From the NCBI GenBank assembly GCA_965249025.1, contig OZ252215.1, positions 622,600 through 686,599 of the forward strand: 64,000 bases of DNA. The letters run 5' to 3'. Below are positions 1-64,000 of this stretch, one piece after another. The DNA comes from Dehalococcoidia bacterium. Its GTDB lineage: Bacteria > Chloroflexota > Dehalococcoidia > Lucifugimonadales > CAYTFF01. The position numbers and the translations under genes were made by a program. Positions within the stretch are counted from its first letter, which is position 1; every line of letters begins with the position of its first letter. Under the pieces are notes generated by a model. That model made no database searches and had not been told where the DNA came from. It saw only the letters and a program-made list of their open reading frames with translations.

Positions 1-192
1 GCTAGGGGCGGAGGTCAGAACCTAGCAACCATCATCAGGCCTCGGCCCGACTACCCAAAGCTGATAGAGGCGTTTGGGGGGTGGGGCCGGGCAATAAGCC
101 ATCCCCAAGAAATCATCCCAGCTATCAGAAAAGGCATAGAGGAAGTTCAGGACGGCAGGCCTGCCTTGGTGGACGTTTCCCTGGCATGGTAG
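1..192 (+). CDS. Thiamine-pyrophosphate-dependent enzyme, C-terminal end (gene starts before the window)
   Basis: Frame +1 translated by hand: ...PRPDYPKLIEAFGGWGRAISHPQEIIPAIRKGIEEVQDGRPALVDVSLAW*, typical TPP-enzyme C-terminus (PDY..AEAFG...GRPALVDV). Confidence 0.7.
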   Translation, partial: ARGGGQNLATIIRPRPDYPKLIEAFGGWGRAISHPQEIIPAIRKGIEEVQDGRPALVDVSLAW

Positions 193-242
193 CCGGAAGC
201 AGGCCAGGGGGGCATACTTACTGGGAGCATCAGGAATGTCCA

Positions 243-412
243 GGCTAAGGAGGCCGCTATGCTCTAGTTGGGCAGAAGGTTATCTCCAGGTTCTTATTGC
301 CACCATAATTAACCTACAGTCGTGGAGTCCCCCGAAGGTAGCCCCAGAATTAAGGGCCGCGTATTCAACGCCCAAACTCTTAAGACGTCAATTACCGGGT
401 CAGACCATACTC
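243..412 (-). pseudogene. Frameshifted N-terminal remnant of a TPP-dependent enzyme
   Basis: Minus strand pieces across frames read WSDPVIDVLR / LGVEYAALNSGATF / GLHD / VNYGGNKNLEITFC, matching the (W/Y)GSD..LNPGA(S/T)FRGLHDS.VNY N-terminus of benzoylformate-decarboxylase/ALS-like TPP enzymes. Confidence 0.55.
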
Positions 413-440
413 GGTTGTGTCCAATAGTCGGTTCCTATCA

Positions 441-671
441 TTAGCTGCGGATGTCTCGCAAAAACCAGAACATAGGGAGCTTGCGACTTAGGTCCTTCTC
501 CTTAACGAGTTGGTAGATCTTGCATGCCGTAGCGATAACCTGTATAGATATCCCACTGCTGGTAAAGCACGTAATTTCGTCGTCGCTTACCCGGCCAGAT
601 ACTTGACCTAAGATGACGTCGGAAAGGAAGGTCTTCTTATCTGCTTTGCCAGAACGCTTTTCTGTAGCCAA
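441..671 (-). pseudogene. C-terminal fragment of ornithine cyclodeaminase/mu-crystallin family protein
   Basis: LSDVILGQVSGRVSDDEITCFTSSGISIQVIATACKIYQ resembles the OCD C-terminal motif (L.EVI.G...GR...DEIT.F.S.G..I.D). No N-terminal part exists before the upstream gene ending at 793. Confidence 0.6.
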
Positions 672-792
672 CCATTTATCATTTTGTTCAGGGTTAACAG
701 GGTCATCAATAAGTCCACCCCGCTGGGCAGGAGGGCTGACGGGATGTGCTCCCCCCTGCCCAGATACGTATATTTGCCGAATGCTAGTCCCG

Positions 793-2445
793 TTACCGCT
801 CTATCCAGGTATCCCTTATATTCGGGTGCGAGTCAAGGAATTGAAAATAGCCATGTACTTTATCGCTTGCCACAGTGTTGGACACCTCGTGAATCAGGTA
901 GACCCAGGGTGCATCTGCCGTTATCAACCGCTGGGCCTGGTGGTATAGCTTGGCGGCTTCCTCCACATCGTAGATACCCTTGGCCTTGGCAAGGAGTCTG
1001 TCTACCTCGGGATTACTATAGCCCATCACGTGATTGTACTTGACACCTGTCTCGTAAAGCACGCCGAGATATATGCCAGGGTCTGGGCGGGTTCCCATGC
1101 CTGTGCTGAGCGGCGAATCCCATTCCCCAGTTGTCCAGTCGCTCCAGTATGTATCGGCCTCATATGGTGTTACATTGGCCTGTATCCCTACCTCCGCTAG
1201 CATCGCCTGGATGGCCTCACACCACTCTAATTCGAAGGGGATTCCCCGGCAGCGCTGGTCATAGCTGAACCCGTCCTTGTATCCGGCCTCAGCCAGCTTC
1301 TCCCTGGCCTTCTGGGGATCATATTGGAACATCTTCAAGTCAGAATCGTGATATGGACCAAAGGACTCGCCCATTTGGGCATAGGCTGGGCTGGCCATAC
1401 CTGTCCACATCGCGTCAACCAAAGCCTGCCTGTCTATGGCATATGAAAAAGCCTCTCGCAGCGCCAAGTTGTCCCAGGGAGCTTTGTCCGTCCTAAACCA
1501 TAGGCCTCTGGTCCTCTTGCCCTTCTTCAAGACCACTTTCAGGCCCGGCAGGTCCTGGGCCAGGAGCACGTCGGGGGCGCGGAGCTCGTAGGCCAGGTCT
1601 ATCTCTCCAGTGCGTACGTTGGCGAACCGAACGGTCCTGTCTGGTATCATGGGCATCACAATAGAGTCCAGATATGGGGCACCCTTGTCCCAATAGTCAT
1701 CTACGGCCTCTACAGTCAGGTGGCTATCTACAACCCACTCAACGAACTTGTACGGGCCCGAGCCAACGGGGTTTCTGCCGTAGTCTCCCAAACGTTCGGC
1801 GTATGAGTCAAACTTCTCCACTGCCGTAGGTGAGACTATCATGCCCTCTCGGGCCGCTAAGCGTGTAAGAAAGAACCTTGAGGGACTGTCTATCTTCATC
1901 CTCACCGTCTGCTGGTCTATCACCTCTACGCTTTCCAGGCCTTTTAGCAAAGCTCTCACATGGGATCCGAGCTCCTCATCTAAATAGCGGTCAAATGTCC
2001 ACTTCACCGCATCAGCGGACAGGATTGTCCCGTCGTGGAACTTCGCACCCGGGGCCAGATGAAAGGTGATGACTGTCCCGTCATCGGAAATTTCCCATGA
2101 TCTAGCTAGGCCGGGCTTGACTGTAGAATCAGGGGTATTGTCTACCAAGGTGCTATACATTGTGAACATGGCGGGCGTAAACCCTCTATTTGGTTGGTAT
2201 GCAGGGTCAAGGCTATCGAACTCGCGAGTGAGGGCGAATCTGAGCACCCCGCCGTACTGAGGCTGTCCTTCGGGTGCTGTAGCTGACGTAGTGGCTGGTG
2301 CCGCTGTAGGCGCTGGAGCCGCCGTGGGGCGAGGCGCTGGAGTTGGCGCGTCCTCAGCTCCACAGGCCAGAGCAAATACAAGCAAAGCGCTTGCAACTAC
2401 TCCCAGAACGCCAAGGCCAAGATAACGTTTCCTCTTTCGATCCAT
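793..2445 (-). CDS. ABC transporter family-5 (DppA/OppA-like) substrate-binding lipoprotein
   Basis: Lipobox FALAC, Pro/Ala/Thr linker, LDP, PGLARSWEISDDG, FHDGT, PVGSGPYKF motifs. Start moved to ATG 2445 behind RBS AAGGAGG. Confidence 0.9.
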   Translation of the reverse strand: MDRKRKRYLGLGVLGVVASALLVFALACGAEDAPTPAPRPTAAPAPTAAPATTSATAPEGQPQYGGVLRFALTREFDSLDPAYQPNRGFTPAMFTMYSTLVDNTPDSTVKPGLARSWEISDDGTVITFHLAPGAKFHDGTILSADAVKWTFDRYLDEELGSHVRALLKGLESVEVIDQQTVRMKIDSPSRFFLTRLAAREGMIVSPTAVEKFDSYAERLGDYGRNPVGSGPYKFVEWVVDSHLTVEAVDDYWDKGAPYLDSIVMPMIPDRTVRFANVRTGEIDLAYELRAPDVLLAQDLPGLKVVLKKGKRTRGLWFRTDKAPWDNLALREAFSYAIDRQALVDAMWTGMASPAYAQMGESFGPYHDSDLKMFQYDPQKAREKLAEAGYKDGFSYDQRCRGIPFELEWCEAIQAMLAEVGIQANVTPYEADTYWSDWTTGEWDSPLSTGMGTRPDPGIYLGVLYETGVKYNHVMGYSNPEVDRLLAKAKGIYDVEEAAKLYHQAQRLITADAPWVYLIHEVSNTVASDKVHGYFQFLDSHPNIRDTWIER

Positions 2446-2561
2446 TTGAATTCCCTCCTTGCTATGGTTCATATCGGATAGCGCTTGTTTGGGAAGGCGC
2501 TGGACTAACCACTTAGTCATCCTAGTTATGAGCCAGTCACACTAGAAAATTAAGTGTGTAT

Positions 2562-2590
2562 TTAATACCACAATCGGAAGGACATGTCAA
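2562..2590 (-). promoter_or_regulatory. Sigma70-like promoter for the SBP gene
   Basis: Minus strand TTGACA (2590-2585), 17-bp spacer, TATTAA (2567-2562). Confidence 0.55.
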
Positions 2591-2772
2591 GGCGCTTATT
2601 ATTTGTGAATCATATCACACACGCCTAGGGCGATGCTTAACTGTATAGTCAGAGAGATTGAGGAATTCGTAATGTGATGCAGCGGCTATCTACCGATATG
2701 AAATGGAGTAGTTGGGTGCCAAATGGGTAATACTTGACACGGTATCCATTCTGGGTGTAGAAATGGCTTATC
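2585..2772. repeat. Divergent-promoter module, copy A
   Basis: 2660-2772 aligns without gaps to 9719-9831 (83/113 identical, counted by hand). Both copies have a reverse TTGACA exactly 70 bp upstream and a forward TTGACA...GGTGTAGAAATG. Confidence 0.8.
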
Positions 2773-3201
2773 CATTAAGACTGGGTTTCGTGCTGTTCTC
2801 ATACGCATTTAGCTTCTTGACAGCTACATGCAAGAGTCATGAGGGATTGATTCCTATCGCGGAGATGAATCGCTGATTTCTAACTACGATCTCGATCGGC
2901 TGGGTGCCCAGCATTTAGACACTTCGAGAGGGGGAGCGAAAGCTATTGCCTTCACGCGCTGCTTGAGTTGGGTAAAGGTGACTTCCTTGTTTTGAGAGTT
3001 CTAGCTGCCACTTCACTAGTCTCTACTTTTGTAGTGTCGCCATATCGCAGAGCGACGTCATCGAAAACAACAACGGCGTCTTTGGCCACTGTGAAATAGC
3101 CGTGGTGTCCACTAATGCACTCCTCTCTAGTAGTGTGGATTCCTGAAGCTTTTCCTAGCCCTAATGGAAATCTAGATCGCCAGTTCTAAAAGAGGTTGCC
3201 T

Positions 3202-3948
3202 ATGAGACTCGAAGGGAAAACAGCGCTTGTTACTGGCGCCACTCGTAACATTGGCAAGGCTATTGCCCTGGACTTCGCTTCCGAGGGCGCAAGGGTCGCC
3301 ATAAATGCCCGCTTCCATAAGGAAGAAGCGGAATTAGTTGCTTGGATGGCGAGAGATATGGGAACTGAAGCGATAGCTGTTATGGCTGATGTTTCGGAAG
3401 CAGTTCAAGTAAGAGAAATGGTACACATGGTAGTATCGGAGCTTGGTCCTATTGATATTCTGGTGAGCAATGTGGGCGTCCGCATCAAAAAGCCATTTGA
3501 TCAGATGTCCTACGAGGAATGGAGACACGTTTTGTCTATCAACCTAGACGCCTCTTTTCTGCTAGCCAGGCAAGTGGTTCCTTCTATGAAGCAGAGGCGT
3601 TGGGGACGCATAATTACCGTCTCTGGCGTAGGAGCCGTTGCAGGGGCATCGGAGTGGGCTCACGTATGCGCCTCCAAGATGGGTCTTATAGGATTAACCA
3701 GAGCATTGGCTGTGGAGCTTGGACCTTATAATATACTAGTCAACAATCTCTCTCCAGGCGGCGTCAGAGACGTAGACTACGATGGTGGGAATGGTTCCAG
3801 GGTGCCACCGCCGTCCACACTCATGGGACGCGTCGGACGACCTTTCGAGGTTGCCCGGGTGTGTACTATGCTGTGTTCCGACGACGGCGGGTGGATCACG
3901 GGACAGACCATCCACATTGACGGGGGGTCCCTTAGAATAGGCTCGTAA
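3202..3948 (+). CDS. Short-chain dehydrogenase/reductase (FabG-like fold)
   Basis: TGATRNIGKAIA Rossmann motif, SNVG, NNLSPG. The YxxxK position reads VCASK. Start taken at ATG 3202. Confidence 0.88.
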   Translation: MRLEGKTALVTGATRNIGKAIALDFASEGARVAINARFHKEEAELVAWMARDMGTEAIAVMADVSEAVQVREMVHMVVSELGPIDILVSNVGVRIKKPFDQMSYEEWRHVLSINLDASFLLARQVVPSMKQRRWGRIITVSGVGAVAGASEWAHVCASKMGLIGLTRALAVELGPYNILVNNLSPGGVRDVDYDGGNGSRVPPPSTLMGRVGRPFEVARVCTMLCSDDGGWITGQTIHIDGGSLRIGS

Positions 3949-4000
3949 CAGAATACCTCCTTAATCTGTTGGATGTCCCGTACCTGCGTGCGCCTTGATC

Positions 4001-5524
4001 TTATTCGTCCTTCAGGTGATCGACAGCGTCCATAAGTTTAGAGTTGGCCTTCTCTACCCTTCTTCTTGTGTCATGTAGCCACACTCTGTGGGATCTAAGT
4101 TCCTGTCTCCCTTTCTCTATTTGCCGCAGGACGTCTTTCGGATTGGTGCTGCCAGGCGTGATACGACTGCGGACAAATCTCACGGGGTCCATGGACTCCA
4201 TGAAGGTGTCTCCGTCTAGTCGAGGAGGGGCAATGCCCACTTCCTGGGCTGCTTCGTCCAATAGCCGAGAATCTATTTCGGAAGGGGAGCGCTGGTTTTG
4301 CACCGCAAGTCGCACCAGACGTGCAACGATTTCATGAGCGTCGTGGAAAGATAGTCCCCTTCTTCTGACTAAGACGTCGGCCAGATCATTGGCCGAGGAG
4401 AAGTCTTCGTTCACTAATTGGAGCATTCTTTCTCTGTCCACCTTGAGCCGACCTAGTGTTTCAGCGTTAATTTTGAGAAGGCCTTCCACAATGGGGCCGT
4501 AGTGTTCTATATTGGGTGCTTCTAAAAAAGAGTCGGAAGATGAGGCTCCCATCAGCGAAGCGAGGGCAGAGCCTGGCCAACCGGAAGCATGGCGGGCTGC
4601 GACTCTGGTATGTTCCCATACATAGGCGTTCTTCTTCTGAGGCATGATGCTGCTGCTGCCTGAGTGCTCGTCGGCTGGTTCCACCATTCGGAATTCGTGT
4701 GAACTCCATACGTAGAAGTCGCTGGCCAGGTAGTGTAGGGTAGTCATCAGCATTGAATAAACGTTTGCAACTTCGGCTCGGTATATGTAAGTACGGGACA
4801 CGCGGGCGTTTTCCGTATTAGACTGGAATCCCAACAACTCCCTCGTGCGATCACGGTCAATAGGCCAACTTGTGCCGGCAATGGAAGCAGTGCCCAGGCA
4901 GTTCACATCGGTGTGATCGTAGGCTAGTTGCAATCTTTCTAGATCGTCGACGTGCAGCCAGAACTGCGCCATCAGGTGGTGGCCCAGGGTTATGGGTTGA
5001 GCCGGCTGAAGGTGCGTATATCCGGGCATGACGGCATCATAGTATTCCTCGCCTTTGCCAAGAAGCGTTTCCTGCCAGCCAAGGAGGGCTTCGATGACCT
5101 GGAGTAGATGACCTCGAAGATGAAAGCGCATTATAGTGGCGTCGCGGTCGGTCCGGCTCCGGGCGGTGTGCATTCGTCCTGCAATATCAGGGCCGATCTC
5201 CCTGCCCAGATAGGACTCTATTTGAAACAGTGTCCCATCCTTGGAGAAGTCCAGAGGTATTGACTCAGGGCCGCCATTCATAGCTTTCAAGAGAGTGTCG
5301 CATATAACCGCAGCATGTTTCTTTTCGATAATGCCCTGTTCAGCCAGCATAACGGTATGCGCCAGATCTATTATGATCTCGGCGGAGAACCGGTCGGGGT
5401 CCCTCAGCATCATCACACCAGGACGGTTGACTATCTGCTGGAAAAGCTCTGTTGGTGGAGTGCCTAGTCTGCCCTGGTTGAATTGAAGAGTGTCGCTTTG
5501 TCTGGTCCTTTTGTTGTCATCCAC
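4001..5524 (-). CDS. Argininosuccinate-lyase-like C-N lyase (fumarase/aspartase superfamily)
   Basis: GYTHLQPAQP and GSSSIMPQKKN signature motifs. ARSRTDRDAT replaces the canonical GRSRNDQVAT. Confidence 0.85.
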   Translation of the reverse strand: MDDNKRTRQSDTLQFNQGRLGTPPTELFQQIVNRPGVMMLRDPDRFSAEIIIDLAHTVMLAEQGIIEKKHAAVICDTLLKAMNGGPESIPLDFSKDGTLFQIESYLGREIGPDIAGRMHTARSRTDRDATIMRFHLRGHLLQVIEALLGWQETLLGKGEEYYDAVMPGYTHLQPAQPITLGHHLMAQFWLHVDDLERLQLAYDHTDVNCLGTASIAGTSWPIDRDRTRELLGFQSNTENARVSRTYIYRAEVANVYSMLMTTLHYLASDFYVWSSHEFRMVEPADEHSGSSSIMPQKKNAYVWEHTRVAARHASGWPGSALASLMGASSSDSFLEAPNIEHYGPIVEGLLKINAETLGRLKVDRERMLQLVNEDFSSANDLADVLVRRRGLSFHDAHEIVARLVRLAVQNQRSPSEIDSRLLDEAAQEVGIAPPRLDGDTFMESMDPVRFVRSRITPGSTNPKDVLRQIEKGRQELRSHRVWLHDTRRRVEKANSKLMDAVDHLKDE

Positions 5525-5549
5525 AGCAGTGGTCTCCTTCTGGTTACTT

Positions 5550-6401
5550 CTATGGCTCGGAATACCCGCCCACTGGAAACTTCACCCCATGGACGTTTTG
5601 ATAGTCTACAGGGGGAGTTGATTTCCACCCTTGGAGGAGCTCGGGGGCTGGCAGATAGACCTCGACACCGAGAGGCCGGCATGTAGGTGCAGGATTACCA
5701 GCGTTAGGGCCCCACGACGGGACTGAAAGGTCTCCCGAAGGACAGGTCGAAAGGGCGCACAGCAAGTCTATCTCCGCGAAGAATTCGAAGAAGTCACCTC
5801 TCTTGGCGGGGCTCGCCTTGACAAAGTATCGGTCATCTTCTTTAGTGAGTCCAGTCACCTGAAAGATATTCAGGACGTCATGCACGTCGAACTCCGTTAG
5901 GCGGTAGGGCTGGACTGCCCTCACAAGGTTGGAATGGCAGCAATAATCGAAGTCCTCGCCAGTCAGCATCTTGTGCACGTATGGGTCACAACGTGTTCCA
6001 AGCAAATCATGGCAACCGGCACCGTCTTCGTCGAGTCCATAGTTTATTGTGTCGTCGGTGATAGTAAGCATTGGGCGTAGGTATGGCAGGGTCGACCAGA
6101 GGCGGTCGTACTTGGTGACGTGGGCGCTATGGAGTTGCCTTGTGCGCGAAGCCCAAAAGCGCTCGCGAGGGTTGTGAAGGTTCCAAGCGTTGAAATCTCC
6201 GACCTGAGGACCTTCGGGAACGACGATGCGGCAGATCTGGCCCGCGAGAACTGGCCATGCCTTGCCGGAGCGGGCTGGAATAATGAACTGGCTGATTTTC
6301 TCTCGCTTCTCCGATTCTCGGGCAAGGCGGTCGTAGAAGGCGCGATCGACGTCGATGGGTGTATCCGGCATTCTGGAGTAAATCACATATGGTTTGGCCA
6401 T
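5550..6401 (-). CDS. DUF1989 / urea-carboxylase-associated family protein
   Basis: GPQVGDFNAWN, HDLLGTRC, CCHSNL, DVHDVLNIFQ, ALSTCPSGD motifs. Confidence 0.8.
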   Translation of the reverse strand: MAKPYVIYSRMPDTPIDVDRAFYDRLARESEKREKISQFIIPARSGKAWPVLAGQICRIVVPEGPQVGDFNAWNLHNPRERFWASRTRQLHSAHVTKYDRLWSTLPYLRPMLTITDDTINYGLDEDGAGCHDLLGTRCDPYVHKMLTGEDFDYCCHSNLVRAVQPYRLTEFDVHDVLNIFQVTGLTKEDDRYFVKASPAKRGDFFEFFAEIDLLCALSTCPSGDLSVPSWGPNAGNPAPTCRPLGVEVYLPAPELLQGWKSTPPVDYQNVHGVKFPVGGYSEP

Positions 6402-6550
6402 TAGGACGCTCCATGTATTAGGTTACGCCAAAGTCTCTGCGGTGTGGTTCTCAGAATGAGAATCTCCAACGTGAGGCCCTGCTATTGATAGAATCTGATC
6501 ATTAGATTCGACGTGCCTCCAGGCAATTGCTATTACAAAAACCAAAAGAC

Positions 6551-7455
6551 TCAGTGGGACAGATCCTGGCTTAGCTTAAGAAGATGGGCGGCATTACCTC
6601 CAAGCATCGCTTCAACGTCATTTTCGCTGAACTTGTATCCGTACTTTGCTCCCAAAGACGGAAAAGATTGAAAGATTTCTACACACTCCTTCATCGAAAT
6701 GAAGCTGCGCTTGCCTGGGAAATCGGTGGCCCAGACAATGTGGTCTATTCCTACAGCATTGCGCATTCGGTCGATGGCATGAAGTGCCTCCTGAGGCCTG
6801 TCGCGAATTAGGGTGTGCCATTCCGATAGCTCAAGGATCATGTTAGGATGGCCTTGGGCAACAGCGACGCAGTCTGCCCACCATTCCCCACCGGCGTGAC
6901 CCATAATCATGGTGAGAGTGGGAAAATCGGCTGCAACGTCATCGAATTCCAGGGGATGGCTATAGCGGCTGTACATTCGGGGATGGAAGGCCGGAGCGCA
7001 GTGGAAGATCACTGGCAGACTGTGGGCAACACATAGTTCATAGAAAGGATAGCATACCTTGTCGTGTGGGGAGAACCCACACTTGAGTGTAGTTTGAAGC
7101 CCTTGGCCCCCCATACCTTGATTCCACGTTCGAAGCTGTCTGCTGCCTCTGGCTTACGCGGGTCGATACCAAAGAATGGAATTATCCTGTCCGGATAGCG
7201 CCTGTATGCCTCGAAGACGAGGCGGTTCTCTTCCTCGATGCTCAGAGTGCCTTCTCCCAGCCGAGAAGTGAAATCAGCGACGAGCATCACGGTTTTGTCG
7301 ACCCCCGCATCGTCCATCTCCTCAATTGTCTCTCGGGCAGTCTCTTCCCAGTTGAAGTCCGTTTGGGGCCTCTGGTACTTAGCTGCTAGGCCGATGAAAG
7401 CTGCACGGTGCCGCTGACCAGCGGACCACATATGGCGATGAAGGTCGATAATCAT
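6551..7455 (-). pseudogene. Amidohydrolase_2 family metal hydrolase with a 1-nt frameshift near 7080
   Basis: N-terminal IDLHRH motif in ORF 7009-7455. GAKGFKLH continues in another frame as CGFSPHDKVCYPFYE...IFHC...GHAG...ATDFP (ORF 6551-7114). Confidence 0.85.
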
Positions 7456-8246
7456 TGAAACTACTTTTCGAGCCGAACGCGTCCTAACTCTAGAACCGCA
7501 TCTGTCATGATCACGTAGTTGAGGACGTTACTACCCATCTGGTGGAGGGTGAATTGGGAATCCCGAAAAAGTCTCTCCTGCGATAGTCTTATGGGTCTGT
7601 GCGTAAATGTGGTTAGCCCTTGTCACTTCGAAAATGTGGGACTCCTCCATGATCCGATCGATCTGAAGATTGCCGTATTAGCCCTGTTTTGGGAACCCAT
7701 TAGAGTGGAAACACCGTGTATACTTCTGCCTTAATCGGGACGAACCATTATCCAACGTGAGTATTTAACACAACCTCACGCACTATGTCAACTCACTGAC
7801 CGTTAAGGCACCGTCTACTATAGCTAGGATGTTGGCAGGTAAGGAAACCTATGATCAACGAATGTCATGCAACCACACACTTGTAACTGTAAGCTAGCCG
7901 CATTCTTAGCTATCCTGGATTGGAACTGACTGGTTGAAGTGGTTGAAATAGGGTGGCTTAATCTCTCCCTGAGCATCTTTGGCGTAAGAGGGAGCACTTG
8001 AATATCAAAGTCGGACCTCTCATTGGCGCTCGTCTGATCGAAACTTGGGGATTACCTTCTCAAGTGCTGCAAGTTTTGCCAGTAGCTATCCCGGCCAATA
8101 TCAATGTGAGCCAGCATCTGTTCACATCAGGGAGACTGCCGAAAGCCCCTAGAATCAACCATTGTCGCATCAACGCGTAGCCCACGGATGCGCCTAAGAA
8201 AAGTTACTTAATAATCGAACACTTTATCCAAAGCATCTAGTAATTC

Positions 8247-8549
8247 TTAAACTTCTTCTTTCAATGGAGTCACCACGGTTACATTGTATTCATCGCCGTC
8301 TATCCACGCCCATGGACTATCGGGCCTCTTGGCTTCAGCCATCCGTACCTTTAGGAAATTATCTAGGGTTTCCTTGTCCTTCCAGAAGGTTACGTTGACG
8401 AACTTCAGGGGATCAGTGCTTGACTGCATGGAGTACCTGCCCATCACGCCTCCAGTTTCTTTACCCATTTGGCTAGTGCCCGCAATGAAGGCCTTAGCCT
8501 CGTCTAGTTTCCCTTCCTTCGCCTTGTGAATAGTCACCCTGGCAATCAT
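8247..8549 (-). CDS. Antibiotic-biosynthesis-monooxygenase (ABM)-like dimeric alpha/beta barrel protein
   Basis: 100 aa, MIARVTIHKAKEGK...DPLKFVNVTFWKD pattern, RBS AGGGAGG. Confidence 0.7.
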   Translation of the reverse strand: MIARVTIHKAKEGKLDEAKAFIAGTSQMGKETGGVMGRYSMQSSTDPLKFVNVTFWKDKETLDNFLKVRMAEAKRPDSPWAWIDGDEYNVTVVTPLKEEV

Positions 8550-8610
8550 GATACCCTCCCTGTTATGTAGTTTTCTATACTTATTCCGTCAACCTTGAAA
8601 GGCTGGCCTC

Positions 8611-9309
8611 TCAGCGTTGACCATCATTTGCGACCCTTTCAAAGTAGTCAACGGCCTCATCAATCGATATGACATCCGCATACTTCTGGTTCATATCGAA
8701 TAGGTTGAGAGAGTGGGAAGTTTCATGCCTGTCAAAGGTACACTCCTCGACCAGACCAATACGGAACCGATACGAGCATCCATCAACCACCGTAGCTCGA
8801 ACGCAGCCGCTAGTGGACTCGCCACAGGCTATTATCGTGTCTATGTCATTGGCTATCAGATGTTCTACCAGAGGGGTTCCGAAAAAGGCACTAGGAGCGG
8901 CCTTGCGCACCACTAGTTCGTCCGGTCGGGGCGTTAGCTCTTCCACAATATTGAACTGGATCTTCTTCTGCCAGTCTGGGATTTCACGGCCTCGCTTCTT
9001 AAGGATACCCCACGGGTTTGGAAAATCATCAATGTTTGTGCTGTAGACCACGAGAACCCCTTTTTCCCTTGCGGCTCGCAATAGCTCCTGAGTCTTGTAG
9101 ACAGCATCCCAGCCCTCTAGGCCACAGCTAAAGGGCCACGTTCTTATTGACTCTAGTAGAGGTTGAGGTCGATCGCCCAGAGCAAAGTAGAAGTCGTCGA
9201 TTATCAGCAATACGGGTTTCACTCCGAACCCGAAAGGCTCCTTCTTGGCTCCTCCCTGAGCTAGATGTGACTTGTCACGTTCAGTTAGAAACCTGTCCCA
9301 AACCCTCAT
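8611..9309 (-). CDS. Isochorismatase-family cysteine hydrolase (maleamate/N-carbamoylsarcosine amidase-like)
   Basis: Catalytic triad motifs LLIIDD, RKAAPSAFFG and GESTSGCVRAT. Confidence 0.85.
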   Translation of the reverse strand: MRVWDRFLTERDKSHLAQGGAKKEPFGFGVKPVLLIIDDFYFALGDRPQPLLESIRTWPFSCGLEGWDAVYKTQELLRAAREKGVLVVYSTNIDDFPNPWGILKKRGREIPDWQKKIQFNIVEELTPRPDELVVRKAAPSAFFGTPLVEHLIANDIDTIIACGESTSGCVRATVVDGCSYRFRIGLVEECTFDRHETSHSLNLFDMNQKYADVISIDEAVDYFERVANDGQR

Positions 9310-9643
9310 CTTTGCCTCCTATATTAATGTACCCACGGACAAACCTCTCGGTTTCAACGTCCCTTGGCTAAATTGGCACCTGAGATACATCCGAAGATAA
9401 AGAGCTTTGCCTATATAAGTACCCGTGTGGTAGCTGGCCCCATGAAATCCTCCCAATATCTAACCTGCAGCATCAAGCTAGGAATTCTTCCAGAGCGATT
9501 TACAACGTGTCCTGCTGGTCAATGCTAATCACCCCCACATATCGATAAGATATGAAATCGTTCATCAGACGCCGGCTGACCACGGCAGCGCCAGACAAGC
9601 CTATCTACAGAGGTCTTCCCCTTTTACAATAATCAAAGATACT

Positions 9644-9831
9644 TGTCAAGTCACTTATTGGTTGGGAGCCTGGGCGCACTTGGTTAGACCAAGTCGTGAC
9701 CATTTTGTTAGACCGATAGAGGAAATCGTAATGTGATGGGGCGATTAACTACCGACATGAAGTGAAGATGTTGGTTGCCAAAAGGAGAAACCTTGACACC
9801 ATAGTCTCAGAAGGTGTAGAAATGCGATATC
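9644..9831. repeat. Divergent-promoter module, copy B
   Basis: Ungapped match to 2585-2772. Lies between the divergent isochorismatase and DUF1028 genes. Confidence 0.8.
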
Positions 9832-9984
9832 TAAAGGGACTCCTTACCGCGCGCAGTCGAAAACTAGGTCGATGGCGTTTCAGGAAGATGGATAGAGCTT
9901 ACCTCGGGAAGCTCAGGAGATTTTGTGAGAAGCCGAACGTCCTTGGCGGCAAGAAATCCCGGTTATAGTCACGAGGAGAGCGAT

Positions 9985-10944
9985 ATGAAAAAGAGGCGTC
10001 TCTTAGCACTGGAGCCAGTCGTCCAAGGAGAAACCAACACCTTTTCGATAGCAGCTAGGGATCCAATCACTGGGGAGATGGGAGTGGCAGTTCAATCCCA
10101 CTATTTTTCCGTGGGGTCCTCGGTAACTTGGGCCGAGGCCGGTGTAGGAGTAGTAGCGACACAGGCGTATGGCGGTGCCGACTTGGGTCCGCTTTTGATC
10201 GATCTGTTGTGGGAAGGCCAACCTGCCGCCGAAGCTCTGGAAGCAGGACTACGGCAGGTTGAGGGATACGAATTTCGTCAGGCCGCTGTTTTAGACGCTC
10301 AGGGTCGTGTGGCTGCCTACACAGGGAAGAGTTGCACCCCCGAGGCGGGCCACATTACAGGAGACAACGTCTCATGTCAGGCGAACGTCATGCTCAATGA
10401 CCAGGTCTGGCCTGCTATGAAAAGGGCATACGAATCTGCTCAGGGCGATTTGGCGGATAGGCTAGTGGCTGCGCTGGAGGGAGGGCAGGCCGTCGGGGGT
10501 GACTTGAGGGGCCAGCTTTCGGCAGCTATCCTCATTGTGTCTGGAGAAAAACAATCCAAAAGAGGATTGGGTCGTTTGATGGAGCTTCGAGTGGAAGAGC
10601 ACCCGAAGCCCATAGAGGAGCTAAGGCGGCTGGTGAAGCACTCTAGGGCCCATGGGTTCCTTCGCCGGGCGCGCGTTCTGGGTATGAATGGGCAGTTCAA
10701 GGAGGTCGCAGAGGCTATGAGGCAAGCGCTGGAAATGGTACCAGACCAGATGGAGTTCAGATTCTATTTGGCCGTGGGACTCTTTGGTGCCGGGGAGGAG
10801 GCGAAGGCGATTCGGATATTCAAAGAGGTCTTTTCGCTCCAACCACAGTGGGCGGAGCTAGTTCCGCGCCTCGTGTCCCGGCACATGGTAGCCGATGATC
10901 CACAGGTGATTCGGAAGATATTGGCCCAACAACCGAAGAAGTAG
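9985..10944 (+). CDS. DUF1028 (Ntn-hydrolase-like) protein with C-terminal TPR-like helices
   Basis: TFSIAARDP.TGEMGVAVQSHYFSVG, ATQA, GGD.RG..SAA, LRVEEHP.PIEEL. ATG 9985 follows GAGGAG. Confidence 0.85.
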   Translation: MKKRRLLALEPVVQGETNTFSIAARDPITGEMGVAVQSHYFSVGSSVTWAEAGVGVVATQAYGGADLGPLLIDLLWEGQPAAEALEAGLRQVEGYEFRQAAVLDAQGRVAAYTGKSCTPEAGHITGDNVSCQANVMLNDQVWPAMKRAYESAQGDLADRLVAALEGGQAVGGDLRGQLSAAILIVSGEKQSKRGLGRLMELRVEEHPKPIEELRRLVKHSRAHGFLRRARVLGMNGQFKEVAEAMRQALEMVPDQMEFRFYLAVGLFGAGEEAKAIRIFKEVFSLQPQWAELVPRLVSRHMVADDPQVIRKILAQQPKK

Positions 10945-11214
10945 ATGATCGATCACCAGGTGAGTGGGGAGTTCAAGGTGCAATCCATTACAATTCCGGC
11001 ACGGCTAAGGTGGGTTCGAACACCTTATACGAGCATGATCATGGATCAAGCGCAACGACTCGACAGCTATTTGGAGCAGCGAGATGGAGGAGAGTCGAAA
11101 AGACCCGCTTTCACGGATGTAAGGTCGGCCATCTACAAAGGTAAGAACCTGTGAGAGGCTTCGCTTCCAAAGCTCAATCCGAGACATCCCTGTTAGACTT
11201 TTTCTAAATGGAAG

Positions 11215-12621
11215 GTGTGGGTCATTAGATTAGAAGAGATCTGTCTACAATCCATTACTGAGCTTTCCAAACTTTTGCGCGAAAGGGAAGTTTCGCCAAT
11301 GGAAGTGGTGGAAGCTCATCTCGACCGGATCGATCGGTTGGACGAGAACATCAACAGCTTTCTACTAGTCCTGAGGGAGCAGTCGCTAATCGCGGCCCGA
11401 AAAGCTGAGAAAATGATTCTTGCAGGCAATTATATAGGGCCTCTACATGGCATTCCCATCGGATTGAAGGACTTGCTTCATCTCAAAGGCATACCTACCA
11501 CGGCCGGATCTAGGATTCTAGCCGATTTTGTGACCACATATGATGCCGCTGTAGGAGAGCGGCTCAAAGAGGCTGGAGCTATAATCATAGGTAAGTTGAA
11601 TCTTGATGAGCTTGCCCTGGGCGGGACCAACAGAAATCCTCACTTTGGCCCGTGTCGCAACCCTTGGGATACTACTAGAATTAGCGGTGGATCGAGTGGT
11701 GGATCTGCAGCAGCAGTAGCAGCAGGCTTGGCAATGGCTACCTTGGGCACCGACACTAGGGGGTCGATTCGCCTACCTGCAGCTTTTTGCGGAGTGGTGG
11801 GTTTGCAGCCCACCTTTGGGCGCGTAAGTAGGTATGGGATGGTCATAGCTAGGTGGACGATGGATCACATTGGTCCCTTGGCCAGAAGTGTGCGAGACAT
11901 AGCATTTATGATGAATGCGATAGGTGGTTGTGACCTCAGGGATACCTACGCGAGTGATACTCATGCATCAGACTTTACAACTTCCATAGACCAGGACATT
12001 AAGGGCTTGAAGATTGGCGTGATTAGGGAAATTGCCCAAGAGCGGACGAACCAAGAGATAAAGGACGCTGTCGACAACGCTATAAACCACCTCGAGGGGC
12101 TTGGAGCTTTGATCGAGGAGGTGTCTATTCCTTCCTTAAGTTACGCTGATGCTGTCTCAAACATAATCTCATTATGTGAGACTTCCTCAAGCCAGGAGTC
12201 GTATCTTAGAACCCACCCTAATCGATATGGAAATAGGGTGCGGGAGCGATTAGAAACAGGTTCTCTTATGTTGGCGACCCAGTATTTAAAGGCACAGCAA
12301 GCTAGGCTTTTGCTCATCAGGCAAGTCAAACAAGCATTCAAGTCCGTAGATGCCTTGGTCAGTCCCACAGTTCCTACAGTGGCGGCAAAATTGGGTAAAG
12401 AAGGCATCCAGACTATAGCAGGGACACCTTTTGCTACATTCCTTCGTTGGACAAATCTAGTAGGCGTGCCCGCAATAACGGTTCCTTGTGGTTTTACAGC
12501 CGCAGGTCTGCCGATAGGCCTTCAGTTAATTGGGCCACACTATGGTGAGGCTACTCTTTTTCGTATTGCACACTCTTACGAGTCCAGCACAACATGGCAT
12601 TTGGAGAAACCTTCTTTGTAA
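11215..12621 (+). CDS. Amidase-signature family enzyme (GatA-like fold)
   Basis: GLKD, GGSSGGSAAAVAAG and GTDTRGSIRLPA (Lys/Ser/Ser triad). No gatC/gatB nearby. Confidence 0.9.
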   Translation: MWVIRLEEICLQSITELSKLLREREVSPMEVVEAHLDRIDRLDENINSFLLVLREQSLIAARKAEKMILAGNYIGPLHGIPIGLKDLLHLKGIPTTAGSRILADFVTTYDAAVGERLKEAGAIIIGKLNLDELALGGTNRNPHFGPCRNPWDTTRISGGSSGGSAAAVAAGLAMATLGTDTRGSIRLPAAFCGVVGLQPTFGRVSRYGMVIARWTMDHIGPLARSVRDIAFMMNAIGGCDLRDTYASDTHASDFTTSIDQDIKGLKIGVIREIAQERTNQEIKDAVDNAINHLEGLGALIEEVSIPSLSYADAVSNIISLCETSSSQESYLRTHPNRYGNRVRERLETGSLMLATQYLKAQQARLLLIRQVKQAFKSVDALVSPTVPTVAAKLGKEGIQTIAGTPFATFLRWTNLVGVPAITVPCGFTAAGLPIGLQLIGPHYGEATLFRIAHSYESSTTWHLEKPSL

Positions 12622-13074
12622 CAGCTGAGCTAGGTTTTCATGACAGGGTTCCAAGATGGAATAAGAAACCGAGAGAGATAGTTCGCCCGTACAGGTTAGC
12701 TCTGATCTAAATATTGAATGTGAGGACACAGCAAAGTATACTAACCCATGCGAGATGACCAAAAAGGGCGGTCTGTGCCAGAGGCCATCAACGTATTTAG
12801 TGGTAGACCGGAACCTCTAGAAGTCTACGCCATTTTTGGTCGGAATACTTACTACTCCTTTGGTTTCGATAAGTTTCGTTATGAGCTTTATGCTGCAAGC
12901 GCCTTGCTGTGGTAGGCTGTCAGCGATGATGAGGCGAAAAAGGTGAAAAAACGAACAGTTGTAGGTAGTGTGAGGTCCTGTTGATTGAGTAGAGTAGCCT
13001 CAATAGGAGGGGAGCGGGCGTGTCGCGGGAGATATAGCAACGAGAGGGGGTTAGGACAGGGGCCTTCAACCCCT

Positions 13075-13185
13075 AGATTAAGGACTTGGTGGAGGTGGGT
13101 AAAAAGCGGTTTACCCGCGACATGGTACAAGACGCCACACGTCAGGAATTTGAACGCATCTGGTGAGAGAACAGCGATCAGAAAT
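13075..13185 (+). mobile_element. Degenerate IS3-family orfA fragment
   Basis: Reads IKDLVEVGKKRFTRDMVQDATRQEFERIW*ENSDQK, homologous to KEFMEAGKERLTRDSVRDATRQEIEQLKRENSELK of the IS at 39297-40836. Confidence 0.7.
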
Positions 13186-13195
13186 GGGGTTAAGA

Positions 13196-14068
13196 ATGCA
13201 AAACTCTAGTGCCAAGTCCAGCGTGAGTATCACAATCAACGGAAGTCGACATGAGCTCTTTGTAGATCCCTCTCGTCCGCTGCTTACTGTGATAAGGGAA
13301 GACCTAGATCTCACGGGGTCCAAGCAGGCCTGCGATGACGGGGAATGCGGTAGCTGCATTGTACTGTTGGGGAAGAAGGGCTTAATGTCGTGCTTACTCC
13401 CCGTTTCCCGAGCCCAGAACAAAGAGATAACCACTATTGAAGGGCTTGCCGCCCAGCAAGCCGCATTGGCCACTGACGGTTATAAGATCGAGCTTGGCGA
13501 ACTCCACCCGCTCCAGAGAGCCTTCCTAGAGCTCTCTGCCTCCCAGTGGGGCTTCTGTATTCCTGGCATGATTATGCAGGCGTCAGCCCTTCTTAATAAT
13601 AAACCTAACCCGACTAGGGAAGATGTGGTGAATCATCTGGCCAGAAACCTGTGCAGATGCATGGGCTATAACAAAATAATAGACGCAGTTCTCTATGCCG
13701 CTGACCTAATGGGAGAAGGGGAAAAAGGGACATGGTAGCATAGCGACGATGGCCATTCAGTTGGGCAAAGTATTCAGCGCTTGGACATTTTGAACCAAGT
13801 TACTGGTCGGGCCAAATACGCCGCAGACCTAAAGATGGAAGGTATGCTACACGCAAAGGTGCTACGCAGTCCGCACCATCACGCTCGCATTCTGTCAATC
13901 GACATTGCTGAAGCTGAAGCAATGCCAGGAGTCCAAGCAGTAATAACTGGTAAAGACATTGGGGATGCAGGAGCCATGCTGAACGCTCGCCCTCAGCCCT
14001 TCCTCCTGGCGAGAGATAAAGTGCGCTTCTTAGGAGAGGCGGTGACTGCTGAAGCCGGGCGGTCTTGA
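13196..14068 (+). pseudogene. Truncated inverted paralog of the fused [2Fe-2S]/molybdo-hydroxylase gene
   Basis: Close paralog of residues 1-~290 of 14478-17321. The Cys ligand CGFC has become WGFC, there is a frameshift near 13735, and homology ends at GEAV (~14045). Confidence 0.85.
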
Positions 14069-14378
14069 GACTACCCCAGTTGTAGGGACGCCTGATGAAG
14101 CCGTTTACCTTCTTGCTTATGACCTCAAAGACCGTGAGATAGATTATGTATAGGAACTGAACGTCTTGACCAGCTATATGCTGGATCTTATCGTAGGTCT
14201 GGGCGCCCGCAGCAAAATCATATATTGTGGAGGCCTCTTCTATCAAGGGATTCAACTGTGGGTTGTTGTAGCCCGTTCGCAAGGCTGACCGTCCTTGTGA
14301 TAGAGCCAGAAATCGAGGGTATGTGGGGTCTGCCTTGTGAACCAGCAGACTAACCCAAGTGGCGATAACCTTGCCCAT
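14046..14378 (-). pseudogene. C-terminal fragment of a third family-5 SBP
   Basis: GYNNPQLNPLIEEASTIYD...YDKIQHI...SKKVNGF matches GYSNPEVDRLLAKAKGIYD...SDKVHGY of the SBP at 793-2445. Confidence 0.75.
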
Positions 14379-14477
14379 GCCTCCTTTTTGTGTTCATCCA
14401 GAATCCATCTTTTGTCTTAAGGGAGCTACCCCAATTTAGAACCCCGTGAGATCATGGGAGTCACGAATGTTGACAGA

Positions 14478-17321
14478 TCAACGATGGCTATTGAGTGCCT
14501 TAACCACACGATCTGGCGTAATGGGAAGGTCATAAATCCTGGCGCCGGTGGCGTTTTCTATAGCATTTGCTATAGAAGCTGGGCCCGGGGAGGTAGGCAT
14601 CTCGGCTCCACCCTTAGAACCAAAAGGCCCCCCACTAAAAGGGGTTCCGGCTATTATAGTTCGCACGCTCACTGGCGCATCGCGAATCGTGGGCAGGCCA
14701 TATCCCTTTAGAGTGCGAGTCTCCCCTGGAACGAAGTGTTCACTCAGAGCGTAACTCATGCCCATGACGACCCCACCCTCCACTTGGCCTTCAAAAGAGA
14801 GGGGGTTAATTACCCTGCCGACATCTGCGGCATATACGATGCTATTGACTCTAATTTGGCCCGTCTCTATGTTCACGTCCACCTCAGAGAGCTGGGAAGC
14901 GTAGCCATAAATTGGCCCTTGGGCCGCCTCGGTCTTTTCCAAGGTGAAGGTTCCTTCATACTTAAGAGGCGTGTCTTGCTCCAGCATGCGGGAAACCAAG
15001 GTTCTAAGGGACAGTCTCTCATCTGGCATACCAGAGGAAAAGGCGCATCCGTTTTGGAAACTTATGTCTTCAGGCCTCTCCTCTAATATCTCCGCAGCGG
15101 TCTTAAACACAGCTTCCTTGAGGTCTTTGCACGCCTTAGATATGGCTCCTCCGACATGCATAGATGTCCTTTGGCCGCTGGTGCCAACGGGATAGGGAGC
15201 CAGTAATGTGTCGCCATAAATCATGGCCACAGAGCTGAGTGGTAAACCTAGCTCTTCAGCCGCAATCTGGGCCAGCCCTGTTATGACCCCTTGACCTTTC
15301 TCCACCACTCCCACAAGGACTCTGACCTGGCCATCCTCCGTAAGCTCCACCGCAGTTCTCGCCGGTCCTAGCTTTCTGCCATGCCAACCGCCACCAGCAT
15401 CCTCTCCCCTACCGCCGCCATTGACCTGCCACACGGCAGCTAAGCCAATACCTCGTTTCCACGGATGTGCAGGAGGAGCCGTTTTTACGCGCCCAAAGGC
15501 CTCTTGGTATGGCTGTCGTAGAGCCTCCAGGGTAGGCCTAGCGCCAACGCTCTCGTCTAGTAGCTCTCCAGAGGCCATATAATGGCCCACGTCCATGGCG
15601 TTGCGAATCCGCAGTTCAAATGGGCCCATTTGTAGCTTCTGAGCCAGCAAGTCCATCTGAGAATCCCAGGCGAAGGCTAGTTGAGGCATGTTGGTGCCCC
15701 GCATTGGAATACTACGAGGCCGGTTTGTACACACCTCGTATACTTTAATCCGAACGTTGAGAACATCGTATGGCCCGGTAGCCAGCAAAGCGATGCCCCC
15801 TGTCTGGCCAGTCAAGGTGGACTTCTTGTCAGTGACCTCCGGATGAGGTATCCAGCAGCCACCATCGCCGATAATAGTCGCGTCTATGGCAACCAGCCTC
15901 CCATCTTTAGTGGCTCCGGTCTTGTATCTGAGCACATAGGAGTGAGACTTGGAGGAACCCAAAAGGGATTCCTCTCTCGAATAGACTATCTTCACGGGCT
16001 TCTTGGTCTTGTAAGCAAGAAGTGCCGCGGTGCCGGAATGCAAAAAGTCGCCTCTCATCCCGAAGTTGCCCCCCATGGAGGGGCAGATTATCCGCACTTG
16101 ATCATACCCAAGTCCCAAAAGTTCGGCGATCCAATCCCTTCCGACGAAGGGATGATGCTGGGGGCTGTGTATGGTCAAGCGACCCTCATGGTCAAGATAA
16201 GCCAGGGCAGCCTCAGGCTCCATAGCGGCGTGCTCCCAGGGTTGAGTGGTATAATTGTTCTCCACTATAGCGTCAGCTTCGGCGAAACCGCTGTCAACGT
16301 CGCCTTTGTCTACAACCCCCGCTAGGATCCAATTGTTGTAAGGTGGGTACAGTTGAGGAGAGTCGTCTTTCATTGCCTGCAAGGGGTCTAGAACAGGCGC
16401 TAAAGGCTCATATTCTACTCGAATCTTATCTACTGCCTGGGCCGCCACCTCCTCCGACACAGCCGCCACGGCAGCTATCGCCTCGCCCTTAAATCGAATC
16501 ACGTCCTGAGCAAAGATAGTGTGCTGGGGCCTGCTATTCAGCATTATCGCGGGCCCTGTAACGTCCCTAGCTGTTACTATAGCCTCCACCCCGGGTATCG
16601 TCTCCGCCTGTGAGGTGTCTATAGCCAAGATGCGGGCGTGATGATGGGGACTGCGTAGCAGTTTAGCGTACAACATCCCCTCCATCTTCAAGTCTGCGGC
16701 ATATTTAGCCTTGCCAGTAACCTCGTCTAAAGCATCCAGGCTCACTACGCTATCACCGAAGACGTGGCCGTCAGTCGAAGCCTTTCTAGGTCTCTTTTGA
16801 CCACCGCGCATTAGCTCGGAGGCATACAGGATAGCGTCTATAATCTTAATGTATCCTGTGCAGCGACAGATGTTGCGAGAGAGCCTCTTGACTATGTCAT
16901 CCCGCGTAGGATTCGGATTGCCAGTAAGAAGGGCATAAGCCTCCATGATTATTCCAGGAATGCAGAACCCGCACTGGGACGCGCCCAACTCAATAAAAGT
17001 CTCCTGGAGAGGGTGAAGATGTTCAGGGAGGCTAGCACCCGACTTTCGCTGTTTAAGATACAGAGGAGCTAGACCCTCTATAGTAATGATCTCCTTGCCT
17101 TGTCCTCTGGAGACAGGTAGAAGGCACGCCATCACACTTTTCTTGCCCAGGAGCACCATGCAACTGCCGCACTCGCCCGTATCACAAGACTTCTTGGCTC
17201 CGGTTAGGTTCAAGTCATCTCGAAGGACGTCAAGAAGAGAGCGAGAGGGATCTACGGCCAGCTTATGAAGACTCCCGTTTACGGTTAAAGCGACGGAAGC
17301 ATTTCCAAGCGATTCAGCCAT
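14478..17321 (-). CDS. Xanthine-oxidase-family molybdo-hydroxylase, fused 2x[2Fe-2S] + Moco subunit (aldehyde oxidoreductase MOP-type architecture, no FAD domain)
   Basis: GAKKSCDTGECGSC, QCGFCIPG, NICRCTGY, VTGKAKYAAD, GQGVITGLAQIAAE, FEGQVEGG, SKGGAE. Confidence 0.9.
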   Translation of the reverse strand: MAESLGNASVALTVNGSLHKLAVDPSRSLLDVLRDDLNLTGAKKSCDTGECGSCMVLLGKKSVMACLLPVSRGQGKEIITIEGLAPLYLKQRKSGASLPEHLHPLQETFIELGASQCGFCIPGIIMEAYALLTGNPNPTRDDIVKRLSRNICRCTGYIKIIDAILYASELMRGGQKRPRKASTDGHVFGDSVVSLDALDEVTGKAKYAADLKMEGMLYAKLLRSPHHHARILAIDTSQAETIPGVEAIVTARDVTGPAIMLNSRPQHTIFAQDVIRFKGEAIAAVAAVSEEVAAQAVDKIRVEYEPLAPVLDPLQAMKDDSPQLYPPYNNWILAGVVDKGDVDSGFAEADAIVENNYTTQPWEHAAMEPEAALAYLDHEGRLTIHSPQHHPFVGRDWIAELLGLGYDQVRIICPSMGGNFGMRGDFLHSGTAALLAYKTKKPVKIVYSREESLLGSSKSHSYVLRYKTGATKDGRLVAIDATIIGDGGCWIPHPEVTDKKSTLTGQTGGIALLATGPYDVLNVRIKVYEVCTNRPRSIPMRGTNMPQLAFAWDSQMDLLAQKLQMGPFELRIRNAMDVGHYMASGELLDESVGARPTLEALRQPYQEAFGRVKTAPPAHPWKRGIGLAAVWQVNGGGRGEDAGGGWHGRKLGPARTAVELTEDGQVRVLVGVVEKGQGVITGLAQIAAEELGLPLSSVAMIYGDTLLAPYPVGTSGQRTSMHVGGAISKACKDLKEAVFKTAAEILEERPEDISFQNGCAFSSGMPDERLSLRTLVSRMLEQDTPLKYEGTFTLEKTEAAQGPIYGYASQLSEVDVNIETGQIRVNSIVYAADVGRVINPLSFEGQVEGGVVMGMSYALSEHFVPGETRTLKGYGLPTIRDAPVSVRTIIAGTPFSGGPFGSKGGAEMPTSPGPASIANAIENATGARIYDLPITPDRVVKALNSHR

Positions 17322-17393
17322 AGGCCCCTCTCACGTACACTTCGTGCGAGCAAGGGAGATATTTCCTTATTGTAAATTGCAATGCCAGAATGA

Positions 17394-19106
17394 CTATCTC
17401 TCCATCCAAAGCTCCCTTAGTCTCAAGCGCAGGTCTGGCGGCTGGAAGAAGCCATGCATCTTACTGGTCATTACCGTGTACTCGGGCGGGAAGGCCTGAG
17501 GAATGAACACAGCGTCCTCTAATAGGACCATTTGAGCCTTGTCATATAGTAACCTGGCCTTGGCGGTATCGTATAGGGCGACTGCCTCATCCAGGAGTCG
17601 GTCATATTCGGGGCTGATGTAGTCGTGGGTATTGGAGCCACCGAGGGAGTGGAAAACGCGGAAGAGACTCTGATGAGGGTCGCCTCTGGGACTCCAGAAG
17701 TACATGCCCGCCTTGCTCCTCGTGCCCGTCCACTCTGGCCTAAAACTAGCCCAGTAGTCTTGCGAAACTACTGTTTTTAGATCAGCTTTAATTCCCGCTT
17801 CAATAAGTTGTGCCTGGAATATCTCACACCTTCGAATCTCTGAAGCGGTGCTGCGACAATAAATCGGGATGGTCAGGCCGTTAGGATATCCCGCCTGAGC
17901 CTGCAACTGTCTGGACTTTGCCAGGTCCCTGTCGTACATCTTGATATCCGGGTTATAGGCCCAGCTTCCAGGGGGTACGACGCCGTAGGCGGCCTGGCCT
18001 CGACCATCAAAGTAGACATCGACTATCTGTTGAGGATCGAAGGCGTATCCTATAGCCTTGCGTACGTTAATGTTGTCATAAGGAGGCTGGCTGATAACCA
18101 TCCTGAAGCCATGGGTCCTGCCAGGGATTACGTATATATCTAGAGCCGCATTGTCCTCGACTATCTCTATGGTAGACGGGGTCACATACGTCACTACATC
18201 CGACTCGCCAGTGCGCACCATAGCAAGCTGCACGCTGACATCTGGGACGTCTTGAAGCAATACCTTATCGAGGTGGGGCTTTCCCTCTTCCCAGTAATTA
18301 TCGTTCCTGAGCATGGAGTTGGTTCCGGCCAGCGTCCATTTTTCCATTTTGAAGGGTCCCGTGCCCACGGGCTGTACCCCGAAATCATCCCCAAGCCTCT
18401 GAACAGCGGTAGGAGAGAGGATATGTCCGGGCCGCTCGGAGAGCTGCGCAAGCAGAGGGCGAGAGGGCTGCTTCAGGTAGAACTTTACAGTATTGTCATC
18501 AACCACCTCGACTCTGTCTACAGCGCCACCAATTACCGACCTATAGGCGGAGCCTATGTCAGGATCCAGGACACGGTCGATGTTCCATTTGACTACGCTA
18601 GCATTGAAGTCCGTGCCATCGTGGAACTTGACACCTTTTTGCAAGCTGAAGGTGACGGTCTTGCCGTCGGAGCCGAATTCCCATGAGGTGGCCAAATCGG
18701 GCAGTATCCCGCCGTCGGCACCTAGCTGGACAATGTTGTTGTATACGGCAAACAGAATGACCTGCATTTCAAAGTTTCTGGTAAGGTGACCGTCTAGGGA
18801 ATCGAAATCAAAAATAGTGGCGTGGCGAAGGGTTCCACCGCTTTGAGGTTTGCCCATCACAACAGGTGTGGCAGTGGGTAATACTCTAGTTGCCGTGGGT
18901 TTAGCTGGTATGGGCGTCGGCGCTCCTGGCACCACCACCACAGTAGGTTGAGGCACACCAGAAGGAGCCGCCGGAGCAGCAGGCTGTGCCGGAGCCACTG
19001 GTGCAGGCGTCGGCTCTGCAGAAGCGCAAGCCATCGCAAGCACAAGGATTGCGGCGAGCAACCCCATTAATACGATTATTCCTTTGCTTGGTAGGTGGTC
19101 TAGCAT
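17394..19106 (-). CDS. ABC transporter family-5 substrate-binding lipoprotein
   Basis: Lipobox LAMAC, Pro-rich linker, PDLATSWEF, FHDGTDFNA, PVGTGPFK. Confidence 0.9.
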   Translation of the reverse strand: MLDHLPSKGIIVLMGLLAAILVLAMACASAEPTPAPVAPAQPAAPAAPSGVPQPTVVVVPGAPTPIPAKPTATRVLPTATPVVMGKPQSGGTLRHATIFDFDSLDGHLTRNFEMQVILFAVYNNIVQLGADGGILPDLATSWEFGSDGKTVTFSLQKGVKFHDGTDFNASVVKWNIDRVLDPDIGSAYRSVIGGAVDRVEVVDDNTVKFYLKQPSRPLLAQLSERPGHILSPTAVQRLGDDFGVQPVGTGPFKMEKWTLAGTNSMLRNDNYWEEGKPHLDKVLLQDVPDVSVQLAMVRTGESDVVTYVTPSTIEIVEDNAALDIYVIPGRTHGFRMVISQPPYDNINVRKAIGYAFDPQQIVDVYFDGRGQAAYGVVPPGSWAYNPDIKMYDRDLAKSRQLQAQAGYPNGLTIPIYCRSTASEIRRCEIFQAQLIEAGIKADLKTVVSQDYWASFRPEWTGTRSKAGMYFWSPRGDPHQSLFRVFHSLGGSNTHDYISPEYDRLLDEAVALYDTAKARLLYDKAQMVLLEDAVFIPQAFPPEYTVMTSKMHGFFQPPDLRLRLRELWMER

Positions 19107-19454
19107 AATTGCCTCTCTTTTTTTTCTACTCTACGCCTCATTTTATTCACTTTCTTGCCGAAGGCTAGGCGCAAAAGACTTTCGTTGCATCACCCATGTT
19201 TCTCTTCCCGAATCATCCGATACGACTCAGCAAATATCTCTGTGAAACTCGCCAACCTTCCTGAAGCAATTTCGGCACTGACATTGCCTGTCTCTCCACG
19301 CCTAAAGTCATAAGATGATCTGCCGCCTATGTACCTCAGCAAACACCTCTTCTAGTTTTTTTCAGGTGATCTGACGGTCTATTCGAACCATTATGAAGTC
19401 CTCCAGGTCATCCTTGAGGAAATAATCTCCCACATCCTCGTATGGACGTTTCTC

Positions 19455-19481
19455 AGTGCCCGCCCCTCAAAGGCGGGCACT
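19455..19481. other. Isolated GC-rich hairpin
   Basis: AGTGCCCGCC-cctcaaa-GGCGGGCACT, 10-bp perfect stem, no U-tract on either strand. Confidence 0.5.
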
Positions 19482-19774
19482 CTTAGGAGGAGGATGGGAA
19501 AGATATGACATACATGTAGCACTTTTGGCACAGTCTGTCAATATCCTTAAGTGTAGTGAAAGACTTTACATAAACCCAATAGCAATATCATGTTTCTTAC
19601 TGAGAATGCACTAGATCACGTAATCACATGTGACGCTGCAAACGGAAATGTAGCGAAACAGCTTTTCGGGACCTTCACTATTGAGTCATGGCTCTCCAAA
19701 ATAGTCTTGTTACCCTCAGATTGGAAAATGGCAATTCAACAAATATCTCCCAAAGGATTACCTTTTGGAGCTGA

Positions 19775-19797
19775 GAGACGGGAAAGTCGAACTCCCC
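19775..19797 (-). repeat. Displaced partial copy of the tmRNA 3' end (putative distal att site)
   Basis: GAGACGG-gaa-AGTCGAACTCCCC versus GAGACGG-gggag-AGTCGAACTCCCC at 35509-35533. The 13-bp core is identical (19785-19797 = 35521-35533). Confidence 0.7.
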
Positions 19798-20271
19798 CTG
19801 AAACGCAAGCTATCCGTACTGGTGGTCACAGCTCAGTATGCTAGGAGGCTTGACGTAGTTCGCGTCGTTTAACTGCGATCGTGGTCTACTTTTTCCGCGC
19901 TGCACGCATGAGCACGATCTTGCTACGTAGTCAGCTAATCATCTGTAACAAGTTGCGTGGTTGCCTAAGGACATCGATTATTCTGATAAAAAATTAGATG
20001 GACCGTTTCTGAAGTGTCTCCAGTCTTCAACAATTGTCAAACTTGAACTTAGTGACTGTTAAGCTTGCTGCAATTTGTTCATTCTAACGTTGTGCCGAAC
20101 TGCTACATTCTTAGACATTGATGGTGAGTGTGGCCGGCATACATATTGCCTCTGATTCTGTAAACTATTGAATCAGGTAGGTTAAAACTACCAGAACGAG
20201 TACCCCCAGACTTCCTCATCGGAGCATCTCAATAATGAGGGACTTAAACGAGAGAGCAAAGGAGGAAGTCA

Positions 20272-21876
20272 ATGATGAGTAAGATAAGTCAAAGGGGGTG
20301 GTTACTTTTGTGGATAGCAGCGTTCACCTTGTTTGCAGCGGCCTGCGCTGGGTCATCCGATGCCCATGGAAGCGGTGAAGACGGCATTGCGAATGAGGCG
20401 TTGACCGAAAGTAGTGCCAGTTCAATCACTAATGAGAACCCAGTCTCATATGACCCTGCTGTGGCCCAGAACGAAGCCTACTGGTACTCACGTTACAACC
20501 TTGGCCACCTAGTAATGAGGTCCGGGATGGGGATTCAATGGATGCCGCCGATGGAAAAGGTTCAAGAAATGATGAAAATGGCCCAAATATCAGCCGGTCC
20601 CTCGAACCCATACCTTGTGGAAGCCATTTACAGTTCAGGAGACCCACACTTGATCCAAGACTTTAACGGAGATGGAACCGATTTCTCGAACTTCCGTTGG
20701 GACCAGGCAAAGATGGACAAAGTAGTGACACCTCAAGCAGTGGCTTACACTATGATCAAGGAAGTTATCTGGGCCAAGTCTTTCGCCAGCGATGTGGAGG
20801 GAGCGAATCCCATGAATCACTTTAGGGCCTTGGTCCTAAGCGCCGAGGCTGCCGCACAAGCAAGGTTTGCCATGATGAATCTCCAGTCATCAGATGGCTT
20901 GCTTATAGCTGGCTGGAGGGATGGTCAGGTAACGAATACCAATGCAACTCCTCTGGATCAGATGGTTATGTTATGGGCGCTATCGGAACTGTCAGACTAT
21001 GCTGGCGGCGACTATAGATGGTACGGAGTACCTCTTACGAAAGAGCAAGCTTTAACCTGGGCAGATGAACTTCTGGTTGCTGTAGGCGAGCATCTGAGGA
21101 CTCGACCGGATTTTCTGACAGGCATGCCGTCTCGAGATCTAGGAGTCGCCCTTGCTGCACTCTCTTCATATGTCGGGTATGCTTAAATCGGTGAAGGCAA
21201 GACATTAGCCATTGAAACATTCATACCACAGTTGACTCTCGAACTTGTCGGCAGAATAGATAACGATGGCCGGCTTGAGACTGAAGGCAACTATAGTCAA
21301 GTTGTTACACAAGCGTCTGCAATCCAGGGACTCGTATTCGCCTTTCACATAACTGCTGAACAAATGCTTCAAGATGCAGTGCTAAACCTCTGGGATCACA
21401 TGGACACTCTGTGGGACGATAACGCCGAAGTTTACGTTCCCTCTCGCGGAGATACCAGCTACCGGTACACGGCTAGGGATGTCGGCGATATAGTGGGAGC
21501 TTTCAATGCTTTGCTTAATGGACTATCCATAGACGTGAGTGAGCGGTTCGCCAAATTCTTCCACTCAGCGGTCAGCGAATCAGGGCTTCAGATAGCTGAG
21601 GGGGAACCTACGGGGGGTGACAAGGATACAGACACTATCCCTGGTCCAATAGCCGCCGGAGGTCCTTTCGGTCAAGGGCCCGTGCTGGCGACAGAGGTCG
21701 TCTATCGCACCTCGTCGAATACATGGGAAGTTATTGACTCGCGATTTACAACAGCTTATGCCATGTCTGCCAATAATCAATTCATGTGGATCGGAACATG
21801 GGCAGGCAAACCTTCGGTCACAGGACATGGAATCCCTAACAACTCGATTTTCGAGGCCTCACTATCTGCTAAATAG
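20272..21876 (+). pseudogene. Secreted lipoprotein of unknown function (helical, possible alpha/alpha barrel) split by one in-frame TAA at 21184-21186
   Basis: ORFs 20272-21186 and 21232-21876 are in the same frame and the 15 codons between them are open. Lipobox AAAC. Met-rich N-terminal region. Confidence 0.7.
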
Positions 21877-21932
21877 CAAATAATCGACAAGACCACAATA
21901 TTACTCTTGCGCACGTTTTGGTAGCTTACGCA

Positions 21933-21972
21933 AAAGGACCAATGGTGTCAGTCAAAATGCCATTGGTCCTTT
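21933..21972. terminator. Hairpin between convergent genes
   Basis: AAAGGACCAATGG ... CCATTGGTCCTTT, 13-bp stem. Confidence 0.65.
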
Positions 21973-22029
21973 CACTCAAATTAGGGCACGCCCAGGATAA
22001 GAATTTCAGTCCCTGGATTGTCCAGTGAT

Positions 22030-23130
22030 CTAGCTACTGGTTACGGTGATGTTACCATGCATGCCCGCCTCTTCGTGGCCGGTTATCGTGCAAATCGAGT
22101 CGTAGCTCCCCGCTATAGCGGGGATCAGGTAGAGGTCTGCCTGCTCACCCGGAAAGATCTCGACTGCCCTGAAGTAGGGTGCCTTGATCTCTCCCGAACT
22201 GTCCTGCGCTTTGCGGAACGCCACCGATTGGTAGAATGCCTCTGCGGTGAAGTAGTGTTTCACCGCCCCCACATTGACGATCTCCAGCTTGTAGGGCTTT
22301 CCCACCTCGAATGTGAGGTTCTCTGGCGCGAACGAGAATTCGCCCATCTCGACCCGCACCGTCTGCATTGTATCCCAATCGGCTGCGGAGACAAGATCAG
22401 AGGCATTCTGCACCCAATCGCCGTCTGCCACCGGGACTATGATCGGCGCCGGTGAGACCGGTATGCTACCGGTCACGGTGATGTTACCATGCATACCCGC
22501 CTCTTCGTGGCCGGCTATCGTGCAAATCGAGTCGTAGCTCCCCGGGATAACCGGCACGAAGTACAGGTCAACTTGGTCTCCAGGGAAGACCTCTATCGCC
22601 TTGAAGTAGGGTGCCTTGAATTCTCCCTCAGAGGTTTGTGCTTTGCGGAACGCCACCGATTGGTAGAACGCCTCTGCGGTGAAGTAGTGTTTCACCGCTC
22701 CCACATTGACGATCTCCAGTTTGTAGGGCTTCCCTACCTCGAATGTGAGGTTCTCTGGCGAGAACGAGAACTCGCCCATCTCAACCCGCACCGTCTGCAT
22801 TGTATCCCAATCGGCCGCGGAGACGAAGTCGGACGCGTTCGCCACGTACGTCCCACCCGCGTGCACGTGGCCAGCGTCGGATGTCGTGGTCCCTGGCTGT
22901 CCTGCCAAGCCCTGAGCGCCTGTGGCGCCGATTGGACCGGTGGGACCAACATCACCCTGCAGACCAGCAGGACCGATGGGACCAATATCACCCTGGGGAC
23001 CGGCTAATCCAGCAGGGCCGCCTGCACCCAGGCCACCAGTAGGGCCAGTTTCACCTGTACATGCGGCCAAGGCGACCATTAGAAGTGCCAAGGCACCTGT
23101 ACTCAACAAAACCTGCATCCATTTCTTCAT
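22030..23130 (-). CDS. Lipoprotein with collagen-like stalk and two tandem type-1 (blue) copper cupredoxin domains
   Basis: Lipobox LAAC, (G-X-Y)n run, two near-identical domains (144-aa period), each with KHY...ICTI(A/T)GHEEAGM (His/Cys/His/Met). Start ATG 23130 follows GGAGG. Confidence 0.85.
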   Translation of the reverse strand: MKKWMQVLLSTGALALLMVALAACTGETGPTGGLGAGGPAGLAGPQGDIGPIGPAGLQGDVGPTGPIGATGAQGLAGQPGTTTSDAGHVHAGGTYVANASDFVSAADWDTMQTVRVEMGEFSFSPENLTFEVGKPYKLEIVNVGAVKHYFTAEAFYQSVAFRKAQTSEGEFKAPYFKAIEVFPGDQVDLYFVPVIPGSYDSICTIAGHEEAGMHGNITVTGSIPVSPAPIIVPVADGDWVQNASDLVSAADWDTMQTVRVEMGEFSFAPENLTFEVGKPYKLEIVNVGAVKHYFTAEAFYQSVAFRKAQDSSGEIKAPYFRAVEIFPGEQADLYLIPAIAGSYDSICTITGHEEAGMHGNITVTSS

Positions 23131-23203
23131 CCTAGCCTCCTTTCGAACTGCTTTATTAAGACTGATAACGGCCAATGCGTATTCTTTGTATCATGCAACG
23201 CTG

Positions 23204-23251
23204 TTACAGTTCCGTAACAAGGCAAGGTAGGGCCATTACATCTCCATTACA
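23204..23251 (-). promoter_or_regulatory. Four-half-site direct-repeat operator (T(T/A)ACA at offsets 0/11/32/43), copy 1
   Basis: ttaca 23204, taaca 23215, ttaca 23236, ttaca 23247. Lies upstream of the cupredoxin gene. Confidence 0.6.
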
Positions 23252-23728
23252 ATCGCTGAGAGGAACGTACCTCACAGCCCCTTCGCCGATCCTGTCTTGG
23301 CAATTCTCTCCATTTGCCAATTATTGGGGTTCTCTAAGCCGTTGCCAGTGGCTTGAATTCGAGACTTGTTGAAGGAGTAGTTGTTCTCAATATGGCTGAA
23401 GGGCGCCCTTTCTGCGTGAGCCTCCAATTGCACCAACAAGTGCCGCCTTTTGAATTGGTCTAGATAGCGCGAGTCGAATTAGTGTGAACACATAACACAA
23501 GGTGCTGCTGGTGAGATTCTGGAGCAAGCAGACAGTGGGAGGGGTAGCCTACACATGCAGATGCACAACTCCGTGCCTGGCTACCTGGTCGTGGGCATCG
23601 ATTTTGTAAAGAAGCACAGTCGACAAGGGCCCGTACGCTGAGGAGCGTTTGGAATTCTAGGGCCCTTTGACGGCCCCTGGTCTCCCACGTACCAAACAAC
23701 ATGTTCTCTTCATCAGGCACTCTGTCAT

Positions 23729-24145
23729 TTAGCCTGGTTGGGTGCTGCCAGAACGCGTGAAAAGAGTTGACAGAATGGTCGGCAGCCTGCTCCACAGTTC
23801 ATTTCCCTTTAGCAGGCATGCAATTGCCCCGAGTTCCAGGGCATGTTTGCGCATATCAGGGTCTAATTCCATGCTCATCAAGACTATATTGTGGTCAGGA
23901 TTCTCACTCCTAAGAGCTGCCATAGCATCGAGTCCATTCATCATCGGCATGCGAATATCCATTAAGATCAAGCTTGGGCTTAACTGTCGAGCCTGTTCCA
24001 AGGCCTCTAGTCCATTGGCTGCTTCTCCTATGTTCAGGCATCTAGGTTCAGCTTGCATCATGCCAACTATGGCTTTTCGAAAGCGAGTTGAGTCATCGAC
24101 GACCAATATCGTGTACTGCCCAGCGCAGTCTTTAAGTCGCTTCAT
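23729..24145 (-). CDS. Stand-alone response-regulator receiver (CheY/NarL-like)
   Basis: ILVVDD, LILMDIRMP, LLK. No output domain. Confidence 0.85.
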   Translation of the reverse strand: MKRLKDCAGQYTILVVDDSTRFRKAIVGMMQAEPRCLNIGEAANGLEALEQARQLSPSLILMDIRMPMMNGLDAMAALRSENPDHNIVLMSMELDPDMRKHALELGAIACLLKGNELWSRLPTILSTLFTRSGSTQPG

Positions 24146-24357
24146 GATGTATCTCCTTTCTTATTTCCCTTGCTGGCTCTACAGATGGCCGTCGATCAAT
24201 CAGACTTTCCCTTATATTTCCCCTCACAAGCTCGAAATAGCTGAGGCGGGGTGTCACCATATGGGGCGACGCCTCTCGCAATCTCTAAGCATCCGTTTGT
24301 ACTAGCCCTGCAGCAATACCTTATGTGTTGAAGATTCCAGCTTAGAGCGAGGACACA

Positions 24358-24405
24358 TTACAGTTCCATAACAATCGTCAGAGAAGTTGTAACAATCCCA
24401 TTACA
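24358..24405 (-). promoter_or_regulatory. Four-half-site direct-repeat operator, copy 2
   Basis: ttaca 24358, taaca 24369, taaca 24390, ttaca 24401. Spacing identical to copy 1. Confidence 0.6.
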
Positions 24406-24423
24406 ATCATAGGCAAGAAAGAG

Positions 24424-24455
24424 AAGAGGGGGAGTCTGAGATGACTCCCCCTCTT
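24424..24455 (-). terminator. Intrinsic terminator after the OmpR-family regulator
   Basis: AAGAGGGGGAGTC-tgagat-GACTCCCCCTCTT, followed on the minus strand by CTCTTTCTT. Confidence 0.7.
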
Positions 24456-24477
24456 ACGATCGGCAAGGAACCAATGC

Positions 24478-25158
24478 CTACATGCTGCTTGCAAACATAT
24501 ACCCTACTCCTGGAACTGTTGAGATGAACTTGGGGCTTTGCGGATCCTCTTTAATCTTTTGGCGCAGGCGCCAAACTGTAACTCTAAGCACCTCGTGCTC
24601 GCCGACGTACCCGTGCCCCCAGACCTTTTGGAGAAGATCGTCACTAGTAATGGCTCTGCCTGCATTGGTTGAAAGGTAGTGTAGGACTCGGTACTCTGTT
24701 GGAGACAAGCGAACTTCCTGATTCTGCACGGTCACGCGGTGGGTAAGAAAGTCCACCCTTAGGGTTCCGGATGTGAAAGATGTCTGCTCCTGGGTAATCT
24801 CCGCTAATCGAGCCCGTCGTAGAACCGCCTCGACTCTAGCTAGCAACTCCTGTGCGGAGAATGGCTTTACAATGTAGTCATCGGCCCCTAGCCGCAGCCA
24901 TTTCACTTTGTCATCATCGCTGCCCAGAGCGGTGAGCATGATAACGGGAACTGTAGAGAACTCGCGGATGCGGGCGCACACCTCAAAGCCGTCTTGGCCT
25001 GGAAGCTTGATGTCCAAGATCACGAGGTCGATGGGCCGTTGGGCAATGGCGGTAAGCGCCTCCTCGCCGGAACCCTCACAACCAACATGGTAGCCTTCCG
25101 CTTCCAGATTGAACTGGATCAGGCGCAAGTACCTGGGCTCGTCGTCGACCACCAACAC
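24478..25158 (-). CDS. OmpR/PhoB-family response regulator
   Basis: LVVDD, ILDIKLPG, GADDYIVKPF, winged-helix LSPTEY...TVPGVGY. An ATA at 25171-25173 behind GGAGGAGG may be a mutated ATG. Confidence 0.9.
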   Translation of the reverse strand: MLVVDDEPRYLRLIQFNLEAEGYHVGCEGSGEEALTAIAQRPIDLVILDIKLPGQDGFEVCARIREFSTVPVIMLTALGSDDDKVKWLRLGADDYIVKPFSAQELLARVEAVLRRARLAEITQEQTSFTSGTLRVDFLTHRVTVQNQEVRLSPTEYRVLHYLSTNAGRAITSDDLLQKVWGHGYVGEHEVLRVTVWRLRQKIKEDPQSPKFISTVPGVGYMFASSM

Positions 25159-25169
25159 GTATTCGCCGG

Positions 25170-26657
25170 CTATCTCGTACCTCCTCCATCGGGGGACGCC
25201 GACAGACCCTCATAGTCTGTTGCCTCGTCCACAAACCCATCTACGATGGGAAGAGTGAATCGGAACGTGCTGCCCGCGTTCGGGTTGCTCTCCACCCACA
25301 ATTTACCGTCGTGGGACTCGACGATGCCCTTGCAGATAGCAAGGCCGAGGCCGGCGCCACGAATGCCCTTTCGCTGTGAGCTCTCACCACGGTAGAATGC
25401 TTGGAATATCCGTTTCTGCTCGTACGCAACGATGCCGTAGCCCTGATCCCTGATACTGATCACAGCATTTCCGTCTTCGCTTGACACGGTAACGCTGATA
25501 GTCGATGCAGGGTCTGAGTACCTAGCAGCGTTCTCCAACAGGTTGCGGAGAACCTGCTCAATCCTCACTGGGTCAACTAGCACGCCGATCCCAGCGCTAT
25601 CGAGTTCGGTTACAAGCGCATAGCCCCTGTCATGGAGATAGGGCGAGATTTTATGTAGAGCGCCTTCTACGAGTTCTTTCAAGGATATCTCTCACCGACT
25701 CATTTGAAGCCTGCCTGCTTGTAGTCTTGAGGCATCCAGAAGATCATCAATCATCACCTGGAGTTTGCTTGACTCGTCAGAAATGACCCGTAGGAATTCT
25801 TTACTCGTGGTGGCATCCACCTATATATCATCCCTCAGCAGTGTGGAGGCGTATCCTTTGATGAACCCCAGGGGCGTTCGCAGTTCGTGGGATATTGTGG
25901 AGATGAACTCGGCCTTCATCCGATCCAACTCCTGCTGCGCCGCCACCCGAGCCAGCTCACCCCGTTGGCGGTCAATGGTAAGACTGGCTCCTTTGACCAT
26001 CCCTACCAGAATTAAATACATTACCAGCGTGGCAGTCCCGACGATCAACCAACTCCGAAGACGCGCCGCCTGAATCTCTTCTACAAGGGCCTTCGTCTCC
26101 TCGTAGAATTCTACAGCACCTACGATCTCTCCCGTGTTGAACAAACGTAAAGGAGTGTAAGTCTCCTGCAGCCGAGAAAACCATTGCCTCTCGTAGTCGT
26201 TCTCAGGTTCGGATAGATCACTAATGTGAGAAACCGTCTCGCCACGGAGGGCTCCTTGCAATCCACGCCCCACCTGAAAAGTCATACCAACAATCTTTCT
26301 GTGCGGACTGTAGAGGATACGCCCGTTCCGAGACCACACCTTGAACGAAACGATCCTCTGACCCAGTTCAGTTTCGATTAGAAGCCTGTCGAGAGCTTCT
26401 ATTTGATCAGGGCGTAGCTCCCCAGGCTCGCCTAGGTTCTGAAGATGAGGTGACACAGAGCTGGTCACGAAGGAAGCGGTTACCGCCGCCGTGCGAGTCA
26501 TGACACCGCGCTCAATCTGCCTTGTGACCCACCAACCAATGATCAGCAATCCCGTTAGCAAGATGGCAAAGCTCACCAGAGCAAAGCGCTTAGTCAGGCT
26601 GATTTGAGAGAACAGCCTCAACAACCGACTGACTATCACATTGCTTTTCGCAATCAT
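25170..26657 (-). pseudogene. Membrane sensor histidine kinase (HisKA + HATPase) with in-frame TAG (25821-23) and TGA (25692-94)
   Basis: ISHELRTPL H-box, NLLENA, D.G.G and GAGLGL boxes are all in one frame, interrupted by two stops. Confidence 0.85.
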
Positions 26658-26761
26658 GATTGACTACAACCTGGAATCCTAAACATAAGTTTAGTGTAGA
26701 ACCGTCCGTGGGTATTCTACAAGAGTCGCTGGTGGCCTGTCCCAGTTAGGTCCGTTGTTTA

Positions 26762-28213
26762 CTAAGAGAATGAAGTTCCAATTCCTATCAGCCTGTAAAA
26801 CCAACTGCTGATCGCCATGAAGTTTCCGCTAACGAGAAGGACTCCATAGCCAGCAATCAATGTCGCGCTTGCCAGGCCCATCCAGGGTATAACCTTCTCC
26901 ATGCGAAAGAGGAGCGGGAGAACCTTGGCCATAGCTCCAAAGACCAACGGAATGCCCATGCCCAATGAGAAGAGGAAGAGGAGTGTAGCTCCCACCAGCG
27001 GAGACCCGGCCAGTCCTACGTAGAGGACCATCCCAATCAGGACTGCCGAACCGAAGCAGGTCATACATCCGGTGGCAAAGGTCACTCCCACCACCATACT
27101 CTCCCATGGTGAGGTTGTACCACCCTTACGGGCCATCCTGGAAGCGAGCGGCATCTTGCAGACCAGAGGAGCTCTGGCTCTTACGGCGACACGAATCGCC
27201 AGTCCCAAAAGGATGATTCCAGCCCCAACGCTCAAATAGCGCTGCCACAAATAAAATGAGTCCAAGTTGGCCAATTGTTGGGAGCCGTAGCCAATGACAG
27301 CTCCTGCCGATGTATACACGATGGTGAATCCTACGACAAAGAAAAAGGCGGTCTTTACTACTCCTACCCGCGGTCTCAGGCCCTTAGCGGTAGAAGCTTC
27401 TTGCATACTCATACCGGCCATAGTAGGGATGAAGTAAGCCGTTAGCTGAAACAGACAGGGCCACATTGCCGCCAACAGTCCGCCCAACACAGCTAGCACG
27501 GCGACGCCGGACACTGCAGGCACCGGTAGGCCCCTGTTTGGCTGTCCCAGGGCAACATCAGAGCTGGAGTAGTCCTCTGAATACTCCAAAGGCAGCTTCC
27601 ATCTCAAGACATTGCCACTGGATTCGACGCCGTCCGATGCGGTGAACATCATCTCAAAGGTAGTCCCCTGTTCCAAGGCTGAGGAGTCCGCCAACTTGTC
27701 CGCAGAGTAACGTACTACTGTGGAACGGTGGTGAGGGGAATCGGCCATAACTAAGCTCTCAGTAGGCTCCAGCGATTCAGAACCGTTGATCCGCAGGAGA
27801 GGCTGAGGCGGAGTTGGAGGGAGTTCATCGATATGCACAGTCTCCTTTATGTAGAATAAGAGAGATGGCTCGGCCAGGGCGGAAGCGGGTGGCTCTCGCC
27901 TGAGGGCCGAGAAGTACTGAGGAGTCGCAAAAAGAACATCAACTCCTGGTGTTTCGCCATCGTCGACAGGACGCACTCCGTATCGGTTCAGAACACCTAT
28001 CATGTCGCGCCATTGAAGATCAGGCATCACTGCATTGCCAGAGGGAGGAGAGGCAAAGTCGAAATTGAAGATTTGCCCTAATCCAATGACCAAAATTGCG
28101 ACCAGCGGTATTCCAATCAAACCTAGCCACCATTTCCCTCCTCTTGGTAGGAGAGTGCGGAAGCCCCACCCAACCCGTCTAGTAGTGGTCGTCGAATCAG
28201 TGAAGGTGCTCAT
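26762..28213 (-). CDS. CcdA/DsbD-like transmembrane disulfide-exchange protein fused to an N-terminal extracytoplasmic domain
   Basis: MWPCLFQL, FVVGFTIVYTSAG and ATGCMTCFG...LFSLGMGIPL match the CcdA transmembrane core. Confidence 0.75.
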   Translation of the reverse strand: MSTFTDSTTTTRRVGWGFRTLLPRGGKWWLGLIGIPLVAILVIGLGQIFNFDFASPPSGNAVMPDLQWRDMIGVLNRYGVRPVDDGETPGVDVLFATPQYFSALRREPPASALAEPSLLFYIKETVHIDELPPTPPQPLLRINGSESLEPTESLVMADSPHHRSTVVRYSADKLADSSALEQGTTFEMMFTASDGVESSGNVLRWKLPLEYSEDYSSSDVALGQPNRGLPVPAVSGVAVLAVLGGLLAAMWPCLFQLTAYFIPTMAGMSMQEASTAKGLRPRVGVVKTAFFFVVGFTIVYTSAGAVIGYGSQQLANLDSFYLWQRYLSVGAGIILLGLAIRVAVRARAPLVCKMPLASRMARKGGTTSPWESMVVGVTFATGCMTCFGSAVLIGMVLYVGLAGSPLVGATLLFLFSLGMGIPLVFGAMAKVLPLLFRMEKVIPWMGLASATLIAGYGVLLVSGNFMAISSWFYRLIGIGTSFS

Positions 28214-28228
28214 TATATAGACTCCTCT

Positions 28229-29284
28229 CTAATTAGGTAGAAATGCGGCTAAGTGGCTAATAGTAGGAATGTAGATGGCGAGGACGATGGCGACGGCCAG
28301 TGAAAGCCCAATCACCACATTGGCAATTGTAAGTCGAAATAACGGTGAATCCTTGGTGGCCACAGATGCCTCTTCTACCACATCGCTCTTTCTTTCCACA
28401 ATCGATGTACTGCCTCCCGTGACGATGGACAGGGAGGCTAGTCTGAGAGCCTTTGCCATACGCACAGTTAGAACTCCCGACACACCGAGCACGAAGGCTT
28501 TGAACACTATGGTTGCGACATAGTGTGGACCGAAGGGTATGCGCAACATCACGTCCAAATCGAACACTCCCGGCGGCTTTATGGGAGCGCTATAGATAGC
28601 GCTATAGACGCCGCTGGCTGCCAGTAAGAATAGGCTGAAGACAGCAGCAGGGAAGAAAAAGCTTGAGAGTCGTTGGAACACAGGTGGCCTAGAAACTGGA
28701 GGGAGAAACCAGTACGCCACCAGTATCACTGCTGTCATGCCAAACCAGACGATGCCAGCTAAGGTGTGAGATATGCGCACGCCAATAGCCGCGACATCTC
28801 GCCAGTTGAAACTGAAAAAGAGGTCTAGCACCTGCTGACGGACCTCATCAGTGTTAGTCGTTGGACCTATCGGAACCACACTCTCAACGAAACTGACTTC
28901 TCCATCTCCTAGCTCCTCCACCCTGAGAGTCACGTTCCAGGAGCCGAACATTGGGAAGGCAACTTGAGCGGCGTAAAGTCCAGGTTCATTAAGTGGTTCA
29001 AGGAGGACAGGCTCCATTGGTGGACCGCCTCCTTGCCTCTCCGCACTGAGCATGACCTTGGCTTCCTCGACTGGTTCTCGGTCGCCGGTGAACACCACAA
29101 GGACGCGGTATAGACGGCCCAGCGGCTCCTGAGAGTCGGGGGTGAAGGACGAAACCTCAAGGCTTAGCTCCTTCCCATGGGCTTGAACCGCCTGCCCAAT
29201 GGGGGTAACTCCAAGCATCATGAAAAGGACTCCAGTCAGTACGAAGCCTATAATCCAGCGATGTAACATATTTCTAATTCCCAT
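28229..29284 (-). CDS. YtkA/FixH-like Ig domain + CopD-like membrane domain
   Basis: EPGLYAAQVAFPMFGSWNVTL, followed by a TM region with ISHTLAGIVWFG (CopD-type H.LA..W.G) and a C-terminal ISH. Confidence 0.65.
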   Translation of the reverse strand: MGIRNMLHRWIIGFVLTGVLFMMLGVTPIGQAVQAHGKELSLEVSSFTPDSQEPLGRLYRVLVVFTGDREPVEEAKVMLSAERQGGGPPMEPVLLEPLNEPGLYAAQVAFPMFGSWNVTLRVEELGDGEVSFVESVVPIGPTTNTDEVRQQVLDLFFSFNWRDVAAIGVRISHTLAGIVWFGMTAVILVAYWFLPPVSRPPVFQRLSSFFFPAAVFSLFLLAASGVYSAIYSAPIKPPGVFDLDVMLRIPFGPHYVATIVFKAFVLGVSGVLTVRMAKALRLASLSIVTGGSTSIVERKSDVVEEASVATKDSPLFRLTIANVVIGLSLAVAIVLAIYIPTISHLAAFLPN

Positions 29285-29297
29285 AACCCCACGAATC

Positions 29298-29849
29298 TCA
29301 CGGGAAGAACTTCACAATGAACAGGAGGTGTTTTTTGCCTTTCGGCAACTGCACAGTCACGTCCACGGACCAGTCTCCGTACATCAGAAAGGCGAGGGGC
29401 AGGACATAGTGGCCGTCCCCAAGCTTTTGCCCAATTTGGGCGTCAATTCCGTGATCCATAAAGACCATATCGTAAATCAGGTCTACCTCAACGTCGGTGA
29501 CCGGTTGATAATCTTCATTGTTTAGTAAAAAGAGGAGCAGGTCAGTCTGCCAGTCGGGTGGATAAGGAGCGAGGAAAACCTCCGCGGTCTTGTCCTCGCT
29601 CAAGGGAACCCTACCACCATTTCTTATAGCCACAGCTTCTCCATTTTGAACAAAGCCAAGCTGGGCTGAAATAGGATCTATATCTTCTCCTATTGGGCTT
29701 ACCTCTACAGAGACGTTCTGTTGGCTTTGGGGCGTGGCAGATTTGAACTCCACGGAAGGGCCAGTACCAGCACCGCATCCTATTAGCACTAGTGTAGTGC
29801 TAAGCATTAGCATCGTTCCCAGAGTCACCCGTCTTCGTATCATCATCAC
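29298..29849 (-). CDS. Lipoprotein with YtkA/FixH-like domain and Met/His patch
   Basis: Lipobox LIGC, DMVFMDHG, DGHYVLPLAFLMYGDWSVDV. Confidence 0.6.
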   Translation of the reverse strand: MMMIRRRVTLGTMLMLSTTLVLIGCGAGTGPSVEFKSATPQSQQNVSVEVSPIGEDIDPISAQLGFVQNGEAVAIRNGGRVPLSEDKTAEVFLAPYPPDWQTDLLLFLLNNEDYQPVTDVEVDLIYDMVFMDHGIDAQIGQKLGDGHYVLPLAFLMYGDWSVDVTVQLPKGKKHLLFIVKFFP

Positions 29850-29862
29850 ACCTCACACTCCA

Positions 29863-30255
29863 CTAAGGTTGAGTCGCCAGCCATTGGAGATAAGTCGATA
29901 CCGCCTCTACTTTTTCCTGGTTAAGGTTAATGAAATCCATTGCGTCTATAGAATCCAGTGCAAAACGGATGTCACCTGGTGTCTTTCCAAGGATGCTGGG
30001 GCCAATGTTTCCTTTGCCATCGGGGCCATGGCAATATGAGCAGCCTATACCATCTTTTGTTGCGGCATTTTTGAAAATTCTCTCACCAAGTTCAAAGGGC
30101 GTCTCCTCCATTTCGCTACCACTCCCAGGATTTGTCTGGGCTGGTGCCGATGTCGGCGTGGGGTTGGGGTTAGAGCCCGAAGCGGAGCTGCTACCTCCTC
30201 CGCACGCCGCCGCAAGCAATCCGAATATCAACAGCAATGCCATCAAACTGCCCAA
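29863..30255 (-). CDS. Monoheme class I cytochrome c lipoprotein
   Basis: LAAAC lipobox, CSYCH heme motif, distal Met (AMD). Confidence 0.85.
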   Translation of the reverse strand: MGSLMALLLIFGLLAAACGGGSSSASGSNPNPTPTSAPAQTNPGSGSEMEETPFELGERIFKNAATKDGIGCSYCHGPDGKGNIGPSILGKTPGDIRFALDSIDAMDFINLNQEKVEAVSTYLQWLATQP

Positions 30256-30354
30256 TATGTATCGTTTTTACATGCTTTTCCTACCTCTCATCTGCTTCCT
30301 CCGTCGACCTGTGGGCACCCAGCTTTGAAGCTGGGTGCCCACTTCTATACAGAA

Positions 30355-31839
30355 CTACCGGGCTTGAGCTTTTTTAGCCAAAATATCCTGCTGGGCCTGG
30401 AGGGCGCTCCCATGGAGGCCGTTCTGGTCCGCCAGCACTCGGACTGGACAGGCCGAGTTGTACTGCACGAAGGCGCCGTTATGTGTGCTGCCCCCGTTAG
30501 GGCTGGGGATACGAGCCTTCACATAGTCACTAGGGCTGAACTCTCCCCTCGTCTCCCGCTTGGAGAGGTCCAGTATGACCGTCTCGAAGCTGGAGTTGCA
30601 GCTTATCCAAAGCTCGTTGGTCTCTGGGTCTGGGTTCAAGATGCAATGGTCCGCCCGCAGACAGCCTGTGTAGACCTCTCCAAAGGGTCGCGCTCTGCCC
30701 ACCATCCTGGGGTCGACCAGGCCTACGGTGATTCCCTTGTTGTGCGAGCCTTCACCCTTGCCTATGGTGATAATCATGTCCTCTTCCCAGTTCAGGTTGA
30801 GGCCGTATGGCCCTTCCGTGCCTGCCCTGGCAAATTTCACCATCTCCCAGTCGGAGGGGTCTTCTTCGCTCATGTCGATTTTGGCCACTATGCTCTCATG
30901 GCCGCCGGTGTCGTAGGCCGTCTTCCCATCGCCGCTGAAGGCCACAAAGATTGGGCTGCTGTCCTCGATACCGATATTTCGCACGTAGCTCCAGTCCTCG
31001 GTGTCTATGATGGCCACCGTTCCCTGGGCCTCTACGCCGCGAGGCGGCCTAACGCTGTAGAAAAGCCATTTGCCGCTGTGGTCTACAAAGGCCAGGTAGC
31101 CCTCGCCGCGGAGCTCACTGTTAGGCACTGCGCCGACTACCCTGTTGTTGTCGTTGGGGTCCAGAATGTAGGCGCCATGGCGCCAGGAGTAGGCCAGCAC
31201 CCTGTCGTTACCATGATGGTCCACAAAGGACTTGATGTGGTGAGGACGTCCTGGGACCTGGAGGACCTGGGCTAGCTTGCCTGTTCTGGCATTTATAACA
31301 AGGAGCCTGCCAGCCTCTTTGGAACCGCTAAAGGAAGTGCCTGCAGCCGTTGGAATATAAACATACTGGCCATCCGGCGACACGCCAAGTCCATGGGGCT
31401 CGAAGAACTGGCCCTCTACGTCATGGGTCTCCTTGGACTCTTTAGCAGAAGGACCAATGTTGAAGTGGGGCGCCGCCAGGACCTCACGGGTCTTTGCGTC
31501 TATGGCATGGTAGCCGGGCAACGTGACATCGGACGTCAACCCACCGTAGCCGGGACCTTCAGACGCAAAATAGACCAGAGGATGCTTCCCTGCATCCCAA
31601 AGCGCTGGCCCACTGGAGTCGAAGGTCTGAAGTAACCTTACCCCCATCAATTGGGACCACTCGGTATCCCATCCAGTGGGAGCCGCACTTGCGGGCGGCT
31701 CAGGCTGCCAGTTTGCTACCTGAACTATGGATTGTCCCTCACCGCCGCCGCAGGCCGCAGCCAAGATACCGACTAGAGCAATGAGAATTGCTGTAGCGCT
31801 GGCCAGCAGCAGTGGCTTTTTCATAATGTGCGTTTTCAT
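30355..31839 (-). CDS. His/Tyr-rich beta-propeller lipoprotein (YncE/cd1/NosZ-propeller-like fold), function unknown
   Basis: LAAAC lipobox. Repeated blade motifs EPHGLGVSPDG, RPHHIK, GYLAFVDHSG, PIFVAFSGDG, GPYGLNL, ADHCILNPD, STHNGAFV. Start ATG 31839 follows GAAGGGAG. Confidence 0.7.
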   Translation of the reverse strand: MKTHIMKKPLLLASATAILIALVGILAAACGGGEGQSIVQVANWQPEPPASAAPTGWDTEWSQLMGVRLLQTFDSSGPALWDAGKHPLVYFASEGPGYGGLTSDVTLPGYHAIDAKTREVLAAPHFNIGPSAKESKETHDVEGQFFEPHGLGVSPDGQYVYIPTAAGTSFSGSKEAGRLLVINARTGKLAQVLQVPGRPHHIKSFVDHHGNDRVLAYSWRHGAYILDPNDNNRVVGAVPNSELRGEGYLAFVDHSGKWLFYSVRPPRGVEAQGTVAIIDTEDWSYVRNIGIEDSSPIFVAFSGDGKTAYDTGGHESIVAKIDMSEEDPSDWEMVKFARAGTEGPYGLNLNWEEDMIITIGKGEGSHNKGITVGLVDPRMVGRARPFGEVYTGCLRADHCILNPDPETNELWISCNSSFETVILDLSKRETRGEFSPSDYVKARIPSPNGGSTHNGAFVQYNSACPVRVLADQNGLHGSALQAQQDILAKKAQAR

Positions 31840-31924
31840 ACGATATTTTCTCCCTTCACTGTGATTAAGGTTTTTTCCACGTTTTACTCTCATTCATGGG
31901 ACCATCTTTTCACCTCCGTGTGTC

Positions 31925-32311
31925 TCAGCTAAAGTGTTCTGTTCTCTGGTCCAGGAATTCGCTCGCTGAGTGGTGATCATCCTGTAATGCCTCCAACAGT
32001 CCTTCGAGGTCGGTTTGAAGAATGCGCTTCATCCGAAATATCTCTATGCCCGTTTGGTTTAGGTTCAGGGCTATGACCCTTGCTTTGGGGTGTTCCTCCA
32101 ACAATCGAGTAACTATTCCTTCGCCCATTGAGGCATCGCTGGAGTCGAGGATAATTGCGTCAGGAGACAGACACTTAATCTTGGCGGCTGCTTCGGGGGC
32201 ATCTGCCGCCACAATGGAAACTTTAAGGTCATTCAGGTCTTGTAACAGCTTTTGAACTCCGGCCACCAGGAGTGAGTGGTTACTCAGTAAGACGATCTGT
32301 TTAGGTTTCAT
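31925..32311 (-). CDS. Small atypical receiver-like protein
   Basis: IVLLSNHSLLVAGVQKLL...DAIILDSS resembles a NarL receiver without the acidic pocket and without an HTH. Confidence 0.55.
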   Translation of the reverse strand: MKPKQIVLLSNHSLLVAGVQKLLQDLNDLKVSIVAADAPEAAAKIKCLSPDAIILDSSDASMGEGIVTRLLEEHPKARVIALNLNQTGIEIFRMKRILQTDLEGLLEALQDDHHSASEFLDQRTEHFS

Positions 32312-32421
32312 TGGACGACCTCTAAGGAATACTGGGTATGTCTTAGTTACACTCGATACCGTTATGTGAAAGAAATCACAAGAACAGAACACTTGAATTG
32401 GTAGTTTTGACCTACGAAAGA

Positions 32422-32451
32422 AAGTAGGCCCTTAACATAAAGGGCCTACTT
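32422..32451. terminator. Hairpin downstream of the NarL-family regulator
   Basis: AAGTAGGCCCTT-aacata-AAGGGCCTACTT, 12-bp stem. Confidence 0.6.
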
Positions 32452-32487
32452 GTTTCAATAGCGGAAGGCTTGATATAGAAATTGACT

Positions 32488-33150
32488 CTATGGGGGTGGC
32501 TTGGTGGTAAACCCGTGCTCCAAAGCCCAACCCACGACCTGTGCTCTGTTTCGGAGGTGCAATTTGCTTAGGATGTTCTTCATGTGGTAGTTGACCGTAT
32601 TCTCAGAGATGTAAAGGGCTGCAGCTATTTCTTTGTTAGTGGCTCCACGCGCCAGTTGCTCAAGCACGTCTTGCTCTCGCTTGGTTAGACCCGCATCCAA
32701 CTCAGAGCCATGTTTCTGTTCCTTAAGCCGGGCGAATTCCTCAAGGAGCTTCTTGGCCAGGCCAGGGGACATAACAGGCTCGCCGCGACCGACACGGTTC
32801 ATTAGGTCTGCGAACTCCTCCTCTCGGAGGTTCTTAAGAAGATAACCTTCGGCGCCGCTCTTGATTGCTTCAAACAGATCTTGCTCGTCGTCGGAGACCG
32901 TTAGAATGATCACTTTGATGTCAGCGGAATCTGCTTTAATGGCTCGTGTTGCCTCCAGACCGTTGGGGCTTGGCATGTTGATGTCCATGAAAACCAGGTC
33001 TGGTTGGAGGTTCTGTGCCATTGAAATGGCCTCCTCTCCATTGCCCGCCTGGCCCACTACCTGTAGGCCCCAGGCCTTGAGGAGACTGGCTAGCCCAGCA
33101 CGAAATAGGGCATGGTCATCTGCTAGTAGTACCCTCATTCCCTCAGCCAT
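32488..33150 (-). CDS. NarL/LuxR-family response regulator
   Basis: LLADDH, FMDINMP, GYLLK, LTKRE...NKEIA...TVNYHMKNILSKL. Confidence 0.92.
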   Translation of the reverse strand: MAEGMRVLLADDHALFRAGLASLLKAWGLQVVGQAGNGEEAISMAQNLQPDLVFMDINMPSPNGLEATRAIKADSADIKVIILTVSDDEQDLFEAIKSGAEGYLLKNLREEEFADLMNRVGRGEPVMSPGLAKKLLEEFARLKEQKHGSELDAGLTKREQDVLEQLARGATNKEIAAALYISENTVNYHMKNILSKLHLRNRAQVVGWALEHGFTTKPPP

Positions 33151-35002
33151 CGTCCTCTCTGTGCAAGAGCGGTACTAGCACCTCTACTGTAGTTCCCTTC
33201 CCCGGAGCGGCATCGATAGCAAGAGTTCCATCCATTGCCTCTGCTCTCTCTCGCATGGTATGAAGGCCAAATCGAGGCCATCCTGTTGATGGGAGTCGCT
33301 TCTGTTCAAACCCTTCGCCATTGTCGGCTATTGTGACTCGAAGTCCGTCTCCAATCATCTCAAAGTTGACAGTAGCGGTGGATGCCCTTGAATGCTTTCT
33401 CACGTTGGTTAGCGCTTCCTGGACTATACGAATCAACTGAATTTCAGCAGAGGGGGTCAATTGGGAGCGCTCCGCATCCGGCGACGCGTTGATATCGACT
33501 TGTATACCGGACATCTCCATGTAGCTTTGAGTGTACTCCCTTAGAGCAGCAAGCAGGCCTTCTTTGCGGCGGGCGGCTATCCTTAGCCCAAGGATACCCT
33601 CGCGAACATCGGCATACAAGTCTCTGGCTATTTCTTCCATCTTCGTGAGCTCCTCATGTGCCTCAACGAACTGCTGGTTAGAGAGAAATTTCTTCACTGC
33701 AATGGTTTGGGTATTGATATAGCCCAACAATTGAGCCATTCCGTCATGCATTTCCCTAGCTATGCGCTCTCGCTCTTGGAGGACCGCTAGGTCTTGAACC
33801 TGTTGGTAGAGGTGAGCATTTTCTATGGCTAGAGCCATCCATTCTCCGATGCTTTCAAGAAGACGAATCTCATCTTGTGAACTTATTGCACTCTCTGAGA
33901 AGGCGGCCAAAGTTAGAACACCAATTACTCTGTTCTTATAGCGTAAAGGCAAGCCGCAAAATGTATGATATCCAGCATCGATTACCCTCTTGCGAAGGAA
34001 GATATCCCTAGTGGGCAGGTCATGTGTCACCAAGGGCTCTTGCGTCTCCGCTACTATGCCCGGTATGCCCTCGCCTTTGCGAAACCGGGTCCGCTCCATG
34101 AAGGACTCCTGATGTTCACCTCGGTGACATCTCATGGTCAGATCTTCGTCGTCTTCCGTAAGCCAGACCTCAGCGCCGTCAGCCGACGTGACATCTATGA
34201 TGGTATCCAGCGTTCTGCCGAGCAATTCGTCCAAGTCAAAGGAAGAGGTGGCTACCTTGCTTACAGCAAGTAATGCAATAAGATCACGGTTTTGTCGTTG
34301 AGACTTTTCGTAGAGGACGGCATTCCTTATGGCCATACCTAACTGGCCGCCGATGCCTTCCAGGAATTCTTGGTCATTGTCGTTAAAATGGCGCTCCTGG
34401 TGAGAGGCGATTGCCAAGATACCATTTACTTCTCCCTCTGACTTCAGAGGCGCGCTCATGAGCGACCTGAACCCTTCGCGTCTGGCAAATTCTACAAGTC
34501 TAGGGTCATTGAAGACGTCTTCAATGATAACTGGCCGACCTGTGCTCACTACCTCTTGGGCGATAGGATCGTCCGCAAGTTTGGCCTTTCGTATCTTACG
34601 CTCCAATTCCTCCGTGAAGCCTCTGTGACAAACTATGGAGTGCTCCTCTTCTTCCAAGTCTACTAGGCAAATTAAACCAGCGTCTACCTTCAAGTTTGAC
34701 AAAACATGATCCAGGCTGGTATTTAGCAGCTCTTGTAGGCGCAATTTAGCGGCTGCCGCCTTAGCTATGTCATTTAACGAAGAAAGCTGGCGATTCTGCT
34801 CGGTGATTCTCCGTTGTAGCTTTGCGATGGACCCAAACATAACGTAAGTGAAGATAATCACCGCAACGGCAATTGCGACATGAACCCCAAAGAAGCCTGG
34901 GACGCTATGCAGCTCTTTAGCGAAAATACTATGTCTCAATAAGTCAACAGATGCCAGAAACAAGATAGGCAGCACTATGGCCAGCTATCTTAGAGCTGAC
35001 AT
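33143..35002 (-). pseudogene. Double-GAF HisKA_3 sensor kinase with an amber stop at codon 6
   Basis: ERERIAREMHD, EALTNVRKH, DNGEG. ATG 35002 reads MSALR*LAIVLPIL (TAG at 34985-87, likely from TGG). Restart at GTG 34975 is possible. Confidence 0.75.
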
Positions 35003-35159
35003 GTTTACACCACATCTATGGGAGATGTAGATTCCTTTTATAATGCTCATAGTGGACAGTCGTTCTTAGGTGCCTTCTGGTTACAATAATTGTAACAGAA
35101 TCCCATTGCTGGAAACCCCTGTACCAGGGTGGTTGTGCCCTACCAATTTTGGTAGGGTT

Positions 35160-35572
35160 CACAGAAGACTGTATGGGCAGACAGAAGAGATACATGGACA
35201 TGGAGCTAGAGATACTGATAGTGCCCGAGGCCAACGCGGCTGAGGAAGCAGGGAAGCTACTATCTAACCGCCTACATTATGGGCTGAGGCCAACCTGGAG
35301 GAGAGACGTAAGCTACTACTCACAATGCTAGACGGGGTCTATGTGGATTCCAAGGAGGAGAGGCCATAGTAGCTATCAGGCCCAAGCCAGCATTCAGGGC
35401 AATCTTTGAGGTAGTAACATCGCGTGAAGAGTCTGAAGTCCTACTCATAAAAGAGGAGCCTCTAGATACGAATCCAGAGGCTGAAGTGGATCCCTTGTGT
35501 TTCTGGTGGAGACGGGGGAGAGTCGAACTCCCCGTCCAGAAGACTCCCCGTTGGGATATGCTACAGGCTTAG
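35160..35572 (+). pseudogene. C-terminal remnant of a site-specific (serine) recombinase overlapping the ssrA 3' end
   Basis: Across two frameshifts reads LEILIVPEANAAEEAGKLL / PTLWAEANLEERRKLLLTMLDGVYVD / IVAIRPKPAFRAIFEV...CFWWRRGRVELP. I recognise this as resembling Dehalococcoidia ssrA-island recombinase C-termini (from memory, not searched). The N-terminal catalytic domain is absent. Confidence 0.65.
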
Positions 35573-35859
35573 TCGGCAATTATTGTCTCGTCTCTAAAGC
35601 CCTCTGCCGACTAAGGGTCCTAAAAACCAGCCGACATCTCTTTGGCCTACCCTATCGGCGTTGGGAGGACCGCACCTCGATCCGTCGGCGCCCTAGCCGC
35701 TCCCTCGAGGACAGGAACGGTAGAACGTAGCTGCCTTTTTAGGCAGCTAGTGCGAGGTTTTTCTCGCCAGTTACTTTTTTTGCCACCTGATTAACGAGGT
35801 AGATGGCACCTCGGCCTGCGATCCCACAAGGCCATCCCCTGTCGAATCCGCGCGTCCCC
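35504..35859 (-). ncRNA. ssrA: tmRNA (transfer-messenger RNA); tag peptide (A)GEKNLALAA* at 35768-35739
   Basis: 5' GGGGACGCGCGGATTCGACAGGGG, 3' GGAGTTCGACTCTCCCCCGTCTCCACCA, resume context GTAACT|GGC, tag ending LAA, upstream TGGTATAAT. Confidence 0.95.
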
Positions 35860-36012
35860 ATACTCTACATTATACCATCTTGGGTTGCCTGGTAACCACT
35901 TATTCTTATGAACGCAGTCCAGAGGTTGAAGATGCGAACTAATGGGAGTGATACAATAGCACTGTGTCAAGGGATGGGAGGCCTGAGCACGCTTAACTAA
36001 AGGGCATTTACT

Positions 36013-37878
36013 ATGATCAATCGAATCAAAAACTTGGGTCTGCAAAAGCGAATTATGCTTTATGTGACGGTGGGCCTTCTAGCGTTGGTCTCTATGTTTG
36101 CCTATGTGGCACAAGGAGCCATAAACCAGAGCACTCAAGTCATATTCGAAGAGCGTCTCGCTCTCGCCGAAACTATCGCCCGCAATGTGGATAGGCTCGT
36201 TCAGTATAGCACTGCTACACTTGTTAGAACCTCGTCACTATTATCTCCTGACCTTTCGAGCGGAATCACGTCTCATGAATAGGTTATGTTGCAGGCTATG
36301 GTATCCGACTTAACCTACTACTACAATTCCAATCCACCGGAATCAGTGGTCTTAGCGGACAATGGTCTCTTCACTATATGGGAATGGTCAAAGGAGGGGA
36401 AGCGGCTACAAGGTGAGTCGCCTTAGCTTAGTACACTGATGAGCCGGGCTCTGGACGCCAAAGCGCCCATCGTGCAGCCAATAGGAAACGTCTCTGATGG
36501 CCTTGATTATATGGTATTTATGGCTGCCCCTATACTGGACGAAGCTGGAGTCGTCAAGGGCGCTCTGGCTCTTGCCATGACTCCTACGCTACCTTCCTTT
36601 ACTCGCTGACTTTTGCTTGAGGGGCAGAACCGAGAATACGAAATCGAGTTGGTAACTGAGGATGGCACTGTGGTTGCAGCCTCGGATAAAGAGCACTTGT
36701 TTCAAACCAGTCGACACCTTCCCATCATCTCGCGACTGATTAGCGATGGCCAGGAAGGAGTCCAAGAACACAGAATATCCGACGCCCGACTCGATGAGGA
36801 CTCTGGCGACCACATCGTGGCGTTCGCCCCTCTGGAGAATCTGCCATGGGGGATAGTCCTTGAGCAAAAAGAGGATGTAGCCCTGGCCTTGCCCAGGTCT
36901 TTACAGCGCAGGATACTCCTTCTTTCCGGGCTAGCTGTCTTCTTAGGCCTTCTTCTTGCCTGGATAACAACTAGACAGGTGGTGAGGCCTCTGGTGCGCC
37001 TGACCGCTACATCCAGGCATATAGCATCGGGGGACCTGAGCACTCAGGTGCAAATAGAGGGACAGGACGAGGTTCGTACTCTAGCTAGCTCCTTTGAAGC
37101 TATGCGTCGGCAGCTAGAGACCTCTCTTGAGGAGATAGAAGAGTGGAACCGCACTCTGGAGACTAGGGTGCAGAATAGAACTAGGGAGATGGAAGAGCGC
37201 AACCGAGAACGCAGCCAGCTTCTTAGAAAGGTGATCTTGGCTCAAGAAGAAGAGAGAAAGCGTGTGGCTAGAGAACTGCATGACGAAGTTGGGCAGGGCC
37301 TCACTGCCCTTGTAATCGGCCTTGGCACGGCGGAGGAGGCGATAAATAGTGACCTGCCTAACAAACGAGAGCATCTGCAGGAACTGCGGGAGCTGATGAG
37401 CACGATTATCGAGGATGTCAGGCGTTTGATGTCTGCTTTGAGACCTAGTGTTCTAGATGACATGGGGCTTGGATCTGCTATACGTTGGTATGTGGACACT
37501 TATCTAGAAAAGGCAGGAGTCAAAACTACTTTGAATGCCTCCGATCCAACCCAGATAATACCTTCTCATATAGAGGTGGCTGTCTTCAGGGTAGTCCAGG
37601 AGGCCATCAATAACATCATTCGGCATGCCCATGCTAAGAATGCGAGAATCGAGTTGGAGTTCAGCAACTCGACGATAGAGGGGAAGGTAGTGGATGATGG
37701 AGCTGGATTTGACTTGTCACAGGCTCGCCAGGGAACAGCGGATCATACCCCCGTTGGTCTCATAGGTATGGAGGAGAAGGTTGGCCTTTTTGGAGGCACC
37801 TTATTTATTGATTCTCACGTAGGACTGGGAACGACGATAAAATTTGCAATTCCGCTAACAGAACAGAAGGGGATGTAG
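36013..37878 (+). pseudogene. HAMP/HisKA_3 membrane sensor kinase with three in-frame stops (TAG 36280, TAG 36424, TGA 36607)
   Basis: ORFs 36013-36282 and 36613-37878 share one frame. [27 protein letters not shown]. Confidence 0.85.
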
Positions 37879-38538
37879 TTGGCTAAAATACGCGTCCTGA
37901 TTGCTGACGACCACGCTATAGTCCGCAGTGGCCTGCGCATGCTTCTGTCGCAACAGCAGGATATAGAAGTGGTAGGAGAAGCGGGAGATGGTCAGGAGTG
38001 CGTAGAGATGACCTCTCAACTTAACCCAGACCTGGTCCTTATGGACATCTCCATGCCAAATATGAACGGAATAGAAGCGACCAAAGTCATCAAAGAAAGT
38101 CGCTCGGGCGTTCAGGTTTTGGGGCTGACGATGCATGAAGACGACGTCTATTTCTTCCAGTTGCTCCAAGCAGGGGCGTCTGGATATGTTTTGAAAGGAG
38201 CTTCTCCTGATGAGCTATTGACGGCTATACGAGTAGTCGCTCAGGGTCATGCCTATATATTCCCCAGTCTAGCCAAAAAGCTTTTGGACGATTACGTACA
38301 ACGCGTCGCAACCGGTGAAGAGCAGGAACCGTACGGCCGCCTCACAGACCGAGAGAAAGAGGTCCTAAAGCTAATTGCGGAGGGAAATACCTCTCGTAGG
38401 ATAGCGGACACCTTGTACCTTAGTATCAATACGGTTGAACGTCACCGCTCAAACATAATGGACAAGCTGAATTTACATAACAAAGCAGACCTGATAAAGT
38501 ACGCTATTCGCAAGGGCCTGGTGAAGCTGGAAGGGTAA
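37879..38538 (+). CDS. NarL/NreC-family response regulator
   Basis: LIADDH, LMDISMP, GYVLK, LTDRE...TVERHRSNIMDKL. Confidence 0.92.
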   Translation: MAKIRVLIADDHAIVRSGLRMLLSQQQDIEVVGEAGDGQECVEMTSQLNPDLVLMDISMPNMNGIEATKVIKESRSGVQVLGLTMHEDDVYFFQLLQAGASGYVLKGASPDELLTAIRVVAQGHAYIFPSLAKKLLDDYVQRVATGEEQEPYGRLTDREKEVLKLIAEGNTSRRIADTLYLSINTVERHRSNIMDKLNLHNKADLIKYAIRKGLVKLEG

Positions 38539-38562
38539 CCACGCCTCTCTTGCCCAATTGAA

Positions 38563-38592
38563 AAAAGACACCATGTTAACATGGTGTCTTTT
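38563..38592. terminator. Perfect 30-bp palindrome after the regulator
   Basis: AAAAGACACCATGTTAACATGGTGTCTTTT. Confidence 0.65.
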
Positions 38593-38689
38593 CTTATTCA
38601 GAATCACCAGAATTAATCATAACTTCCCTTGCATTCCTCAGGTATATTCCTTTGGGTAAGCAAATCCTCAAAGCCCACAAGGAGCACAC

Positions 38690-39301
38690 ATGAGATACCT
38701 AGTGATAGTATTCCTCGTTGTTTTCGGCGCAGGGTTCGCCATAGCGTGCGGTGCAGAAGGGCCGCCCGTCGCTCCGAGTCCTACAGCGGAGGATTCAGAG
38801 GAAGCCCACGAAGCAGATGAGGGCCATGAGCAAATATCGCCCCAGGCTCTCCAGGGCAAAGAAGTGTATACGAACGCTGGATGCGCAGCTTGTCATGGAC
38901 TAGATGGACAAGGGACGGCTGCCGCTCCAGGCCTTCCAGCCCATACGGAGGACCAGGTTCGTCGACAGGTCCGTGCACCGGCCGGCATCATGCCAGTTTT
39001 CCCAAAAGACAAAATCAGCGATTCACAGCTAGACGATCTTTTCGTCTATATTGCAGGCCTTTCAGGTAGTCACGCCCACGAGAGCTGGGCTGATACCGGT
39101 GCGCAGATGCAGATGCACCACTGGATGGCGTTATTTGCAATCGAAGGTGGAGATACCCATGAGGCACGTCATCACGTGGAACACATTATTGAAATCACCG
39201 AAGGCGATCACCAGGCTCGCATGAAAAGCGTTCTGAACGACCTGGAAGCCGACAACTTACACGATACGGCGTATGTAGTAGAAGAAACACATGCATTGTA
39301 G
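38690..39301 (+). CDS. Monoheme cytochrome c lipoprotein with a His-rich C-terminal domain, truncated by the IS
   Basis: FAIAC lipobox, CAACH, IMP. The stop codon TAG (39299-39301) lies inside the IS left inverted repeat. Confidence 0.8.
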   Translation: MRYLVIVFLVVFGAGFAIACGAEGPPVAPSPTAEDSEEAHEADEGHEQISPQALQGKEVYTNAGCAACHGLDGQGTAAAPGLPAHTEDQVRRQVRAPAGIMPVFPKDKISDSQLDDLFVYIAGLSGSHAHESWADTGAQMQMHHWMALFAIEGGDTHEARHHVEHIIEITEGDHQARMKSVLNDLEADNLHDTAYVVEETHAL

Positions 39302-40836
39302 GGTGTCAGCGCAATTGGACACTATTGAGGCCTAGAAAACCGAAGAGGTTGGGGGTGTGGTAGAGGCTCCTTCAGAGGGGTAGATTAACCCTAAGTGAAA
39401 GGAGTCATTGATGACCCAGGTAGAGGATCAGGCCAGTCAAGCTGAGGAGCGAAGCCAGGAGACACGAAGCTTCGTGCGTCAGGTCCGTGCAGCGACCCGC
39501 CGTAAGTATACCCCCGAAGAGAAGATCCGTGTCGTCCTGGAGGGCTTTAGCCGGGAGGTCACTGTCAATGACCTGTGCAGGCGAGAGGGGATCAAGCCCC
39601 ACTCCTACTACGCCTGGACGAAGGAGTTCATGGAAGCTGGGAAGGAGAGGTTGACTCGGGACAGTGTGCGTGATGCGACCCGGCAAGAGATAGAGCAGCT
39701 CAAGCGGGAGAACAGTGAACTGAAGCAGCTGGTGGGTGAGTTGTCCCTGGAGTTGCACCGCTTCAAAAAACAGCTCTGCCGCCCCTACACGACAACGGCA
39801 CCGTCGCATGAGCGTAGTGGAACAATCGAAGGTCGTGGCTGAGGTGGAGCGACATGGTAGAGGGAAGAACAGGCGACTCAGGGAGCTTGGCATTTCCAGG
39901 AGCACGTATTATTGGTGGAGGTGGAGGCACCGGCAGGGTAGTTGGGAGGGTACGGAAGGAACTGAGAGGCCCTGGAATCGCCTGCGTCCAGAAGAGGAGG
40001 CAGTAGTGCTGGCGGCAGCCCGTGTGATGCCGACCTGGCGAAGCCGGCAGTTGGCGGCTTCGCTCACCGACCACAGAGGCCTATCGGTCTCCGCCTCCAC
40101 AGTCTATCGTATCCTGAGACGGGAGGGTCTGGTGAAACGGATCGAATACCAGTTGGCAGCGGGCAAAGAGTAGCAGCACAAGACCACAGGGCCCCACCAG
40201 CTGTGGGCCACCGATGCTTCCTACTTCCGTGTAGTGGGATGGGGCTACTACTACCTCGTGACGGTGATGGACGACTACTCCCGGTTCATCTTGGCCTGGA
40301 AGGTGCAACGGGACATGACGGCCGACTCCCTCATAGAGGTGGTCCAGCAAGCTGTTGACTCTACTGGTATGACTGATGTACCTCTGGAGGATCGGACCAA
40401 GCTCCTCTCAGATAATGGCTCAGGTTATGTATCGCGGGCCTTCCGCGAGTACATGCGGGTGGTGGGCATTCGCCACGTCCTGGCAGCACCCTATCACCCT
40501 CAGACCAACGGGAAGCTGGAGAGATATCACCGAACCCTGAAAGACGACATTAACCAGGTGCCATACGAGGTGGTGGAAGACCTGGAGGCGGCCATCCGGG
40601 ACTTCGTCGAGTTCTACAACTACCGGAGATATCATCAGGCGCTCAGGGTTGTAACTCCGGCTGACGTGCTGGAAGGCCGTCTGGAGGCAATTCTAGCCCA
40701 GAGGAAGGAGGTACAGCGAGAGACTTTTGACCGGCGGAGGCGGTACAATCAGGAGGTCAGAGAAACCCTCAAACCAGGAGCTTCTTCACCCCAATCTCTC
40801 GGACCCAGAACTGTCCAAAACCGCTGACACCCAACA
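39297..40836 (+). mobile_element. IS3-family element (orfA 39408-, orfB to 40827), inactivated
   Basis: IRL TGTAGGGTGTCAGCGCAATTGGACA and IRR TGTCCAAAACCGCTGACACCCAACA (21/25 match). DDE motifs ATD...SDNG...TNGKLER. Frameshift near 39770-39810 and TAG at 40171. No target-site duplication. Confidence 0.9.
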
Positions 40837-41133
40837 TTGGAGATTAATCCCAAGACGGCCAAGCAAAGGGGAATCCAAAATGGAGGCGATGTGATTATTG
40901 AGTCTCACAACGCTGTGACTGGCGAGACGAGAAAGATTAAAACCATGGCGGCCTACTTGGAGAGCACCCGGCCAGATACGGTTTGTTTGCCCCATCACTA
41001 TGGTTTCTGGGTCAACCCAATTACGAAGGGCCATGGGCCTACACCCAACGAAATTTTTTATAGTGGAGAGGGCTACGTCAGCAATACCGCCGATCAGTCT
41101 TACCATGTCAAGGTTCGTGTGTATAAAGCCTAG
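40837..41133 (+). pseudogene. C-terminal molybdopterin-dinucleotide-binding domain of a Mo/W-bisPGD oxidoreductase; the rest of the gene is deleted
   Basis: LEINPKTAKQRGIQNGGDVIIES...RPDTVCLPHHYG...VKVRVYKA starts at the first base after the IS IRR. Confidence 0.85.
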
Positions 41134-41146
41134 GAGGTAACCTGAA

Positions 41147-41920
41147 ATGCCTAGATGGGGAATGGTAATCGATCTTTCCAAGTGTTACGGCTGCCGGGCG
41201 TGCATGGTGGCCTGTAAGGTGGAGAACAACACACCCCAGAGCCAATTCTGGATGTATGTTTATCGACTTGAGGAGGGGGAATACCCCAACGCTGAGGTGC
41301 GGTTCCTCCCCAGGCCCTGCATGCACTGCGACAAGGCTCCATGTGTCAAGGTGTGCCCTGTAGGTGCGCTCTACAAGAGGAAAGACGGCCTAGTGGCCAC
41401 CGACTGGGACAGGTGCATAGGCTGCCGTTACTGCATGATAGCTTGTCCATATGGAGTTAACTACTATAACTGGAAGGATCCAAAGAAGGCCCAATATCTT
41501 AAATGGGAGGATCCAGACAAAGATCTGCCGAATTGGGATGCGCCTGCCGCTGAGGCTCTGAATAAGGTTACCAATGGGGTCGTGCCTCCCTATAAGAATC
41601 CAGACCTGGACCAACGTATGAAAGATAACCGAAGGACAGCAGGGGGTGGTCACCACGATGGGGTTGTAGAGAAGTGCACTTTTTGTGTACACAGGGTGGA
41701 GAAGGGTCTGCAACCGGCCTGCGTTGCCAATTGCCCTGCATTTGCCCTTCATTTCGGTGACCTGGACGATCCTAGCAGTAACGTTTCCAAGCTAGTGGCT
41801 AAACACCGCTCTTCTCGGTTGAAGGACGATCTTAACACTCAGCCAAAGGTGTACTACATTAATGAGCCTCTACCTGGGGCAGAGACCGGCGAAATTGAAG
41901 CTGTAAAAGGAGGGAAGTGA
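41147..41920 (+). CDS. 4x[4Fe-4S] electron-transfer subunit (NrfC/PsrB/DmsB-type)
   Basis: CYGCRACMVAC, CMHCDKAPCVKVCP, CIGCRYCMIACP, KCTFC...PACVANCP. Confidence 0.92.
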   Translation: MPRWGMVIDLSKCYGCRACMVACKVENNTPQSQFWMYVYRLEEGEYPNAEVRFLPRPCMHCDKAPCVKVCPVGALYKRKDGLVATDWDRCIGCRYCMIACPYGVNYYNWKDPKKAQYLKWEDPDKDLPNWDAPAAEALNKVTNGVVPPYKNPDLDQRMKDNRRTAGGGHHDGVVEKCTFCVHRVEKGLQPACVANCPAFALHFGDLDDPSSNVSKLVAKHRSSRLKDDLNTQPKVYYINEPLPGAETGEIEAVKGGK

Positions 41921-41923
41921 TCC

Positions 41924-43096
41924 ATGACCACTCCAACAGCACTTGGTCGAATGAACAAGTATACTTGGGGCTTCTATGTCTGGATCGGGATCCTTGGAGT
42001 GCTCGTGGTGCTGGGGCTTTACAATTTCGTGCGACAGACCGTCGAAGGACACCACGTTACCGGCCTGAGCAATGCGGTGCTATGGGGTTTATACATAACT
42101 GGGTTTGTTTTCTTCGTTGGCACCAGTGCGGGAGCAACCGTTATTGGGCTTATGATTCACGCGTTTGGACGCGAGGATTATGCGCCACTAGGGACCCGAG
42201 CCATACTGGTGGGGATGCTGTCCTTAATGGCTGCTATACTATTCATCACTGTGGACGTTGGCTCTATCCCGCGGATGCTGCGGCTACCGATTATTTGGCG
42301 AAACCCGACATCGACGTTCATGTATACGTCGATCACGTATTACGTGTTCGGTCTGCTGATGGCTGCGGAGCTATTCTACACATTAAAAGTGACCCGAGGA
42401 GTCGCTACTCTTAGGGACAAGAAAATAGGGAAGTGGCTTGCTATTGCCGCAGTTCCATTTGCCCTCGTAGTGGTGCATGCACCTCACGGAGGCCTGTTTG
42501 CCGTGATCAAGGCTAGGGACTTCTGGAACACACTTCTTCTGCCTCCACACTTCGCAATTGCGGCTGTAGCCACCGGAACCGCCGTAATGATGTTAGTGGC
42601 GATTGTGACTTCTGCGTGGAATAAGAGAGAGCTTGTGAGTAGGAGAACCCTTGCCCATATGGGCGCACTGCTCACTCTCTTCATAGGGGTCGCTGCGTTT
42701 CTGGATGTATTCGACCTTCTGGTGTTCACCTATAGTGACAAGCCTGCAGGAAACGCAGCTTGGGATGTCCTGTTCGGCCAAAACTTGCCCATTACTATCA
42801 TTCACGTCGGTGGGTACTTCGTAGCGTTTGTAATTCTGTTGTACAACCGTGGTAGGAGCATTCCGTTGTTGGGTGTTGGCGCGGGTATAGCTATAATCGC
42901 TCTAGCAGCATTCCGCTACAACTTGACATCGGTTGGATTAGGAACGCCATTGCTCCCGTTTGAATCAATAGCGTCTTATACCCAGACATGGGGTGAGATA
43001 TTGCTCGCACTGGGCATAGTGGGGCTGATACCGCTGATCTACACAGTGCTGACCAGGGTGATTCCTATGGAGGAGAGGGTCGGCCGGTCAAGCTAG
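41924..43096 (+). CDS. NrfD/PsrC-family membrane anchor
   Basis: WGLYITGFVFFVG, DVG...R...WRNPTS, HAPHGGLF, multiple TM segments. Confidence 0.88.
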   Translation: MTTPTALGRMNKYTWGFYVWIGILGVLVVLGLYNFVRQTVEGHHVTGLSNAVLWGLYITGFVFFVGTSAGATVIGLMIHAFGREDYAPLGTRAILVGMLSLMAAILFITVDVGSIPRMLRLPIIWRNPTSTFMYTSITYYVFGLLMAAELFYTLKVTRGVATLRDKKIGKWLAIAAVPFALVVVHAPHGGLFAVIKARDFWNTLLLPPHFAIAAVATGTAVMMLVAIVTSAWNKRELVSRRTLAHMGALLTLFIGVAAFLDVFDLLVFTYSDKPAGNAAWDVLFGQNLPITIIHVGGYFVAFVILLYNRGRSIPLLGVGAGIAIIALAAFRYNLTSVGLGTPLLPFESIASYTQTWGEILLALGIVGLIPLIYTVLTRVIPMEERVGRSS

Positions 43097-43195
43097 TGGT
43101 TTGTAGTTCATAACTAGAGGTTGCTCCTTTGCAAGGTGGTTTATGAACTCATGCTCCACGTATAAGACGAGTGGACTGATCTTAGTGGAGGTTGC

Positions 43196-45151
43196 GTGGT
43201 GAGTCGAGGACGCGACAGTGGCGACAACGGGACTGACCTGCCCCCAGTAATTGTACCAGATTAAACCTCGCATTCAAGCCATTGCAGGCATGGTAGTTTG
43301 TGGAGTTGGCGGTCGATATCCCAGTGCACTGTGAGGCCTTACCTGGTTATACTCTTTTCTCCACCATTCAATGAGTATCCGGGCTTCAGCAAGGGTATTG
43401 AACAATTCACCATTTAGGAACTCATCCCTCAGTTTCCCGTTGAATGACTCGACGTAACCATTTTCCCAAGGACTTCCAGGCTCTATGAACAGGGCCCTTC
43501 ACCTCCAGGTTAGATAACCACCCTCTCACCGCTTTGGAGGTGAACTCCGGGCCATTATCAGAGCGGACGTGCTCCGGAACCCCTCTGACCAGGAACAGCA
43601 TGTAGAGCTGGTCCAGGACATCCTGTGATGTGATGCTCCGCTTCACCACCATGGCTAAACACTCCCTGGTGTACTCGTCCACGATCGCCAGGATACGGAA
43701 AGCCCTGCCATCTGCGGTCCTTGCCGCCACGAAGTCGTAGCTCCACACATGGTCTTTGCGCTCCGGCCTAAGCCTTATACACGACCCATCGTTCAGCCAT
43801 AACCGGCCTCTCTTGGGCTGTTTACCGGGTACTTTCAATCCCTCAATCCTCCATATACGTTCCACTCTCTTGTGGTTCACCCTCCACCCTTCGCTCTTCA
43901 ATAGGGCTGTCACCCTACGATAACCGTACCTGCCATACCTAGTGGCCAACTCCACTATCCTCCTGACCAGTGCATCACTATCGATATCTCTGCCATGAGA
44001 ATACCTCTGGGTTGCTCTGGGTTGGGTGATCACCTGGCACGCCCGCCTCTGAGACACTCCCAACTGCTCACATACTCTCTCCACCAGCTTCCGTCTCCTA
44101 GGCGGGCTCAGGAGTTTCCCCGAAGAGCCTCCTTCAAGATGTCCTTGTCCAAGCTCAGGTCTGCCACCAGCCTCTTCAACCGGACGTTCTCCTTCTCCAA
44201 CTCCCTTAGCCTCTTGGCCTGCTCCACACCCATCCCACCATACTCTTTCCTCCACACGTAATAGGTGTGATCAGACACCCCTATCCTCCTCACTGCCTCC
44301 CATACAGCTTGCCCTTGCTGCACCAGTACATCCACCTCACGCAGCTTCTCTATGATCTGTTCCGGTGTATATCCCTTCCTAGGCATCTGCCCCCCTTTCT
44401 ACTATATCCAGTGTGCGAGTTTATCACTGGACTAGTTTTCGTGGGTCAGGTCAGGAGGAACGGGCAGGACCTTGTGGAAATGGTGGATCTAGCGCGGCTT
44501 CGGCAAGGGGCGTACCGGCTTTTCAGTCAGAGTCTGCTATATCCGGATGACCAGAGGCTGGTAGCTATTGCCTGTGTAGCAGAAGAGTTGCTGGGGGAGA
44601 GTGGGGTATGGGGCAACTTTGCCTTCTTCGAGGAGTGGAGCCGATTCCTGCGGTGCCTTGAGGAGTTGCGCTCCCAAGACCCTACTGCACTCCAGGGCGA
44701 GTATATCTCAAACTTCTCAGTGAACCGAGTTGGCATTCCCAGCCCCATCTTCGAGTCGGCCTATCTGGAGGAGGACACATCTAGCACCGGATGGCTCTTG
44801 GCCGGACTAGAGGGCGAGTACAGGAGGGAGGGCCTTTATCCATCTTTTAAGGATCCCCCTGATCATGCGTCTGTAGAATTGGAATTTATGTCCTTCCTCT
44901 GCGATCGGGAGGCAGATGCTTGGGGCAAACATGAGCTATCGCGTGCCATTGGAGATCTTCAGAAGGAACGGGATTTTTTGACTCATCACCTTTGCTGGTG
45001 GTTTCCTGAGTTCGCTAGCAAGGTTGCTACCGAAGTTGGCGGTGGCGTGCTTTATGCCGCGGCCCGGGCTGCAGAGGCCTTCTTGGTCCACGACAAGGAG
45101 CTTTTGGATACTCTACTTCAGCGTTTCGAAGGCGTAGAGGAGAGGTTATGA
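43196..45151 (+). pseudogene. TorD/DmsD-family chaperone interrupted near its 5' end by the IS407-type element
   Basis: EPPDH-like KDPPDHASVELEFM and HLCWWFP. Removing 43234-44457 restores an in-frame start (GGAGG..GTG 43196: MVSRGRDSGDNGTNGQDLVEMVDL). The body (44459-45151) is intact. Confidence 0.75.
43234..44453 (-). mobile_element. IS3-family (IS407-group) element, orfB frameshifted
   Basis: Ends TGACCTGCCCC... and ...GGGTCAGGTCA, 1220 bp. orfA 44108-44386, slippery [28 protein letters not shown] after a +1 shift near 43500. Flanks GGAC/GGAG. Confidence 0.9.
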
Positions 45152-46800
45152 TAGTGGAAGGCCAAGTATCTAAGCGCGTTTCCAGGGAGGCAGGCCGTGA
45201 TGAAGACGACCTGTCTACCATTGTCTTTTTTTGTCAGGATCTCCAGGATATAGGCAATGGTCTTGACATAATGGAACTTTGTCAGTGGCTGGAGACAGCA
45301 GATTGGAACGTGAGAGGAAGAGCGGTTCCCGAGCTCTGTCACAGTCCTGAGGGCCTATTCCAATCGGTTTCTGGGAAAGCTAATCGGGTTGTCTTGTGTG
45401 TATGCGCCCGGGACTACGCTGAGTTGGAGGTGCAGTCCCAGGCTAGGAAGGCTGGACTGGACCCAATTGGAATTGAAGTCTTGAACTTGGGAGCCTTCTG
45501 TAGCCTGATTCCCGACGCCTCTGTGAGGTTAGAGAAGGCCAAGGTTTTGCTTGCGGCTACCGTTGCCAAGGCAAGGGCCTATTCTGGAAGCAGCCCTGAG
45601 AGTCTCAGTCCATACTTTCCATCGCTTTCCCAGAGGGTAAGCCGACGCGCCTTGTTCACTTTGCCGACGATACGTTATAAGGCGGTGGCCTCTATCGACG
45701 GTCAGCGCTGCGTTGCTGAGAGAGGCTGTGAGATTTGCGTTCGGGCGTGCCCTAAAAATGCGCTCCAAAATTCGGGAGGAGCGCTGTTGGTGAGCAAGGC
45801 TCAGTGCGATGGATGCGGCATCTGCGTGACTGAGTGTCCTCAGGGCGCCGTTGAATTTCCTGATGGCACCTCTCGACAGTTTGAAGCCCAAGTCGCGGCT
45901 CTCCTTGAAGCGGGTTCTAATGGTATGGGGGAACGCCGTATTCTTTTTACGTGTAGAGGTGGCACAGAGGCCATCGGGCAAGCGGGACAGAACGGTGTGG
46001 GCACGTCGGCTTCCTGGCTCCCTGTGGTTGTGCGTTGTACTGGGATGATCACTGTAGGGTGGATTCTCCAGTGTGTGGCAGCCGGCGCCTCGGTTGGCGT
46101 AGTCTCCTGCAGCGAGGGCTGTTCACTTAATCAGGATAAGACTGCCTCTGGAAGGGTCGATTACTGTCGAGAGTTGCTGCGGTTATTGGGAGGGTCCCCA
46201 GAGTTGGTGAGGATAGTAGATCCTTGGGAGACACCCAGCTCTGGGCAGATGTTTGATGATAATGCTAATATCGCCGGGTCAAGAAGCAATGGCACTGCTC
46301 CTCAGCCGGTCGTATTCGGATCAGATGCCTTTGTCAATGCTATGAAGAAATTGGCGGAAATATATGAAGGCATCACTACCCTTCGTTTTGAACATCCTTA
46401 TTCGCCTGCTGGAGCTGTGGACATAGAACGCCAGCATTGCACCGCTTGCGGGGTGTGCGCTGAGACCTGTCCGACGATGGCATTGCAGTTCGAGCGCCGC
46501 TCTAATAAAGTAGCCCTCACCTTTGACGCTGGATTGTGTGTGGCCTGTGGTCAGTGCTCTTCCATGTGCCCGGAGGCTAATCTCGGAGCGATTCGAGTGG
46601 AAAGGGTGACGGACTTTGCTCGACTGACTAATGGGCGGGAAATCCTGCATGAGGATATGGAAAGGCGTTGTAAGGCATGTGGTGGTCCTGTGGCTACCCA
46701 GGGCATGTTGAACCGGATAGCTTCTCTCTTAGGAGAGGAAAGCGCTGTGTTGATGGACGAGATCGAACAGTACTGTAGCTCATGCAGGATGAATAGATAA
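45148..46800 (+). CDS. Polyferredoxin-type Fe-S protein with HdrA-N-like and MvhD/FlpD-like regions
   Basis: CEICVRACP, CDGCGICVTECP, CTACGVCAETCP, CVACGQCSSMCP, VRCTGMI..GW...G..VVSC...C, C-terminal CKAC/CSSC. No FAD motif. Confidence 0.75.
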   Translation: MIVEGQVSKRVSREAGRDEDDLSTIVFFCQDLQDIGNGLDIMELCQWLETADWNVRGRAVPELCHSPEGLFQSVSGKANRVVLCVCARDYAELEVQSQARKAGLDPIGIEVLNLGAFCSLIPDASVRLEKAKVLLAATVAKARAYSGSSPESLSPYFPSLSQRVSRRALFTLPTIRYKAVASIDGQRCVAERGCEICVRACPKNALQNSGGALLVSKAQCDGCGICVTECPQGAVEFPDGTSRQFEAQVAALLEAGSNGMGERRILFTCRGGTEAIGQAGQNGVGTSASWLPVVVRCTGMITVGWILQCVAAGASVGVVSCSEGCSLNQDKTASGRVDYCRELLRLLGGSPELVRIVDPWETPSSGQMFDDNANIAGSRSNGTAPQPVVFGSDAFVNAMKKLAEIYEGITTLRFEHPYSPAGAVDIERQHCTACGVCAETCPTMALQFERRSNKVALTFDAGLCVACGQCSSMCPEANLGAIRVERVTDFARLTNGREILHEDMERRCKACGGPVATQGMLNRIASLLGEESAVLMDEIEQYCSSCRMNR

Positions 46801-46967
46801 AGCGGTGTTATGAGGTACACTTGGCCTTGCAGTCTTAGATGATGAAATAAATGCTAATGTCCTGTTCCCGAAGTTCACTGCAAATGTCATCCCGACAGGT
46901 CGGGACGACGAAGCAATGACGATTTATGAGCGTATCTCAGTTACACCACACTAGGGAGGTGATATCC

Positions 46968-47156
46968 ATGCCATTCAGTCTAGGGCCAGCAGAGTTGACC
47001 ATCATACTGGTGATAATAATGATCATCTTTGGAGTCGGGAAGTTGCCTCAGGCAGGCAATGCTATGGGCAAGGCGATACGGGAGTTTAGAAGAGGCCAGA
47101 ATGAAGAGGATGAGCAAACACCTGCAGACGCTTCGGAAGATTCAGGAACGCCCTGA
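46968..47156 (+). CDS. tatA: Twin-arginine translocase subunit TatA/E
   Basis: LGPAEL.IILVIIMIIFGVGKLPQAGNAMGKAIREFR. ATG 46968 follows GGGAGG. Confidence 0.92.
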   Translation: MPFSLGPAELTIILVIIMIIFGVGKLPQAGNAMGKAIREFRRGQNEEDEQTPADASEDSGTP

Positions 47157-47263
47157 TTCAGTTTCCCAAAAGGAGTTGTAGGTTTGATGTCTGTGTTTGC
47201 TCCGCTCCTTGAGGTTTGCCAATAATTGATCCCCTAATGTGGAAGGTCTATAGGCTAGTCCAA

Positions 47264-48007
47264 TTATGCTTGGTTGGACAGCCATAGCTGGATATTCTGC
47301 TCAACTACCTCTTGATGGTGGTCGCACCAGGTAGTAGCGTGGGCGTATCCTTTTTGGTCCATGACGCAGCCATCACCTGTACACTCCTCATCGTCCTCAT
47401 GATGTCTAGCTCCCAACAGGTGACCGATTTCATGAGCAATCAAGGCAGAGTTCCTCTTTTGCCCTTCATGATAGAACTTGACGATCACCCTTTCGTTGCC
47501 TTCCTGCGCCCAGCCGTCGTATTTGACAGTATCTTGGCAGGTAATGGCCAGAAGCAGGCGTCCATTGGCTCTATGAACCTGGCTCTCTGCAGATGCAAGC
47601 AGATTTGCAATGGAGTCTTGGAAGTCTTCGGAGCGCCACTCTTGGACTGAGGCTACCCTAACCGTCAGGCCAATTTGGCTAAGTAGTGAATTGGCTCCTG
47701 TTATCATCTCAAATACTTCTCCAAGCCATTTTTCGCCGACTTGTCGTATGAAGTCTTCGTCAACTGCTACATCGACGAGGAGAACAACAAGGGCTTCGTC
47801 ATCAGCCTCTCTAAGGAAGGTCAAGGCGCTTGGGAGGCTGATGTTATTCTCTACTTGGTGTGCTTTTGGAGGCTCGTCATGTAGCGTGTCGTGTGATGTT
47901 TGCCGAGGAAGAATGGGGTAGCTAAGTAGCACGATGAACGCAAGGAAGACAGAGGTCGCCAGCTTTGCTTGGAGCTTCCAATGTGGGAGATGATTGAGTT
48001 TTTTCAT
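47264..48007 (-). CDS. Secreted metzincin (M12-like) zinc metalloprotease
   Basis: HEIGHLLGARH zinc motif followed by a CVM Met-turn; N-terminal hydrophobic segment. Confidence 0.75.
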   Translation of the reverse strand: MKKLNHLPHWKLQAKLATSVFLAFIVLLSYPILPRQTSHDTLHDEPPKAHQVENNISLPSALTFLREADDEALVVLLVDVAVDEDFIRQVGEKWLGEVFEMITGANSLLSQIGLTVRVASVQEWRSEDFQDSIANLLASAESQVHRANGRLLLAITCQDTVKYDGWAQEGNERVIVKFYHEGQKRNSALIAHEIGHLLGARHHEDDEECTGDGCVMDQKGYAHATTWCDHHQEVVEQNIQLWLSNQA

Positions 48008-48213
48008 ATCCCCGTCTCTAATCCCGCTCAGGCAAACTTGGCGAGTCTACACCGGCGCCTGAAGGTTTTTGATAGGTTAAGACTTAAACCGCTCCAGCGC
48101 TAAGATTAGCGATGCCCTTAGCTTTTGATCAGGTGCAGATGGCCTGGATTAATGGGGCCTTTGGTCACGTATTGTTGGGCAGGAGTAGCTGTCGCAGGCT
48201 ATGATTTGGCTCG

Positions 48214-49320
48214 CTACGAGGATGGTTCGGCGGCTTTGTGTCTTAAGACATGGACTGCGCTGGCTTTGAAGCTGGCTATCACCGTCATCCCCACGTCAAA
48301 TCCCATTTCTGAAAAGGATATCTTGGTAACTAACGCAACAAGAGGAAACCCGCAGTCGATGGCGATTCGGAATTGGGAACCAAGGGAGGTGAATCGAGAT
48401 ATCGTGCCGTAAAGGTGGTTTCTGGCGCTTGTTTGCGATGTATGGGCTCCTTGTGTCTCAACCACAACGTCTTCTGGACGGATGCCCAGAGTTACCTCAT
48501 CGCCGATGGAATAGTCGCCTACTACCGCTAGCTCCCTTCCGTGGATTTCAATGGTGGCTAGTCCCTTTTTCATGTCTGTGACAAGGCCAGTGAGTATGTT
48601 CTCTACGCCTGTGAATGATGCCACCTCTTCGCTGATGGGCGAACTAAACACTGTTTCTGTGTCTCCGACTTGTTTTATGTGTCCGTTTAGCATAACGGCT
48701 ACCCGGTCGCTGAAAGCCAAGGCCTCAGACCGCTGATGAGTGACAAAGATCGTGCTGATCTTGGTTTCGTCTAATATGCGCTGGAGGTCTTCCATGAGGG
48801 AATCTCTGGAAGGCTCATCCAGGGCTGAGAAAGGCTCATCCAAGAGGAGCAATTCGGGATCCAAGACCAAGGCTCTTGCCAGGCTAACTCTCTGGGCCTC
48901 GCCACCTGAGAGTGTCCTGGCGTTTTGTCTCTTGAGATGAGATATGTCCAGACGCTCCATCCAGACCTCGGCTCGCTTGGAGGTCTCTCTATGAGATATG
49001 CCTCTAAACCGTAGTCCAGTGGCCACATTTTCAAATGTGGATGCGTTCCGCAGCATCGCTTCTTGCAGCACTAGAGCTATCTTGCGTCGAAAGCGGAGAA
49101 GGTTGCCTCGGAATTTGACTGGTTCGCCGTCGAATGTTACAGTGCCCTGCGCAGGGGCTTCAAGCAATCCCAGCACTCTAAGAAGGGTGGATTTACCAGC
49201 TCCGTTTGGGCCGATCACTGTGAAGGTCTCTCCTCGGTTGACCGTTAGTTCGGGCACATCGAGGATGGTGTGTCTCTTTTTGACGACCTGAATCTCTTTG
49301 ATTTCCACGATTGCGCTCAT
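48214..49320 (-). CDS. tupC: Tungstate ABC transporter ATPase with TOBE domains
   Basis: GPNGAGKST, LSGGE, LLLDE, VTH, C-terminal TOBE. In an operon with tupA/tupB. Confidence 0.85.
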   Translation of the reverse strand: MSAIVEIKEIQVVKKRHTILDVPELTVNRGETFTVIGPNGAGKSTLLRVLGLLEAPAQGTVTFDGEPVKFRGNLLRFRRKIALVLQEAMLRNASTFENVATGLRFRGISHRETSKRAEVWMERLDISHLKRQNARTLSGGEAQRVSLARALVLDPELLLLDEPFSALDEPSRDSLMEDLQRILDETKISTIFVTHQRSEALAFSDRVAVMLNGHIKQVGDTETVFSSPISEEVASFTGVENILTGLVTDMKKGLATIEIHGRELAVVGDYSIGDEVTLGIRPEDVVVETQGAHTSQTSARNHLYGTISRFTSLGSQFRIAIDCGFPLVALVTKISFSEMGFDVGMTVIASFKASAVHVLRHKAAEPSS

Positions 49321-50018
49321 TGCTGAATCCTGGCCCTCTGTTGAAAATAGGTCAGCGCTAGTATAACAAGGAAGACTATAAGAAGCAGAATCAAGCCCAG
49401 CGCTATAGCCAGCCCGAAATTCCCCCTGCTGGACTCCAATACAATGGCTGTGGTCAGGACCCTGGTCTGTCCGCTAATATTGCCACCCACCATCATAACT
49501 GCGCCGACTTCGGATATTACACCGCCAAAGCCTGCCATTACGGCGGTAAGGAGGAGAAGGCGGGCCTCCTGAAAGAGTATCCAGAGTAGCTGAAGGCGAG
49601 AGGCACCTAGACCTAACATCTGAAGGCGCAGCCTCGGATCCAATTGTGCGATGGCGGCCATGCTGACTCCAGTGACAATGGGGGCAGCTATTATCACCTG
49701 GGCTATGACCATGGCCGCAGGGGAATATATGATATTCAACAGACCTAATGGTCCGCTTCTCCAAAGCATGATGCTGACCAATAGGCCAATCACCACGGGA
49801 GGCATTCCCATCCCTGTGTTGACTATGGTTAAAGCTAGGTTACGCCCCAAGAACCTGCTTAGGCCTAGAAAGGCTCCCAGGGGCACGCCTATCAGGAGGC
49901 TCAGGAGAGTGGCGCTACCGGAAACTTGCAGCGAAAGAGATACTATTCTAAAGACTTCTCTATCGCCGTGGATGATGAGCCAGAACGCCTGGCGTACGCC
50001 TTCCCAGATGAGGTCCAC
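49317..50018 (-). CDS. tupB: Tungstate ABC transporter permease
   Basis: VNTGMGMPPVVIGL, FGGVISEVGAVMMVGGNI...TRVLTTAI. Confidence 0.9.
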   Translation of the reverse strand: MDLIWEGVRQAFWLIIHGDREVFRIVSLSLQVSGSATLLSLLIGVPLGAFLGLSRFLGRNLALTIVNTGMGMPPVVIGLLVSIMLWRSGPLGLLNIIYSPAAMVIAQVIIAAPIVTGVSMAAIAQLDPRLRLQMLGLGASRLQLLWILFQEARLLLLTAVMAGFGGVISEVGAVMMVGGNISGQTRVLTTAIVLESSRGNFGLAIALGLILLLIVFLVILALTYFQQRARIQQ

Positions 50019-50021
50019 TGG

Positions 50022-50912
50022 CTACCCTCCAATATCCATAATATCCTCTTCTAGCTTGCCCGCGTCTGGGATGAACAGCTGCTCACCGAATTTGTCTACT
50101 CCAAACTCCTTTATTATGGACTGGGCTTCAGAGGATACCATAAAGTTCACGAAGGCTTCGGCACCGCCTTTGTTGACCTTGGGGAATTTACTGGGATTAA
50201 CCTGCATGACTGAGTAGATGTTCAGTAGGGCTGGATCGCCCTCTACCAAAACGTCAAGATCCAAGGCCTTCTTCAGGGCTAGATAGCTCCCTCTGTCGGT
50301 TAGCGTGTAGCCTTGCTTCTCCGAGGCTATGCGAAGAGTGGCTCCCATCCCCTGGCCTGTCTGCTGATACCACCCGCCGGTGGGTTCCACTCCAACTGCC
50401 GCCCAGAGGGCTTTCTCCATCTTGTGAGTGCCAGAATCATCCCCTCGGCTTATAAAGAGGGAGTTTGTGTTTAGTATTCTGGCCAGCGCTAGCGCAGCGT
50501 CTTTACCTCCTCTGATCCCGGCGGGGTCGTCTGGAGGGCTCACGATGGCGAAATAGTTGTGCATGACTAGCTGTCTGTTTATTACGATGCCCTTCTCCAT
50601 CAAAGCCTTCTCTGCGCTGGGAGCGTGGACCAGGAGGACATCTGGCTCACCCCGCTCTGCCATAGCCATGGCTTTGCCTGTTCCAACGGCTATGGGTTTG
50701 ATTATATAACCGGTCTTCTCTTGGAACTTGGGTATGAGAACGTCAAGGAGGCCTGTGTCGTATGTGCTGGTTGTGGTGGCCAGAATAACGTTCCTAACGA
50801 CTGGGTTTGGCGTGTTCTGGCTGTTTGGCCCTGATGTTGATTCCTCTGCGCCACAGGAGGCAACAGATATGGTGACGAACGCCAGCAAGATGGCCTGGGC
50901 AAAAGGCTTCAT
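50022..50912 (-). CDS. tupA: Tungstate-binding lipoprotein
   Basis: TTTS signature (LATTTSTYDTGLL), VLLVHAP, SRGDDSGTH, GYTLTDRG. Start ATG 50912. Confidence 0.92.
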   Translation of the reverse strand: MKPFAQAILLAFVTISVASCGAEESTSGPNSQNTPNPVVRNVILATTTSTYDTGLLDVLIPKFQEKTGYIIKPIAVGTGKAMAMAERGEPDVLLVHAPSAEKALMEKGIVINRQLVMHNYFAIVSPPDDPAGIRGGKDAALALARILNTNSLFISRGDDSGTHKMEKALWAAVGVEPTGGWYQQTGQGMGATLRIASEKQGYTLTDRGSYLALKKALDLDVLVEGDPALLNIYSVMQVNPSKFPKVNKGGAEAFVNFMVSSEAQSIIKEFGVDKFGEQLFIPDAGKLEEDIMDIGG

Positions 50913-51280
50913 TACATTCCTTCCTTTTATACACATTCTATTGTACCTATTGTACTGGAAGAGGAGTGATCTCCTGACATACAAGGGCGCTGGCAGTTGC
51001 TAGGTTAGGCACCACAAAATAATACATCCTGATATTGCTTTTGCAAGGCTGTAGGTGGGTCGAGCATCTGAAAGGTACGTTTTTATGATAAATAACAGAG
51101 AAAGGGTAAATGGGGATAGACATGTGTGATTTTAGAGTGTATTATGCTAGCGATGACAGCGAGGCCCTACTTGCACGCTGTTGTAGAAGCCTCTATGTAA
51201 TAGCCCTCCAAGTGGAGGCGTAGATATATACTCTCCGATAATTGGGGGTTACTCTTGCATAAAGATTAAGGGGGTTTCCT

Positions 51281-53182
51281 ATGGTACAAGGTATTGCTAA
51301 TAAAATTCTAAGGGTTGACCTCACCAACTGTACTACCTCAATAGAAGAGCCTGAGGAAAATTTCTATCGTAAGTATCTAGGTGGCACTGCTTTCGTTGCT
51401 TACTACTTCCTCAAAGAGTTCAAACGTGGTACGGATCCTCTTTCTTCTGACAATATTCTTATCTTTGCTTCAGGGCCAATGACTGGCACGCCTGTGCCAG
51501 GAGGTGCCCGAAACTGTGTCGGGGCCAAGTCTCCTCTCACTGGAGGCATAGCTAAAAGCGAGGTGGGTGGATTTTGGGGATATGAGCTGAAGCGGGCTGG
51601 TTTCGATGGCATAATAGTCAAAGGCAAGGCAGATCACCCTGTATACCTTTGGATAAAGGATGGGGACGTTGAGATCAGGGACGCTTCTCACCTTTGGGGT
51701 AAGAGGGCAGACGAGACTCAAGATGCTATCGAGGCAGAGCTAGGAGAGCGCTTTGTACGTAGTGCGCTTATTGGCCCCGCAGGCGAGAAGATGGCATTAA
51801 TCTCATGCATTATGGTCGACCTTCACGATGCCGCTGGTAGAGGTGGGCTGGGGGCTGTCATGGGGTCTAAGAATTTGAAAGGCATTTCTATCAAGGGTCG
51901 TAAGGTGCCTCAACCAGCCAATAGAGAAAAATTCCTTGCGCTTGCGAAATGGATGAATAATAACTATATGAATGTGGGAGCCAAAGGCTTTCATGACTTT
52001 GGCACTGGTGACAATCCCCTAATGATTGGCGGCAACAAGATAGGAAACCTAGCGGTGCGGAACTGGGGGGATGGCGATTTTCCTGAGGTGGAGAAGATTA
52101 CCGCCGAGACTCTCAAAGATACTATTCGGGTAGACATGGAAGCGTGTCCTGCCTGTCAGGTCCGCTGCAAGAAGGTAGTGGAACTAGAGAATGAGAGGTT
52201 TAAGATAGACCGCAGGGCGGGGGGGCCGGAATACGAGACCCTGGCTGGATTTGGCTCATTCTGCGGAATCGATGACCTCGAGGCTATCAGCAAGGCTAAT
52301 GAAATATGCAACTTCAACTCGCTGGACACCATCTCAACCGGGGTTACAATAGCTTTTGCCATGGAGTGCTTTGAGAATGGGCTGCTTACTCTGGAAGACA
52401 CGGGAGGCATAGACCTGCGATTTGGCAACGCCGCTATGGTCAAGGTAACTGAATTGATAGCTAACAGGGAAGGCATTGGAGACTTGCTGGCCGATGGCTC
52501 GAGGAAAGCGGCTGAACAAATAGGCAAGGGCACAGAGGAATTTGCCATGCATGTCAAGGGAGTTGAGATGGGCATGCACGAGCCGAGGCTAAAGCAGGGG
52601 CTTGGCATTTCTTACGCCATCAATCCTCATGGCGGTGACCACATGTCGGTTCACCATGATACGGCCTATGCGCAAGAGGGCCCTGGCATTAATAAGCTAC
52701 GTAGCCTGGGTATAACGGACCCGCTGAAACCCAACGACTTGAGTCCAGACAATGTGGCCGCTGTGAAGCAATCACACCTTTCGCGGTTGCTGAACGACTC
52801 TCTGGTTATGTGCCACTTTGTGCCCTGGTCTTTGAACCACGAGGTGGAGCTGATGCAGTATTTGACAGGATGGGACTTTACTGCCGTCGAGGCCATGAGG
52901 GTTGGGGAGAGGGTAGCTACCATGAGCCGCGTCTTTAACATGAGAGAGGGACTGACTGCGGCTGACGACAGCCTTCCCAAGCGCTTCTTCTCGCCCACTC
53001 CGCGAGGAGCGTTGAAAGACACGGCAATTGACCCTAAGGCCTTCGATTCCGCGGTTCACACCTTTTATGAAATGATGGGTTGGGACTCTGAATCAGGACT
53101 GCCGACCAATGATAAGCTTCAGGACCTGGGTATTGGCTGGGTGGAGGAGGAGATTGCCGAGATGAGGCTAGTGGCTTCTTAG
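51281..53182 (+). CDS. aor: Tungsten-dependent aldehyde:ferredoxin oxidoreductase family protein (copy 1)
   Basis: KSPLTGG, AGRGGLGAVMGSKNLK, CPACQVRC, GPEYET, DTIS, GGDH, LPKRFF. Confidence 0.92.
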   Translation: MVQGIANKILRVDLTNCTTSIEEPEENFYRKYLGGTAFVAYYFLKEFKRGTDPLSSDNILIFASGPMTGTPVPGGARNCVGAKSPLTGGIAKSEVGGFWGYELKRAGFDGIIVKGKADHPVYLWIKDGDVEIRDASHLWGKRADETQDAIEAELGERFVRSALIGPAGEKMALISCIMVDLHDAAGRGGLGAVMGSKNLKGISIKGRKVPQPANREKFLALAKWMNNNYMNVGAKGFHDFGTGDNPLMIGGNKIGNLAVRNWGDGDFPEVEKITAETLKDTIRVDMEACPACQVRCKKVVELENERFKIDRRAGGPEYETLAGFGSFCGIDDLEAISKANEICNFNSLDTISTGVTIAFAMECFENGLLTLEDTGGIDLRFGNAAMVKVTELIANREGIGDLLADGSRKAAEQIGKGTEEFAMHVKGVEMGMHEPRLKQGLGISYAINPHGGDHMSVHHDTAYAQEGPGINKLRSLGITDPLKPNDLSPDNVAAVKQSHLSRLLNDSLVMCHFVPWSLNHEVELMQYLTGWDFTAVEAMRVGERVATMSRVFNMREGLTAADDSLPKRFFSPTPRGALKDTAIDPKAFDSAVHTFYEMMGWDSESGLPTNDKLQDLGIGWVEEEIAEMRLVAS

Positions 53183-53252
53183 TGTAGGCTCTATAAAGCT
53201 GTGCTGTGGTGGTTGACATATGGACGATGTAATTTGTAATTAGGGAGTAGCT

Positions 53253-53486
53253 ATGCGTGTAGTGGTTGAGCTACAAGGCGAGTTAAAAACATATACCAGG
53301 AGTGACCAGAAGAGGTTTGAGGTAGAACTGCTGGACAATGCCACAGTAGGCGATTTAATCGAAGAGCTTGGCATCACCAAGAATGTAGAGTGGAGCGCTG
53401 CTCTGGACGGCCAACTGGCCTACCCGGAGGATTCCTTGAAGGAAGGCGTTGTAGTGCTAATATTTCCTCCCATAGCGGGGGGTTAG
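53253..53486 (+). CDS. moaD: MoaD/ThiS sulfur carrier
   Basis: 77 aa ubiquitin-like protein ending FPPIAGG, between two aor genes. Confidence 0.85.
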   Translation: MRVVVELQGELKTYTRSDQKRFEVELLDNATVGDLIEELGITKNVEWSAALDGQLAYPEDSLKEGVVVLIFPPIAGG

Positions 53487-53518
53487 AGGATATCAAGAAG
53501 TAAAAAAGGAGGCGATTA

Positions 53519-55447
53519 ATGGTACCGGGTCTTGCAAACAAGATATTAAGAGTTGATCTTACAAATCGCACTACGTCCGTGGAAGAGCCAGACGAGAACT
53601 TTTATCGGAAGTATCTGGGAGGCGCTGGGTTTGTAGCATATTACCTATTGAATGAACTGAAGAAGGGTATAGACCCACTATCTCCAGATAACATCTTGGT
53701 ATTTGCGGACGGGCCGCTAACTGGCACCCCCACGCCGGGTGGGGCGCGCAATTGTATCGGGGCCAAGTCGCCACTAAGTGGGGGTATTGTCAAGAGCGAG
53801 GTGGGAGGATTTTGGGGTCATGAGCTGAAGAGGGCCGGTTTCGATGCTCTTATCGTAACAGGGAAGGCAGATAGTCCTGTATACCTCTGGATTCACGAAT
53901 GGATTCACGAAGGCGAGGTAGAAGGCAAGGTCGAGGTAGAGATCAGGGACGCGTCTCATCTCTGGGGGAAGGATGTTCTAGAGACCCAGGACCTCATTGA
54001 GGAGGAGCTTGGGGAGCGTTTTGTTCGCACCGCTACCATAGGTCCTGGAGGAGAGAAGCTTGCCATGATCTCGTGCATCATCACCGATGTTCGTAACGCA
54101 GCTGGTAGGGGTGGCCTAGGTGCGGTGATGGGATCGAAGAACTTAAAGTCCGTTGCAGTCAAGGGTCGTCAGGTGCCCAAGGGAGCCAATCAGACCGGAT
54201 TCTTGGATCTATCGCGATGGATGAACAAAAACTACATGGACGTTGGCGGTAAAGGCTTCCACGATCTAGGTACTGGCGGCGATATGATAGAGAAAAACGA
54301 GACAGGTGTTCTGGCTATACGCAACTGGGGCGATGGATATTTTGAAGAGGTGGAGAAGTTAAACTCACAGACGCTACGTGATACCTATCGTGTGGCTATG
54401 GAAGCTTGCCCAGCCTGTCAGGTCCGCTGTAAGAAGGTGGTAGAGCTGGAGAATGAAAAGTATAAGGTCAACAAACGAGCTGGTGGGCCGGAGTATGAGA
54501 CCCTAGCTGGATTTGGCTCCTTCTGCGGAGTTGATGACCTAGCTGCAGTCTGCAAGGCTAATGAAATTTGCTCCTTCTTGTCGCTGGACACTATATCTAC
54601 CAGCGGCGTTATTGCCTTTGCCATGGAGTGCTTTGAAAAGGGGCTGCTTACTCTGGAGGATACCGGTGGGATTGACCTTAGATTTGGCAACGCCGATGCT
54701 ATGGTGAAGGTAACTGAGTTGATTGGTAGGCGGGAGGGCATTGGCGACCTCCTGGCTGATGGCTCAAAAAAGGCGGCGGAACGCATTGGAAAAGGAGCCG
54801 AGGAGTTTGCAATGCAGGTGAAGGGCATTGAGTTTGGCATGCACGAGCCGAGATTAAAGCAGGGATTGGGCATCGCCTATGCTGTGAACCCTAATGGGGC
54901 AGACCACATGACATCTCTTCATGATACCCAGATCGTTTCCGAAGGTGCGGGTATGAATAAGTTCCGCGGCCTTGGTATCACGGACCCGCTGAGGGCAGAT
55001 GACCTGGGCCCGGCCAAGGTGTCGGCTATCATGTCATCCCACTTCTGGCGTCTTTTCGGCGACTCCGCGGTTTTCTGTCACTTTGTGCCCTGGACTATTA
55101 ATCAGCATGTTGACCTTCTTAGTAAGCTGACTGGGTGGGACTTTACCACCGTGGAGGCTTTGAGGGTAGGGGAGAGAGTGGCCACTATGATGAGGGCCTT
55201 CAATATGAGGGAGGGTCTCACTGCTGCGGATGATACTCTGCCCAAGCGTTTCTTCTCGCCCACGCCCAGAGGCCCGCTGAAGGACAAAGCATTAGATCCA
55301 GTAGCCTTTGACCAGGCAGTCCATACATTCTATCGAATGATGGGCTGGGACAGCGAAACAGGCTTGCCTAACACGGAAAAGCTGGCAGAGTTGGGTGTTG
55401 GTTGGATAGAGGACCAGATATCCTTTCTGAGAGCTGCCGTGGCCTGA
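53519..55447 (+). CDS. aor: Tungsten-dependent aldehyde:ferredoxin oxidoreductase family protein (copy 2)
   Basis: Same motifs as copy 1 (GADH). Colinear paralog with a short in-frame insertion. Confidence 0.92.
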   Translation: MVPGLANKILRVDLTNRTTSVEEPDENFYRKYLGGAGFVAYYLLNELKKGIDPLSPDNILVFADGPLTGTPTPGGARNCIGAKSPLSGGIVKSEVGGFWGHELKRAGFDALIVTGKADSPVYLWIHEWIHEGEVEGKVEVEIRDASHLWGKDVLETQDLIEEELGERFVRTATIGPGGEKLAMISCIITDVRNAAGRGGLGAVMGSKNLKSVAVKGRQVPKGANQTGFLDLSRWMNKNYMDVGGKGFHDLGTGGDMIEKNETGVLAIRNWGDGYFEEVEKLNSQTLRDTYRVAMEACPACQVRCKKVVELENEKYKVNKRAGGPEYETLAGFGSFCGVDDLAAVCKANEICSFLSLDTISTSGVIAFAMECFEKGLLTLEDTGGIDLRFGNADAMVKVTELIGRREGIGDLLADGSKKAAERIGKGAEEFAMQVKGIEFGMHEPRLKQGLGIAYAVNPNGADHMTSLHDTQIVSEGAGMNKFRGLGITDPLRADDLGPAKVSAIMSSHFWRLFGDSAVFCHFVPWTINQHVDLLSKLTGWDFTTVEALRVGERVATMMRAFNMREGLTAADDTLPKRFFSPTPRGPLKDKALDPVAFDQAVHTFYRMMGWDSETGLPNTEKLAELGVGWIEDQISFLRAAVA

Positions 55448-55482
55448 CGATTTGGGCTTCAGGTAACAACCTACAGACTGAT

Positions 55483-55518
55483 AAACTACCCCACTTTATA
55501 CGTAAAGTGGGGTAGTTT
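55483..55518. terminator. Bidirectional terminator between aor2 and the PAS kinase
   Basis: AAACTACCCCACTTTA-TACG-TAAAGTGGGGTAGTTT, 16-bp perfect stem with a UACG (UNCG) loop. Confidence 0.75.
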
Positions 55519-55587
55519 CTTTGAAAGCGCTGATCATGGGATCTAGGTTGAATTGCCGTAGGGGTAGGTAGTGCGAGTAAGATTGCT

Positions 55588-57078
55588 TTAGATAGGAACA
55601 CGGACAGTGACCCTGGTTCCCATTTTGGGGCTGGATTCTATCTGAAATTCTCCGAGGAGCAATTCAGTCCGTTCTTTCATTCCGAGGAGGCCCAAATGGC
55701 TAGAGGCTACGATGTCACGTGCTCCAGTTGGTAGGTTGAAGCCCACTCCGTTGTCTTTTACGTCCAGGATGACTTCACTATTTGAAAAGGATACAACTAG
55801 ATTGACTTGAGACGCTTGCGCATGGCGTTCTACGTTTCTTAGCGCCTCTTGAGCAATGCGGAACAGTCCGAGCTCTATGTCTGAAGACAGACGTGTCTCT
55901 TCTCCTTTAACCTGCAACTTGGCGTTAATTACAGTCTGTTCGGATAGGTCTTCAAGTGTCCTTCGTATGGAGGTGACCAGACCTAGATCGTCTAAGATTG
56001 GGGGTCTGAGGGCTTTGGCGAAGTCCCTTAGGTCCCTTACGGTCTCTTCAGCAGTTCGCCTGGCCTCGTTTAACTCGTCAAGAACAACAGGAGGCAAAGT
56101 CTCGCCAGCACTTTCCAGGGAATCTAGCTTGCGACAAAGGAGGATGAGGCCTTGGACTGTATCATCGTGCAGTTCTTGGGCGATTCTCTTGCGCTCATCT
56201 TCTTGGGCTCGAAGTATATGTGCTGTATATGCCTTGAGTCCTGCTCTACGATGTAACTCCTCAGTAATGTCCCGGAGAAGCACCTGAAAGACCGGGTTTC
56301 CTTGGTGATTGCTGATCCTTGTCAGGGTAGGCTCCAAGTAAACTTGGCCGCCATCTTTTGACTTGAAGTCTAGATGGATGTCTTTGCTTATGTCACCCGC
56401 AGAATGGTCGAGGATTTTCTTCGCCTCTGAAGTTCCAACCAGGGCAGATATGGTGGTACCTATTAGCTCTTCAGTGGTTCTGATGAATAGTGCACCAGAG
56501 GCTGGATTGGCATCTAACACGATGCCCTCAGGATTCAGGACAAGCACAGGGATGGGGCTGGAGTCGAAGAGACCGCGGTACTTGGACTCGGAGGCTCTCA
56601 GTGCGGCACTGGCCTCTTCTGCGCGTCTCCGCGCCCCCATCTCTCTGTCGACTCGGTGTCCCACAAAGATCGCTACCGCAATAACTATGCCAAGTTGGAA
56701 GGTCTCCGCAAAGCGATCTGTGCCGGGGTGCAGCCATGCAATATTAGGGACTGAAAGTATGGCACACCATATGGCAGTGGCGATAGATCCCGCGAAGCCG
56801 AAATTCAAGGCTGCATACACGACCGGGACAAAGAAAAAAGATATGGGTATGAGGGTTGGAATATCGACCTTGCCAGGAGAGTACTCCACCCACTCAAGTA
56901 GGCTATGTACAATGGCAACTAGAAGCACAAAGACCTGCACCGCCCAGAAGCGCCAATCCCTAAACCGGGGACGATAAGGGAAGAGTTGTCTCTTCAGATA
57001 GAAGAGCCATCCAGTGAGGTTTGACTCAAGGTTGCCCATCGAGGGTTTCATGAAGACCCCTGTCCTCTGTACCGTCAC
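55588..57078 (-). CDS. Membrane PAS / HisKA_3 sensor kinase (intact)
   Basis: TM region, YRGLFDSSP PAS, EDERKRIAQELHD, EALRNVERH, DNGVG. Confidence 0.9.
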   Translation of the reverse strand: MTVQRTGVFMKPSMGNLESNLTGWLFYLKRQLFPYRPRFRDWRFWAVQVFVLLVAIVHSLLEWVEYSPGKVDIPTLIPISFFFVPVVYAALNFGFAGSIATAIWCAILSVPNIAWLHPGTDRFAETFQLGIVIAVAIFVGHRVDREMGARRRAEEASAALRASESKYRGLFDSSPIPVLVLNPEGIVLDANPASGALFIRTTEELIGTTISALVGTSEAKKILDHSAGDISKDIHLDFKSKDGGQVYLEPTLTRISNHQGNPVFQVLLRDITEELHRRAGLKAYTAHILRAQEDERKRIAQELHDDTVQGLILLCRKLDSLESAGETLPPVVLDELNEARRTAEETVRDLRDFAKALRPPILDDLGLVTSIRRTLEDLSEQTVINAKLQVKGEETRLSSDIELGLFRIAQEALRNVERHAQASQVNLVVSFSNSEVILDVKDNGVGFNLPTGARDIVASSHLGLLGMKERTELLLGEFQIESSPKMGTRVTVRVPI

Positions 57079-57749
57079 ACTTTGTCCTGGTCTAACGATA
57101 TCCAGTGCTGGGATGCTGCATATAGGATGGCCTCAATGCGTGAGGTAACATTGAGCTTGGTCAGTATACTGCTCAGGTGTCCTTCCACGGTACGTACGCT
57201 TATGCCGAGATTTTCTGCGATTGCCTTGTTTCGGAGTCCTTTGGCGGCGAGGTCTAGTACCTCTAACTCACGTTGACTGAGCTCTTCGACCGCTTTCCGT
57301 CCCCTTTCCATGGATGACTGGCGGCGACTCCACAGGCGGGCCACTTTCATGGCAATGGCTGGATGCAGAACAGGCTTGCCTATGTTGATGCTACGTACTG
57401 CTTCAATCAGTTCGTTTGCTCTTACCGTTTTGAGGAGGTAACCAGAGGCGCCGGCTTCCATCAGTGCCAGAATGTATTCGTCATCGTCGTAGGCGGTTAG
57501 GATAAGGGCTTTGGTGGATGGGGAGCAGGCCTTCATGCGTCGTACTACTTCAACACCGCTGAGGCAAGGCATGCGAATATCCAGGATGGCGATGTCTGGG
57601 CGCAGGCATTTTATCAGTTCCAGTGCCTCTTCGCCGTTACCCGCCTCGCCGATCACCTTGAGGTCGTCCTGTTGCTCCAGAATCCGTCGGGTTCCGTCAC
57701 GGACCAAGGAATAGTCTTCTGCTAGGACGATACGTATAGGTTCTGTCAT
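57075..57749 (-). CDS. NarL/LuxR-family response regulator
   Basis: LAED, ILDIRMP, GYLLK, LSQRE...TVEGH. Start chosen at ATG 57749. Confidence 0.9.
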   Translation of the reverse strand: MTEPIRIVLAEDYSLVRDGTRRILEQQDDLKVIGEAGNGEEALELIKCLRPDIAILDIRMPCLSGVEVVRRMKACSPSTKALILTAYDDDEYILALMEAGASGYLLKTVRANELIEAVRSINIGKPVLHPAIAMKVARLWSRRQSSMERGRKAVEELSQRELEVLDLAAKGLRNKAIAENLGISVRTVEGHLSSILTKLNVTSRIEAILYAASQHWISLDQDKV

Positions 57750-57786
57750 GATCCACCCGCTTCCCTCTGATTGTACCATCATATTG

Positions 57787-57825
57787 CACTCCTAAAGGAG
57801 TGTGAGCACCTGTTGTCGACAGGTG
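57787..57825. promoter_or_regulatory. Two adjacent inverted heptamer sites in a divergent promoter
   Basis: CACTCCT-aa-AGGAGTG (7-2-7) and CACCTGT-tgtcg-ACAGGTG. Confidence 0.55.
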
Positions 57826-57965
57826 TTTTCACGTGCTTAGAACAGGGGCTTATTCGGATGTGGTGTCTTCCAGATACGCTTCATACTATGCATGAGACGA
57901 GGAAATGGTCTCAGAGGGCTAGTCTGTCATGAGAGTTTGTGAAACAAATAACAACCTGTTGAACA

Positions 57966-58877
57966 ATGGATAGGGAAGAGAACTACCGCAAGTGGCAATT
58001 AAGCCGTCGTAAGCTTCTGAAGTTGATGGGCGCCGCAGGAGTAGGCGCTATCGCCGCGCCTCTCTTGCCATCTCTCTTAGAAAATGCTTCCGGAGCTACG
58101 TCTTATGAACATGCTCCAGAGGTAAGACGACTCCGTCGCTGGGGGATGATCATAGACTTGCGGAAGTGCGATGGCTGCCAAAGCGTTGGACTGCCTCCCC
58201 AATGCACGACCGCTTGTATAGAGGGTCACTTTGTCCCTGAACCCATGGAGTGGATTGAGGCCTATGAACACGAGCTACCTGGTGAGGGGACATTCTTCCT
58301 ACCTACACCGTGCATGCAGTGCCAGAACCCCCCTTGCGTGAATGTTTGTCCTGTAGGGGCCACCTGGTCCACACCAGAGGGTGTCGTGCTGATAGACCAA
58401 AATCGGTGCATTGGCTGTCGCATGTGCATGGCGGCCTGTCCTTATGAACGGCGATTTTTCACCTGGGGGGAACCCGCAATTCCTCTAGAGGCTCTATTTG
58501 TGGAGTACAGCCCTGAGCACTCTACACCTGTGAAGAGAAATGTGGTTTCCAAATGCGACTTCTGCCCGGAGATGGCCCGTGCCGGGCGGCTACCCTTCTG
58601 TGCTCAGGCGTGTCCCAACAACGCAATATATTACGGCGATTTGGAGGAGGACCTGGCAACCAATGGTGTAGAGGTCGTGCAGTTCTCCAAGTTCATCTCG
58701 AAGAACACTGCGTATCGTTACAAGGAGCATCTGCGTACAGAGCCTCGGGTTTACTACATTCCCGGTTATGGGCAAGAGGTAGGTCGTACTTCCAACCAGA
58801 AGGGGCGCAAACCTGTTGAATGGAAATGGACCAAGGTCAAGGAAGGAGCAAAGAGGTGGAAGCACTCCGGCCGATAG
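57966..58877 (+). CDS. Tat-exported 4x[4Fe-4S] protein (NrfC/TtrB/QrcC-like)
   Basis: SRRKLLK twin-arginine signal. CDGC...CTTAC, CMQCQNPPCVNVCP, CIGCRMCMAACP, KCDFC...FCAQACP. Confidence 0.9.
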   Translation: MDREENYRKWQLSRRKLLKLMGAAGVGAIAAPLLPSLLENASGATSYEHAPEVRRLRRWGMIIDLRKCDGCQSVGLPPQCTTACIEGHFVPEPMEWIEAYEHELPGEGTFFLPTPCMQCQNPPCVNVCPVGATWSTPEGVVLIDQNRCIGCRMCMAACPYERRFFTWGEPAIPLEALFVEYSPEHSTPVKRNVVSKCDFCPEMARAGRLPFCAQACPNNAIYYGDLEEDLATNGVEVVQFSKFISKNTAYRYKEHLRTEPRVYYIPGYGQEVGRTSNQKGRKPVEWKWTKVKEGAKRWKHSGR

Positions 58878-60226
58878 ACTACAAAGCCGAGCTTGAAGAA
58901 CGTGCTGCGGCCCCATTGCGTCGAACCAGCAGGGGATACCTCATACTAATGGGTGTATTGCTTGTGATCATAGCGTGGGGCGCCTATACGTATTCTATCC
59001 AGCTACGAGACGGCCTGATAGTCACAGGTATGCGGGATCACATCTCCTGGGGTCTCTATATAGCTATGTTTGTCTTCTTCATTGGCGCCAGCATGGCTGG
59101 CACATTTACGTCGGCCATTCTTCGTATCACCAGGGCACCATGGCGCACTCCAATAATACGTTCGGCTGAGATGGTGACCGTGGCGGCGTTGATAACGGCG
59201 GGCCTGTTCATCATCTTCGACATGGGAAAGCGAGAGAGGCTTCATAATATCTGGCTTTTTAGTCGGTGGGAGTCGCCCCTAATATGGGATGTCCATGGCA
59301 TGACAACTTATCTAATGGGTAGCGTCGTCTACTTCTATGCCGCCCTTATTCCGGATTTAGCTTACTTCCGAGACAAGATAGGGGTGCAGGCATCTCCTTT
59401 GAGGCGCTGGCTCTACAAGACCCTTTCTATAGGCTGGCGTGGCACTCCTTCTCAACGCCATCACCTTCAAAGGACAATGACCATTATGATGATTCTGCTC
59501 ATCCCCGTAGCGGTGATGATGCACTCAGTTACCTCCTGGATCTTCGCCATGACCCTCCGAGAGCCGTGGGACAGCCCGGTGTTCGCCGTCTTTTTCGTTG
59601 GCGGCGCTATATATTCAGGAACGGGAATCATAATCATACTTCTGGCAGCAATGAGAAAAGCCTATAAGCTGGAGAACTTCATCACTCATCGGCACTTCTA
59701 CTATTTGGGACTCCTCTTGGTAGGCATGGCGTGCATCATGTTCTTCTTCAATTTGAGCGAGCTCCTCACTCACGCATACAAGCTCAGAGGAGATATGACA
59801 ACTCACCTGGAAGAATTGTTTCAAGATGGTATGGCTCCCCTCTTTTGGACCTACCTGTGGGGTGGCATTATAGCTCCTATGGTTCTAATTCTGTTGCCTT
59901 ACACTCGAAACATCAAAGGCATAGTGACCGCGGCCGTTTTGGTGAACCTGGGGATGTTCTTGGAGCACTACACCATTGTGGTTGGCGGTCTGCGGCTGCC
60001 GCTGAATCCTTACGAGCTGCCCAGCTATTTCCCAACGTGGAATGAGTGGTCTCTTATGGCCGGTGGAATAGCGATCTTTATATTAATTCTCATGATCCTG
60101 ATGAAGTTGGTGCCCAATGTAGCACTCACGGAGATGCTGGAAGAGAACGGCATAGAAAGCAAAGCAGCAGAATCACCTAGACCCTTTGGAGAGCCTAGTC
60201 CACAGCCATCTTCAGGAGGCGAGTGA
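58856..60226 (+). CDS. NrfD/ActC/QrcD-family quinone-interacting membrane subunit
   Basis: WGLYIAMFVFFIG, DMGKRER, SPLIWD, MHSVTSWIF. Likely GTG start at 58856. Confidence 0.88.
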   Translation: MEALRPIDYKAELEERAAAPLRRTSRGYLILMGVLLVIIAWGAYTYSIQLRDGLIVTGMRDHISWGLYIAMFVFFIGASMAGTFTSAILRITRAPWRTPIIRSAEMVTVAALITAGLFIIFDMGKRERLHNIWLFSRWESPLIWDVHGMTTYLMGSVVYFYAALIPDLAYFRDKIGVQASPLRRWLYKTLSIGWRGTPSQRHHLQRTMTIMMILLIPVAVMMHSVTSWIFAMTLREPWDSPVFAVFFVGGAIYSGTGIIIILLAAMRKAYKLENFITHRHFYYLGLLLVGMACIMFFFNLSELLTHAYKLRGDMTTHLEELFQDGMAPLFWTYLWGGIIAPMVLILLPYTRNIKGIVTAAVLVNLGMFLEHYTIVVGGLRLPLNPYELPSYFPTWNEWSLMAGGIAIFILILMILMKLVPNVALTEMLEENGIESKAAESPRPFGEPSPQPSSGGE

Positions 60227-60783
60227 TGCTCCGTAAAGTGCTTCTTGCAGCAGTTCTCCTCTGCATTCTAGGCTCTTTGATGTCTGCCTCTGCCCAAGGA
60301 CCAGAACCGAACCTAACTCTGGGGTTTCAATCAGAGGGGTCAGTGGGTAGCGATATAGCCCTGGGGCGCTATTTGATGGATCCGGCAGGTAACCCTATTC
60401 GCGATGTGGAGATAACCTTCTTCATTGACGCAGATTTCATGAACACCATTGATAATATAGAGATAGGAACTATTAAAACCGATGAGAACGGACTGGCCTT
60501 AATACGATATACCCTCAAACAGGAAGGCGAACGTACTATCACCGCCGAGTTTGTTGGTAATGAGATTTTTGATGCTACAAAGGCATCAGAACCCCTCAAA
60601 GTAGTTCCAGGGCCAGAGACCTATGTAGAGGAGAGGCCCTTCCGCATGCCGGGTGCGAATATCACAATGGTAGCCATAGTGTTAGTTGGGGTATGGGGAC
60701 TGTACCTTATAGCGGTATTGCGATTTTGGTACATCAGTCGAGACAAAGCGGCTGCGAAGGTGGAAGAGGAGGCTAGTCAGTGA
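60223..60783 (+). CDS. Signal peptide + Ig-like domain + C-terminal TM anchor, function unknown
   Basis: [12 protein letters not shown]...ITAEFVGN (Big-like); a hydrophobic C-terminal helix. Confidence 0.6.
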
Positions 60784-61651
60784 GACGCTTCCTTGTACCC
60801 GCCATGGCTACTGCGACGGTAGTTGGGGTCGGGCTGATATTATCCTTGTGGCTGCCCTCAGGCCGTGGACTGATACTGACAGAAGCTACGATACACACCT
60901 GAACTTCCAGGATGAGGTCCCCGAAGACTATACGCGAACAAAGGTTACTGCGGTGGAGTTGACTCCCAGTGCGCCCATTGGATGGGAGGTTGTTCGGAAT
61001 GGAGCCTCAGTTGCTGACCGAGGTTTAGTCTTATATGTGGCTCGTGGATGTGCCAGTTGTCACGGTCTTGGTGGGACAGGTACAAGCGTGGGCTCTTCAG
61101 TTCTCGGTGCCAGCGAGCGGAAGGTCACGCGATTAATACGGGATGGTAGCGGGGGAATGCCCGTCTACCACCCTAACGACCTGAGTGACCAGGAGATACA
61201 GACTCTTGCTGGTTACATTGCCTCCTTAGGCCCTGCTCCAACTGAGACGCCTATTTTTGGAACACCTACGGCAACACCCTGGCCTAGCCCTACACCTACC
61301 CCTGCGCCAAAGCCTACGCCGACTCCAATACCCACTCCTTCTTCTACTCCCGAACCAGGGACGACTCCAACTCCTACACCTGTGCCCACCGTAAGTGATG
61401 CAGAGATCAAAGCTGCTCAACAGCTTTATATAGACGTTGGATGCGACATATGCCATGGAAAGAGTGCTGAGGGTGGGGAAAAAGGGCCAGAGCTGAAAGG
61501 GTTTACTGCAGAGGATATTAGTAAGGCTGTGAGGGAGGGGATCCGCAATCAGGCTTCCAAATATCCGAGAGAAATGGAGCGATATACCACGAATGACCTG
61601 ACTGACGAGGAGCTTGAGCAACTAGTCAAGTATCTCTTAAGTCTAAAGTAA
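60780..61651 (+). CDS. Membrane-anchored diheme cytochrome c with a Pro/Thr linker; 1-nt frameshift in the anchor near 60840
   Basis: CASCH and CDICH. GTG 60780 ([20 protein letters not shown]) continues after a -1 shift as ILVAALRPW in ORF 60848-61651. Confidence 0.8.
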
Positions 61652-61709
61652 GTTCAGCGGGTGAGAATCGCCGCTTTGAAGATAGATAAATATTATTTGG
61701 AGGACAAGA

Positions 61710-62918
61710 ATGAGAATCACAGCACTGGTTGCGATGTTGTTTTTGGTAGTGAGTGTTCTTCTGGCCGCTTGCCAAGGGGACGTTGGGTCTCAAGGAGCGC
61801 AAGGCCCCATTGGCCCTCCCTGTTCGCCTGGTAAAGCAGGCGAAGCCGGTCCGGCTGGACCTCAGGGAGAGCGAGGCCTTCAAGGGGCCCAGGGCGCACA
61901 AGGGCTAAAAGGTACAACAGGTGTAATAGGTGCGCCAGGTGCACCAGGCCCAGAGGGTCCACCGGGGCCCGCAGGCCTTTCGGCGGCGGAGCTGCCACCC
62001 CGAGACCAATCCTTCTCTTTAGCCGTAACGGATGACGCTGGGACGCGCAAGAACGGCGCAGACCTGGTCACTCTGAAGTTCGGCGGGGGAACTCCAGATG
62101 GCAGAACGGTCGTGGCCAAAAAGGGCAATCCCACTATTGATGGAGTGGCTGGAGACTCTGAATGGGGGGTGCCATCGACAATACGTCTCGCACCAAAGAA
62201 TGGCGGTGGTGGACCGAGCAGGGCCACTATGCAGGCAGCCTATGATGACTATAACATCTACCTCCTTGTGACCTGGGAGGACCCCACAGGCACGAAGAGC
62301 ATCGACAAGAACATGTTGACATATGATGCGGCTTCGGATATTTGGAGCAAATCTGGAAATGAAGATAGGGTATTCTTCTTGTGGAACATCAATGCTACGG
62401 ACTTTGCCCCAGATGGGTGTTCAGCTTACTGCCATGCTGGTGAACCGGCCTGGGACGAGGCCGAAAGCAAGATGGGTACCAACTATCCTGGTGAAAAGGT
62501 GGATGTGTGGCACTGGAAAGCGGGAAGGACAAACGCCCAGGGTCACGCAGATGACAAACATTGGGTAGATATTGACCACGCCGAGCAGATCCTGTATGAA
62601 GGCGTGCGCATTCTAAACACCCGCTTGGCTGACACAGGATCCAGTTTTGCTGCTGGTAACGTGGGTGACGGCCAACCAAAGTCGATGAATAGGGAGGGGC
62701 GTAGCACTGACTCGTACCTCTGGGACTACCAGGCTGTTCCATTTGATCCAAATGCGGGATGGCAGGATGGCGACACCGTGCCTGGCTATGTTCTGAGTCA
62801 GCTTACCGGGAGCAATGCCGATGTCATCGCCAAGAGCGGCTTCTCTGACGGGACCTGGGTAGTGGAGTTCAAGCGTGTCCTCATCACGTATGACACCAAT
62901 GATGTGCAGTTCAAGTAG
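61710..62918 (+). CDS. Collagen-stalk lipoprotein with an ethylbenzene-dehydrogenase-gamma/DOMON-like heme-binding domain
   Basis: LAAC lipobox, (G-X-Y)n, [41 protein letters not shown]. It may be truncated after DVQFK. Confidence 0.7.
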
Positions 62919-63831
62919 AGGGGTAGGCGCTGAGGGAAAACTAGGTCCTTTGGCAAATTACCACTAACGTTAGATAGGGTTCGTGTATAGGGTAGAGTTC
63001 GACCCTCCTACTCCTTTGCCTAGGTACGAGCCACACATAACGGCCTTCGGGCGAGATGCTCGGAGGCCGTTTCGTTGGAGCGATATTGGAGCCTTGTTAA
63101 AAGAGTTACTCGGAAGAATAACACGAATGCCGAATCTGGGGGGATTCCCAATCTGGACGGAATAATCGCTATGTTTCAGGAAAATGAGTGTGGTAGGCCG
63201 AAAATTTGCAAACGCACGTCGAATATTTTCGTGGCACTTGAAGGACATCAGTGGATATTTGCAGAAGTCCTGAAATTATTATGACAACATTCACAATCTG
63301 CCTGTATGTTGACTATATATAGTTAATGTGCTATTTCTATAGCATACTTTAGTGATAGAAGAAGGAATGGCAGGGAAGTCAGGTTGGCCGTATTGTGTTG
63401 CTCTGGACTGTGAATGCATTGTTCATGAGGCCGCAAGGCACATGGGCCGGGATTTGCTTGGACAGTTCCTCAACTTTGTGCGTGCCTCTGAGGAGGGGTC
63501 TCGTCTCATACTTCAACGTAATGTAATAAGGAAGGCTTTACAGCCCAGGTGACCGGGCCGGTTAGAAGAGGAAGGGGTGAAGACCTATCGCAAGAGGATG
63601 TGGAGCTACTTCGAAGCGAGGGGGTCTAGCTAGAAGCTAAGGCAAAGCACTATCAGGGCAGATGACAACCGAAGGCTTGCTCCTAGATTCGAGATACGAC
63701 GGGGGCGCTTAGCATATAGACATGCTTAGTGTTCTCGTTTTTCTTTTTTGTGAGGGGGGGTGCGGAAACAGTTCTGGTGCGTTCTGAGGATGAAACACAC
63801 AAAGACAAAAAGGGAGCTATAGGGAACTATT

Positions 63832-64000
63832 ATGAAGGCAGTTACATACAGGAAGCCAGGAGTCAAGGAGGATGTTTGGATTCATAGCGTATGCGACCTG
63901 TGTTCCAATCAGTGCCCCGTAGTTGTGCGCCGGGTCAACGGGACCGTGGTGAAAATAGAGGGTGACCCCGATGGCCCCTTTGGTAACAGGCGGCTGTGCG
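63832..64000 (+). CDS. Mo/W-bisPGD oxidoreductase catalytic subunit, N-terminus (runs off the window)
   Basis: MKAVTYRKPGVKEDVWIHSVCDLCSNQCPVVVRRVNGTVVKIEGDPDGPFGNRRLC, a CxxCxxxC-x27-C [4Fe-4S] motif. No Tat signal. Confidence 0.85.
   Translation, partial: MKAVTYRKPGVKEDVWIHSVCDLCSNQCPVVVRRVNGTVVKIEGDPDGPFGNRRLC

What the first reader, a model, noticed from the sequence alone, without database searches (positions are those of the whole stretch)
19775..35572. ssrA-integrated island whose recombinase reading frame is split across the att sites
Seen: AGTCGAACTCCCC at 19785-19797 repeats the tmRNA T-loop region at 35521-35533. A recombinase remnant reads ...WWRRGRVELP through the ssrA end. At the distal site the same VELP frame continues LKRKLSVLVVTAQ...*. 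Known: Dehalococcoides carry ssrA-targeted islands with a recombinase adjoining ssrA. Inference: excision would rejoin the recombinase to its own C-terminal tail, and this island is now immobilised with Cu/heme rather than dehalogenase cargo.
Basis: partly seen in the sequence, partly recalled or inferred. Interest (0 to 1): 0.7.

Follow-up and report, generated by a model that had tools for sequence, protein, structure and literature searches.

The report
Decayed tmRNA-gene island, split integrase
A 15.7-kb mobile island carrying copper and redox genes once inserted into the end of the tmRNA gene of a Dehalococcoidia bacterium using a serine integrase whose own gene spans the attachment site; here the integrase is dead, and the design is already known from Dehalococcoides.

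Summary
The tmRNA gene (35504-35859, minus strand) has its last about 25 bases repeated at 19773-19797. A recombinase remnant reads through the ssrA end. The same frame continues at the distal repeat as LKRKLSVLVVTAQYARRLDVVRVV*.

This is a decayed ssrA-specific genomic island of the DsiB large-serine-recombinase type. Only residues 419-555 of about 556 of the recombinase remain, with two frameshifts. The integration module is gone and two cargo genes are broken. The cargo block (GAF kinase, LuxR regulator, DsbD-like protein, YtkA-like proteins, a CxxCH lipoprotein and unknowns) recurs in two other families. In one of them it lies beside a tmRNA-type repeat.

The split-frame reading is supported. 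Intact relatives read through ssrA. A copy elsewhere in this genome has the recombinase end, core and LKRKLSVLVV tail contiguous. McMurdie et al. (2011) already described this overlap and proposed completion on the circle.

One result goes beyond the finding. Across the family the tail encoded beyond the core is under protein-level selection. In 30 of 65 distinct cases it ends in (L/V)AA-stop, like an ssrA degradation tag. The window's own tail lacks that ending.

The parts
19747..19770 (-). Imperfect hairpin (CTCCAAAAGG-TAAT-CCTTTGGGAG on the ssrA-sense strand) directly after the relic ssrA end. It may be an old terminator or the end of an older island.
   Evidence: Read from the sequence. 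The same hairpin plus core plus tail unit recurs at genome position 582.5 kb. The simple terminator scan did not call it.
19773..19797 (+). Distal direct repeat (attL core). It is a degenerate copy of the last about 25 nt of ssrA, read as its complement.
   Evidence: D11: 84% without gaps, 13 nt exact; 0.11 expected by chance.
19798..19872 (+). P' arm of the former attP. In the recombinase frame it encodes the displaced tail LKRKLSVLVVTAQYARRLDVVRVV and a TAA stop.
   Evidence: It is 89% identical over 47 nt to the sequence that directly follows a recombinase C-terminus at genome position 2917917-2917963. It aligns codon by codon with LKRKLPVLVAA* of relative G086.
20272..34975 (.). Cargo genes. 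They comprise a lipoprotein split by TAA, a tandem cupredoxin on a collagen-like stalk, a receiver protein, an OmpR-type regulator and a histidine kinase with two in-frame stops. The rest is a DsbD-like membrane protein, two YtkA-like proteins, a 130-aa CxxCH lipoprotein, unknown 512-aa and 155-aa proteins, a LuxR-type regulator and a GAF histidine kinase.
   Evidence: Pfam scans; motif and stop check; synteny with G114 and G030.
35158..35572 (+). Pseudogene remnant of a DsiB-type large serine recombinase. It equals residues 419-555 of about 556, has two frameshifts, and its frame runs through the att core and stops inside ssrA antisense.
35457..35482 (-). Terminator-like hairpin plus T-run 22 nt after the ssrA 3' end. 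It is embedded antisense in the recombinase remnant and is supplied by the island.
   Evidence: The stretch is conserved in the paralogous remnants at genome positions 602466 and 2917844.
35504..35533 (+). Proximal repeat (attR core), equal to the 3' end of the live ssrA gene.
35504..35859 (-). ssrA (tmRNA gene), tag peptide GEKNLALAA. It is the only tmRNA gene in the genome.

Best explanation
Window 19773-35533 is the fossil of an integrative element of the ssrA-specific genomic island type, driven by a DsiB-like large serine recombinase. In live members the attP site lies inside the 3' end of the recombinase gene. The P arm is the recombinase C-terminal coding region and also carries, on the other strand, a copy of the ssrA 3' end and a terminator. 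The P' arm encodes the last 12-25 codons. Recombination with the ssrA 3' end rebuilds a complete ssrA from element DNA. It pushes the old ssrA end to the far side of the island. It also cuts the recombinase frame, so the integrated gene ends in a few codons read from ssrA antisense, while its own tail lies at the distal repeat. Excision, or integration of another island next door, puts a tail back. In this genome the element later decayed. The integration module and the first about 418 codons of the recombinase were deleted, and the rest acquired two frameshifts. The distal repeat lost 2 nt, and two cargo genes were inactivated. The cargo is therefore now fixed chromosomal DNA. Shown here: the anatomy, the homology, the decay, and the split in relatives. 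Inferred: the order of events and the recombination itself.
For: The repeat and tmRNA are established. The remnant aligns to residues 419-555 of an intact 556-aa protein that has Resolvase, Recombinase and Zn_ribbon_recom domains. Relatives of the same order (G002, G009) carry intact recombinases whose frames run through the ssrA end and stop inside it. Empty ssrA sites in other relatives instead show a terminator right after CCA. Across distinct junctions in the collected loci (mostly Dehalococcoidia MAG loci, plus this genome), the recombinase end meets ssrA in 44 cases and a non-ssrA tail in 36. Copies in this genome at 2917905 and 602523 show the recombinase end, core and tail contiguous. 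Tail-type recombinases sit in the Mom - ParB - small resolvase - large recombinase module, in tandem arrays, as McMurdie 2011 describes. The cargo block is syntenic in G114 (52-79% aa identity). In G030 it lies 5.8 kb from a truncated resolvase and a tmRNA-type repeat. The 512-aa cargo gene is found in only 8 of 201 genomes of the order. Decay is shown.
Against: There is no compositional signal. Island GC is 52.1% against 54.2% for the genome (23rd percentile), and tetranucleotide distance is at the 60th percentile. No close relative is held, so an empty site with the same flanks could not be shown. The outer 5 nt of the relic (where CCACCA is expected) do not match ssrA, so the left flank may be the end of an older element rather than the original chromosome.
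Confidence: 0.85

Rival explanations
1. The overlap of the recombinase frame with the att site is incidental. The P' arm is only a DNA binding site, the real protein ends functionally before the core, and whatever follows is untranslated or irrelevant read-through. McMurdie et al. called this the 'trivial explanation'.
For: Tails of integrated genes vary in length and sequence. The copies in this genome have no conserved stop: the tail is open for 24 to more than 90 codons. The first three tail codons are conserved at all three codon positions, as expected for a DNA site.
Against: In nine short tails, entropy by codon position is 0.66/0.46/1.20 (permutation p=0.006). The final Ala-Ala uses all four Ala codons and all three stop codons occur. 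Three tail length classes all end in (L/V)AA-stop. In total 30 of 65 distinct tails end in AA, against 1% of long frames in this genome. A second clade reads the core in another frame and has its own conserved tail, PET(R/K)(I/V)LCFV*.
Confidence: 0.2
2. The distal repeat is a chance match or a stray tRNA-like fragment, and 19.8-35.5 kb is ordinary vertically inherited chromosome.
For: Composition is indistinguishable from the genome. The 13-mer alone has about a 0.1 chance expectation. Core-like copies also occur far from ssrA in this genome.
Against: The flank beyond the repeat is homologous to attP-type junctions in this and other genomes. A recombinase remnant abuts ssrA. The cargo is patchy and island-associated elsewhere.
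Confidence: 0.04
3. The unit between the two repeats is not one element but a composite. An older island or chromosomal segment may have become trapped when a later element integrated and was then mostly deleted, so the cargo and the recombinase remnant would have different origins.
For: Further core copies of at least three junction types lie upstream at genome positions 582.5, 602.5, 611.8 and 619.2 kb, which shows repeated integrations. The integration module is entirely missing. Tandem accretion is documented for this family.
Against: The distal P' arm and the proximal remnant belong to the same subfamily as the contiguous copy at 2917905. In G030 the GAF kinase end of the same cargo block also faces a resolvase remnant and a repeat.
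Confidence: 0.15

Closest known systems
Dehalococcoides and Dehalogenimonas ssrA-specific genomic islands with the DsiB/DsiA integration module (McMurdie et al. 2011, PMC3146451; PMC13390414)
   Same: The target is the 3' end of the single-copy tmRNA gene. There is a direct repeat of about 20-25 bp. A large serine recombinase of about 540-560 aa sits next to ssrA, with its 3' end overlapping the repeat and its stop codon outside the island. Islands occur in tandem arrays, and relatives carry the Mom, ParB and small-resolvase module. The paper already suggests the gene may be complete only on the circle or next to another island.
   Different: The host is a 3.3-Mb Dehalococcoidia genome, not a 1.4-Mb Dehalococcoides. 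The cargo is cupredoxin, DsbD-like, YtkA-like and two-component genes, with no reductive dehalogenases. This copy has lost the module and most of the recombinase. The evidence for protein-level selection on the displaced tail, and its LAA-type ending, is not in that paper.
Integrases whose genes extend across attP: myxophage Mx8 IntP/IntX and SSV-type 'suicidal' integrases of archaea (cited in PMC4383910; PMC7253208)
   Same: The attachment site lies inside the integrase reading frame. Integration therefore alters the C-terminus (Mx8) or splits the gene (SSV).
   Different: Those are tyrosine recombinases; this is a serine recombinase. SSV splits the gene near the middle. Here only the last 12-25 codons are displaced.
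Integration-dependent immunity of mycobacteriophages such as BPs (PMC3694055)
   Same: attP lies inside a gene, so integration removes a C-terminal ssrA-like degradation tag. [quoted passage not shown]
   Different: There the split gene is the repressor and the integrase is a tyrosine recombinase with an unsplit gene. Here the split gene is the integrase itself. The tag function is only inferred from sequence.
SCCmec CcrAB of staphylococci
   Same: A large serine recombinase pair moves a cargo cassette into the 3' end of a single-copy essential gene. McMurdie et al. use it as the mechanistic model.
   Different: The target is orfX (rlmH) rather than ssrA. The ccr genes do not span the attachment site.

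Membership tests
ssrA-specific genomic island (DsiB type, McMurdie 2011) | Lies immediately downstream of the single-copy ssrA gene | tested here: met
   This is the only tmRNA gene in the genome. The island starts at the ssrA 3' end.
ssrA-specific genomic island (DsiB type, McMurdie 2011) | Bounded by ssrA and a direct repeat of about 20 bp of its 3' end | tested here: met
   19773-19797 against 35509-35533: 13 nt exact and 21/25 without gaps.
ssrA-specific genomic island (DsiB type, McMurdie 2011) | DsiB-type large serine recombinase gene at the ssrA-proximal edge, with its 3' end overlapping the repeat | tested here: met
   Met as a pseudogene remnant only: residues 419-555 of 556, 47-86% identity per segment, and a frame that runs through the core.
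ssrA-specific genomic island (DsiB type, McMurdie 2011) | Integration module (small DsiA resolvase, ParB, Mom, RecF-like) | tested here: not met
   Pfam scans of the main ORFs between the repeats find none of these. The module is present in relatives' islands. McMurdie et al. also describe islands without modules.
ssrA-specific genomic island (DsiB type, McMurdie 2011) | Tandem arrangement with further repeats within about 100 kb | tested here: met
   Same-strand core copies lie at genome positions 582.5, 602.5, 611.8 and 619.2 kb, that is 39-76 kb from ssrA.
Large serine recombinase (Resolvase + Recombinase + Zn_ribbon_recom) | Catalytic resolvase domain and recombinase/zinc-ribbon DNA-binding domains present | tested here: not met
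   The window remnant starts at residue 419, beyond all three domains. Intact homologues have all three.
attP-inside-gene integration switches (Mx8, SSV, BPs type) | Attachment core lies inside a reading frame, so integration changes the encoded C-terminus | tested here: met
   Integrated genes end in ssrA antisense. attP-type and tandem junctions end in a different, conserved tail.
attP-inside-gene integration switches (Mx8, SSV, BPs type) | Tyrosine recombinase | tested here: not met
   The family has Pfam Resolvase/Recombinase domains, so it is a serine recombinase family.
attP-inside-gene integration switches (Mx8, SSV, BPs type) | The displaced C-terminus is a proteolysis tag | tested here: inconclusive
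   30 of 65 distinct tails end in (L/V/M)AA, with wobble-only variation, and clpX is present. No stability data exist, and the window's own tail does not end in AA.

The most novel reading that the evidence does not exclude
In the DsiB family the tail encoded beyond attP may be a translated, selected ssrA-tag mimic (...VLLAA, VLVAA, VTVAA-COOH). If so, the integrase would carry a ClpXP-type degron only when attP is intact, that is on the free circle or at a tandem junction. It would lose the degron on integration into ssrA. Integrase stability, and hence the balance of integration against excision, would then depend on integration state. This would be a serine-integrase counterpart of integration-dependent immunity, with the twist that the element targets the gene encoding the tag it mimics.
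Probability: 0.35. Interest if true: 0.7.

Novelty: new member of a known kind. Interest (0 to 1): 0.42.

Why it matters
For this genome, it explains why a copper and redox gene cluster with its own regulators sits next to ssrA. It marks that cluster as horizontally acquired and now fixed. It also shows that ssrA-specific islands carry non-dehalogenase cargo in larger-genome Dehalococcoidia. For the family, the data turn a 2011 speculation into something testable. The displaced tail is under protein-level selection and often looks like a degradation tag. A simple stability and recombination assay could therefore show whether serine integrases can sense their own integration state through their C-terminus.

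Tried and rejected
- **Composition:** GC and tetranucleotide profiles do not set the island apart, so they neither support nor refute foreign origin.
- **Empty-site comparison:** the nearest genome held is a 71%-complete genome of the same family with only 73% ssrA identity. No informative empty site with shared flanks exists.
- **Viral contigs:** neither the single protein nor the family alignment found a relative in IMG/VR. This gives no evidence for a phage-like or free form.
- **Dyad symmetry:** GAGACGG...CCGTACT around the last CC of the core looked like a crossover centre in the window copy. It is not conserved in the G002-type attP, so I dropped it. The crossover can only be placed somewhere within the shared 26-30 nt.
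- **tRNA genes:** I first suspected the dispersed WWRRGRVELP-like hits were antisense tRNA genes. None coincides with a tRNA.
- **Remnant defects:** I first read the remnant as one frameshift plus stops. tblastn shows two frameshifts and three frames.
- **Own-genome copies:** none of the DsiB-like copies in this genome is intact.
Full report
**What is in the sequence**

ARAGORN and Rfam both place one tmRNA gene at 35504-35859 on the minus strand, with tag GEKNLALAA. It is the only tmRNA gene in the 3.28-Mb single-contig genome that holds the window. Its 3' end is therefore at 35504. Read on the plus strand, that end is TGGTGGAGACGGGGGAGAGTCGAACTCCCC.

The repeat finder pairs 19773-19797 with 35509-35533: 21 of 25 bases without gaps and 13 exact. 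The 13-mer occurs only at these two places in the window. With one mismatch allowed, 0.11 matches are expected by chance.

- ...CFWWRRGRVELPVQKTPRWDMLQA, with the stop at 35570-35572.
- ...VELPLKRKLSVLVVTAQYARRLDVVRVV, with the stop at 19870-19872.

**The recombinase is a small fossil**

tblastn with an intact 556-aa homologue gives three collinear segments in three different frames: 35158-35268, 35271-35357 and 35360-35545. They cover residues 419-455, 457-485 and 486-555. So about 418 N-terminal codons are gone, including the Resolvase, Recombinase and zinc-ribbon domains found in intact members. The remaining part has two frameshifts.

No other copy of this family is intact in the genome. 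A second remnant lies at genome position 601.6-602.5 kb. All other serine recombinases are only 21-30% identical.

A terminator-like hairpin with a T-run lies on the minus strand at 35482-35457, 22 nt after the ssrA end and inside the remnant. The island therefore supplies the ssrA terminator as well as the last bases of ssrA.

**Why the distal repeat is an att site and not chance**

The 47 nt that run from the core into the tail are 89% identical to genome position 2917917-2917963. There they directly follow a paralogous recombinase C-terminus...PLDTNPEAQEDPLCLWWRQGRVELFLKRKLSVLVVVA.... That is the arrangement expected of an attP site or of a junction between two tandem islands.

A whole-genome scan finds about a dozen core-like copies. 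Five lie on the same strand, 16-76 kb from ssrA, at genome positions 582.5, 602.5, 611.8, 619.2 and 642.4 kb; the last of these is the window's distal repeat. This pattern is typical of repeated integrations.

**Relatives**

In 27 of 31 related genomes the tmRNA gene was found, and several carry extra copies of its 3' end. The ssrA flanks of these relatives fall into three groups:
- G002 and G009 have intact recombinases of 556 and 522 aa. Their frames run through the ssrA end and stop inside it (WWRRGRVELPVQETL*, WWRRGGVEPPVQKAPR*).
- G019 has a remnant like the one in this window.
- Genomes without an island show a terminator hairpin directly after CCA.

G002 also has two further repeats, 11.4 and 14.8 kb away. 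Each is followed by LEHGI(K/R)(V/I)LLAAA*.

A search of species-representative genomes returned 77 loci, nearly all labelled Dehalococcoidia, Dehalococcoidales, SAR202, Chloroflexota or Dehalogenimonas. Among distinct junctions in the collected loci (these, the relatives' loci and this genome), 44 join the recombinase end to ssrA and 36 join it to a non-ssrA tail.

Gene contexts of tail-type recombinases show Mom, ParB_N, a small resolvase and the large recombinase, sometimes twice within 20 kb. This is the integration module and tandem layout described for Dehalococcoides.

**Cargo**

Pfam gives the following between the repeats:
- a tandem cupredoxin with collagen-like repeats;
- a receiver protein and an OmpR-type regulator;
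- a histidine kinase split in two;
- a DsbD-like membrane protein and two YtkA-like proteins;
- a LuxR-type regulator and a GAF histidine kinase;
- several proteins with no family.

The kinase carries two in-frame stops. The 130-aa lipoprotein has one CxxCH motif. A lipoprotein gene is interrupted by TAA.

The 512-aa unknown protein occurs in only 8 of 201 genomes of the order. The block from the GAF kinase to the DsbD-like gene is collinear in G114 at 52-79% amino-acid identity, and partly collinear in G030. In G030 it lies 5.8 kb from a truncated resolvase and a tmRNA-type repeat followed by LKREFHVLLAA*. The cargo block therefore appears in tmRNA-type island contexts in more than one family.

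Composition gives no signal. GC is 52.1% against 54.2% for the genome, and the tetranucleotide distance is at the 60th percentile.

**What was already known**

McMurdie et al. [quoted passage not shown] Islands at ssrA are also reported in Dehalogenimonas.

Integrases that extend across attP are known from Mx8 and SSV viruses. Removal of an ssrA-like tag by integration is known for a phage repressor.

Earlier notes of this scan report the same design in about 56 other genomes, mostly Patescibacteria. I treat those notes as leads only.

**What goes beyond the finding**

McMurdie et al. left open whether the tail matters. I collected the tails that follow the core where it is not joined to ssrA.

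*Protein tails.* Among 120 homologues from the protein search, three length classes end the same way:
- ...VELHLEHGIKVLLAAA*
- ...VELHLNTYLRRPFSAMELVGVGVLAA*
- ...IGLRRKHNQRLNGAGQSSTVPVTVAA*

*DNA of the short tails.* DNA for 13 distinct tails was retrieved. The nine short tails, aligned by codon, give the following:
- The first three tail codons are conserved at all three positions, as expected of a DNA site.
- The rest vary mostly at third positions. Entropy by codon position is 0.66/0.46/1.20 (permutation p=0.006).

Across all the retrieved tails, the closing Ala-Ala uses GCA, GCC, GCG and GCT, and all three stop codons occur.

*Order-wide pattern search.* A search for the core plus the start of the tail hit 26 of 401 genomes, in 23 of 145 genera. 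The reversed control pattern gave no hits. Thirteen of about 26 distinct tails again end in AA.

*Pooled count.* In all, 30 of 65 distinct tails end in AA, against 1.0% of long open frames in this genome. These tails are related to one another, so the binomial figure overstates independence. The wobble pattern and the three length classes argue for selection on the peptide.

The endings VLLAA and VLVAA match the last residues of tmRNA tags in these lineages, such as ...LALAA and ...RVLVAA. clpX is present in this genome.

A second clade reads the same core in another frame (FLVETGESRTP...). It has its own conserved tail, PET(R/K)(I/V)LCFV*. A conserved tail is therefore general to the family, while the LAA ending is specific to one clade.

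**Limits for this window**

The window's tail aligns codon by codon with LKRKLPVLVAA* of G086. It has one extra codon, Thr where Ala is expected, and CAG where the others have a stop. The other copies in this genome read VLVV(T/V)AW... and have no shared stop. All are attached to dead recombinases. The degron reading therefore rests on relatives, not on this locus.

The outer 5 nt of the relic do not match the CCACCA end of ssrA. The adjacent hairpin recurs at the 582.5-kb site. The left flank may therefore be the end of an older element rather than the original chromosome.

**Verdict**

The object is a decayed, immobilised member of a known class of tmRNA-gene islands, with unusual cargo and in an unusual host. 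The most interesting result is at family level: the displaced integrase tail is a selected peptide that often mimics an ssrA tag. This still needs experimental testing.

Noticed in passing
own genome C1: 1228580, 1233067 (minus strand); 1388355, 1393594, 2280538 (plus); 2618981 (minus); 2917935 (plus): Copies of the ssrA 3'-end core plus P'-type tail lie far from ssrA, some in pairs 4.5-5.2 kb apart. Some are preceded by a hairpin (AAAAGGxCGGCCTTTT) and others by recombinase C-terminal remnants. They may be relics moved by rearrangement or integrations at secondary sites.
   Followed up: partly
own genome C1: 611789 and 619207 (outside the window, 3-11 kb to its left): Two further repeats share only the first 17-19 nt of the core and then continue with different arms: CCTTGATC...CCTTCAATATT and CCTGTCTCAGAAG. 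These arms recur in other genomes' loci (L076/L089 and L087). The 619207 copy follows a remnant of a recombinase only about 30% identical to the DsiB type. At least three recombinase lineages with different crossover points seem to have used this ssrA.
   Followed up: partly
window 25173-26657 (minus) and 20272-21876 (plus): Two cargo genes are inactivated. The OmpR-linked histidine kinase has two in-frame stops inside its HisKA region. The Met-rich lipoprotein gene is interrupted by a single TAA.
   Followed up: yes
window 35457-35482 (minus): The terminator-like hairpin that now follows ssrA is encoded antisense within the recombinase's C-terminal coding region (...EEPLDTNPEAE...). It is conserved in the paralogous remnants, so one stretch of DNA serves as both protein-coding sequence and terminator.
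   Followed up: partly
L018-L025, L048, L058, L072, L083 (MAGs CBDEFX01 and CBDAOG01): Some Dehalococcoidia genomes carry many dispersed copies of a related recombinase. One 90%-identity cluster has 262 member sequences. Matches are stretched to about 2.3 kb, which suggests an insertion in the gene, and the long shared tail reads HLEHELRLAGLEIDGG.... These copies look as if they multiply like a transposon rather than sit only at ssrA.
   Followed up: no
L016 (G009:C5:306000-312000): A second, nearly identical intact recombinase copy ends at a partial ssrA 3' end (WWRRGRV*) about 70 kb from the true ssrA. It lies next to smpB and a tRNA-like T-arm fragment.
   Followed up: no
proteins P0061, P0073, P0076, P0105, P0108, P0118 and their ssrA-joined relatives: One clade of the family reads the same ssrA core in a different frame (FLVETGESRTPRP...ILQA* when joined to ssrA). 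Where it is not joined to ssrA it has a conserved tail, PET(R/K)(I/V)LCFV*.
   Followed up: partly
window 1-19772: The DNA to the left of the island (SBP, SDR, molybdo-hydroxylase and amidohydrolase genes) lies between two tmRNA-type repeats, at genome positions 619207 and 642367. It may itself be an older, fully ameliorated island.
   Followed up: no

What the first reader, a model, noticed from the sequence alone, without database searches (positions are those of the whole stretch)
26762..31839. Candidate undescribed extracytoplasmic copper/heme redox enzyme system built around a His-lined beta-propeller
Seen: a tightly packed operon of propeller lipoprotein, monoheme cytochrome c, YtkA-like Met/His lipoprotein, YtkA-CopD-like membrane protein and CcdA-like protein, with a tandem cupredoxin downstream and NarL/GAF regulators upstream. 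The propeller's blade-start positions carry His or Tyr (EPHG, PHH, GY, PY, DH, TH), with extra His in GGH and EGSH. It has no CxxCH and no CuA motif. Known: NosZ binds CuZ through seven His, including an HH pair, on the propeller axis; cd1 nitrite reductase uses His/Tyr there. Inference: a stand-alone catalytic propeller with a multinuclear Cu (or heme) site, supplied with Cu by CopD/YtkA-like proteins, kept reduced by CcdA, and wired to cytochrome c and cupredoxin in trans. A role in N-oxide or O2 chemistry is plausible, but the substrate is unknown.
Basis: partly seen in the sequence, partly recalled or inferred. Interest (0 to 1): 0.82.

Follow-up and report, generated by a model that had tools for sequence, protein, structure and literature searches.

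The report
Unstudied copper-type propeller redox operon
This operon encodes a secreted beta-propeller with seven conserved histidines, its own cytochrome c and copper-handling helpers; the family is widespread in uncultured bacteria and some archaea, appears unstudied, is most likely a new copper redox enzyme, and its substrate is unknown.

Summary
Five co-directional genes on the minus strand (26762-31839) encode a lipoprotein propeller, a monoheme cytochrome c, a YtkA-like Met/His lipoprotein, a YtkA+4TM protein and a DsbD_TM (CcdA-like) protein with a new His-bearing N-terminal domain.

Seven of the propeller's 18 His are 91-100% conserved in 198 homologues with a median identity of 46%. 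These are H104, H167, H218, H219, H384, H416 and H471. K379, E381, D415, Y266 and Y363 are also conserved.

Synteny holds across many phyla, including Thaumarchaeota. In 38 loci with enough flank, 29 have the DsbD_TM/His-domain protein, 27 have a cytochrome c or cupredoxin (often fused), and 17 have Sco1/PCuAC or YtkA.

The family is not NosZ and not clade III L-NosZ (20 bits against a cut-off of 700; hhalign 24%). It is not recognisably thiocyanate dehydrogenase.

The best reading is a new extracytoplasmic copper oxidoreductase built on NosZ/TcDH logic. A nitrogen-oxide substrate is not supported by gene co-occurrence. "CopD-like" is unsupported, and the "GGH" His is not conserved. I could not measure whether the His converge in 3D.

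The module sits in a 15.7-kb stretch flanked by a repeat of the tmRNA gene's 3' end.

The parts
33143..34975 (-). Membrane sensor kinase, GAF-GAF-HisKA_3-HATPase
   Evidence: Pfam. 42% identical to the kinase at the same position in L006. A GAF kinase or NarL regulator lies next to the propeller in about 12-13 loci.
32488..33150 (-). NarL-family response regulator; overlaps the kinase gene by 8 nt
   Evidence: Pfam Response_reg+GerE. NarL is the best NCBIfam hit. 57% identical to the L006 neighbour.
32422..32451 (-). Terminator-like hairpin (12-bp stem) after the regulator pair
31925..32392 (-). Small receiver-like protein (155 aa), probably the first gene of the propeller transcript
   Evidence: Weak receiver-domain hits. 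A 142-aa receiver sits at the same place before a distant cupredoxin-fused relative (L092).
30355..31839 (-). Lipoprotein beta-propeller (the ORF can extend to 31893). Conserved residues: H104, H167, H218, H219, H384, H416, H471, K379, E381, D245, D415, Y266, Y363 and the C411/C432 pair.
29863..30255 (-). Monoheme cytochrome c lipoprotein (CSYCH), the presumed redox partner
   Evidence: A homologous cytochrome c is adjacent or fused to the propeller in most loci.
29298..29849 (-). YtkA-like lipoprotein with conserved M128, M131, H133 and M156 (a Cu(I)-type Met/His motif)
   Evidence: Pfam YtkA, E 3.7e-4. Conservation in 14 homologues.
28229..29284 (-). YtkA domain followed by about four TM helices; the TM part is unassigned and not detectably CopD
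   Evidence: Pfam YtkA, E 3.5e-8. No CopD hit at E<=5. Conserved H36, H173, H344.
26762..28213 (-). Membrane protein: periplasmic beta-sandwich domain (E124, H127, H161, H162) plus a DsbD_TM domain (C253, C352, C383xxC386)
   Evidence: It is the most constant neighbour: this protein or its domains occur in 29 of 38 loci.
25170..26657 (-). CusS-like sensor kinase gene broken by two in-frame stops (TAG 25821-25823, TGA 25692-25694)
24478..25158 (-). OmpR-family response regulator, followed by a 13-bp-stem terminator-like hairpin at 24424-24455
22030..23175 (-). Lipoprotein with a collagen-like stalk and two type-1 cupredoxin domains (432-nt internal duplication); CopI-like by NCBIfam
19773..19797 (.). 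25-nt direct repeat of the tmRNA gene's 3' end (the other copy is at 35509-35533); possible island border
35504..35859 (-). tmRNA gene (ssrA), the other border of the 15.7-kb stretch that holds the whole copper module

Best explanation
The propeller is the catalytic subunit of an unstudied extracytoplasmic copper oxidoreductase.

**Proposed mechanism (inferred).**
- It is exported unfolded as a lipoprotein.
- Outside the cell it receives copper from the YtkA-like proteins. In Proteobacteria, Sco1 and PCuAC take this role.
- The membrane protein that joins a His-bearing beta-sandwich to a DsbD_TM domain helps. It would either deliver copper or deliver reducing power.
- The conserved His, with K379, E381, D415 and two Tyr, would hold a cluster of two to four copper ions. 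The site would be at the mouth of the central channel.
- Electrons pass between that cluster and the operon's own cytochrome c. In other lineages the partner is a type-1 cupredoxin, often fused to the propeller.
- The GAF kinase and NarL regulator control expression.

**Shown:** residue conservation, gene linkage, domain fusions, and the absence of membership in known families.

**Inferred:** the metal, the geometry of the site, the direction of electron flow and the substrate.

I lean slightly towards reduction of a small oxidant (N2O, NO or a reactive oxygen species) when oxygen is low. Oxidation of a small substrate, as in thiocyanate dehydrogenase, is nearly as likely.
For: **Active-site-like conservation.**
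- 7 of 18 His are 91-100% conserved in 198 homologues (28-100% identity); the other His are not.
- An identical 17-residue polar pattern occurs in 155 of 198.
- Relatives at 20-30% identity still keep H167, H218, H219, H416, H471, K379 and D415.

**Fold and position.**
- The AF2 model is a confident propeller (pLDDT 83.8, pTM 0.84).
- The conserved His and Tyr sit at the start of the innermost strand of successive blades.
- hhalign places two of them at the blade position of a NosZ CuZ ligand, though at low probability.

**Redox partner.**
- Cytochrome c, or cytochrome c plus a cupredoxin-like domain, is adjacent or fused in 27 of 38 loci.
- Distant relatives carry a C-terminal amicyanin-like type-1 cupredoxin.
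- Archaeal loci have a cupredoxin-like gene in that position instead.

**Copper handling.**
- Sco1/PCuAC are present in 12 of 38 loci and YtkA-like genes in 5 of 38.
- The YtkA-like protein has a conserved Met/His motif.
- The same module (DsbD_TM, YtkA, GAF kinase, NarL, small receiver) flanks relatives of only about 27-31% identity.

**Export.** A lipobox/Sec-type signal means the cofactor must be inserted outside the cytoplasm.
Against: - No metal has been measured.
- Foldseek finds only generic propellers (YVTN, YncE, hydrazine synthase beta, cd1 NirS, NosZ), all with query-normalised TM below 0.5.
- Blade number (7 or 8) is unresolved.
- Some family members stand alone, without helper genes (L007).
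- No neighbour points to a substrate.
- Co-occurrence with NosZ or NirK is weak.
- The regulators are uninformative.
- In this window the operon lies beside CopI-like and CusS-like genes, so a role in copper homeostasis is not excluded.
Confidence: 0.55

Rival explanations
1. It is specifically a nitrous-oxide (or nitric-oxide) reductase. This would be a fourth type, unrelated in sequence to NosZ. It would have a His-ligated copper cluster fed directly by cytochrome c or a type-1 cupredoxin instead of CuA.
For: - It has seven conserved His including an HH pair, plus a conserved Lys and Glu. The NosZ alignment made here also has seven invariant propeller His including an HH pair.
- The architecture of a propeller followed by a C-terminal cupredoxin and/or cytochrome c recurs in fused relatives.
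- 45 of 50 carrier genomes lack canonical NosZ.
- FNR/Dnr-type boxes lie upstream in 5 of 67 loci, where about 2 are expected.
Against: - The host genome has no NirK, so that copper nitrite reductase route to N-oxides is absent; NirS and Nor were not searched.
- Only about 10-13 of 51 carrier genomes have NirK.
- No nosDFYL or other sulfur-delivery genes are nearby.
- The order of His along the blades differs from NosZ.
- Most hosts belong to lineages that I recall as aerobic, including ammonia-oxidising archaea, which are not known to consume N2O (my own knowledge).
Confidence: 0.15
2. It is a dehydrogenase of the thiocyanate-dehydrogenase type. A small reduced substrate (a sulfur, nitrogen or metal species) is oxidised at the copper site. 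The electrons go to cytochrome c or cupredoxin and on to the aerobic chain.
For: - TcDH is a seven-bladed propeller with three Cu in its central tunnel. It has essential His and Lys residues and a cytochrome c552 acceptor, and copper-transport genes lie beside it (PMC9456337, PMC6504805).
- The present family has the same ingredients.
- It occurs mostly in lineages that I recall as aerobic, with high-potential carriers (list of hosts).
Against: - Profile similarity to TcDH-like PDB chains (8q9x, 8yu5; identified as TcDH from memory) is only E 0.04 over one blade.
- TcDH is exported by Tat, whereas this family has Sec/lipoprotein signals.
- No cyanase, sulfur-carrier or other substrate-linked gene is nearby.
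Confidence: 0.22
3. It is not an enzyme. It is a metal-binding propeller used for copper buffering, delivery or resistance. This would be analogous to the zinc chaperone AztD, or to non-catalytic YncE/YVTN propellers.
For: - In this window it lies beside CopI-like cupredoxins and a CusS/OmpR-type pair.
- AztD shows that His-bearing periplasmic propellers can be metallochaperones (PMC6689063, abstract listed).
- The best fold matches are non-catalytic propellers.
Against: - Fusion to cytochrome c and to type-1 cupredoxins in many lineages argues for electron transfer.
- Other loci do not sit beside CopA, Cus or multicopper-oxidase genes.
- The invariant Lys/Glu/Asp/Arg/Tyr set looks catalytic.
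Confidence: 0.1
4. The channel holds a tetrapyrrole or another organic cofactor, as in cd1 nitrite reductase, NirN or NirF, and not copper.
For: - cd1 NirS chains are among the top Foldseek hits.
- NirF appears in the profile search.
- The blade count could be eight.
- Some relatives give weak Cytochrom_D1 Pfam hits.
Against: - No haem d1 or PQQ biosynthesis genes were seen in the locus contexts that were annotated.
- The helper genes are copper chaperones.
- Pfam Cytochrom_D1 scores are below or only marginally above (one relative) the family cut-off.
Confidence: 0.04

Closest known systems
Nitrous-oxide reductase NosZ, clades I and II (including cytochrome c-bearing forms)
   Same: Both are secreted beta-propellers with seven conserved His including an HH pair. 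Both are partnered with cupredoxin or cytochrome c electron carriers. Both are metallated outside the cytoplasm. The architecture of a propeller followed by a C-terminal cupredoxin or cytochrome c is seen in fused relatives.
   Different: There is no detectable homology (hhalign at most 24%; no NosZ Pfam or TIGRFAM hit). There is no CuA domain and no nosDFYL/nosR genes. The His are distributed differently over the blades. The helpers are YtkA/Sco1/PCuAC and a DsbD_TM protein.
Clade III lactonase-type N2O reductase (L-NosZ, NCBIfam NF052460)
   Same: Both are YVTN/lactonase-like propellers that databases label YncE or lactonase. Both lack the canonical nos accessory genes.
   Different: The score is 20 bits against a cut-off of 700. 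The same model scores about 180 bits on canonical NosZ, including its CuA end. Clade III clusters carry b-type cytochromes and ABC/MacB transporters (PMC13685413), not cytochrome c, DsbD_TM and YtkA.
Thiocyanate dehydrogenase (TcDH)
   Same: Both are propellers whose conserved His and Lys line the central tunnel. TcDH holds three Cu there. Both have a dedicated cytochrome c partner and copper-transport genes nearby (PMC9456337, PMC6504805).
   Different: Sequence similarity is marginal (E 0.04). TcDH uses Tat export, whereas this family uses Sec/lipoprotein signals. Hosts and neighbours differ. The HH-then-H order that I recall for TcDH is not colinear with this family (from memory, not tested).
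cd1 nitrite reductase d1 domain, NirN and NirF
   Same: These are among the best fold matches, with His and Tyr lining a central cofactor pocket.
   Different: They bind haem d1. Pfam scores are below or only marginally above the cut-off. No d1 biosynthesis genes are present. The linked helpers are copper chaperones.
YncE / archaeal YVTN surface-layer propellers / AztD
   Same: These are the closest by sequence profile and fold (1l0q E 2.6e-9; YncE TM 0.72 normalised to the target).
   Different: Those proteins are not known to have a redox function (my own knowledge). The conserved His/Lys/Glu set and the linked electron carriers were established here only for this family; they were not looked for in YncE, YVTN or AztD.

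Membership tests
L-NosZ (clade III N2O reductase, NF052460) | Scores above the curated HMM cut-off (700 bits) | tested here: not met
   The window protein scores 20 bits. The best among 40 relatives is E 2.9e-19. No region of the genome scores above the cut-off.
L-NosZ (clade III N2O reductase, NF052460) | CuA-type cupredoxin end (model positions about 447-479 match CuA proteins) | tested here: not met
   The window protein has no CxxxCxxxH motif and ends after the last blade. The model's C-terminal end matches CuA-type regions of canonical NosZ.
L-NosZ (clade III N2O reductase, NF052460) | Gene cluster with b-type cytochromes and ABC/MacB transporter components | tested here: not met
   The cluster here has cytochrome c, YtkA-like proteins and DsbD_TM. 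The clade III cluster is described in PMC13685413.
NosZ clades I/II (TIGR04246, TIGR04244) | Sequence homology of the propeller | tested here: not met
   hhalign of A1 against 18 NosZ gives at most 24% probability over 37 columns. There are no Pfam or NCBIfam NosZ hits.
NosZ clades I/II (TIGR04246, TIGR04244) | Seven His ligands of CuZ, with an HH pair | tested here: inconclusive
   Seven conserved His including an HH pair are present. Their order over the blades differs from the NosZ invariants H110, H111, H159, H330, H397, H438 and H499. The geometry was not measurable.
NosZ clades I/II (TIGR04246, TIGR04244) | nosDFYL/nosR maturation genes | tested here: not met
   None was seen in the locus contexts that were annotated with Pfam. 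The survey of 73 loci used a fixed reference set that held no nos accessory proteins, so it could not have found them.
Thiocyanate dehydrogenase | Sequence similarity to solved TcDH chains | tested here: not met
   Only E 0.04 over about 55 residues to 8q9x/8yu5. I identify those entries as TcDH from memory.
Thiocyanate dehydrogenase | Trinuclear copper site in the central tunnel | not testable with these tools
   This needs coordinates with metals, or experiment.
cd1 NirS / NirN / NirF (PF02239) | Pfam Cytochrom_D1 above the gathering score, plus haem d1 genes | tested here: not met
   The window protein has no hit. Relatives score 20-26 bits against a cut-off of 25.5. No d1 genes are nearby.
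CopD copper importer (claimed for the 351-aa protein) | Pfam CopD match in the TM region | tested here: not met
   No CopD hit up to E 5.
DsbD/CcdA thiol-disulfide transporters (PF02683) | DsbD_TM domain with conserved TM cysteines | tested here: met
   Pfam E 1.3e-10. C253 is invariant in a 'PC' motif, together with C383xxC386; C352 is conserved in at least 90% of the sequences. The added N-terminal His domain is not part of the known family.

The most novel reading that the evidence does not exclude
The family would be a new class of copper-cluster enzyme, sequence-unrelated to NosZ and TcDH, that reduces N2O or NO (or carries out another nitrogen-cycle step). A previously unknown pathway (His-domain/DsbD_TM protein plus YtkA or Sco1/PCuAC) would assemble it. 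It is carried by abundant sediment, groundwater and marine lineages (Woeseiaceae, SAR202, Chloroflexota, Trueperaceae) and by some Nitrosopumilales. If so, it would be an uncounted sink or source in nitrogen-gas budgets.
Probability: 0.15. Interest if true: 0.92.

Novelty: new variant of a known kind. Interest (0 to 1): 0.72.

Why it matters
Only two structurally characterised enzyme families place a multinuclear copper site in a propeller channel: NosZ (clade III L-NosZ is a divergent branch of it) and thiocyanate dehydrogenase. Both were important for greenhouse-gas or sulfur and nitrogen chemistry.

A third, sequence-unrelated family would open a new cuproenzyme to study. It has its own electron carriers and a different set of maturation genes. 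It is found in at least 87 loci of species-representative genomes, spanning many bacterial phyla and Thaumarchaeota. It might also add an unrecognised reaction to sediment, groundwater and ocean element cycles.

The His-domain/DsbD_TM protein is itself a new candidate factor for copper-site assembly.

Tried and rejected
**Known families that were tested and rejected.**
- L-NosZ membership is rejected (20 against 700 bits). The second propeller in proteobacterial clusters is not L-NosZ either (51 bits).
- Homology to canonical NosZ is rejected.
- A specific PDB fold match was not found; only generic propellers came up. TcDH is not among the top hits.
- The CopD assignment is rejected.
- DosS/DevS-type haem GAF sensing has no support. 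No GAF-domain match to DevS or DosT was found, and the NreA hit is far below its cut-off.

**Tests that gave weak or no signal.**
- A link to denitrification by co-occurrence is weak.
- FNR-type boxes show only mild enrichment, confined to alpha- and beta-proteobacteria.
- Neighbour genes that might point to a substrate were uninformative.
- The fold of the His-domain/DsbD_TM protein has no significant PDB match. The best, non-significant, hit is the H. pylori copper-resistance protein CrdA, E 0.09.
- A blade-HMM count of repeats recovered only the six blades it was trained on, so 7 or 8 blades stays open.

**Things that were unavailable.**
- The L-NosZ paper (He et al. 2025) and the TcDH PNAS paper are not held.
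- Model coordinates are not exposed to the Python box, so no His-His distances could be measured.

Full report
**1. What is in the window**

On the minus strand, 26762-31893 holds five tightly spaced ORFs.
- A 512-aa propeller. The protein collection's copy is 494 aa and starts at M19, which is 31839.
- A 130-aa cytochrome c with CSYCH.
- A 183-aa YtkA-like protein.
- A 351-aa protein with a YtkA domain followed by hydrophobic helices.
- A 483-aa protein with a DsbD_TM domain.

The propeller, the cytochrome c and the 183-aa YtkA-like protein start with lipobox-type signals; the 351-aa protein starts with a hydrophobic signal or anchor (sequence). Pfam and NCBIfam confirm the cytochrome c, YtkA (twice) and DsbD_TM assignments. 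They find no family for the propeller.

Upstream lie a GAF-GAF-HisKA_3 kinase, a NarL regulator, a strong terminator-like hairpin and a small receiver-like gene. Downstream lie a CusS-like kinase, an OmpR regulator, a second strong hairpin, a receiver and a tandem type-1 cupredoxin on a collagen-like stalk. No strong terminator-like site lies between 32392 and 24478. The transcript may therefore run from the small receiver to the OmpR gene.

**2. The propeller family**

The word-indexed search found 493 proteins at E<=1e-3 among the 8000 candidates scored. An exhaustive profile search against 50%-identity cluster representatives gave 4123 hits at E<=1e-3, 407 at 1e-10 and 94 at 1e-30. Where sources give a name, it is only 'YncE family', 'WD40 repeat', 'c-type cytochrome' or 'hypothetical'.

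In 198 non-identical homologues (28-100% identical, median 46%), seven of the 18 His of the window protein are conserved:

| Residue | Conserved |
|---|---|
| H104 | 91% |
| H167 | 100% |
| H218 | 99.5% |
| H219 | 98.5% |
| H384 | 95% |
| H416 | 100% |
| H471 | 99% |

E165, D245, Y266, Y363, K379, E381, N385, R413, D415, N433, Y478 and D489 are at 93-99%. One 17-residue pattern is identical in 155 of 198 sequences.

C411 and C432 are either both present (174 sequences) or both absent (24), and never single. This is the signature of a disulfide.

Relatives at 20-30% identity still keep H167, H218, H219, H416, H471, K379 and D415.

**3. Structure**

The AF2 model is confident (pLDDT 83.8, pTM 0.84) and all-beta. 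Six blades are clear sequence repeats. The remaining 120 or so residues close the ring, so the count is seven or possibly eight. YncE, which I recall as seven-bladed, superposes best (TM 0.72 normalised to the target). The d1 domain of cd1 nitrite reductase, which I recall as eight-bladed, superposes less well.

H167, H218/H219, Y266, P314, Y363, D415/H416 and H471 all fall at the first residues of the innermost strand of successive blades, within one register position. K379-G-E381-x-x-H384 lies in a loop between two strands of one blade. From general propeller topology, these positions ring one mouth of the central channel. That step is an inference.

Foldseek against the PDB gives only generic propellers: YVTN surface-layer protein, hydrazine synthase beta, cd1 NirS, YncE and NosZ. 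E-values are about 1e-13 to 1e-11 and the query-normalised TM is below 0.5.

**4. Not a member of the known copper propellers**

- The best NCBIfam hit is the clade III L-NosZ model, at only 20 bits against a cut-off of 700.
- The same model scores about 180 bits on canonical NosZ of Myxococcota, over positions 166-479. Canonical NosZ is therefore far closer to L-NosZ than this family is.
- hhalign of the family against 18 NosZ sequences gives at most 24% probability over a single blade. Two of the three weak alignments nonetheless put H218/H219 and H471 at the blade position of the CuZ ligand equivalent to H159.
- A family profile hits TcDH-like PDB chains only at E 0.04.
- Clade III clusters contain b-type cytochromes and ABC/MacB transporters (PMC13685413). 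This cluster does not.

**5. Conserved neighbourhood**

A scan of one genome per species found 87 loci. The hosts include Chloroflexota (Dehalococcoidia, Anaerolineae, Limnocylindria, SAR202), Acidimicrobiia, Trueperaceae, Woeseiaceae, Arenicellaceae, Porticoccaceae and Alpha-, Beta- and 'Delta'-proteobacteria. They also include Myxococcales, Vicinamibacterales, Fraserbacteria, Acetothermia and three Thaumarchaeota/Nitrosopumilales MAGs. Nearly all are MAGs. One is an isolate (Rhodobacteraceae bacterium Alg231_30).

With my own ORF calls and BLAST labels, two gene orders recur.
- Chloroflexota: GAF kinase, NarL, propeller, cytochrome c, YtkA-like, YtkA+TM, His-domain/DsbD_TM.
- Proteobacteria: propeller, cytochrome c with a cupredoxin-like domain (often fused to the propeller), His-domain/DsbD_TM, a second YVTN propeller, then the copper chaperones Sco1 and PCuAC (order varies) and sometimes an esterase (seen in three loci).

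Counts among the 38 loci with at least 4.5 kb downstream:

| Neighbour | Loci |
|---|---|
| DsbD_TM / His-domain protein | 29 |
| Electron carrier (adjacent or fused) | 27 |
| Sco1/PCuAC or YtkA | 17 |

Archaeal loci replace the cytochrome c with a small cupredoxin-like protein carrying H...C-x4-C-x2-H. Trueperaceae fuse the His domain to a cupredoxin instead of to DsbD_TM.

Relatives of only about 27-31% identity carry a C-terminal amicyanin-like type-1 site (C-x2-H-x2-M). They keep the same neighbours: GAF kinase, NarL, small receiver, DsbD_TM and YtkA.

The YtkA-like lipoprotein conserves M128, M131, H133 and M156. YtkA/CtaK of Bacillus and PCuAC/Sco1 are copper chaperones for CuA assembly (my own knowledge).

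The DsbD_TM protein conserves E124, H127, H161 and H162 in a beta-sandwich N-domain. It also conserves C253, C352 and C383xxC386 in the membrane part. Its fold has no significant PDB match.

**6. Function**

The most economical reading has four supports:
- an invariant polar constellation at a propeller channel;
- obligatory association with one-electron carriers, including fusion to them;
- copper-chaperone genes of two different kinds in different phyla;
- Sec/lipoprotein export.

Together they point to an extracytoplasmic copper oxidoreductase built on the same logic as NosZ and TcDH.

Nothing identifies the substrate.
- The host genome has no NosZ and no NirK.
- 5 of 50 other carrier genomes have NosZ, and about 10-13 of 51 have NirK.
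- Flanking genes are unrelated transporters and enzymes.
- FNR/Dnr-type boxes occur upstream in 5 of 67 loci, all alpha- or beta-proteobacterial, where about 2 are expected.
- The GAF kinase resembles NarX/NarQ only in its kinase core and shows no match to haem-binding DevS GAF domains.

I therefore keep the direction of catalysis open. I lean slightly towards a reductase.

**7. Setting in this genome**

A tmRNA gene lies at 35504-35859. A 25-nt copy of its 3' end, matching at 21 of 25 positions, lies at 19773-19797. The 15.7 kb between them holds the whole copper module. Only 3 of 60 genomes of the same order have a homologue, at 35-43% identity. Both facts fit horizontal acquisition.

Two accessory genes of this stretch are broken. 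The CusS-like kinase has two in-frame stops. A Met-rich lipoprotein gene has one. The propeller operon itself is intact.

**8. Earlier notes of this scan**

Other agents described what appears to be the same family in other genomes. I treated these notes as leads. I tested the FNR link and found it only partly true. I found the archaeal carriers independently.

**9. Limits**

The claims about the metal and the mechanism are inferences.

Noticed in passing
window 19773-19797 and 35509-35533; tmRNA at 35504-35859: A 25-nt direct repeat (21 of 25 positions match) of the tmRNA gene's 3' end brackets 15.7 kb. That stretch contains the propeller operon, both two-component systems, the tandem cupredoxin and a Met-rich lipoprotein gene. 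It looks like an island inserted at ssrA. I did not look for an integrase.
   Followed up: partly
window 25170-26657 (-): The CusS-like sensor kinase reading frame continues through two in-frame stops (TAG 25821-25823, TGA 25692-25694). It is probably a pseudogene or carries sequencing errors. Its OmpR partner is intact.
   Followed up: yes
window 20272-21876 (+): A lipoprotein ORF of about 530 aa with a Met-rich segment is split by a single in-frame stop near 21184-21186. Neither half has a Pfam or NCBIfam family.
   Followed up: partly
window 22030-23175 (-): The cupredoxin lipoprotein has a collagen-like G-X-Y stalk and two type-1 domains from a 432-nt internal duplication (86% identical). 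Its best NCBIfam hits are copper-resistance CopI models, far below their cut-offs.
   Followed up: partly
loci L004, L028, L030, L031 and others (cytochrome c partner); proteins P0104, P0121: The proteobacterial partner is a cytochrome c joined to a cupredoxin-fold domain. That domain has lost the type-1 His/Met ligands and carries a conserved Cys, usually as CxDC. Limnocylindria versions keep a normal H...C..H site. The role of the CxxC form is unknown: copper chaperone, or target of DsbD.
   Followed up: partly
L065, L068, L073 (Thaumarchaeota/Nitrosopumilales MAGs): The archaeal loci keep the order propeller, small cupredoxin-like protein (H...C-x4-C-x2-H), His-domain/DsbD_TM. The propellers there lack the C411/C432 pair.
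   Followed up: partly
L027, L061; also L012/L022, L048/L058, L067/L077: Several genomes carry two or three paralogues of the propeller, some in tandem. This hints at diversification of function.
   Followed up: no
L006 18063-18407: A cytochrome P460 gene lies about 7 kb downstream of the propeller-cytochrome c fusion in one Chloroflexi MAG. It was seen only once.
   Followed up: no
L004, L047, L055: A PF00756 'putative esterase' gene follows Sco1 at the end of some proteobacterial clusters.
   Followed up: no

Follow-up and report, generated by a model that had tools for sequence, protein, structure and literature searches.

Five co-directional ORFs on the + strand, designated A to E, form one operon at positions 57966-62918 of the window (the whole 64,000-nucleotide stretch analysed, to which all coordinates refer). 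ORF A (57966-58877) encodes a ferredoxin-like subunit, exported via Tat and bearing four Cys4 motifs, and overlaps by 58 nt ORF B (58820-60226), which encodes a haem-free, ActC-like membrane subunit of the NrfD family. ORF C (60223-60783), overlapping B by 4 nt, encodes a signal peptide, an Ig-like β-sandwich and a C-terminal membrane helix, and is the conserved third subunit. The next gene, D (60780-61651), begins at a GTG codon that shares bases with the stop of C; it is frameshifted and encodes a membrane-anchored dihaem class-I cytochrome c, the haem-domain ORF of which spans 60848-61651. After a gap of 58 nt, ORF E (61710-62918) encodes a lipoprotein with a collagen-like stalk and an EB_dh-fold head. 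ORF analysis thus recovered all five overlapping or abutting ORFs of the first-pass annotation and, as stated there, the ORF list and Pfam comparison gave no Mo subunit, ActA, ActD, ActF or multihaem cytochrome within 57966-62918.

A 183-bp divergent intergenic region separates A from two genes on the - strand, one for a NarL/LuxR-type response regulator with REC and GerE domains (57075..57782; Pfam Response_reg 94 bits, GerE 72 bits) and one for a sensor kinase with PAS, HisKA_3 and HATPase_c domains (55588..57078). Sets of a HisKA_3 kinase and a LuxR-type regulator also flank many orthologous A-B-C loci, and the kinase with its response regulator is the probable regulator of the A-E operon. 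Downstream, 914 bp from the operon, a Mo gene at 63832 is split into 523 and 278 aa, has no Tat signal and is followed by acyl-CoA genes; it shares only 24-28% identity with the Mo genes near relatives of the operon. Its product is a cytoplasmic enzyme unrelated to A-E, and the idea that it could be the co-transcribed partner was not borne out. A second Fe-S/NrfD pair lies nearby, with IS elements on both flanks.

A matched Fer4_11 (72 bits) and related Pfam families and includes the Tat motif SRRKLL. Its 16 Cys residues, arranged in four motifs and all kept in 27 of 27 orthologs, are predicted to bind four Fe-S clusters. The best NCBIfam model was DsrO with 172.3 bits, below its cut-off of 200, and the scores for NrfC (126.9; cut-off 377.6) and QrcC (124.7; cut-off 400) were lower. 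The best PDB matches were PsrB (2vpw_B) and the C-terminal part of ActB.

B (468 aa) gave 117 bits with NrfD in Pfam, and 134.7 and 60.6 with the NCBIfam models for DsrP (cut-off 350) and QrcD (cut-off 570). Comparison with the PDB revealed ActC chains as the closest solved structures (6f0k_C, 2e-49). Across 28 orthologs, Asp134, Ser152, Asp157 and His235 do not vary. Asp occupies the position of His139 of ActC, and Ile that of Asp253. In DsrP/QrcD/NhcC-type subunits, the quinone-site residues are an Asp at the ActC His139 position and the equivalents of Ser164 and Asp169 (PMC8076601); these are kept in B and invariant in the 28 orthologs. The mid-membrane 'gate' Arg is replaced by His383 in B of this genome only, being retained in 27 of 28 orthologs. 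The earlier description of the complex as quinone-linked agrees with the conserved site but can be kept only as a prediction, as a search of the genome revealed neither the classical nor the futalosine route to menaquinone: MqnA/D were not found, MenD and MenB were below cut-off, and a MenA-like match reached 85.7 against a cut-off of 102.

In the NrfD tree, B fell into a clade of A-B-C loci without a Mo gene (SH-aLRT 97), whose sister group consists of Mo-linked Psr/Qrc-like units; the ActC and ActF proteins of ACIII, including R. marinus ActC, come next. B was separate from E. coli NrfD, DmsC and HybB, the first of which is placed outside the ActC-like supergroup. The ACIII likeness claimed for the NrfD core is supported to the extent that ActC is the nearest solved structure and the tree neighbour after the Psr/Qrc-like sisters. 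The closest non-orthologous relatives of B (~40% identity) belong to Mo-FeS-NrfD units, and the nearest Mo-linked sisters score best on the QrcB, ArrA and PhsA models. The branches of B and C are ~1.5-2 times longer than those of their sisters; that of A is not accelerated.

C gave a weak Big_1 match and no ActD (PF11821) match in Pfam. Its AlphaFold model (pLDDT 89) consists of a sandwich at residues 30-128 and a helix at 147-185, for which Foldseek found generic Ig/MG/CARDB folds only. Orthologs of C often carry a fused cbb3-type cytochrome c (L054, L059 and L078) or a cupredoxin-like domain with a C-x2-H-x2-M motif (L060, L061, L063 and L052). Neither Pfam nor PDB comparison tied this Ig-like subunit, kept in the orthologous loci, to a described NrfD complex, and it would be a new peripheral subunit, as had been proposed.

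D contains two CXXCH motifs and two Cytochrome_CBB3/Cytochrom_C domains (Cytochrome_CBB3, 86 bits in Pfam). The Pro/Thr-rich stretch on which the cytochrome was said to stand is present, but these ~55 residues join the two haem domains rather than lying under both. Orthologous D proteins start with M..R(F)LVP, followed by a membrane helix and then RPW or RSPYTHxNL. Comparison with 13 orthologs showed that D is split across frames, the signal anchor, with a stretch of 22 residues, being read from the GTG at 60780, and a stretch of 21 residues and the haem domains in the 60848 frame. Hence one base is missing at about 60834-60846, a site that is not a long homopolymer. The frameshift suspected near 60840 is real in this assembly, and with D frameshifted as assembled, the module may be impaired in this genome.

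E has the lipobox LAAC and ~22 G-X-Y collagen triplets, and matched Collagen (56 bits) and EB_dh (PF09459; 100.7 bits, cut-off 33.3) in Pfam. The best Foldseek matches of its model (pLDDT 81.5) were NxrC (7b04_C, probability 1.0) and EbdC (2ivf_C, 0.94). It is not the gamma-subunit equivalog, as TIGR03477 gave 15.9 bits against 169.85, and alpha and beta genes are not adjacent. No CXXCH occurs in the ORF translation. The sequence GCSAYCH includes a C237-x3-C241-H242 motif; among 43 relatives, H242 and M326 never vary and C237/C241 are kept in at least 90%, and the NirB/Dsui_0143-type protein P0086 has GCWLTCH at the same alignment position. As judged by this motif, E probably binds a covalent haem c via C-x3-C-H rather than plain haem b; of the haem lipoprotein on a collagen stalk described earlier, the lipobox and stalk stand and the haem site has to be revised. 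Such C-x3-C-H EB_dh proteins are a large unstudied family of ~55 clusters at 53-62% identity, the sole label of which is 'ethylbenzene dehydrogenase-related'.

E is the sole EB_dh gene in the genome. Relatives of any kind are present in only 8 of 301 Dehalococcoidia genomes and absent from most orthologous A-B-C loci; hence E is a sporadic accessory and not, as had been assumed, part of the core complex. Its orthologs adjoin A-B-C in L078, L045 and L046, and one heads a Rieske/cytochrome b/dihaem c operon in L073, which ties E to quinol-oxidising complexes of two unrelated types. Relatives of E also lie beside MtrC-like multihaem cytochromes (L080 and L078) or bear T9SS surface-sorting tails, and of the four lipoproteins on collagen stalks in this genome, three carry redox heads. 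Judging from the stalks and the T9SS-sorted relatives, it is plausible that E-type carriers reach distant surface partners.

A synteny survey of the 301 Dehalococcoidia genomes found a B ortholog in ~30 of them. The A-B-C order without a Mo subunit is present at ~26 loci, with a cytochrome c gene next at ~12, and the same arrangement occurs in MAGs of Limnocylindria, Acidimicrobiia and Phycisphaerales. In all, ~28 orthologous loci keep A-B-C and have no operonic Mo subunit. A catalytic subunit is therefore not a regular part of these operons that was lost here. Three orthologous loci (L039, L042 and L051) do have Mo genes a few kb away or closer. This genome also has a separate complete ACIII at C1:1.761-1.769 Mb, with pentahaem ActA and Mo-like ActB1, and one COX1; ActD and a second NrfD (ActF) are both found in L070. 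Among its 16 molybdopterin-family genes, a motif search found no orphan Tat-exported Mo subunit, the sole Tat-bearing Mo protein being the ActB1-like subunit of ACIII.

On balance, and with moderate confidence, we favour the operon being an NrfCD/SirCD/Cbc4-like quinol:carrier oxidoreductase that has a new Ig-like subunit and stalked carriers and no catalytic subunit. This reading draws on the observed gene order, domains, cofactor motifs, absence of a Mo subunit, carrier fusions of C and phylogenetic placement, from which we infer quinol as the donor, the way in which electrons flow, physical contacts of C, D and E to A-B, and a final acceptor. B would bind menaquinol at the outer membrane face, and electrons would travel along the four Fe-S clusters in exported A to high-potential one-electron carriers on single-pass anchors. 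Here the carrier would be D, whose second haem domain could move on the flexible Pro/Thr-rich linker of ~55 residues; in relatives it would be the cytochrome c or cupredoxin-like domain fused to C. The EbdC/NirB-like haem head of E, on its collagen-like stalk, might then carry electrons farther from the membrane to an acceptor. Tethering of this kind accords with the single-membrane cell type, in which soluble carriers could not be retained. Against this reading stand the undetected menaquinone pathway, the quinone-free use of an NrfD-like OmeB by the related Dehalococcoides (PMC10772276), the frameshift in D, His383 of B, the long B and C branches and the sporadic occurrence of E.

Several of these points would also fit a decaying remnant, the family being functional elsewhere and this copy giving no working conduit, a possibility that we regard as serious although short of probable. 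The signal anchor of D is cut off from its haem domains by a frameshift outside a long homopolymer, His383 and the longer B and C branches suggest that this copy may be decaying, and neighbouring genes are broken too, the Mo gene being split and the second Fe-S/NrfD pair IS-flanked. However, the ORFs of A, B, C and E are full-length and undamaged and retain every cofactor motif, the branch of A is not accelerated, and the missing base could just as well be an error at one position of the one-contig assembly. Flow in the reverse, Qrc-like direction is unlikely. In that case electrons from outside the cytoplasm, donated by reduced metals, humics or, by way of cytochromes, hydrogenase/formate dehydrogenase, would run through E and D to A, and quinone would be reduced at B, possibly electrogenically. 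The Asp of B at the ActC His139 position is shared with the quinone reductases QrcD and NhcC (PMC8076601), but also with DsrP, the direction of which is debated. The best scores of the nearest Mo-linked sisters, on the QrcB, ArrA and PhsA models, speak for the Qrc-like direction, and the MtrC-like neighbours and T9SS tails of E relatives fit external redox contact in either direction. Class-I cytochromes and cupredoxin-like carriers, however, usually have a high potential and act downstream of quinol oxidation; D is of class I (cbb3/c4-like), and the domains fused in relatives are cupredoxin-like. The Rieske/cytochrome b operon headed by an E ortholog is likewise a quinol oxidiser.

It is highly unlikely that A-B is the anchor of a three-subunit Mo/W enzyme with its catalytic gene elsewhere and the cytochrome and EB_dh genes as mere neighbours. 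The Mo-FeS-NrfD units related to B at ~40% identity, the 16 molybdopterin-family genes and the Mo genes near L039, L042 and L051 would agree with it. Yet the ~28 orthologous loci retain C and the cytochrome or cupredoxin domains and have no operonic Mo gene, the motif search gave no orphan exported subunit, and the adjacent Mo gene is split, Tat-less and only distantly similar to those near the relatives.

Sediments and aquifers hold abundant uncultured Dehalococcoidia and other single-membrane bacteria related to them, and knowledge of their respiratory chains comes mainly from annotation. Roughly a tenth of the Dehalococcoidia genomes sampled have the module, as do several other phyla. As a conserved unit that is separate from ACIII and can be fitted with different carriers (cytochrome c, cupredoxin-like or EB_dh), it is a candidate for a second outlet for quinol, which could set the external acceptors or donors that these organisms use. 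The Ig-like C with swappable redox domains and the collagen-stalked haem or copper proteins may indicate how carriers are retained and positioned without a periplasm. A bolder extension, which we consider rather improbable, is that A-B-C and its tethered carriers make up a dedicated long-reach electron conduit of S-layered single-membrane bacteria (Chloroflexota, Acidimicrobiia), in which a trimeric collagen-stalked c-type EB_dh head, ~20 nm out, would be the terminal oxidoreductase meeting minerals, humics or partner cells. If true, this would give cells a means of extracellular electron transfer distinct from the Mtr/Omc and Gram-positive flavin systems, and one that might even need no quinones, as has been suggested for OmeB, an NrfD-like protein of Dehalococcoides (PMC10772276).

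Among known systems, QrcABCD and DsrOP from sulfate reducers share with A-B the Fe-S/NrfD redox dimer and the Asp at the TMH2 quinone-site position, and DsrO and DsrP are the top NCBIfam models. All scores are below cut-off, however, and the operon lacks a QrcB-like subunit, the multihaem cytochrome QrcA or DsrJ, and DsrMK. It is not QrcABCD (QrcC 124.7 against 400 bits, QrcD 60.6 against 570; no QrcA or QrcB-like genes), nor DsrMKJOP (DsrO 172.3 against 200, DsrP 134.7 against 350), its neighbours being an Ig protein, a cytochrome c and an EB_dh protein. A Psr/Phs/Ttr/Arr Mo enzyme was rejected as well, the Tat-exported bis-MGD subunit being absent here and at ~28 loci and present only in the ~40%-identity sister clade.

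ACIII is similar in that ActC chains are the best solved relatives of B and A resembles the Fe-S (B2) part of ActB. The proposed output, a cytochrome c of monohaem type or a blue copper protein tethered to the membrane, is comparable to ActE and auracyanin. In contrast to ACIII, the operon has no ActA, Mo-like ActB1 domain, ActD (PF11821) or second NrfD (ActF), B carries Asp and Ile where ActC has its quinone-site residues His139 and Asp253, and B falls into a sister clade outside that of ACIII. With one NrfD gene only, and no pentahaem ActA or ActB1 here or in orthologous A-B-C operons, it is not an ACIII.

E resembles NirB (cytochrome c-552) and Dsui_0143 in the EB_dh fold and the C-x3-C-H, W-x-W/R-T-N-P and P-x-x-M motifs. 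It differs in lacking the extra N-terminal CXXCH haem (CVSCH in P0086), in an identity of ~26%, in being a collagen-stalked lipoprotein, and in its Fe-S/NrfD partner, NapC/NirT being the partner of that type; EbdC-like Dsui_0143 adjoins a NapC-type quinol dehydrogenase (PMC3884062).

The missing catalytic subunit, presented earlier as unusual, is not so, since Fe-S/NrfD modules of this kind are known in NrfCD, SirCD, Cbc4/CbcSTU and DsrOP (PMC8076601, PMC11434368). NrfCD, SirCD and Cbc4 likewise combine a Tat-exported four-cluster ferredoxin and a haem-free NrfD protein with c-type cytochrome genes and no Mo subunit. They let electrons enter or leave the quinone pool in exchange with periplasmic carriers (PMC8076601, PMC11434368), and SirCD substitutes for CymA as quinol dehydrogenase according to a study cited in PMC11434368. 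A and B are not orthologs of NrfC and NrfD, as NrfC gave 126.9 against 377.6 bits and E. coli NrfD is outside the ActC-like supergroup. Unlike NrfCD, SirCD and Cbc4, the module has a long ActC-like B (468 aa) apart from E. coli NrfD, DmsC and HybB in the tree, adds the conserved Ig-like single-pass C, and is partnered by class-I cytochrome c or cupredoxin-like domains instead of multihaem cytochromes. With its exported ferredoxin, haem-free NrfD protein, cytochrome and consistent absence of a Mo gene, it is a module of the same kind as NrfCD, SirCD, Cbc4 (CbcSTU) or the ActB2-ActC core of ACIII, and an unstudied variant of it.

The window covers positions 622600–686599 of a 3.28-Mb genome assembled as one contig, and its related loci point to Dehalococcoidia. 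Five plus-strand ORFs that overlap or abut one another were called across window positions 57966–62918, and are referred to here as genes A to E in that order. A divergent PAS-HisKA_3 kinase gene and a LuxR-type regulator gene adjoin the operon, and similar sets of regulators recur beside the orthologous loci. A scan for promoters and terminators gave nothing above chance, and no terminator was found downstream of E. The 914-bp stretch that follows (62919–63831) includes no ORF longer than 92 aa, no terminator-like site and no Rfam match, the Rfam scan covering 62850–63900.

Gene A (57966–58877, +) encodes a 303-aa protein of Fer4_11 and related Pfam families. It carries a Tat motif, SRRKLL, and four Cys4 motifs, with a spacer of 8 residues in the first. 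In an alignment of 27 orthologs, 16 of 16 Cys residues are kept, and the Tat motif is present in 23. The best NCBIfam models were DsrO (172 bits versus a cut-off of 200), NrfC (127) and QrcC (125), all below cut-off, and among solved structures the best matches are PsrB and, within ActB, the Fe-S part. B (58820–60226, +; 468 aa) belongs to the NrfD family (Pfam, 117 bits), and its significant PDB matches are confined to the ActC and ActF chains of alternative complex III (ACIII), the best being 6f0k_C (2e-49). The equivalents of ActC Ser164 and Asp169 are kept and an Asp occupies the position of ActC His139, all three being invariant in 28 orthologs; Asp at the last position is listed for DsrP, QrcD and NhcC (PMC8076601).

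Residue 383 of B (window 59966–59968) is His, where 27 of the 28 orthologs, ActC and most NrfD families have Arg. The residue replaced, in B alone among these orthologs, is the mid-membrane 'gate' Arg (ActC Arg395). The branches of B and C, though not that of A, are 1.5–2 times longer than those of their sisters, and the copy of the operon in this genome may be decaying.

Gene D (60780–61651, +, both frames included) encodes two class-I cytochrome domains, each with a CXXCH motif, and a Pro/Thr-rich stretch of ~55 residues that links them. The 13 orthologous D proteins start with M..R(F)LVP and a membrane helix of ~20 residues, followed by RPW or RSPYTHxNL..GY.RT. In the window, the frame of the N-terminal part opens with a GTG (60780) overlapping the stop codon of C, whereas the continuation lies in the frame of 60848. 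Comparison with the orthologs revealed that D is one base short at ~60834–60846, in ...GATATTATCC..., where there is no long homopolymer. The frameshift that the first-pass annotation had placed at 60840 is thus present in this assembly, as either an assembly error or a real mutation, and leaves the haem domains without an export signal in the assembly as it stands.

In C (60223–60783, +; 186 aa), a signal peptide precedes an Ig-like sandwich, and a membrane helix lies at the C-terminus (AlphaFold pLDDT 89). A Foldseek search with the model returned generic Ig-like folds only (MG, CARDB, SoxZ-like) and no subunit of the solved NrfD complexes, and a PDB sequence search gave no match. The Ig core and one Trp of the membrane helix are kept in the alignment of orthologs. 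Several orthologous C proteins bear an extra redox domain, namely a fused cbb3-type cytochrome c at loci L054, L059 and L078, an N-terminal CXXCH stretch at L053 and L058, or a cupredoxin-like domain with a C-x2-H-x2-M signature at L060, L061, L063 and L052 (Cupredoxin_1 match in L061 at E = 1e-3). Hence, judged from these fusions, C looks like an adaptor or membrane anchor that holds high-potential one-electron carriers. It is the diagnostic new subunit of the module, and the window encodes the carrier separately, as D, which has its own anchor.

No Mo (molybdopterin enzyme) subunit, ActA, ActD, ActF or multihaem cytochrome is encoded within 57966–62918. When B was searched against 301 Dehalococcoidia genomes, ~35 matches at 39–56% identity were followed by a sharp break and then by a large group at ~35%. 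In ~19 kb fetched around each of 34 matches, with ORFs called, the A-B-C order without an operonic Mo gene was found at ~26 loci, with a cytochrome c gene after C at ~12. Four loci at ~40% identity to B (L064, L065, L068 and L069) are Mo-FeS-NrfD units, and the ~35% group, which includes L070 of this genome, is canonical ACIII. Two gene families that recur downstream of A-B-C(-D) in relatives (L043 5260–7750, L060, L061, L042, L048 and L056) are absent from the window; one encodes proteins of ~260 aa that match no Pfam family, the other proteins of ~540–600 aa with a weak TIG/IPT match.

In a maximum likelihood tree, the A-B-C-linked NrfD proteins form one clade (28 rows, SH-aLRT 97) that is sister to the Mo-adjacent units. 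Together these are sister to ActC/ActF of ACIII, including R. marinus ActC (SH-aLRT 96), so that B does not fall within ACIII. E. coli NrfD, DmsC and HybB and the other NrfD paralogs of this genome fall outside. The references were PDB ActC and the three E. coli proteins, without DsrP, QrcD or PsrC, and NCBIfam scores were used alongside. Among 185,579 species genomes, Mo-less A-B-C or A-B-D loci were also found in MAGs of Limnocylindria, Acidimicrobiia, Phycisphaerales and Gemmatimonadaceae and in two archaeal-labelled, possibly misbinned MAGs. Of the loci with an identity no higher than 43% in that scan, the majority are units of the type Mo(~800 aa)-FeS-NrfD-cytochrome c, whose Tat-exported Mo subunits score best, though below cut-off, on the ArrA, PhsA and QrcB models. 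The absence of a catalytic subunit, recognised earlier in this operon and shared by its orthologs, is no accident of this genome.

A Mo enzyme encoded elsewhere is an unlikely partner, and the Mo gene starting at 63832 had been named as a possible co-transcribed one. It spans window 63832–64000 and L008 1432–3833 (contig positions 686431–688832). A frameshift, which marks either a pseudogene or an assembly error, divides it into two ORFs that overlap (523 and 278 aa). Genes for an enoyl-CoA hydratase, a TPP enzyme, a citrate-synthase-like protein and a CoA-transferase follow. Given the split, the 914-bp gap, the lack of a Tat motif and the lack of conservation near orthologs, this enzyme was rejected as the partner. 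A search for Tat motifs over the 16 Mo proteins of the genome found a signal only on the ACIII subunit, and it appears that no orphan exported Mo subunit is on hand to dock in trans.

Another Fe-S (41147–41920) and NrfD (41924–43096) gene pair without a Mo subunit lies in window 36613–46800, between two rve-type IS elements (40234–40827, +, and 43422–44255, −). Upstream (36613–39301) are genes for a HAMP-HisKA_3 kinase, a LuxR regulator and a cbb3-type cytochrome c, and downstream are genes for a TorD/NarJ-like chaperone (44267–45151) and an Fe-S/FlpD protein (45148–46800). Here insertion sequences seem to have disrupted a Mo-enzyme operon.

Protein E (61710–62918, +; 402 aa) has an LAAC lipobox, a collagen stretch of ~22 G-X-Y triplets, one of them interrupted by Cys, and an EB_dh domain (100.7 bits). 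In its model (pLDDT 81.5) the stalk is disordered, and the best Foldseek matches are NxrC (7b04_C) and EbdC (2ivf_C). E had been described as a DOMON-like haem lipoprotein; the lipoprotein and its collagen stalk were borne out, but a plain haem b DOMON is at odds with a conserved G-C-x3-C-H motif. Across 43 relatives, H242 and M326 never vary, and conservation of C237 and C241 is 90% or more. The same motif, as GCWLTCH, occurs in an Azospira protein (P0086) of the NirB (cytochrome c-552)/Dsui_0143 type. For that type, an atypical CWXXCH haem c motif is reported, along with a location in the perchlorate island beside a quinol dehydrogenase of NapC type (PMC3884062). The role of a gamma subunit in a type II Mo enzyme was rejected for E because of its TIGR03477 score and the lack of partner genes.

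The E family comprises ~55 clusters at 53–62% identity, most of ~333 aa and a few with collagen, and the sole names attached are 'ethylbenzene dehydrogenase-related'. For the survey near orthologous loci an HMM of the EB_dh domain alone was used; E-like BLAST matches at L044 and L061 were false, arising from the collagen/low-complexity part of the probe. Relatives of E occur in 8 of 301 class genomes, none above 34% identity, and this genome has a single EB_dh gene. Thus, E is a sporadic accessory and not a core subunit. The gene contexts of the family are varied. The order is E-A-B-C, with C fused to cytochrome c, at L078 and A-B-C-D-E(-ResB) at L045 and L046. At L077 and L079 it is kinase-regulator-regulator-cNMP-E-Band_7, the same order as precedes A-B-C at L050, L055 and L059. 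An EB_dh protein on a mucin-like stalk is encoded immediately upstream of A-B-D at L086. E also heads a Rieske/cytochrome b/cytochrome b-dihaem c operon (L073 10001–13219) and is divergent from genes for a collagen-bearing MtrC-like multihaem cytochrome and Ccm proteins (L080 4486–8338). In a Melioribacteraceae MAG (L093 79–5303), a T9SS-sorted EB_dh protein is encoded upstream of a Mo-FeS-NrfD-cytochrome c unit. The EB_dh proteins of these last three settings have the C-x3-C-H motif. Thus, to judge by these contexts, E-type proteins accompany quinol-interacting complexes of unrelated architecture, and they appear to be surface-directed.

Four collagen-stalked lipoproteins with 13–24 G-X-Y triplets are encoded in the genome, and three carry redox heads: E itself (EB_dh), a protein with tandem cupredoxins (window 22030–23175) and one with two CHRD domains and a plastocyanin-like domain (contig positions 2150774–2152135). 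The fourth is at contig positions 1919792–1920637. This suggests that collagen stalks are a general way to tether electron carriers in this organism.

The canonical ACIII of this genome (L070, contig positions 1753400–1772600) has the gene order ActA-B1-B2-NrfD-NrfD-ActD-cytochrome c-CcmH-CcmF, with a c7-like ActA, ActB split over two genes, for a Mo-like protein of 760 aa and an Fe-S protein of 254 aa, and ActD of PF11821. Searches of the genome for the classical and futalosine menaquinone pathways detected neither; MqnA/D were absent, MenD and MenB were below cut-off, and a MenA-like prenyltransferase at 429585 scored 85.7 bits against a cut-off of 102. The quinone linkage of the module is accordingly putative, and a quinone-independent role like the one proposed for OmeB (PMC10772276) may apply instead. 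Even so, seven Fe-S/NrfD pairs and a single haem-copper oxidase are encoded in this genome alongside the complete ACIII.

If the module is quinone-linked, the proposed path would take electrons from quinol at B to the four clusters of A, on to D or to a cupredoxin or cytochrome c domain carried by C, and then through E to an acceptor. The contacts between subunits are predicted solely from gene order and fusions. With the ~55-residue linker of D and the ~22 triplets of the E stalk, the distal haems could work well away from the membrane, and such a reach would match a single-membrane cell, which cannot hold soluble carriers. Literature searches on this module in Dehalococcoidia, and on C-x3-C-H in combination with DOMON, found no description; as far as the searched literature goes, an Ig-like adaptor with swappable carriers and its tie to C-x3-C-H EB_dh proteins are undescribed. 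The operon as first described is thus borne out, and the earlier proposal, in which new peripheral subunits are added to a minimal ACIII/Qrc-like core, is supported in part: the Ig-like adaptor is new as far as that literature goes, but the core is of an already known Mo-less Fe-S/NrfD kind. NrfCD, SirCD and Cbc4 are such pairs; lacking any catalytic subunit themselves, they join the quinone pool to cytochromes outside the cytoplasm (PMC8076601; PMC11434368 for its summary of SirCD and CbcSTU). SirCD has been expressed in a Shewanella oneidensis strain deleted for cymA. By analogy the module most likely acts like NrfCD, SirCD or Cbc4.
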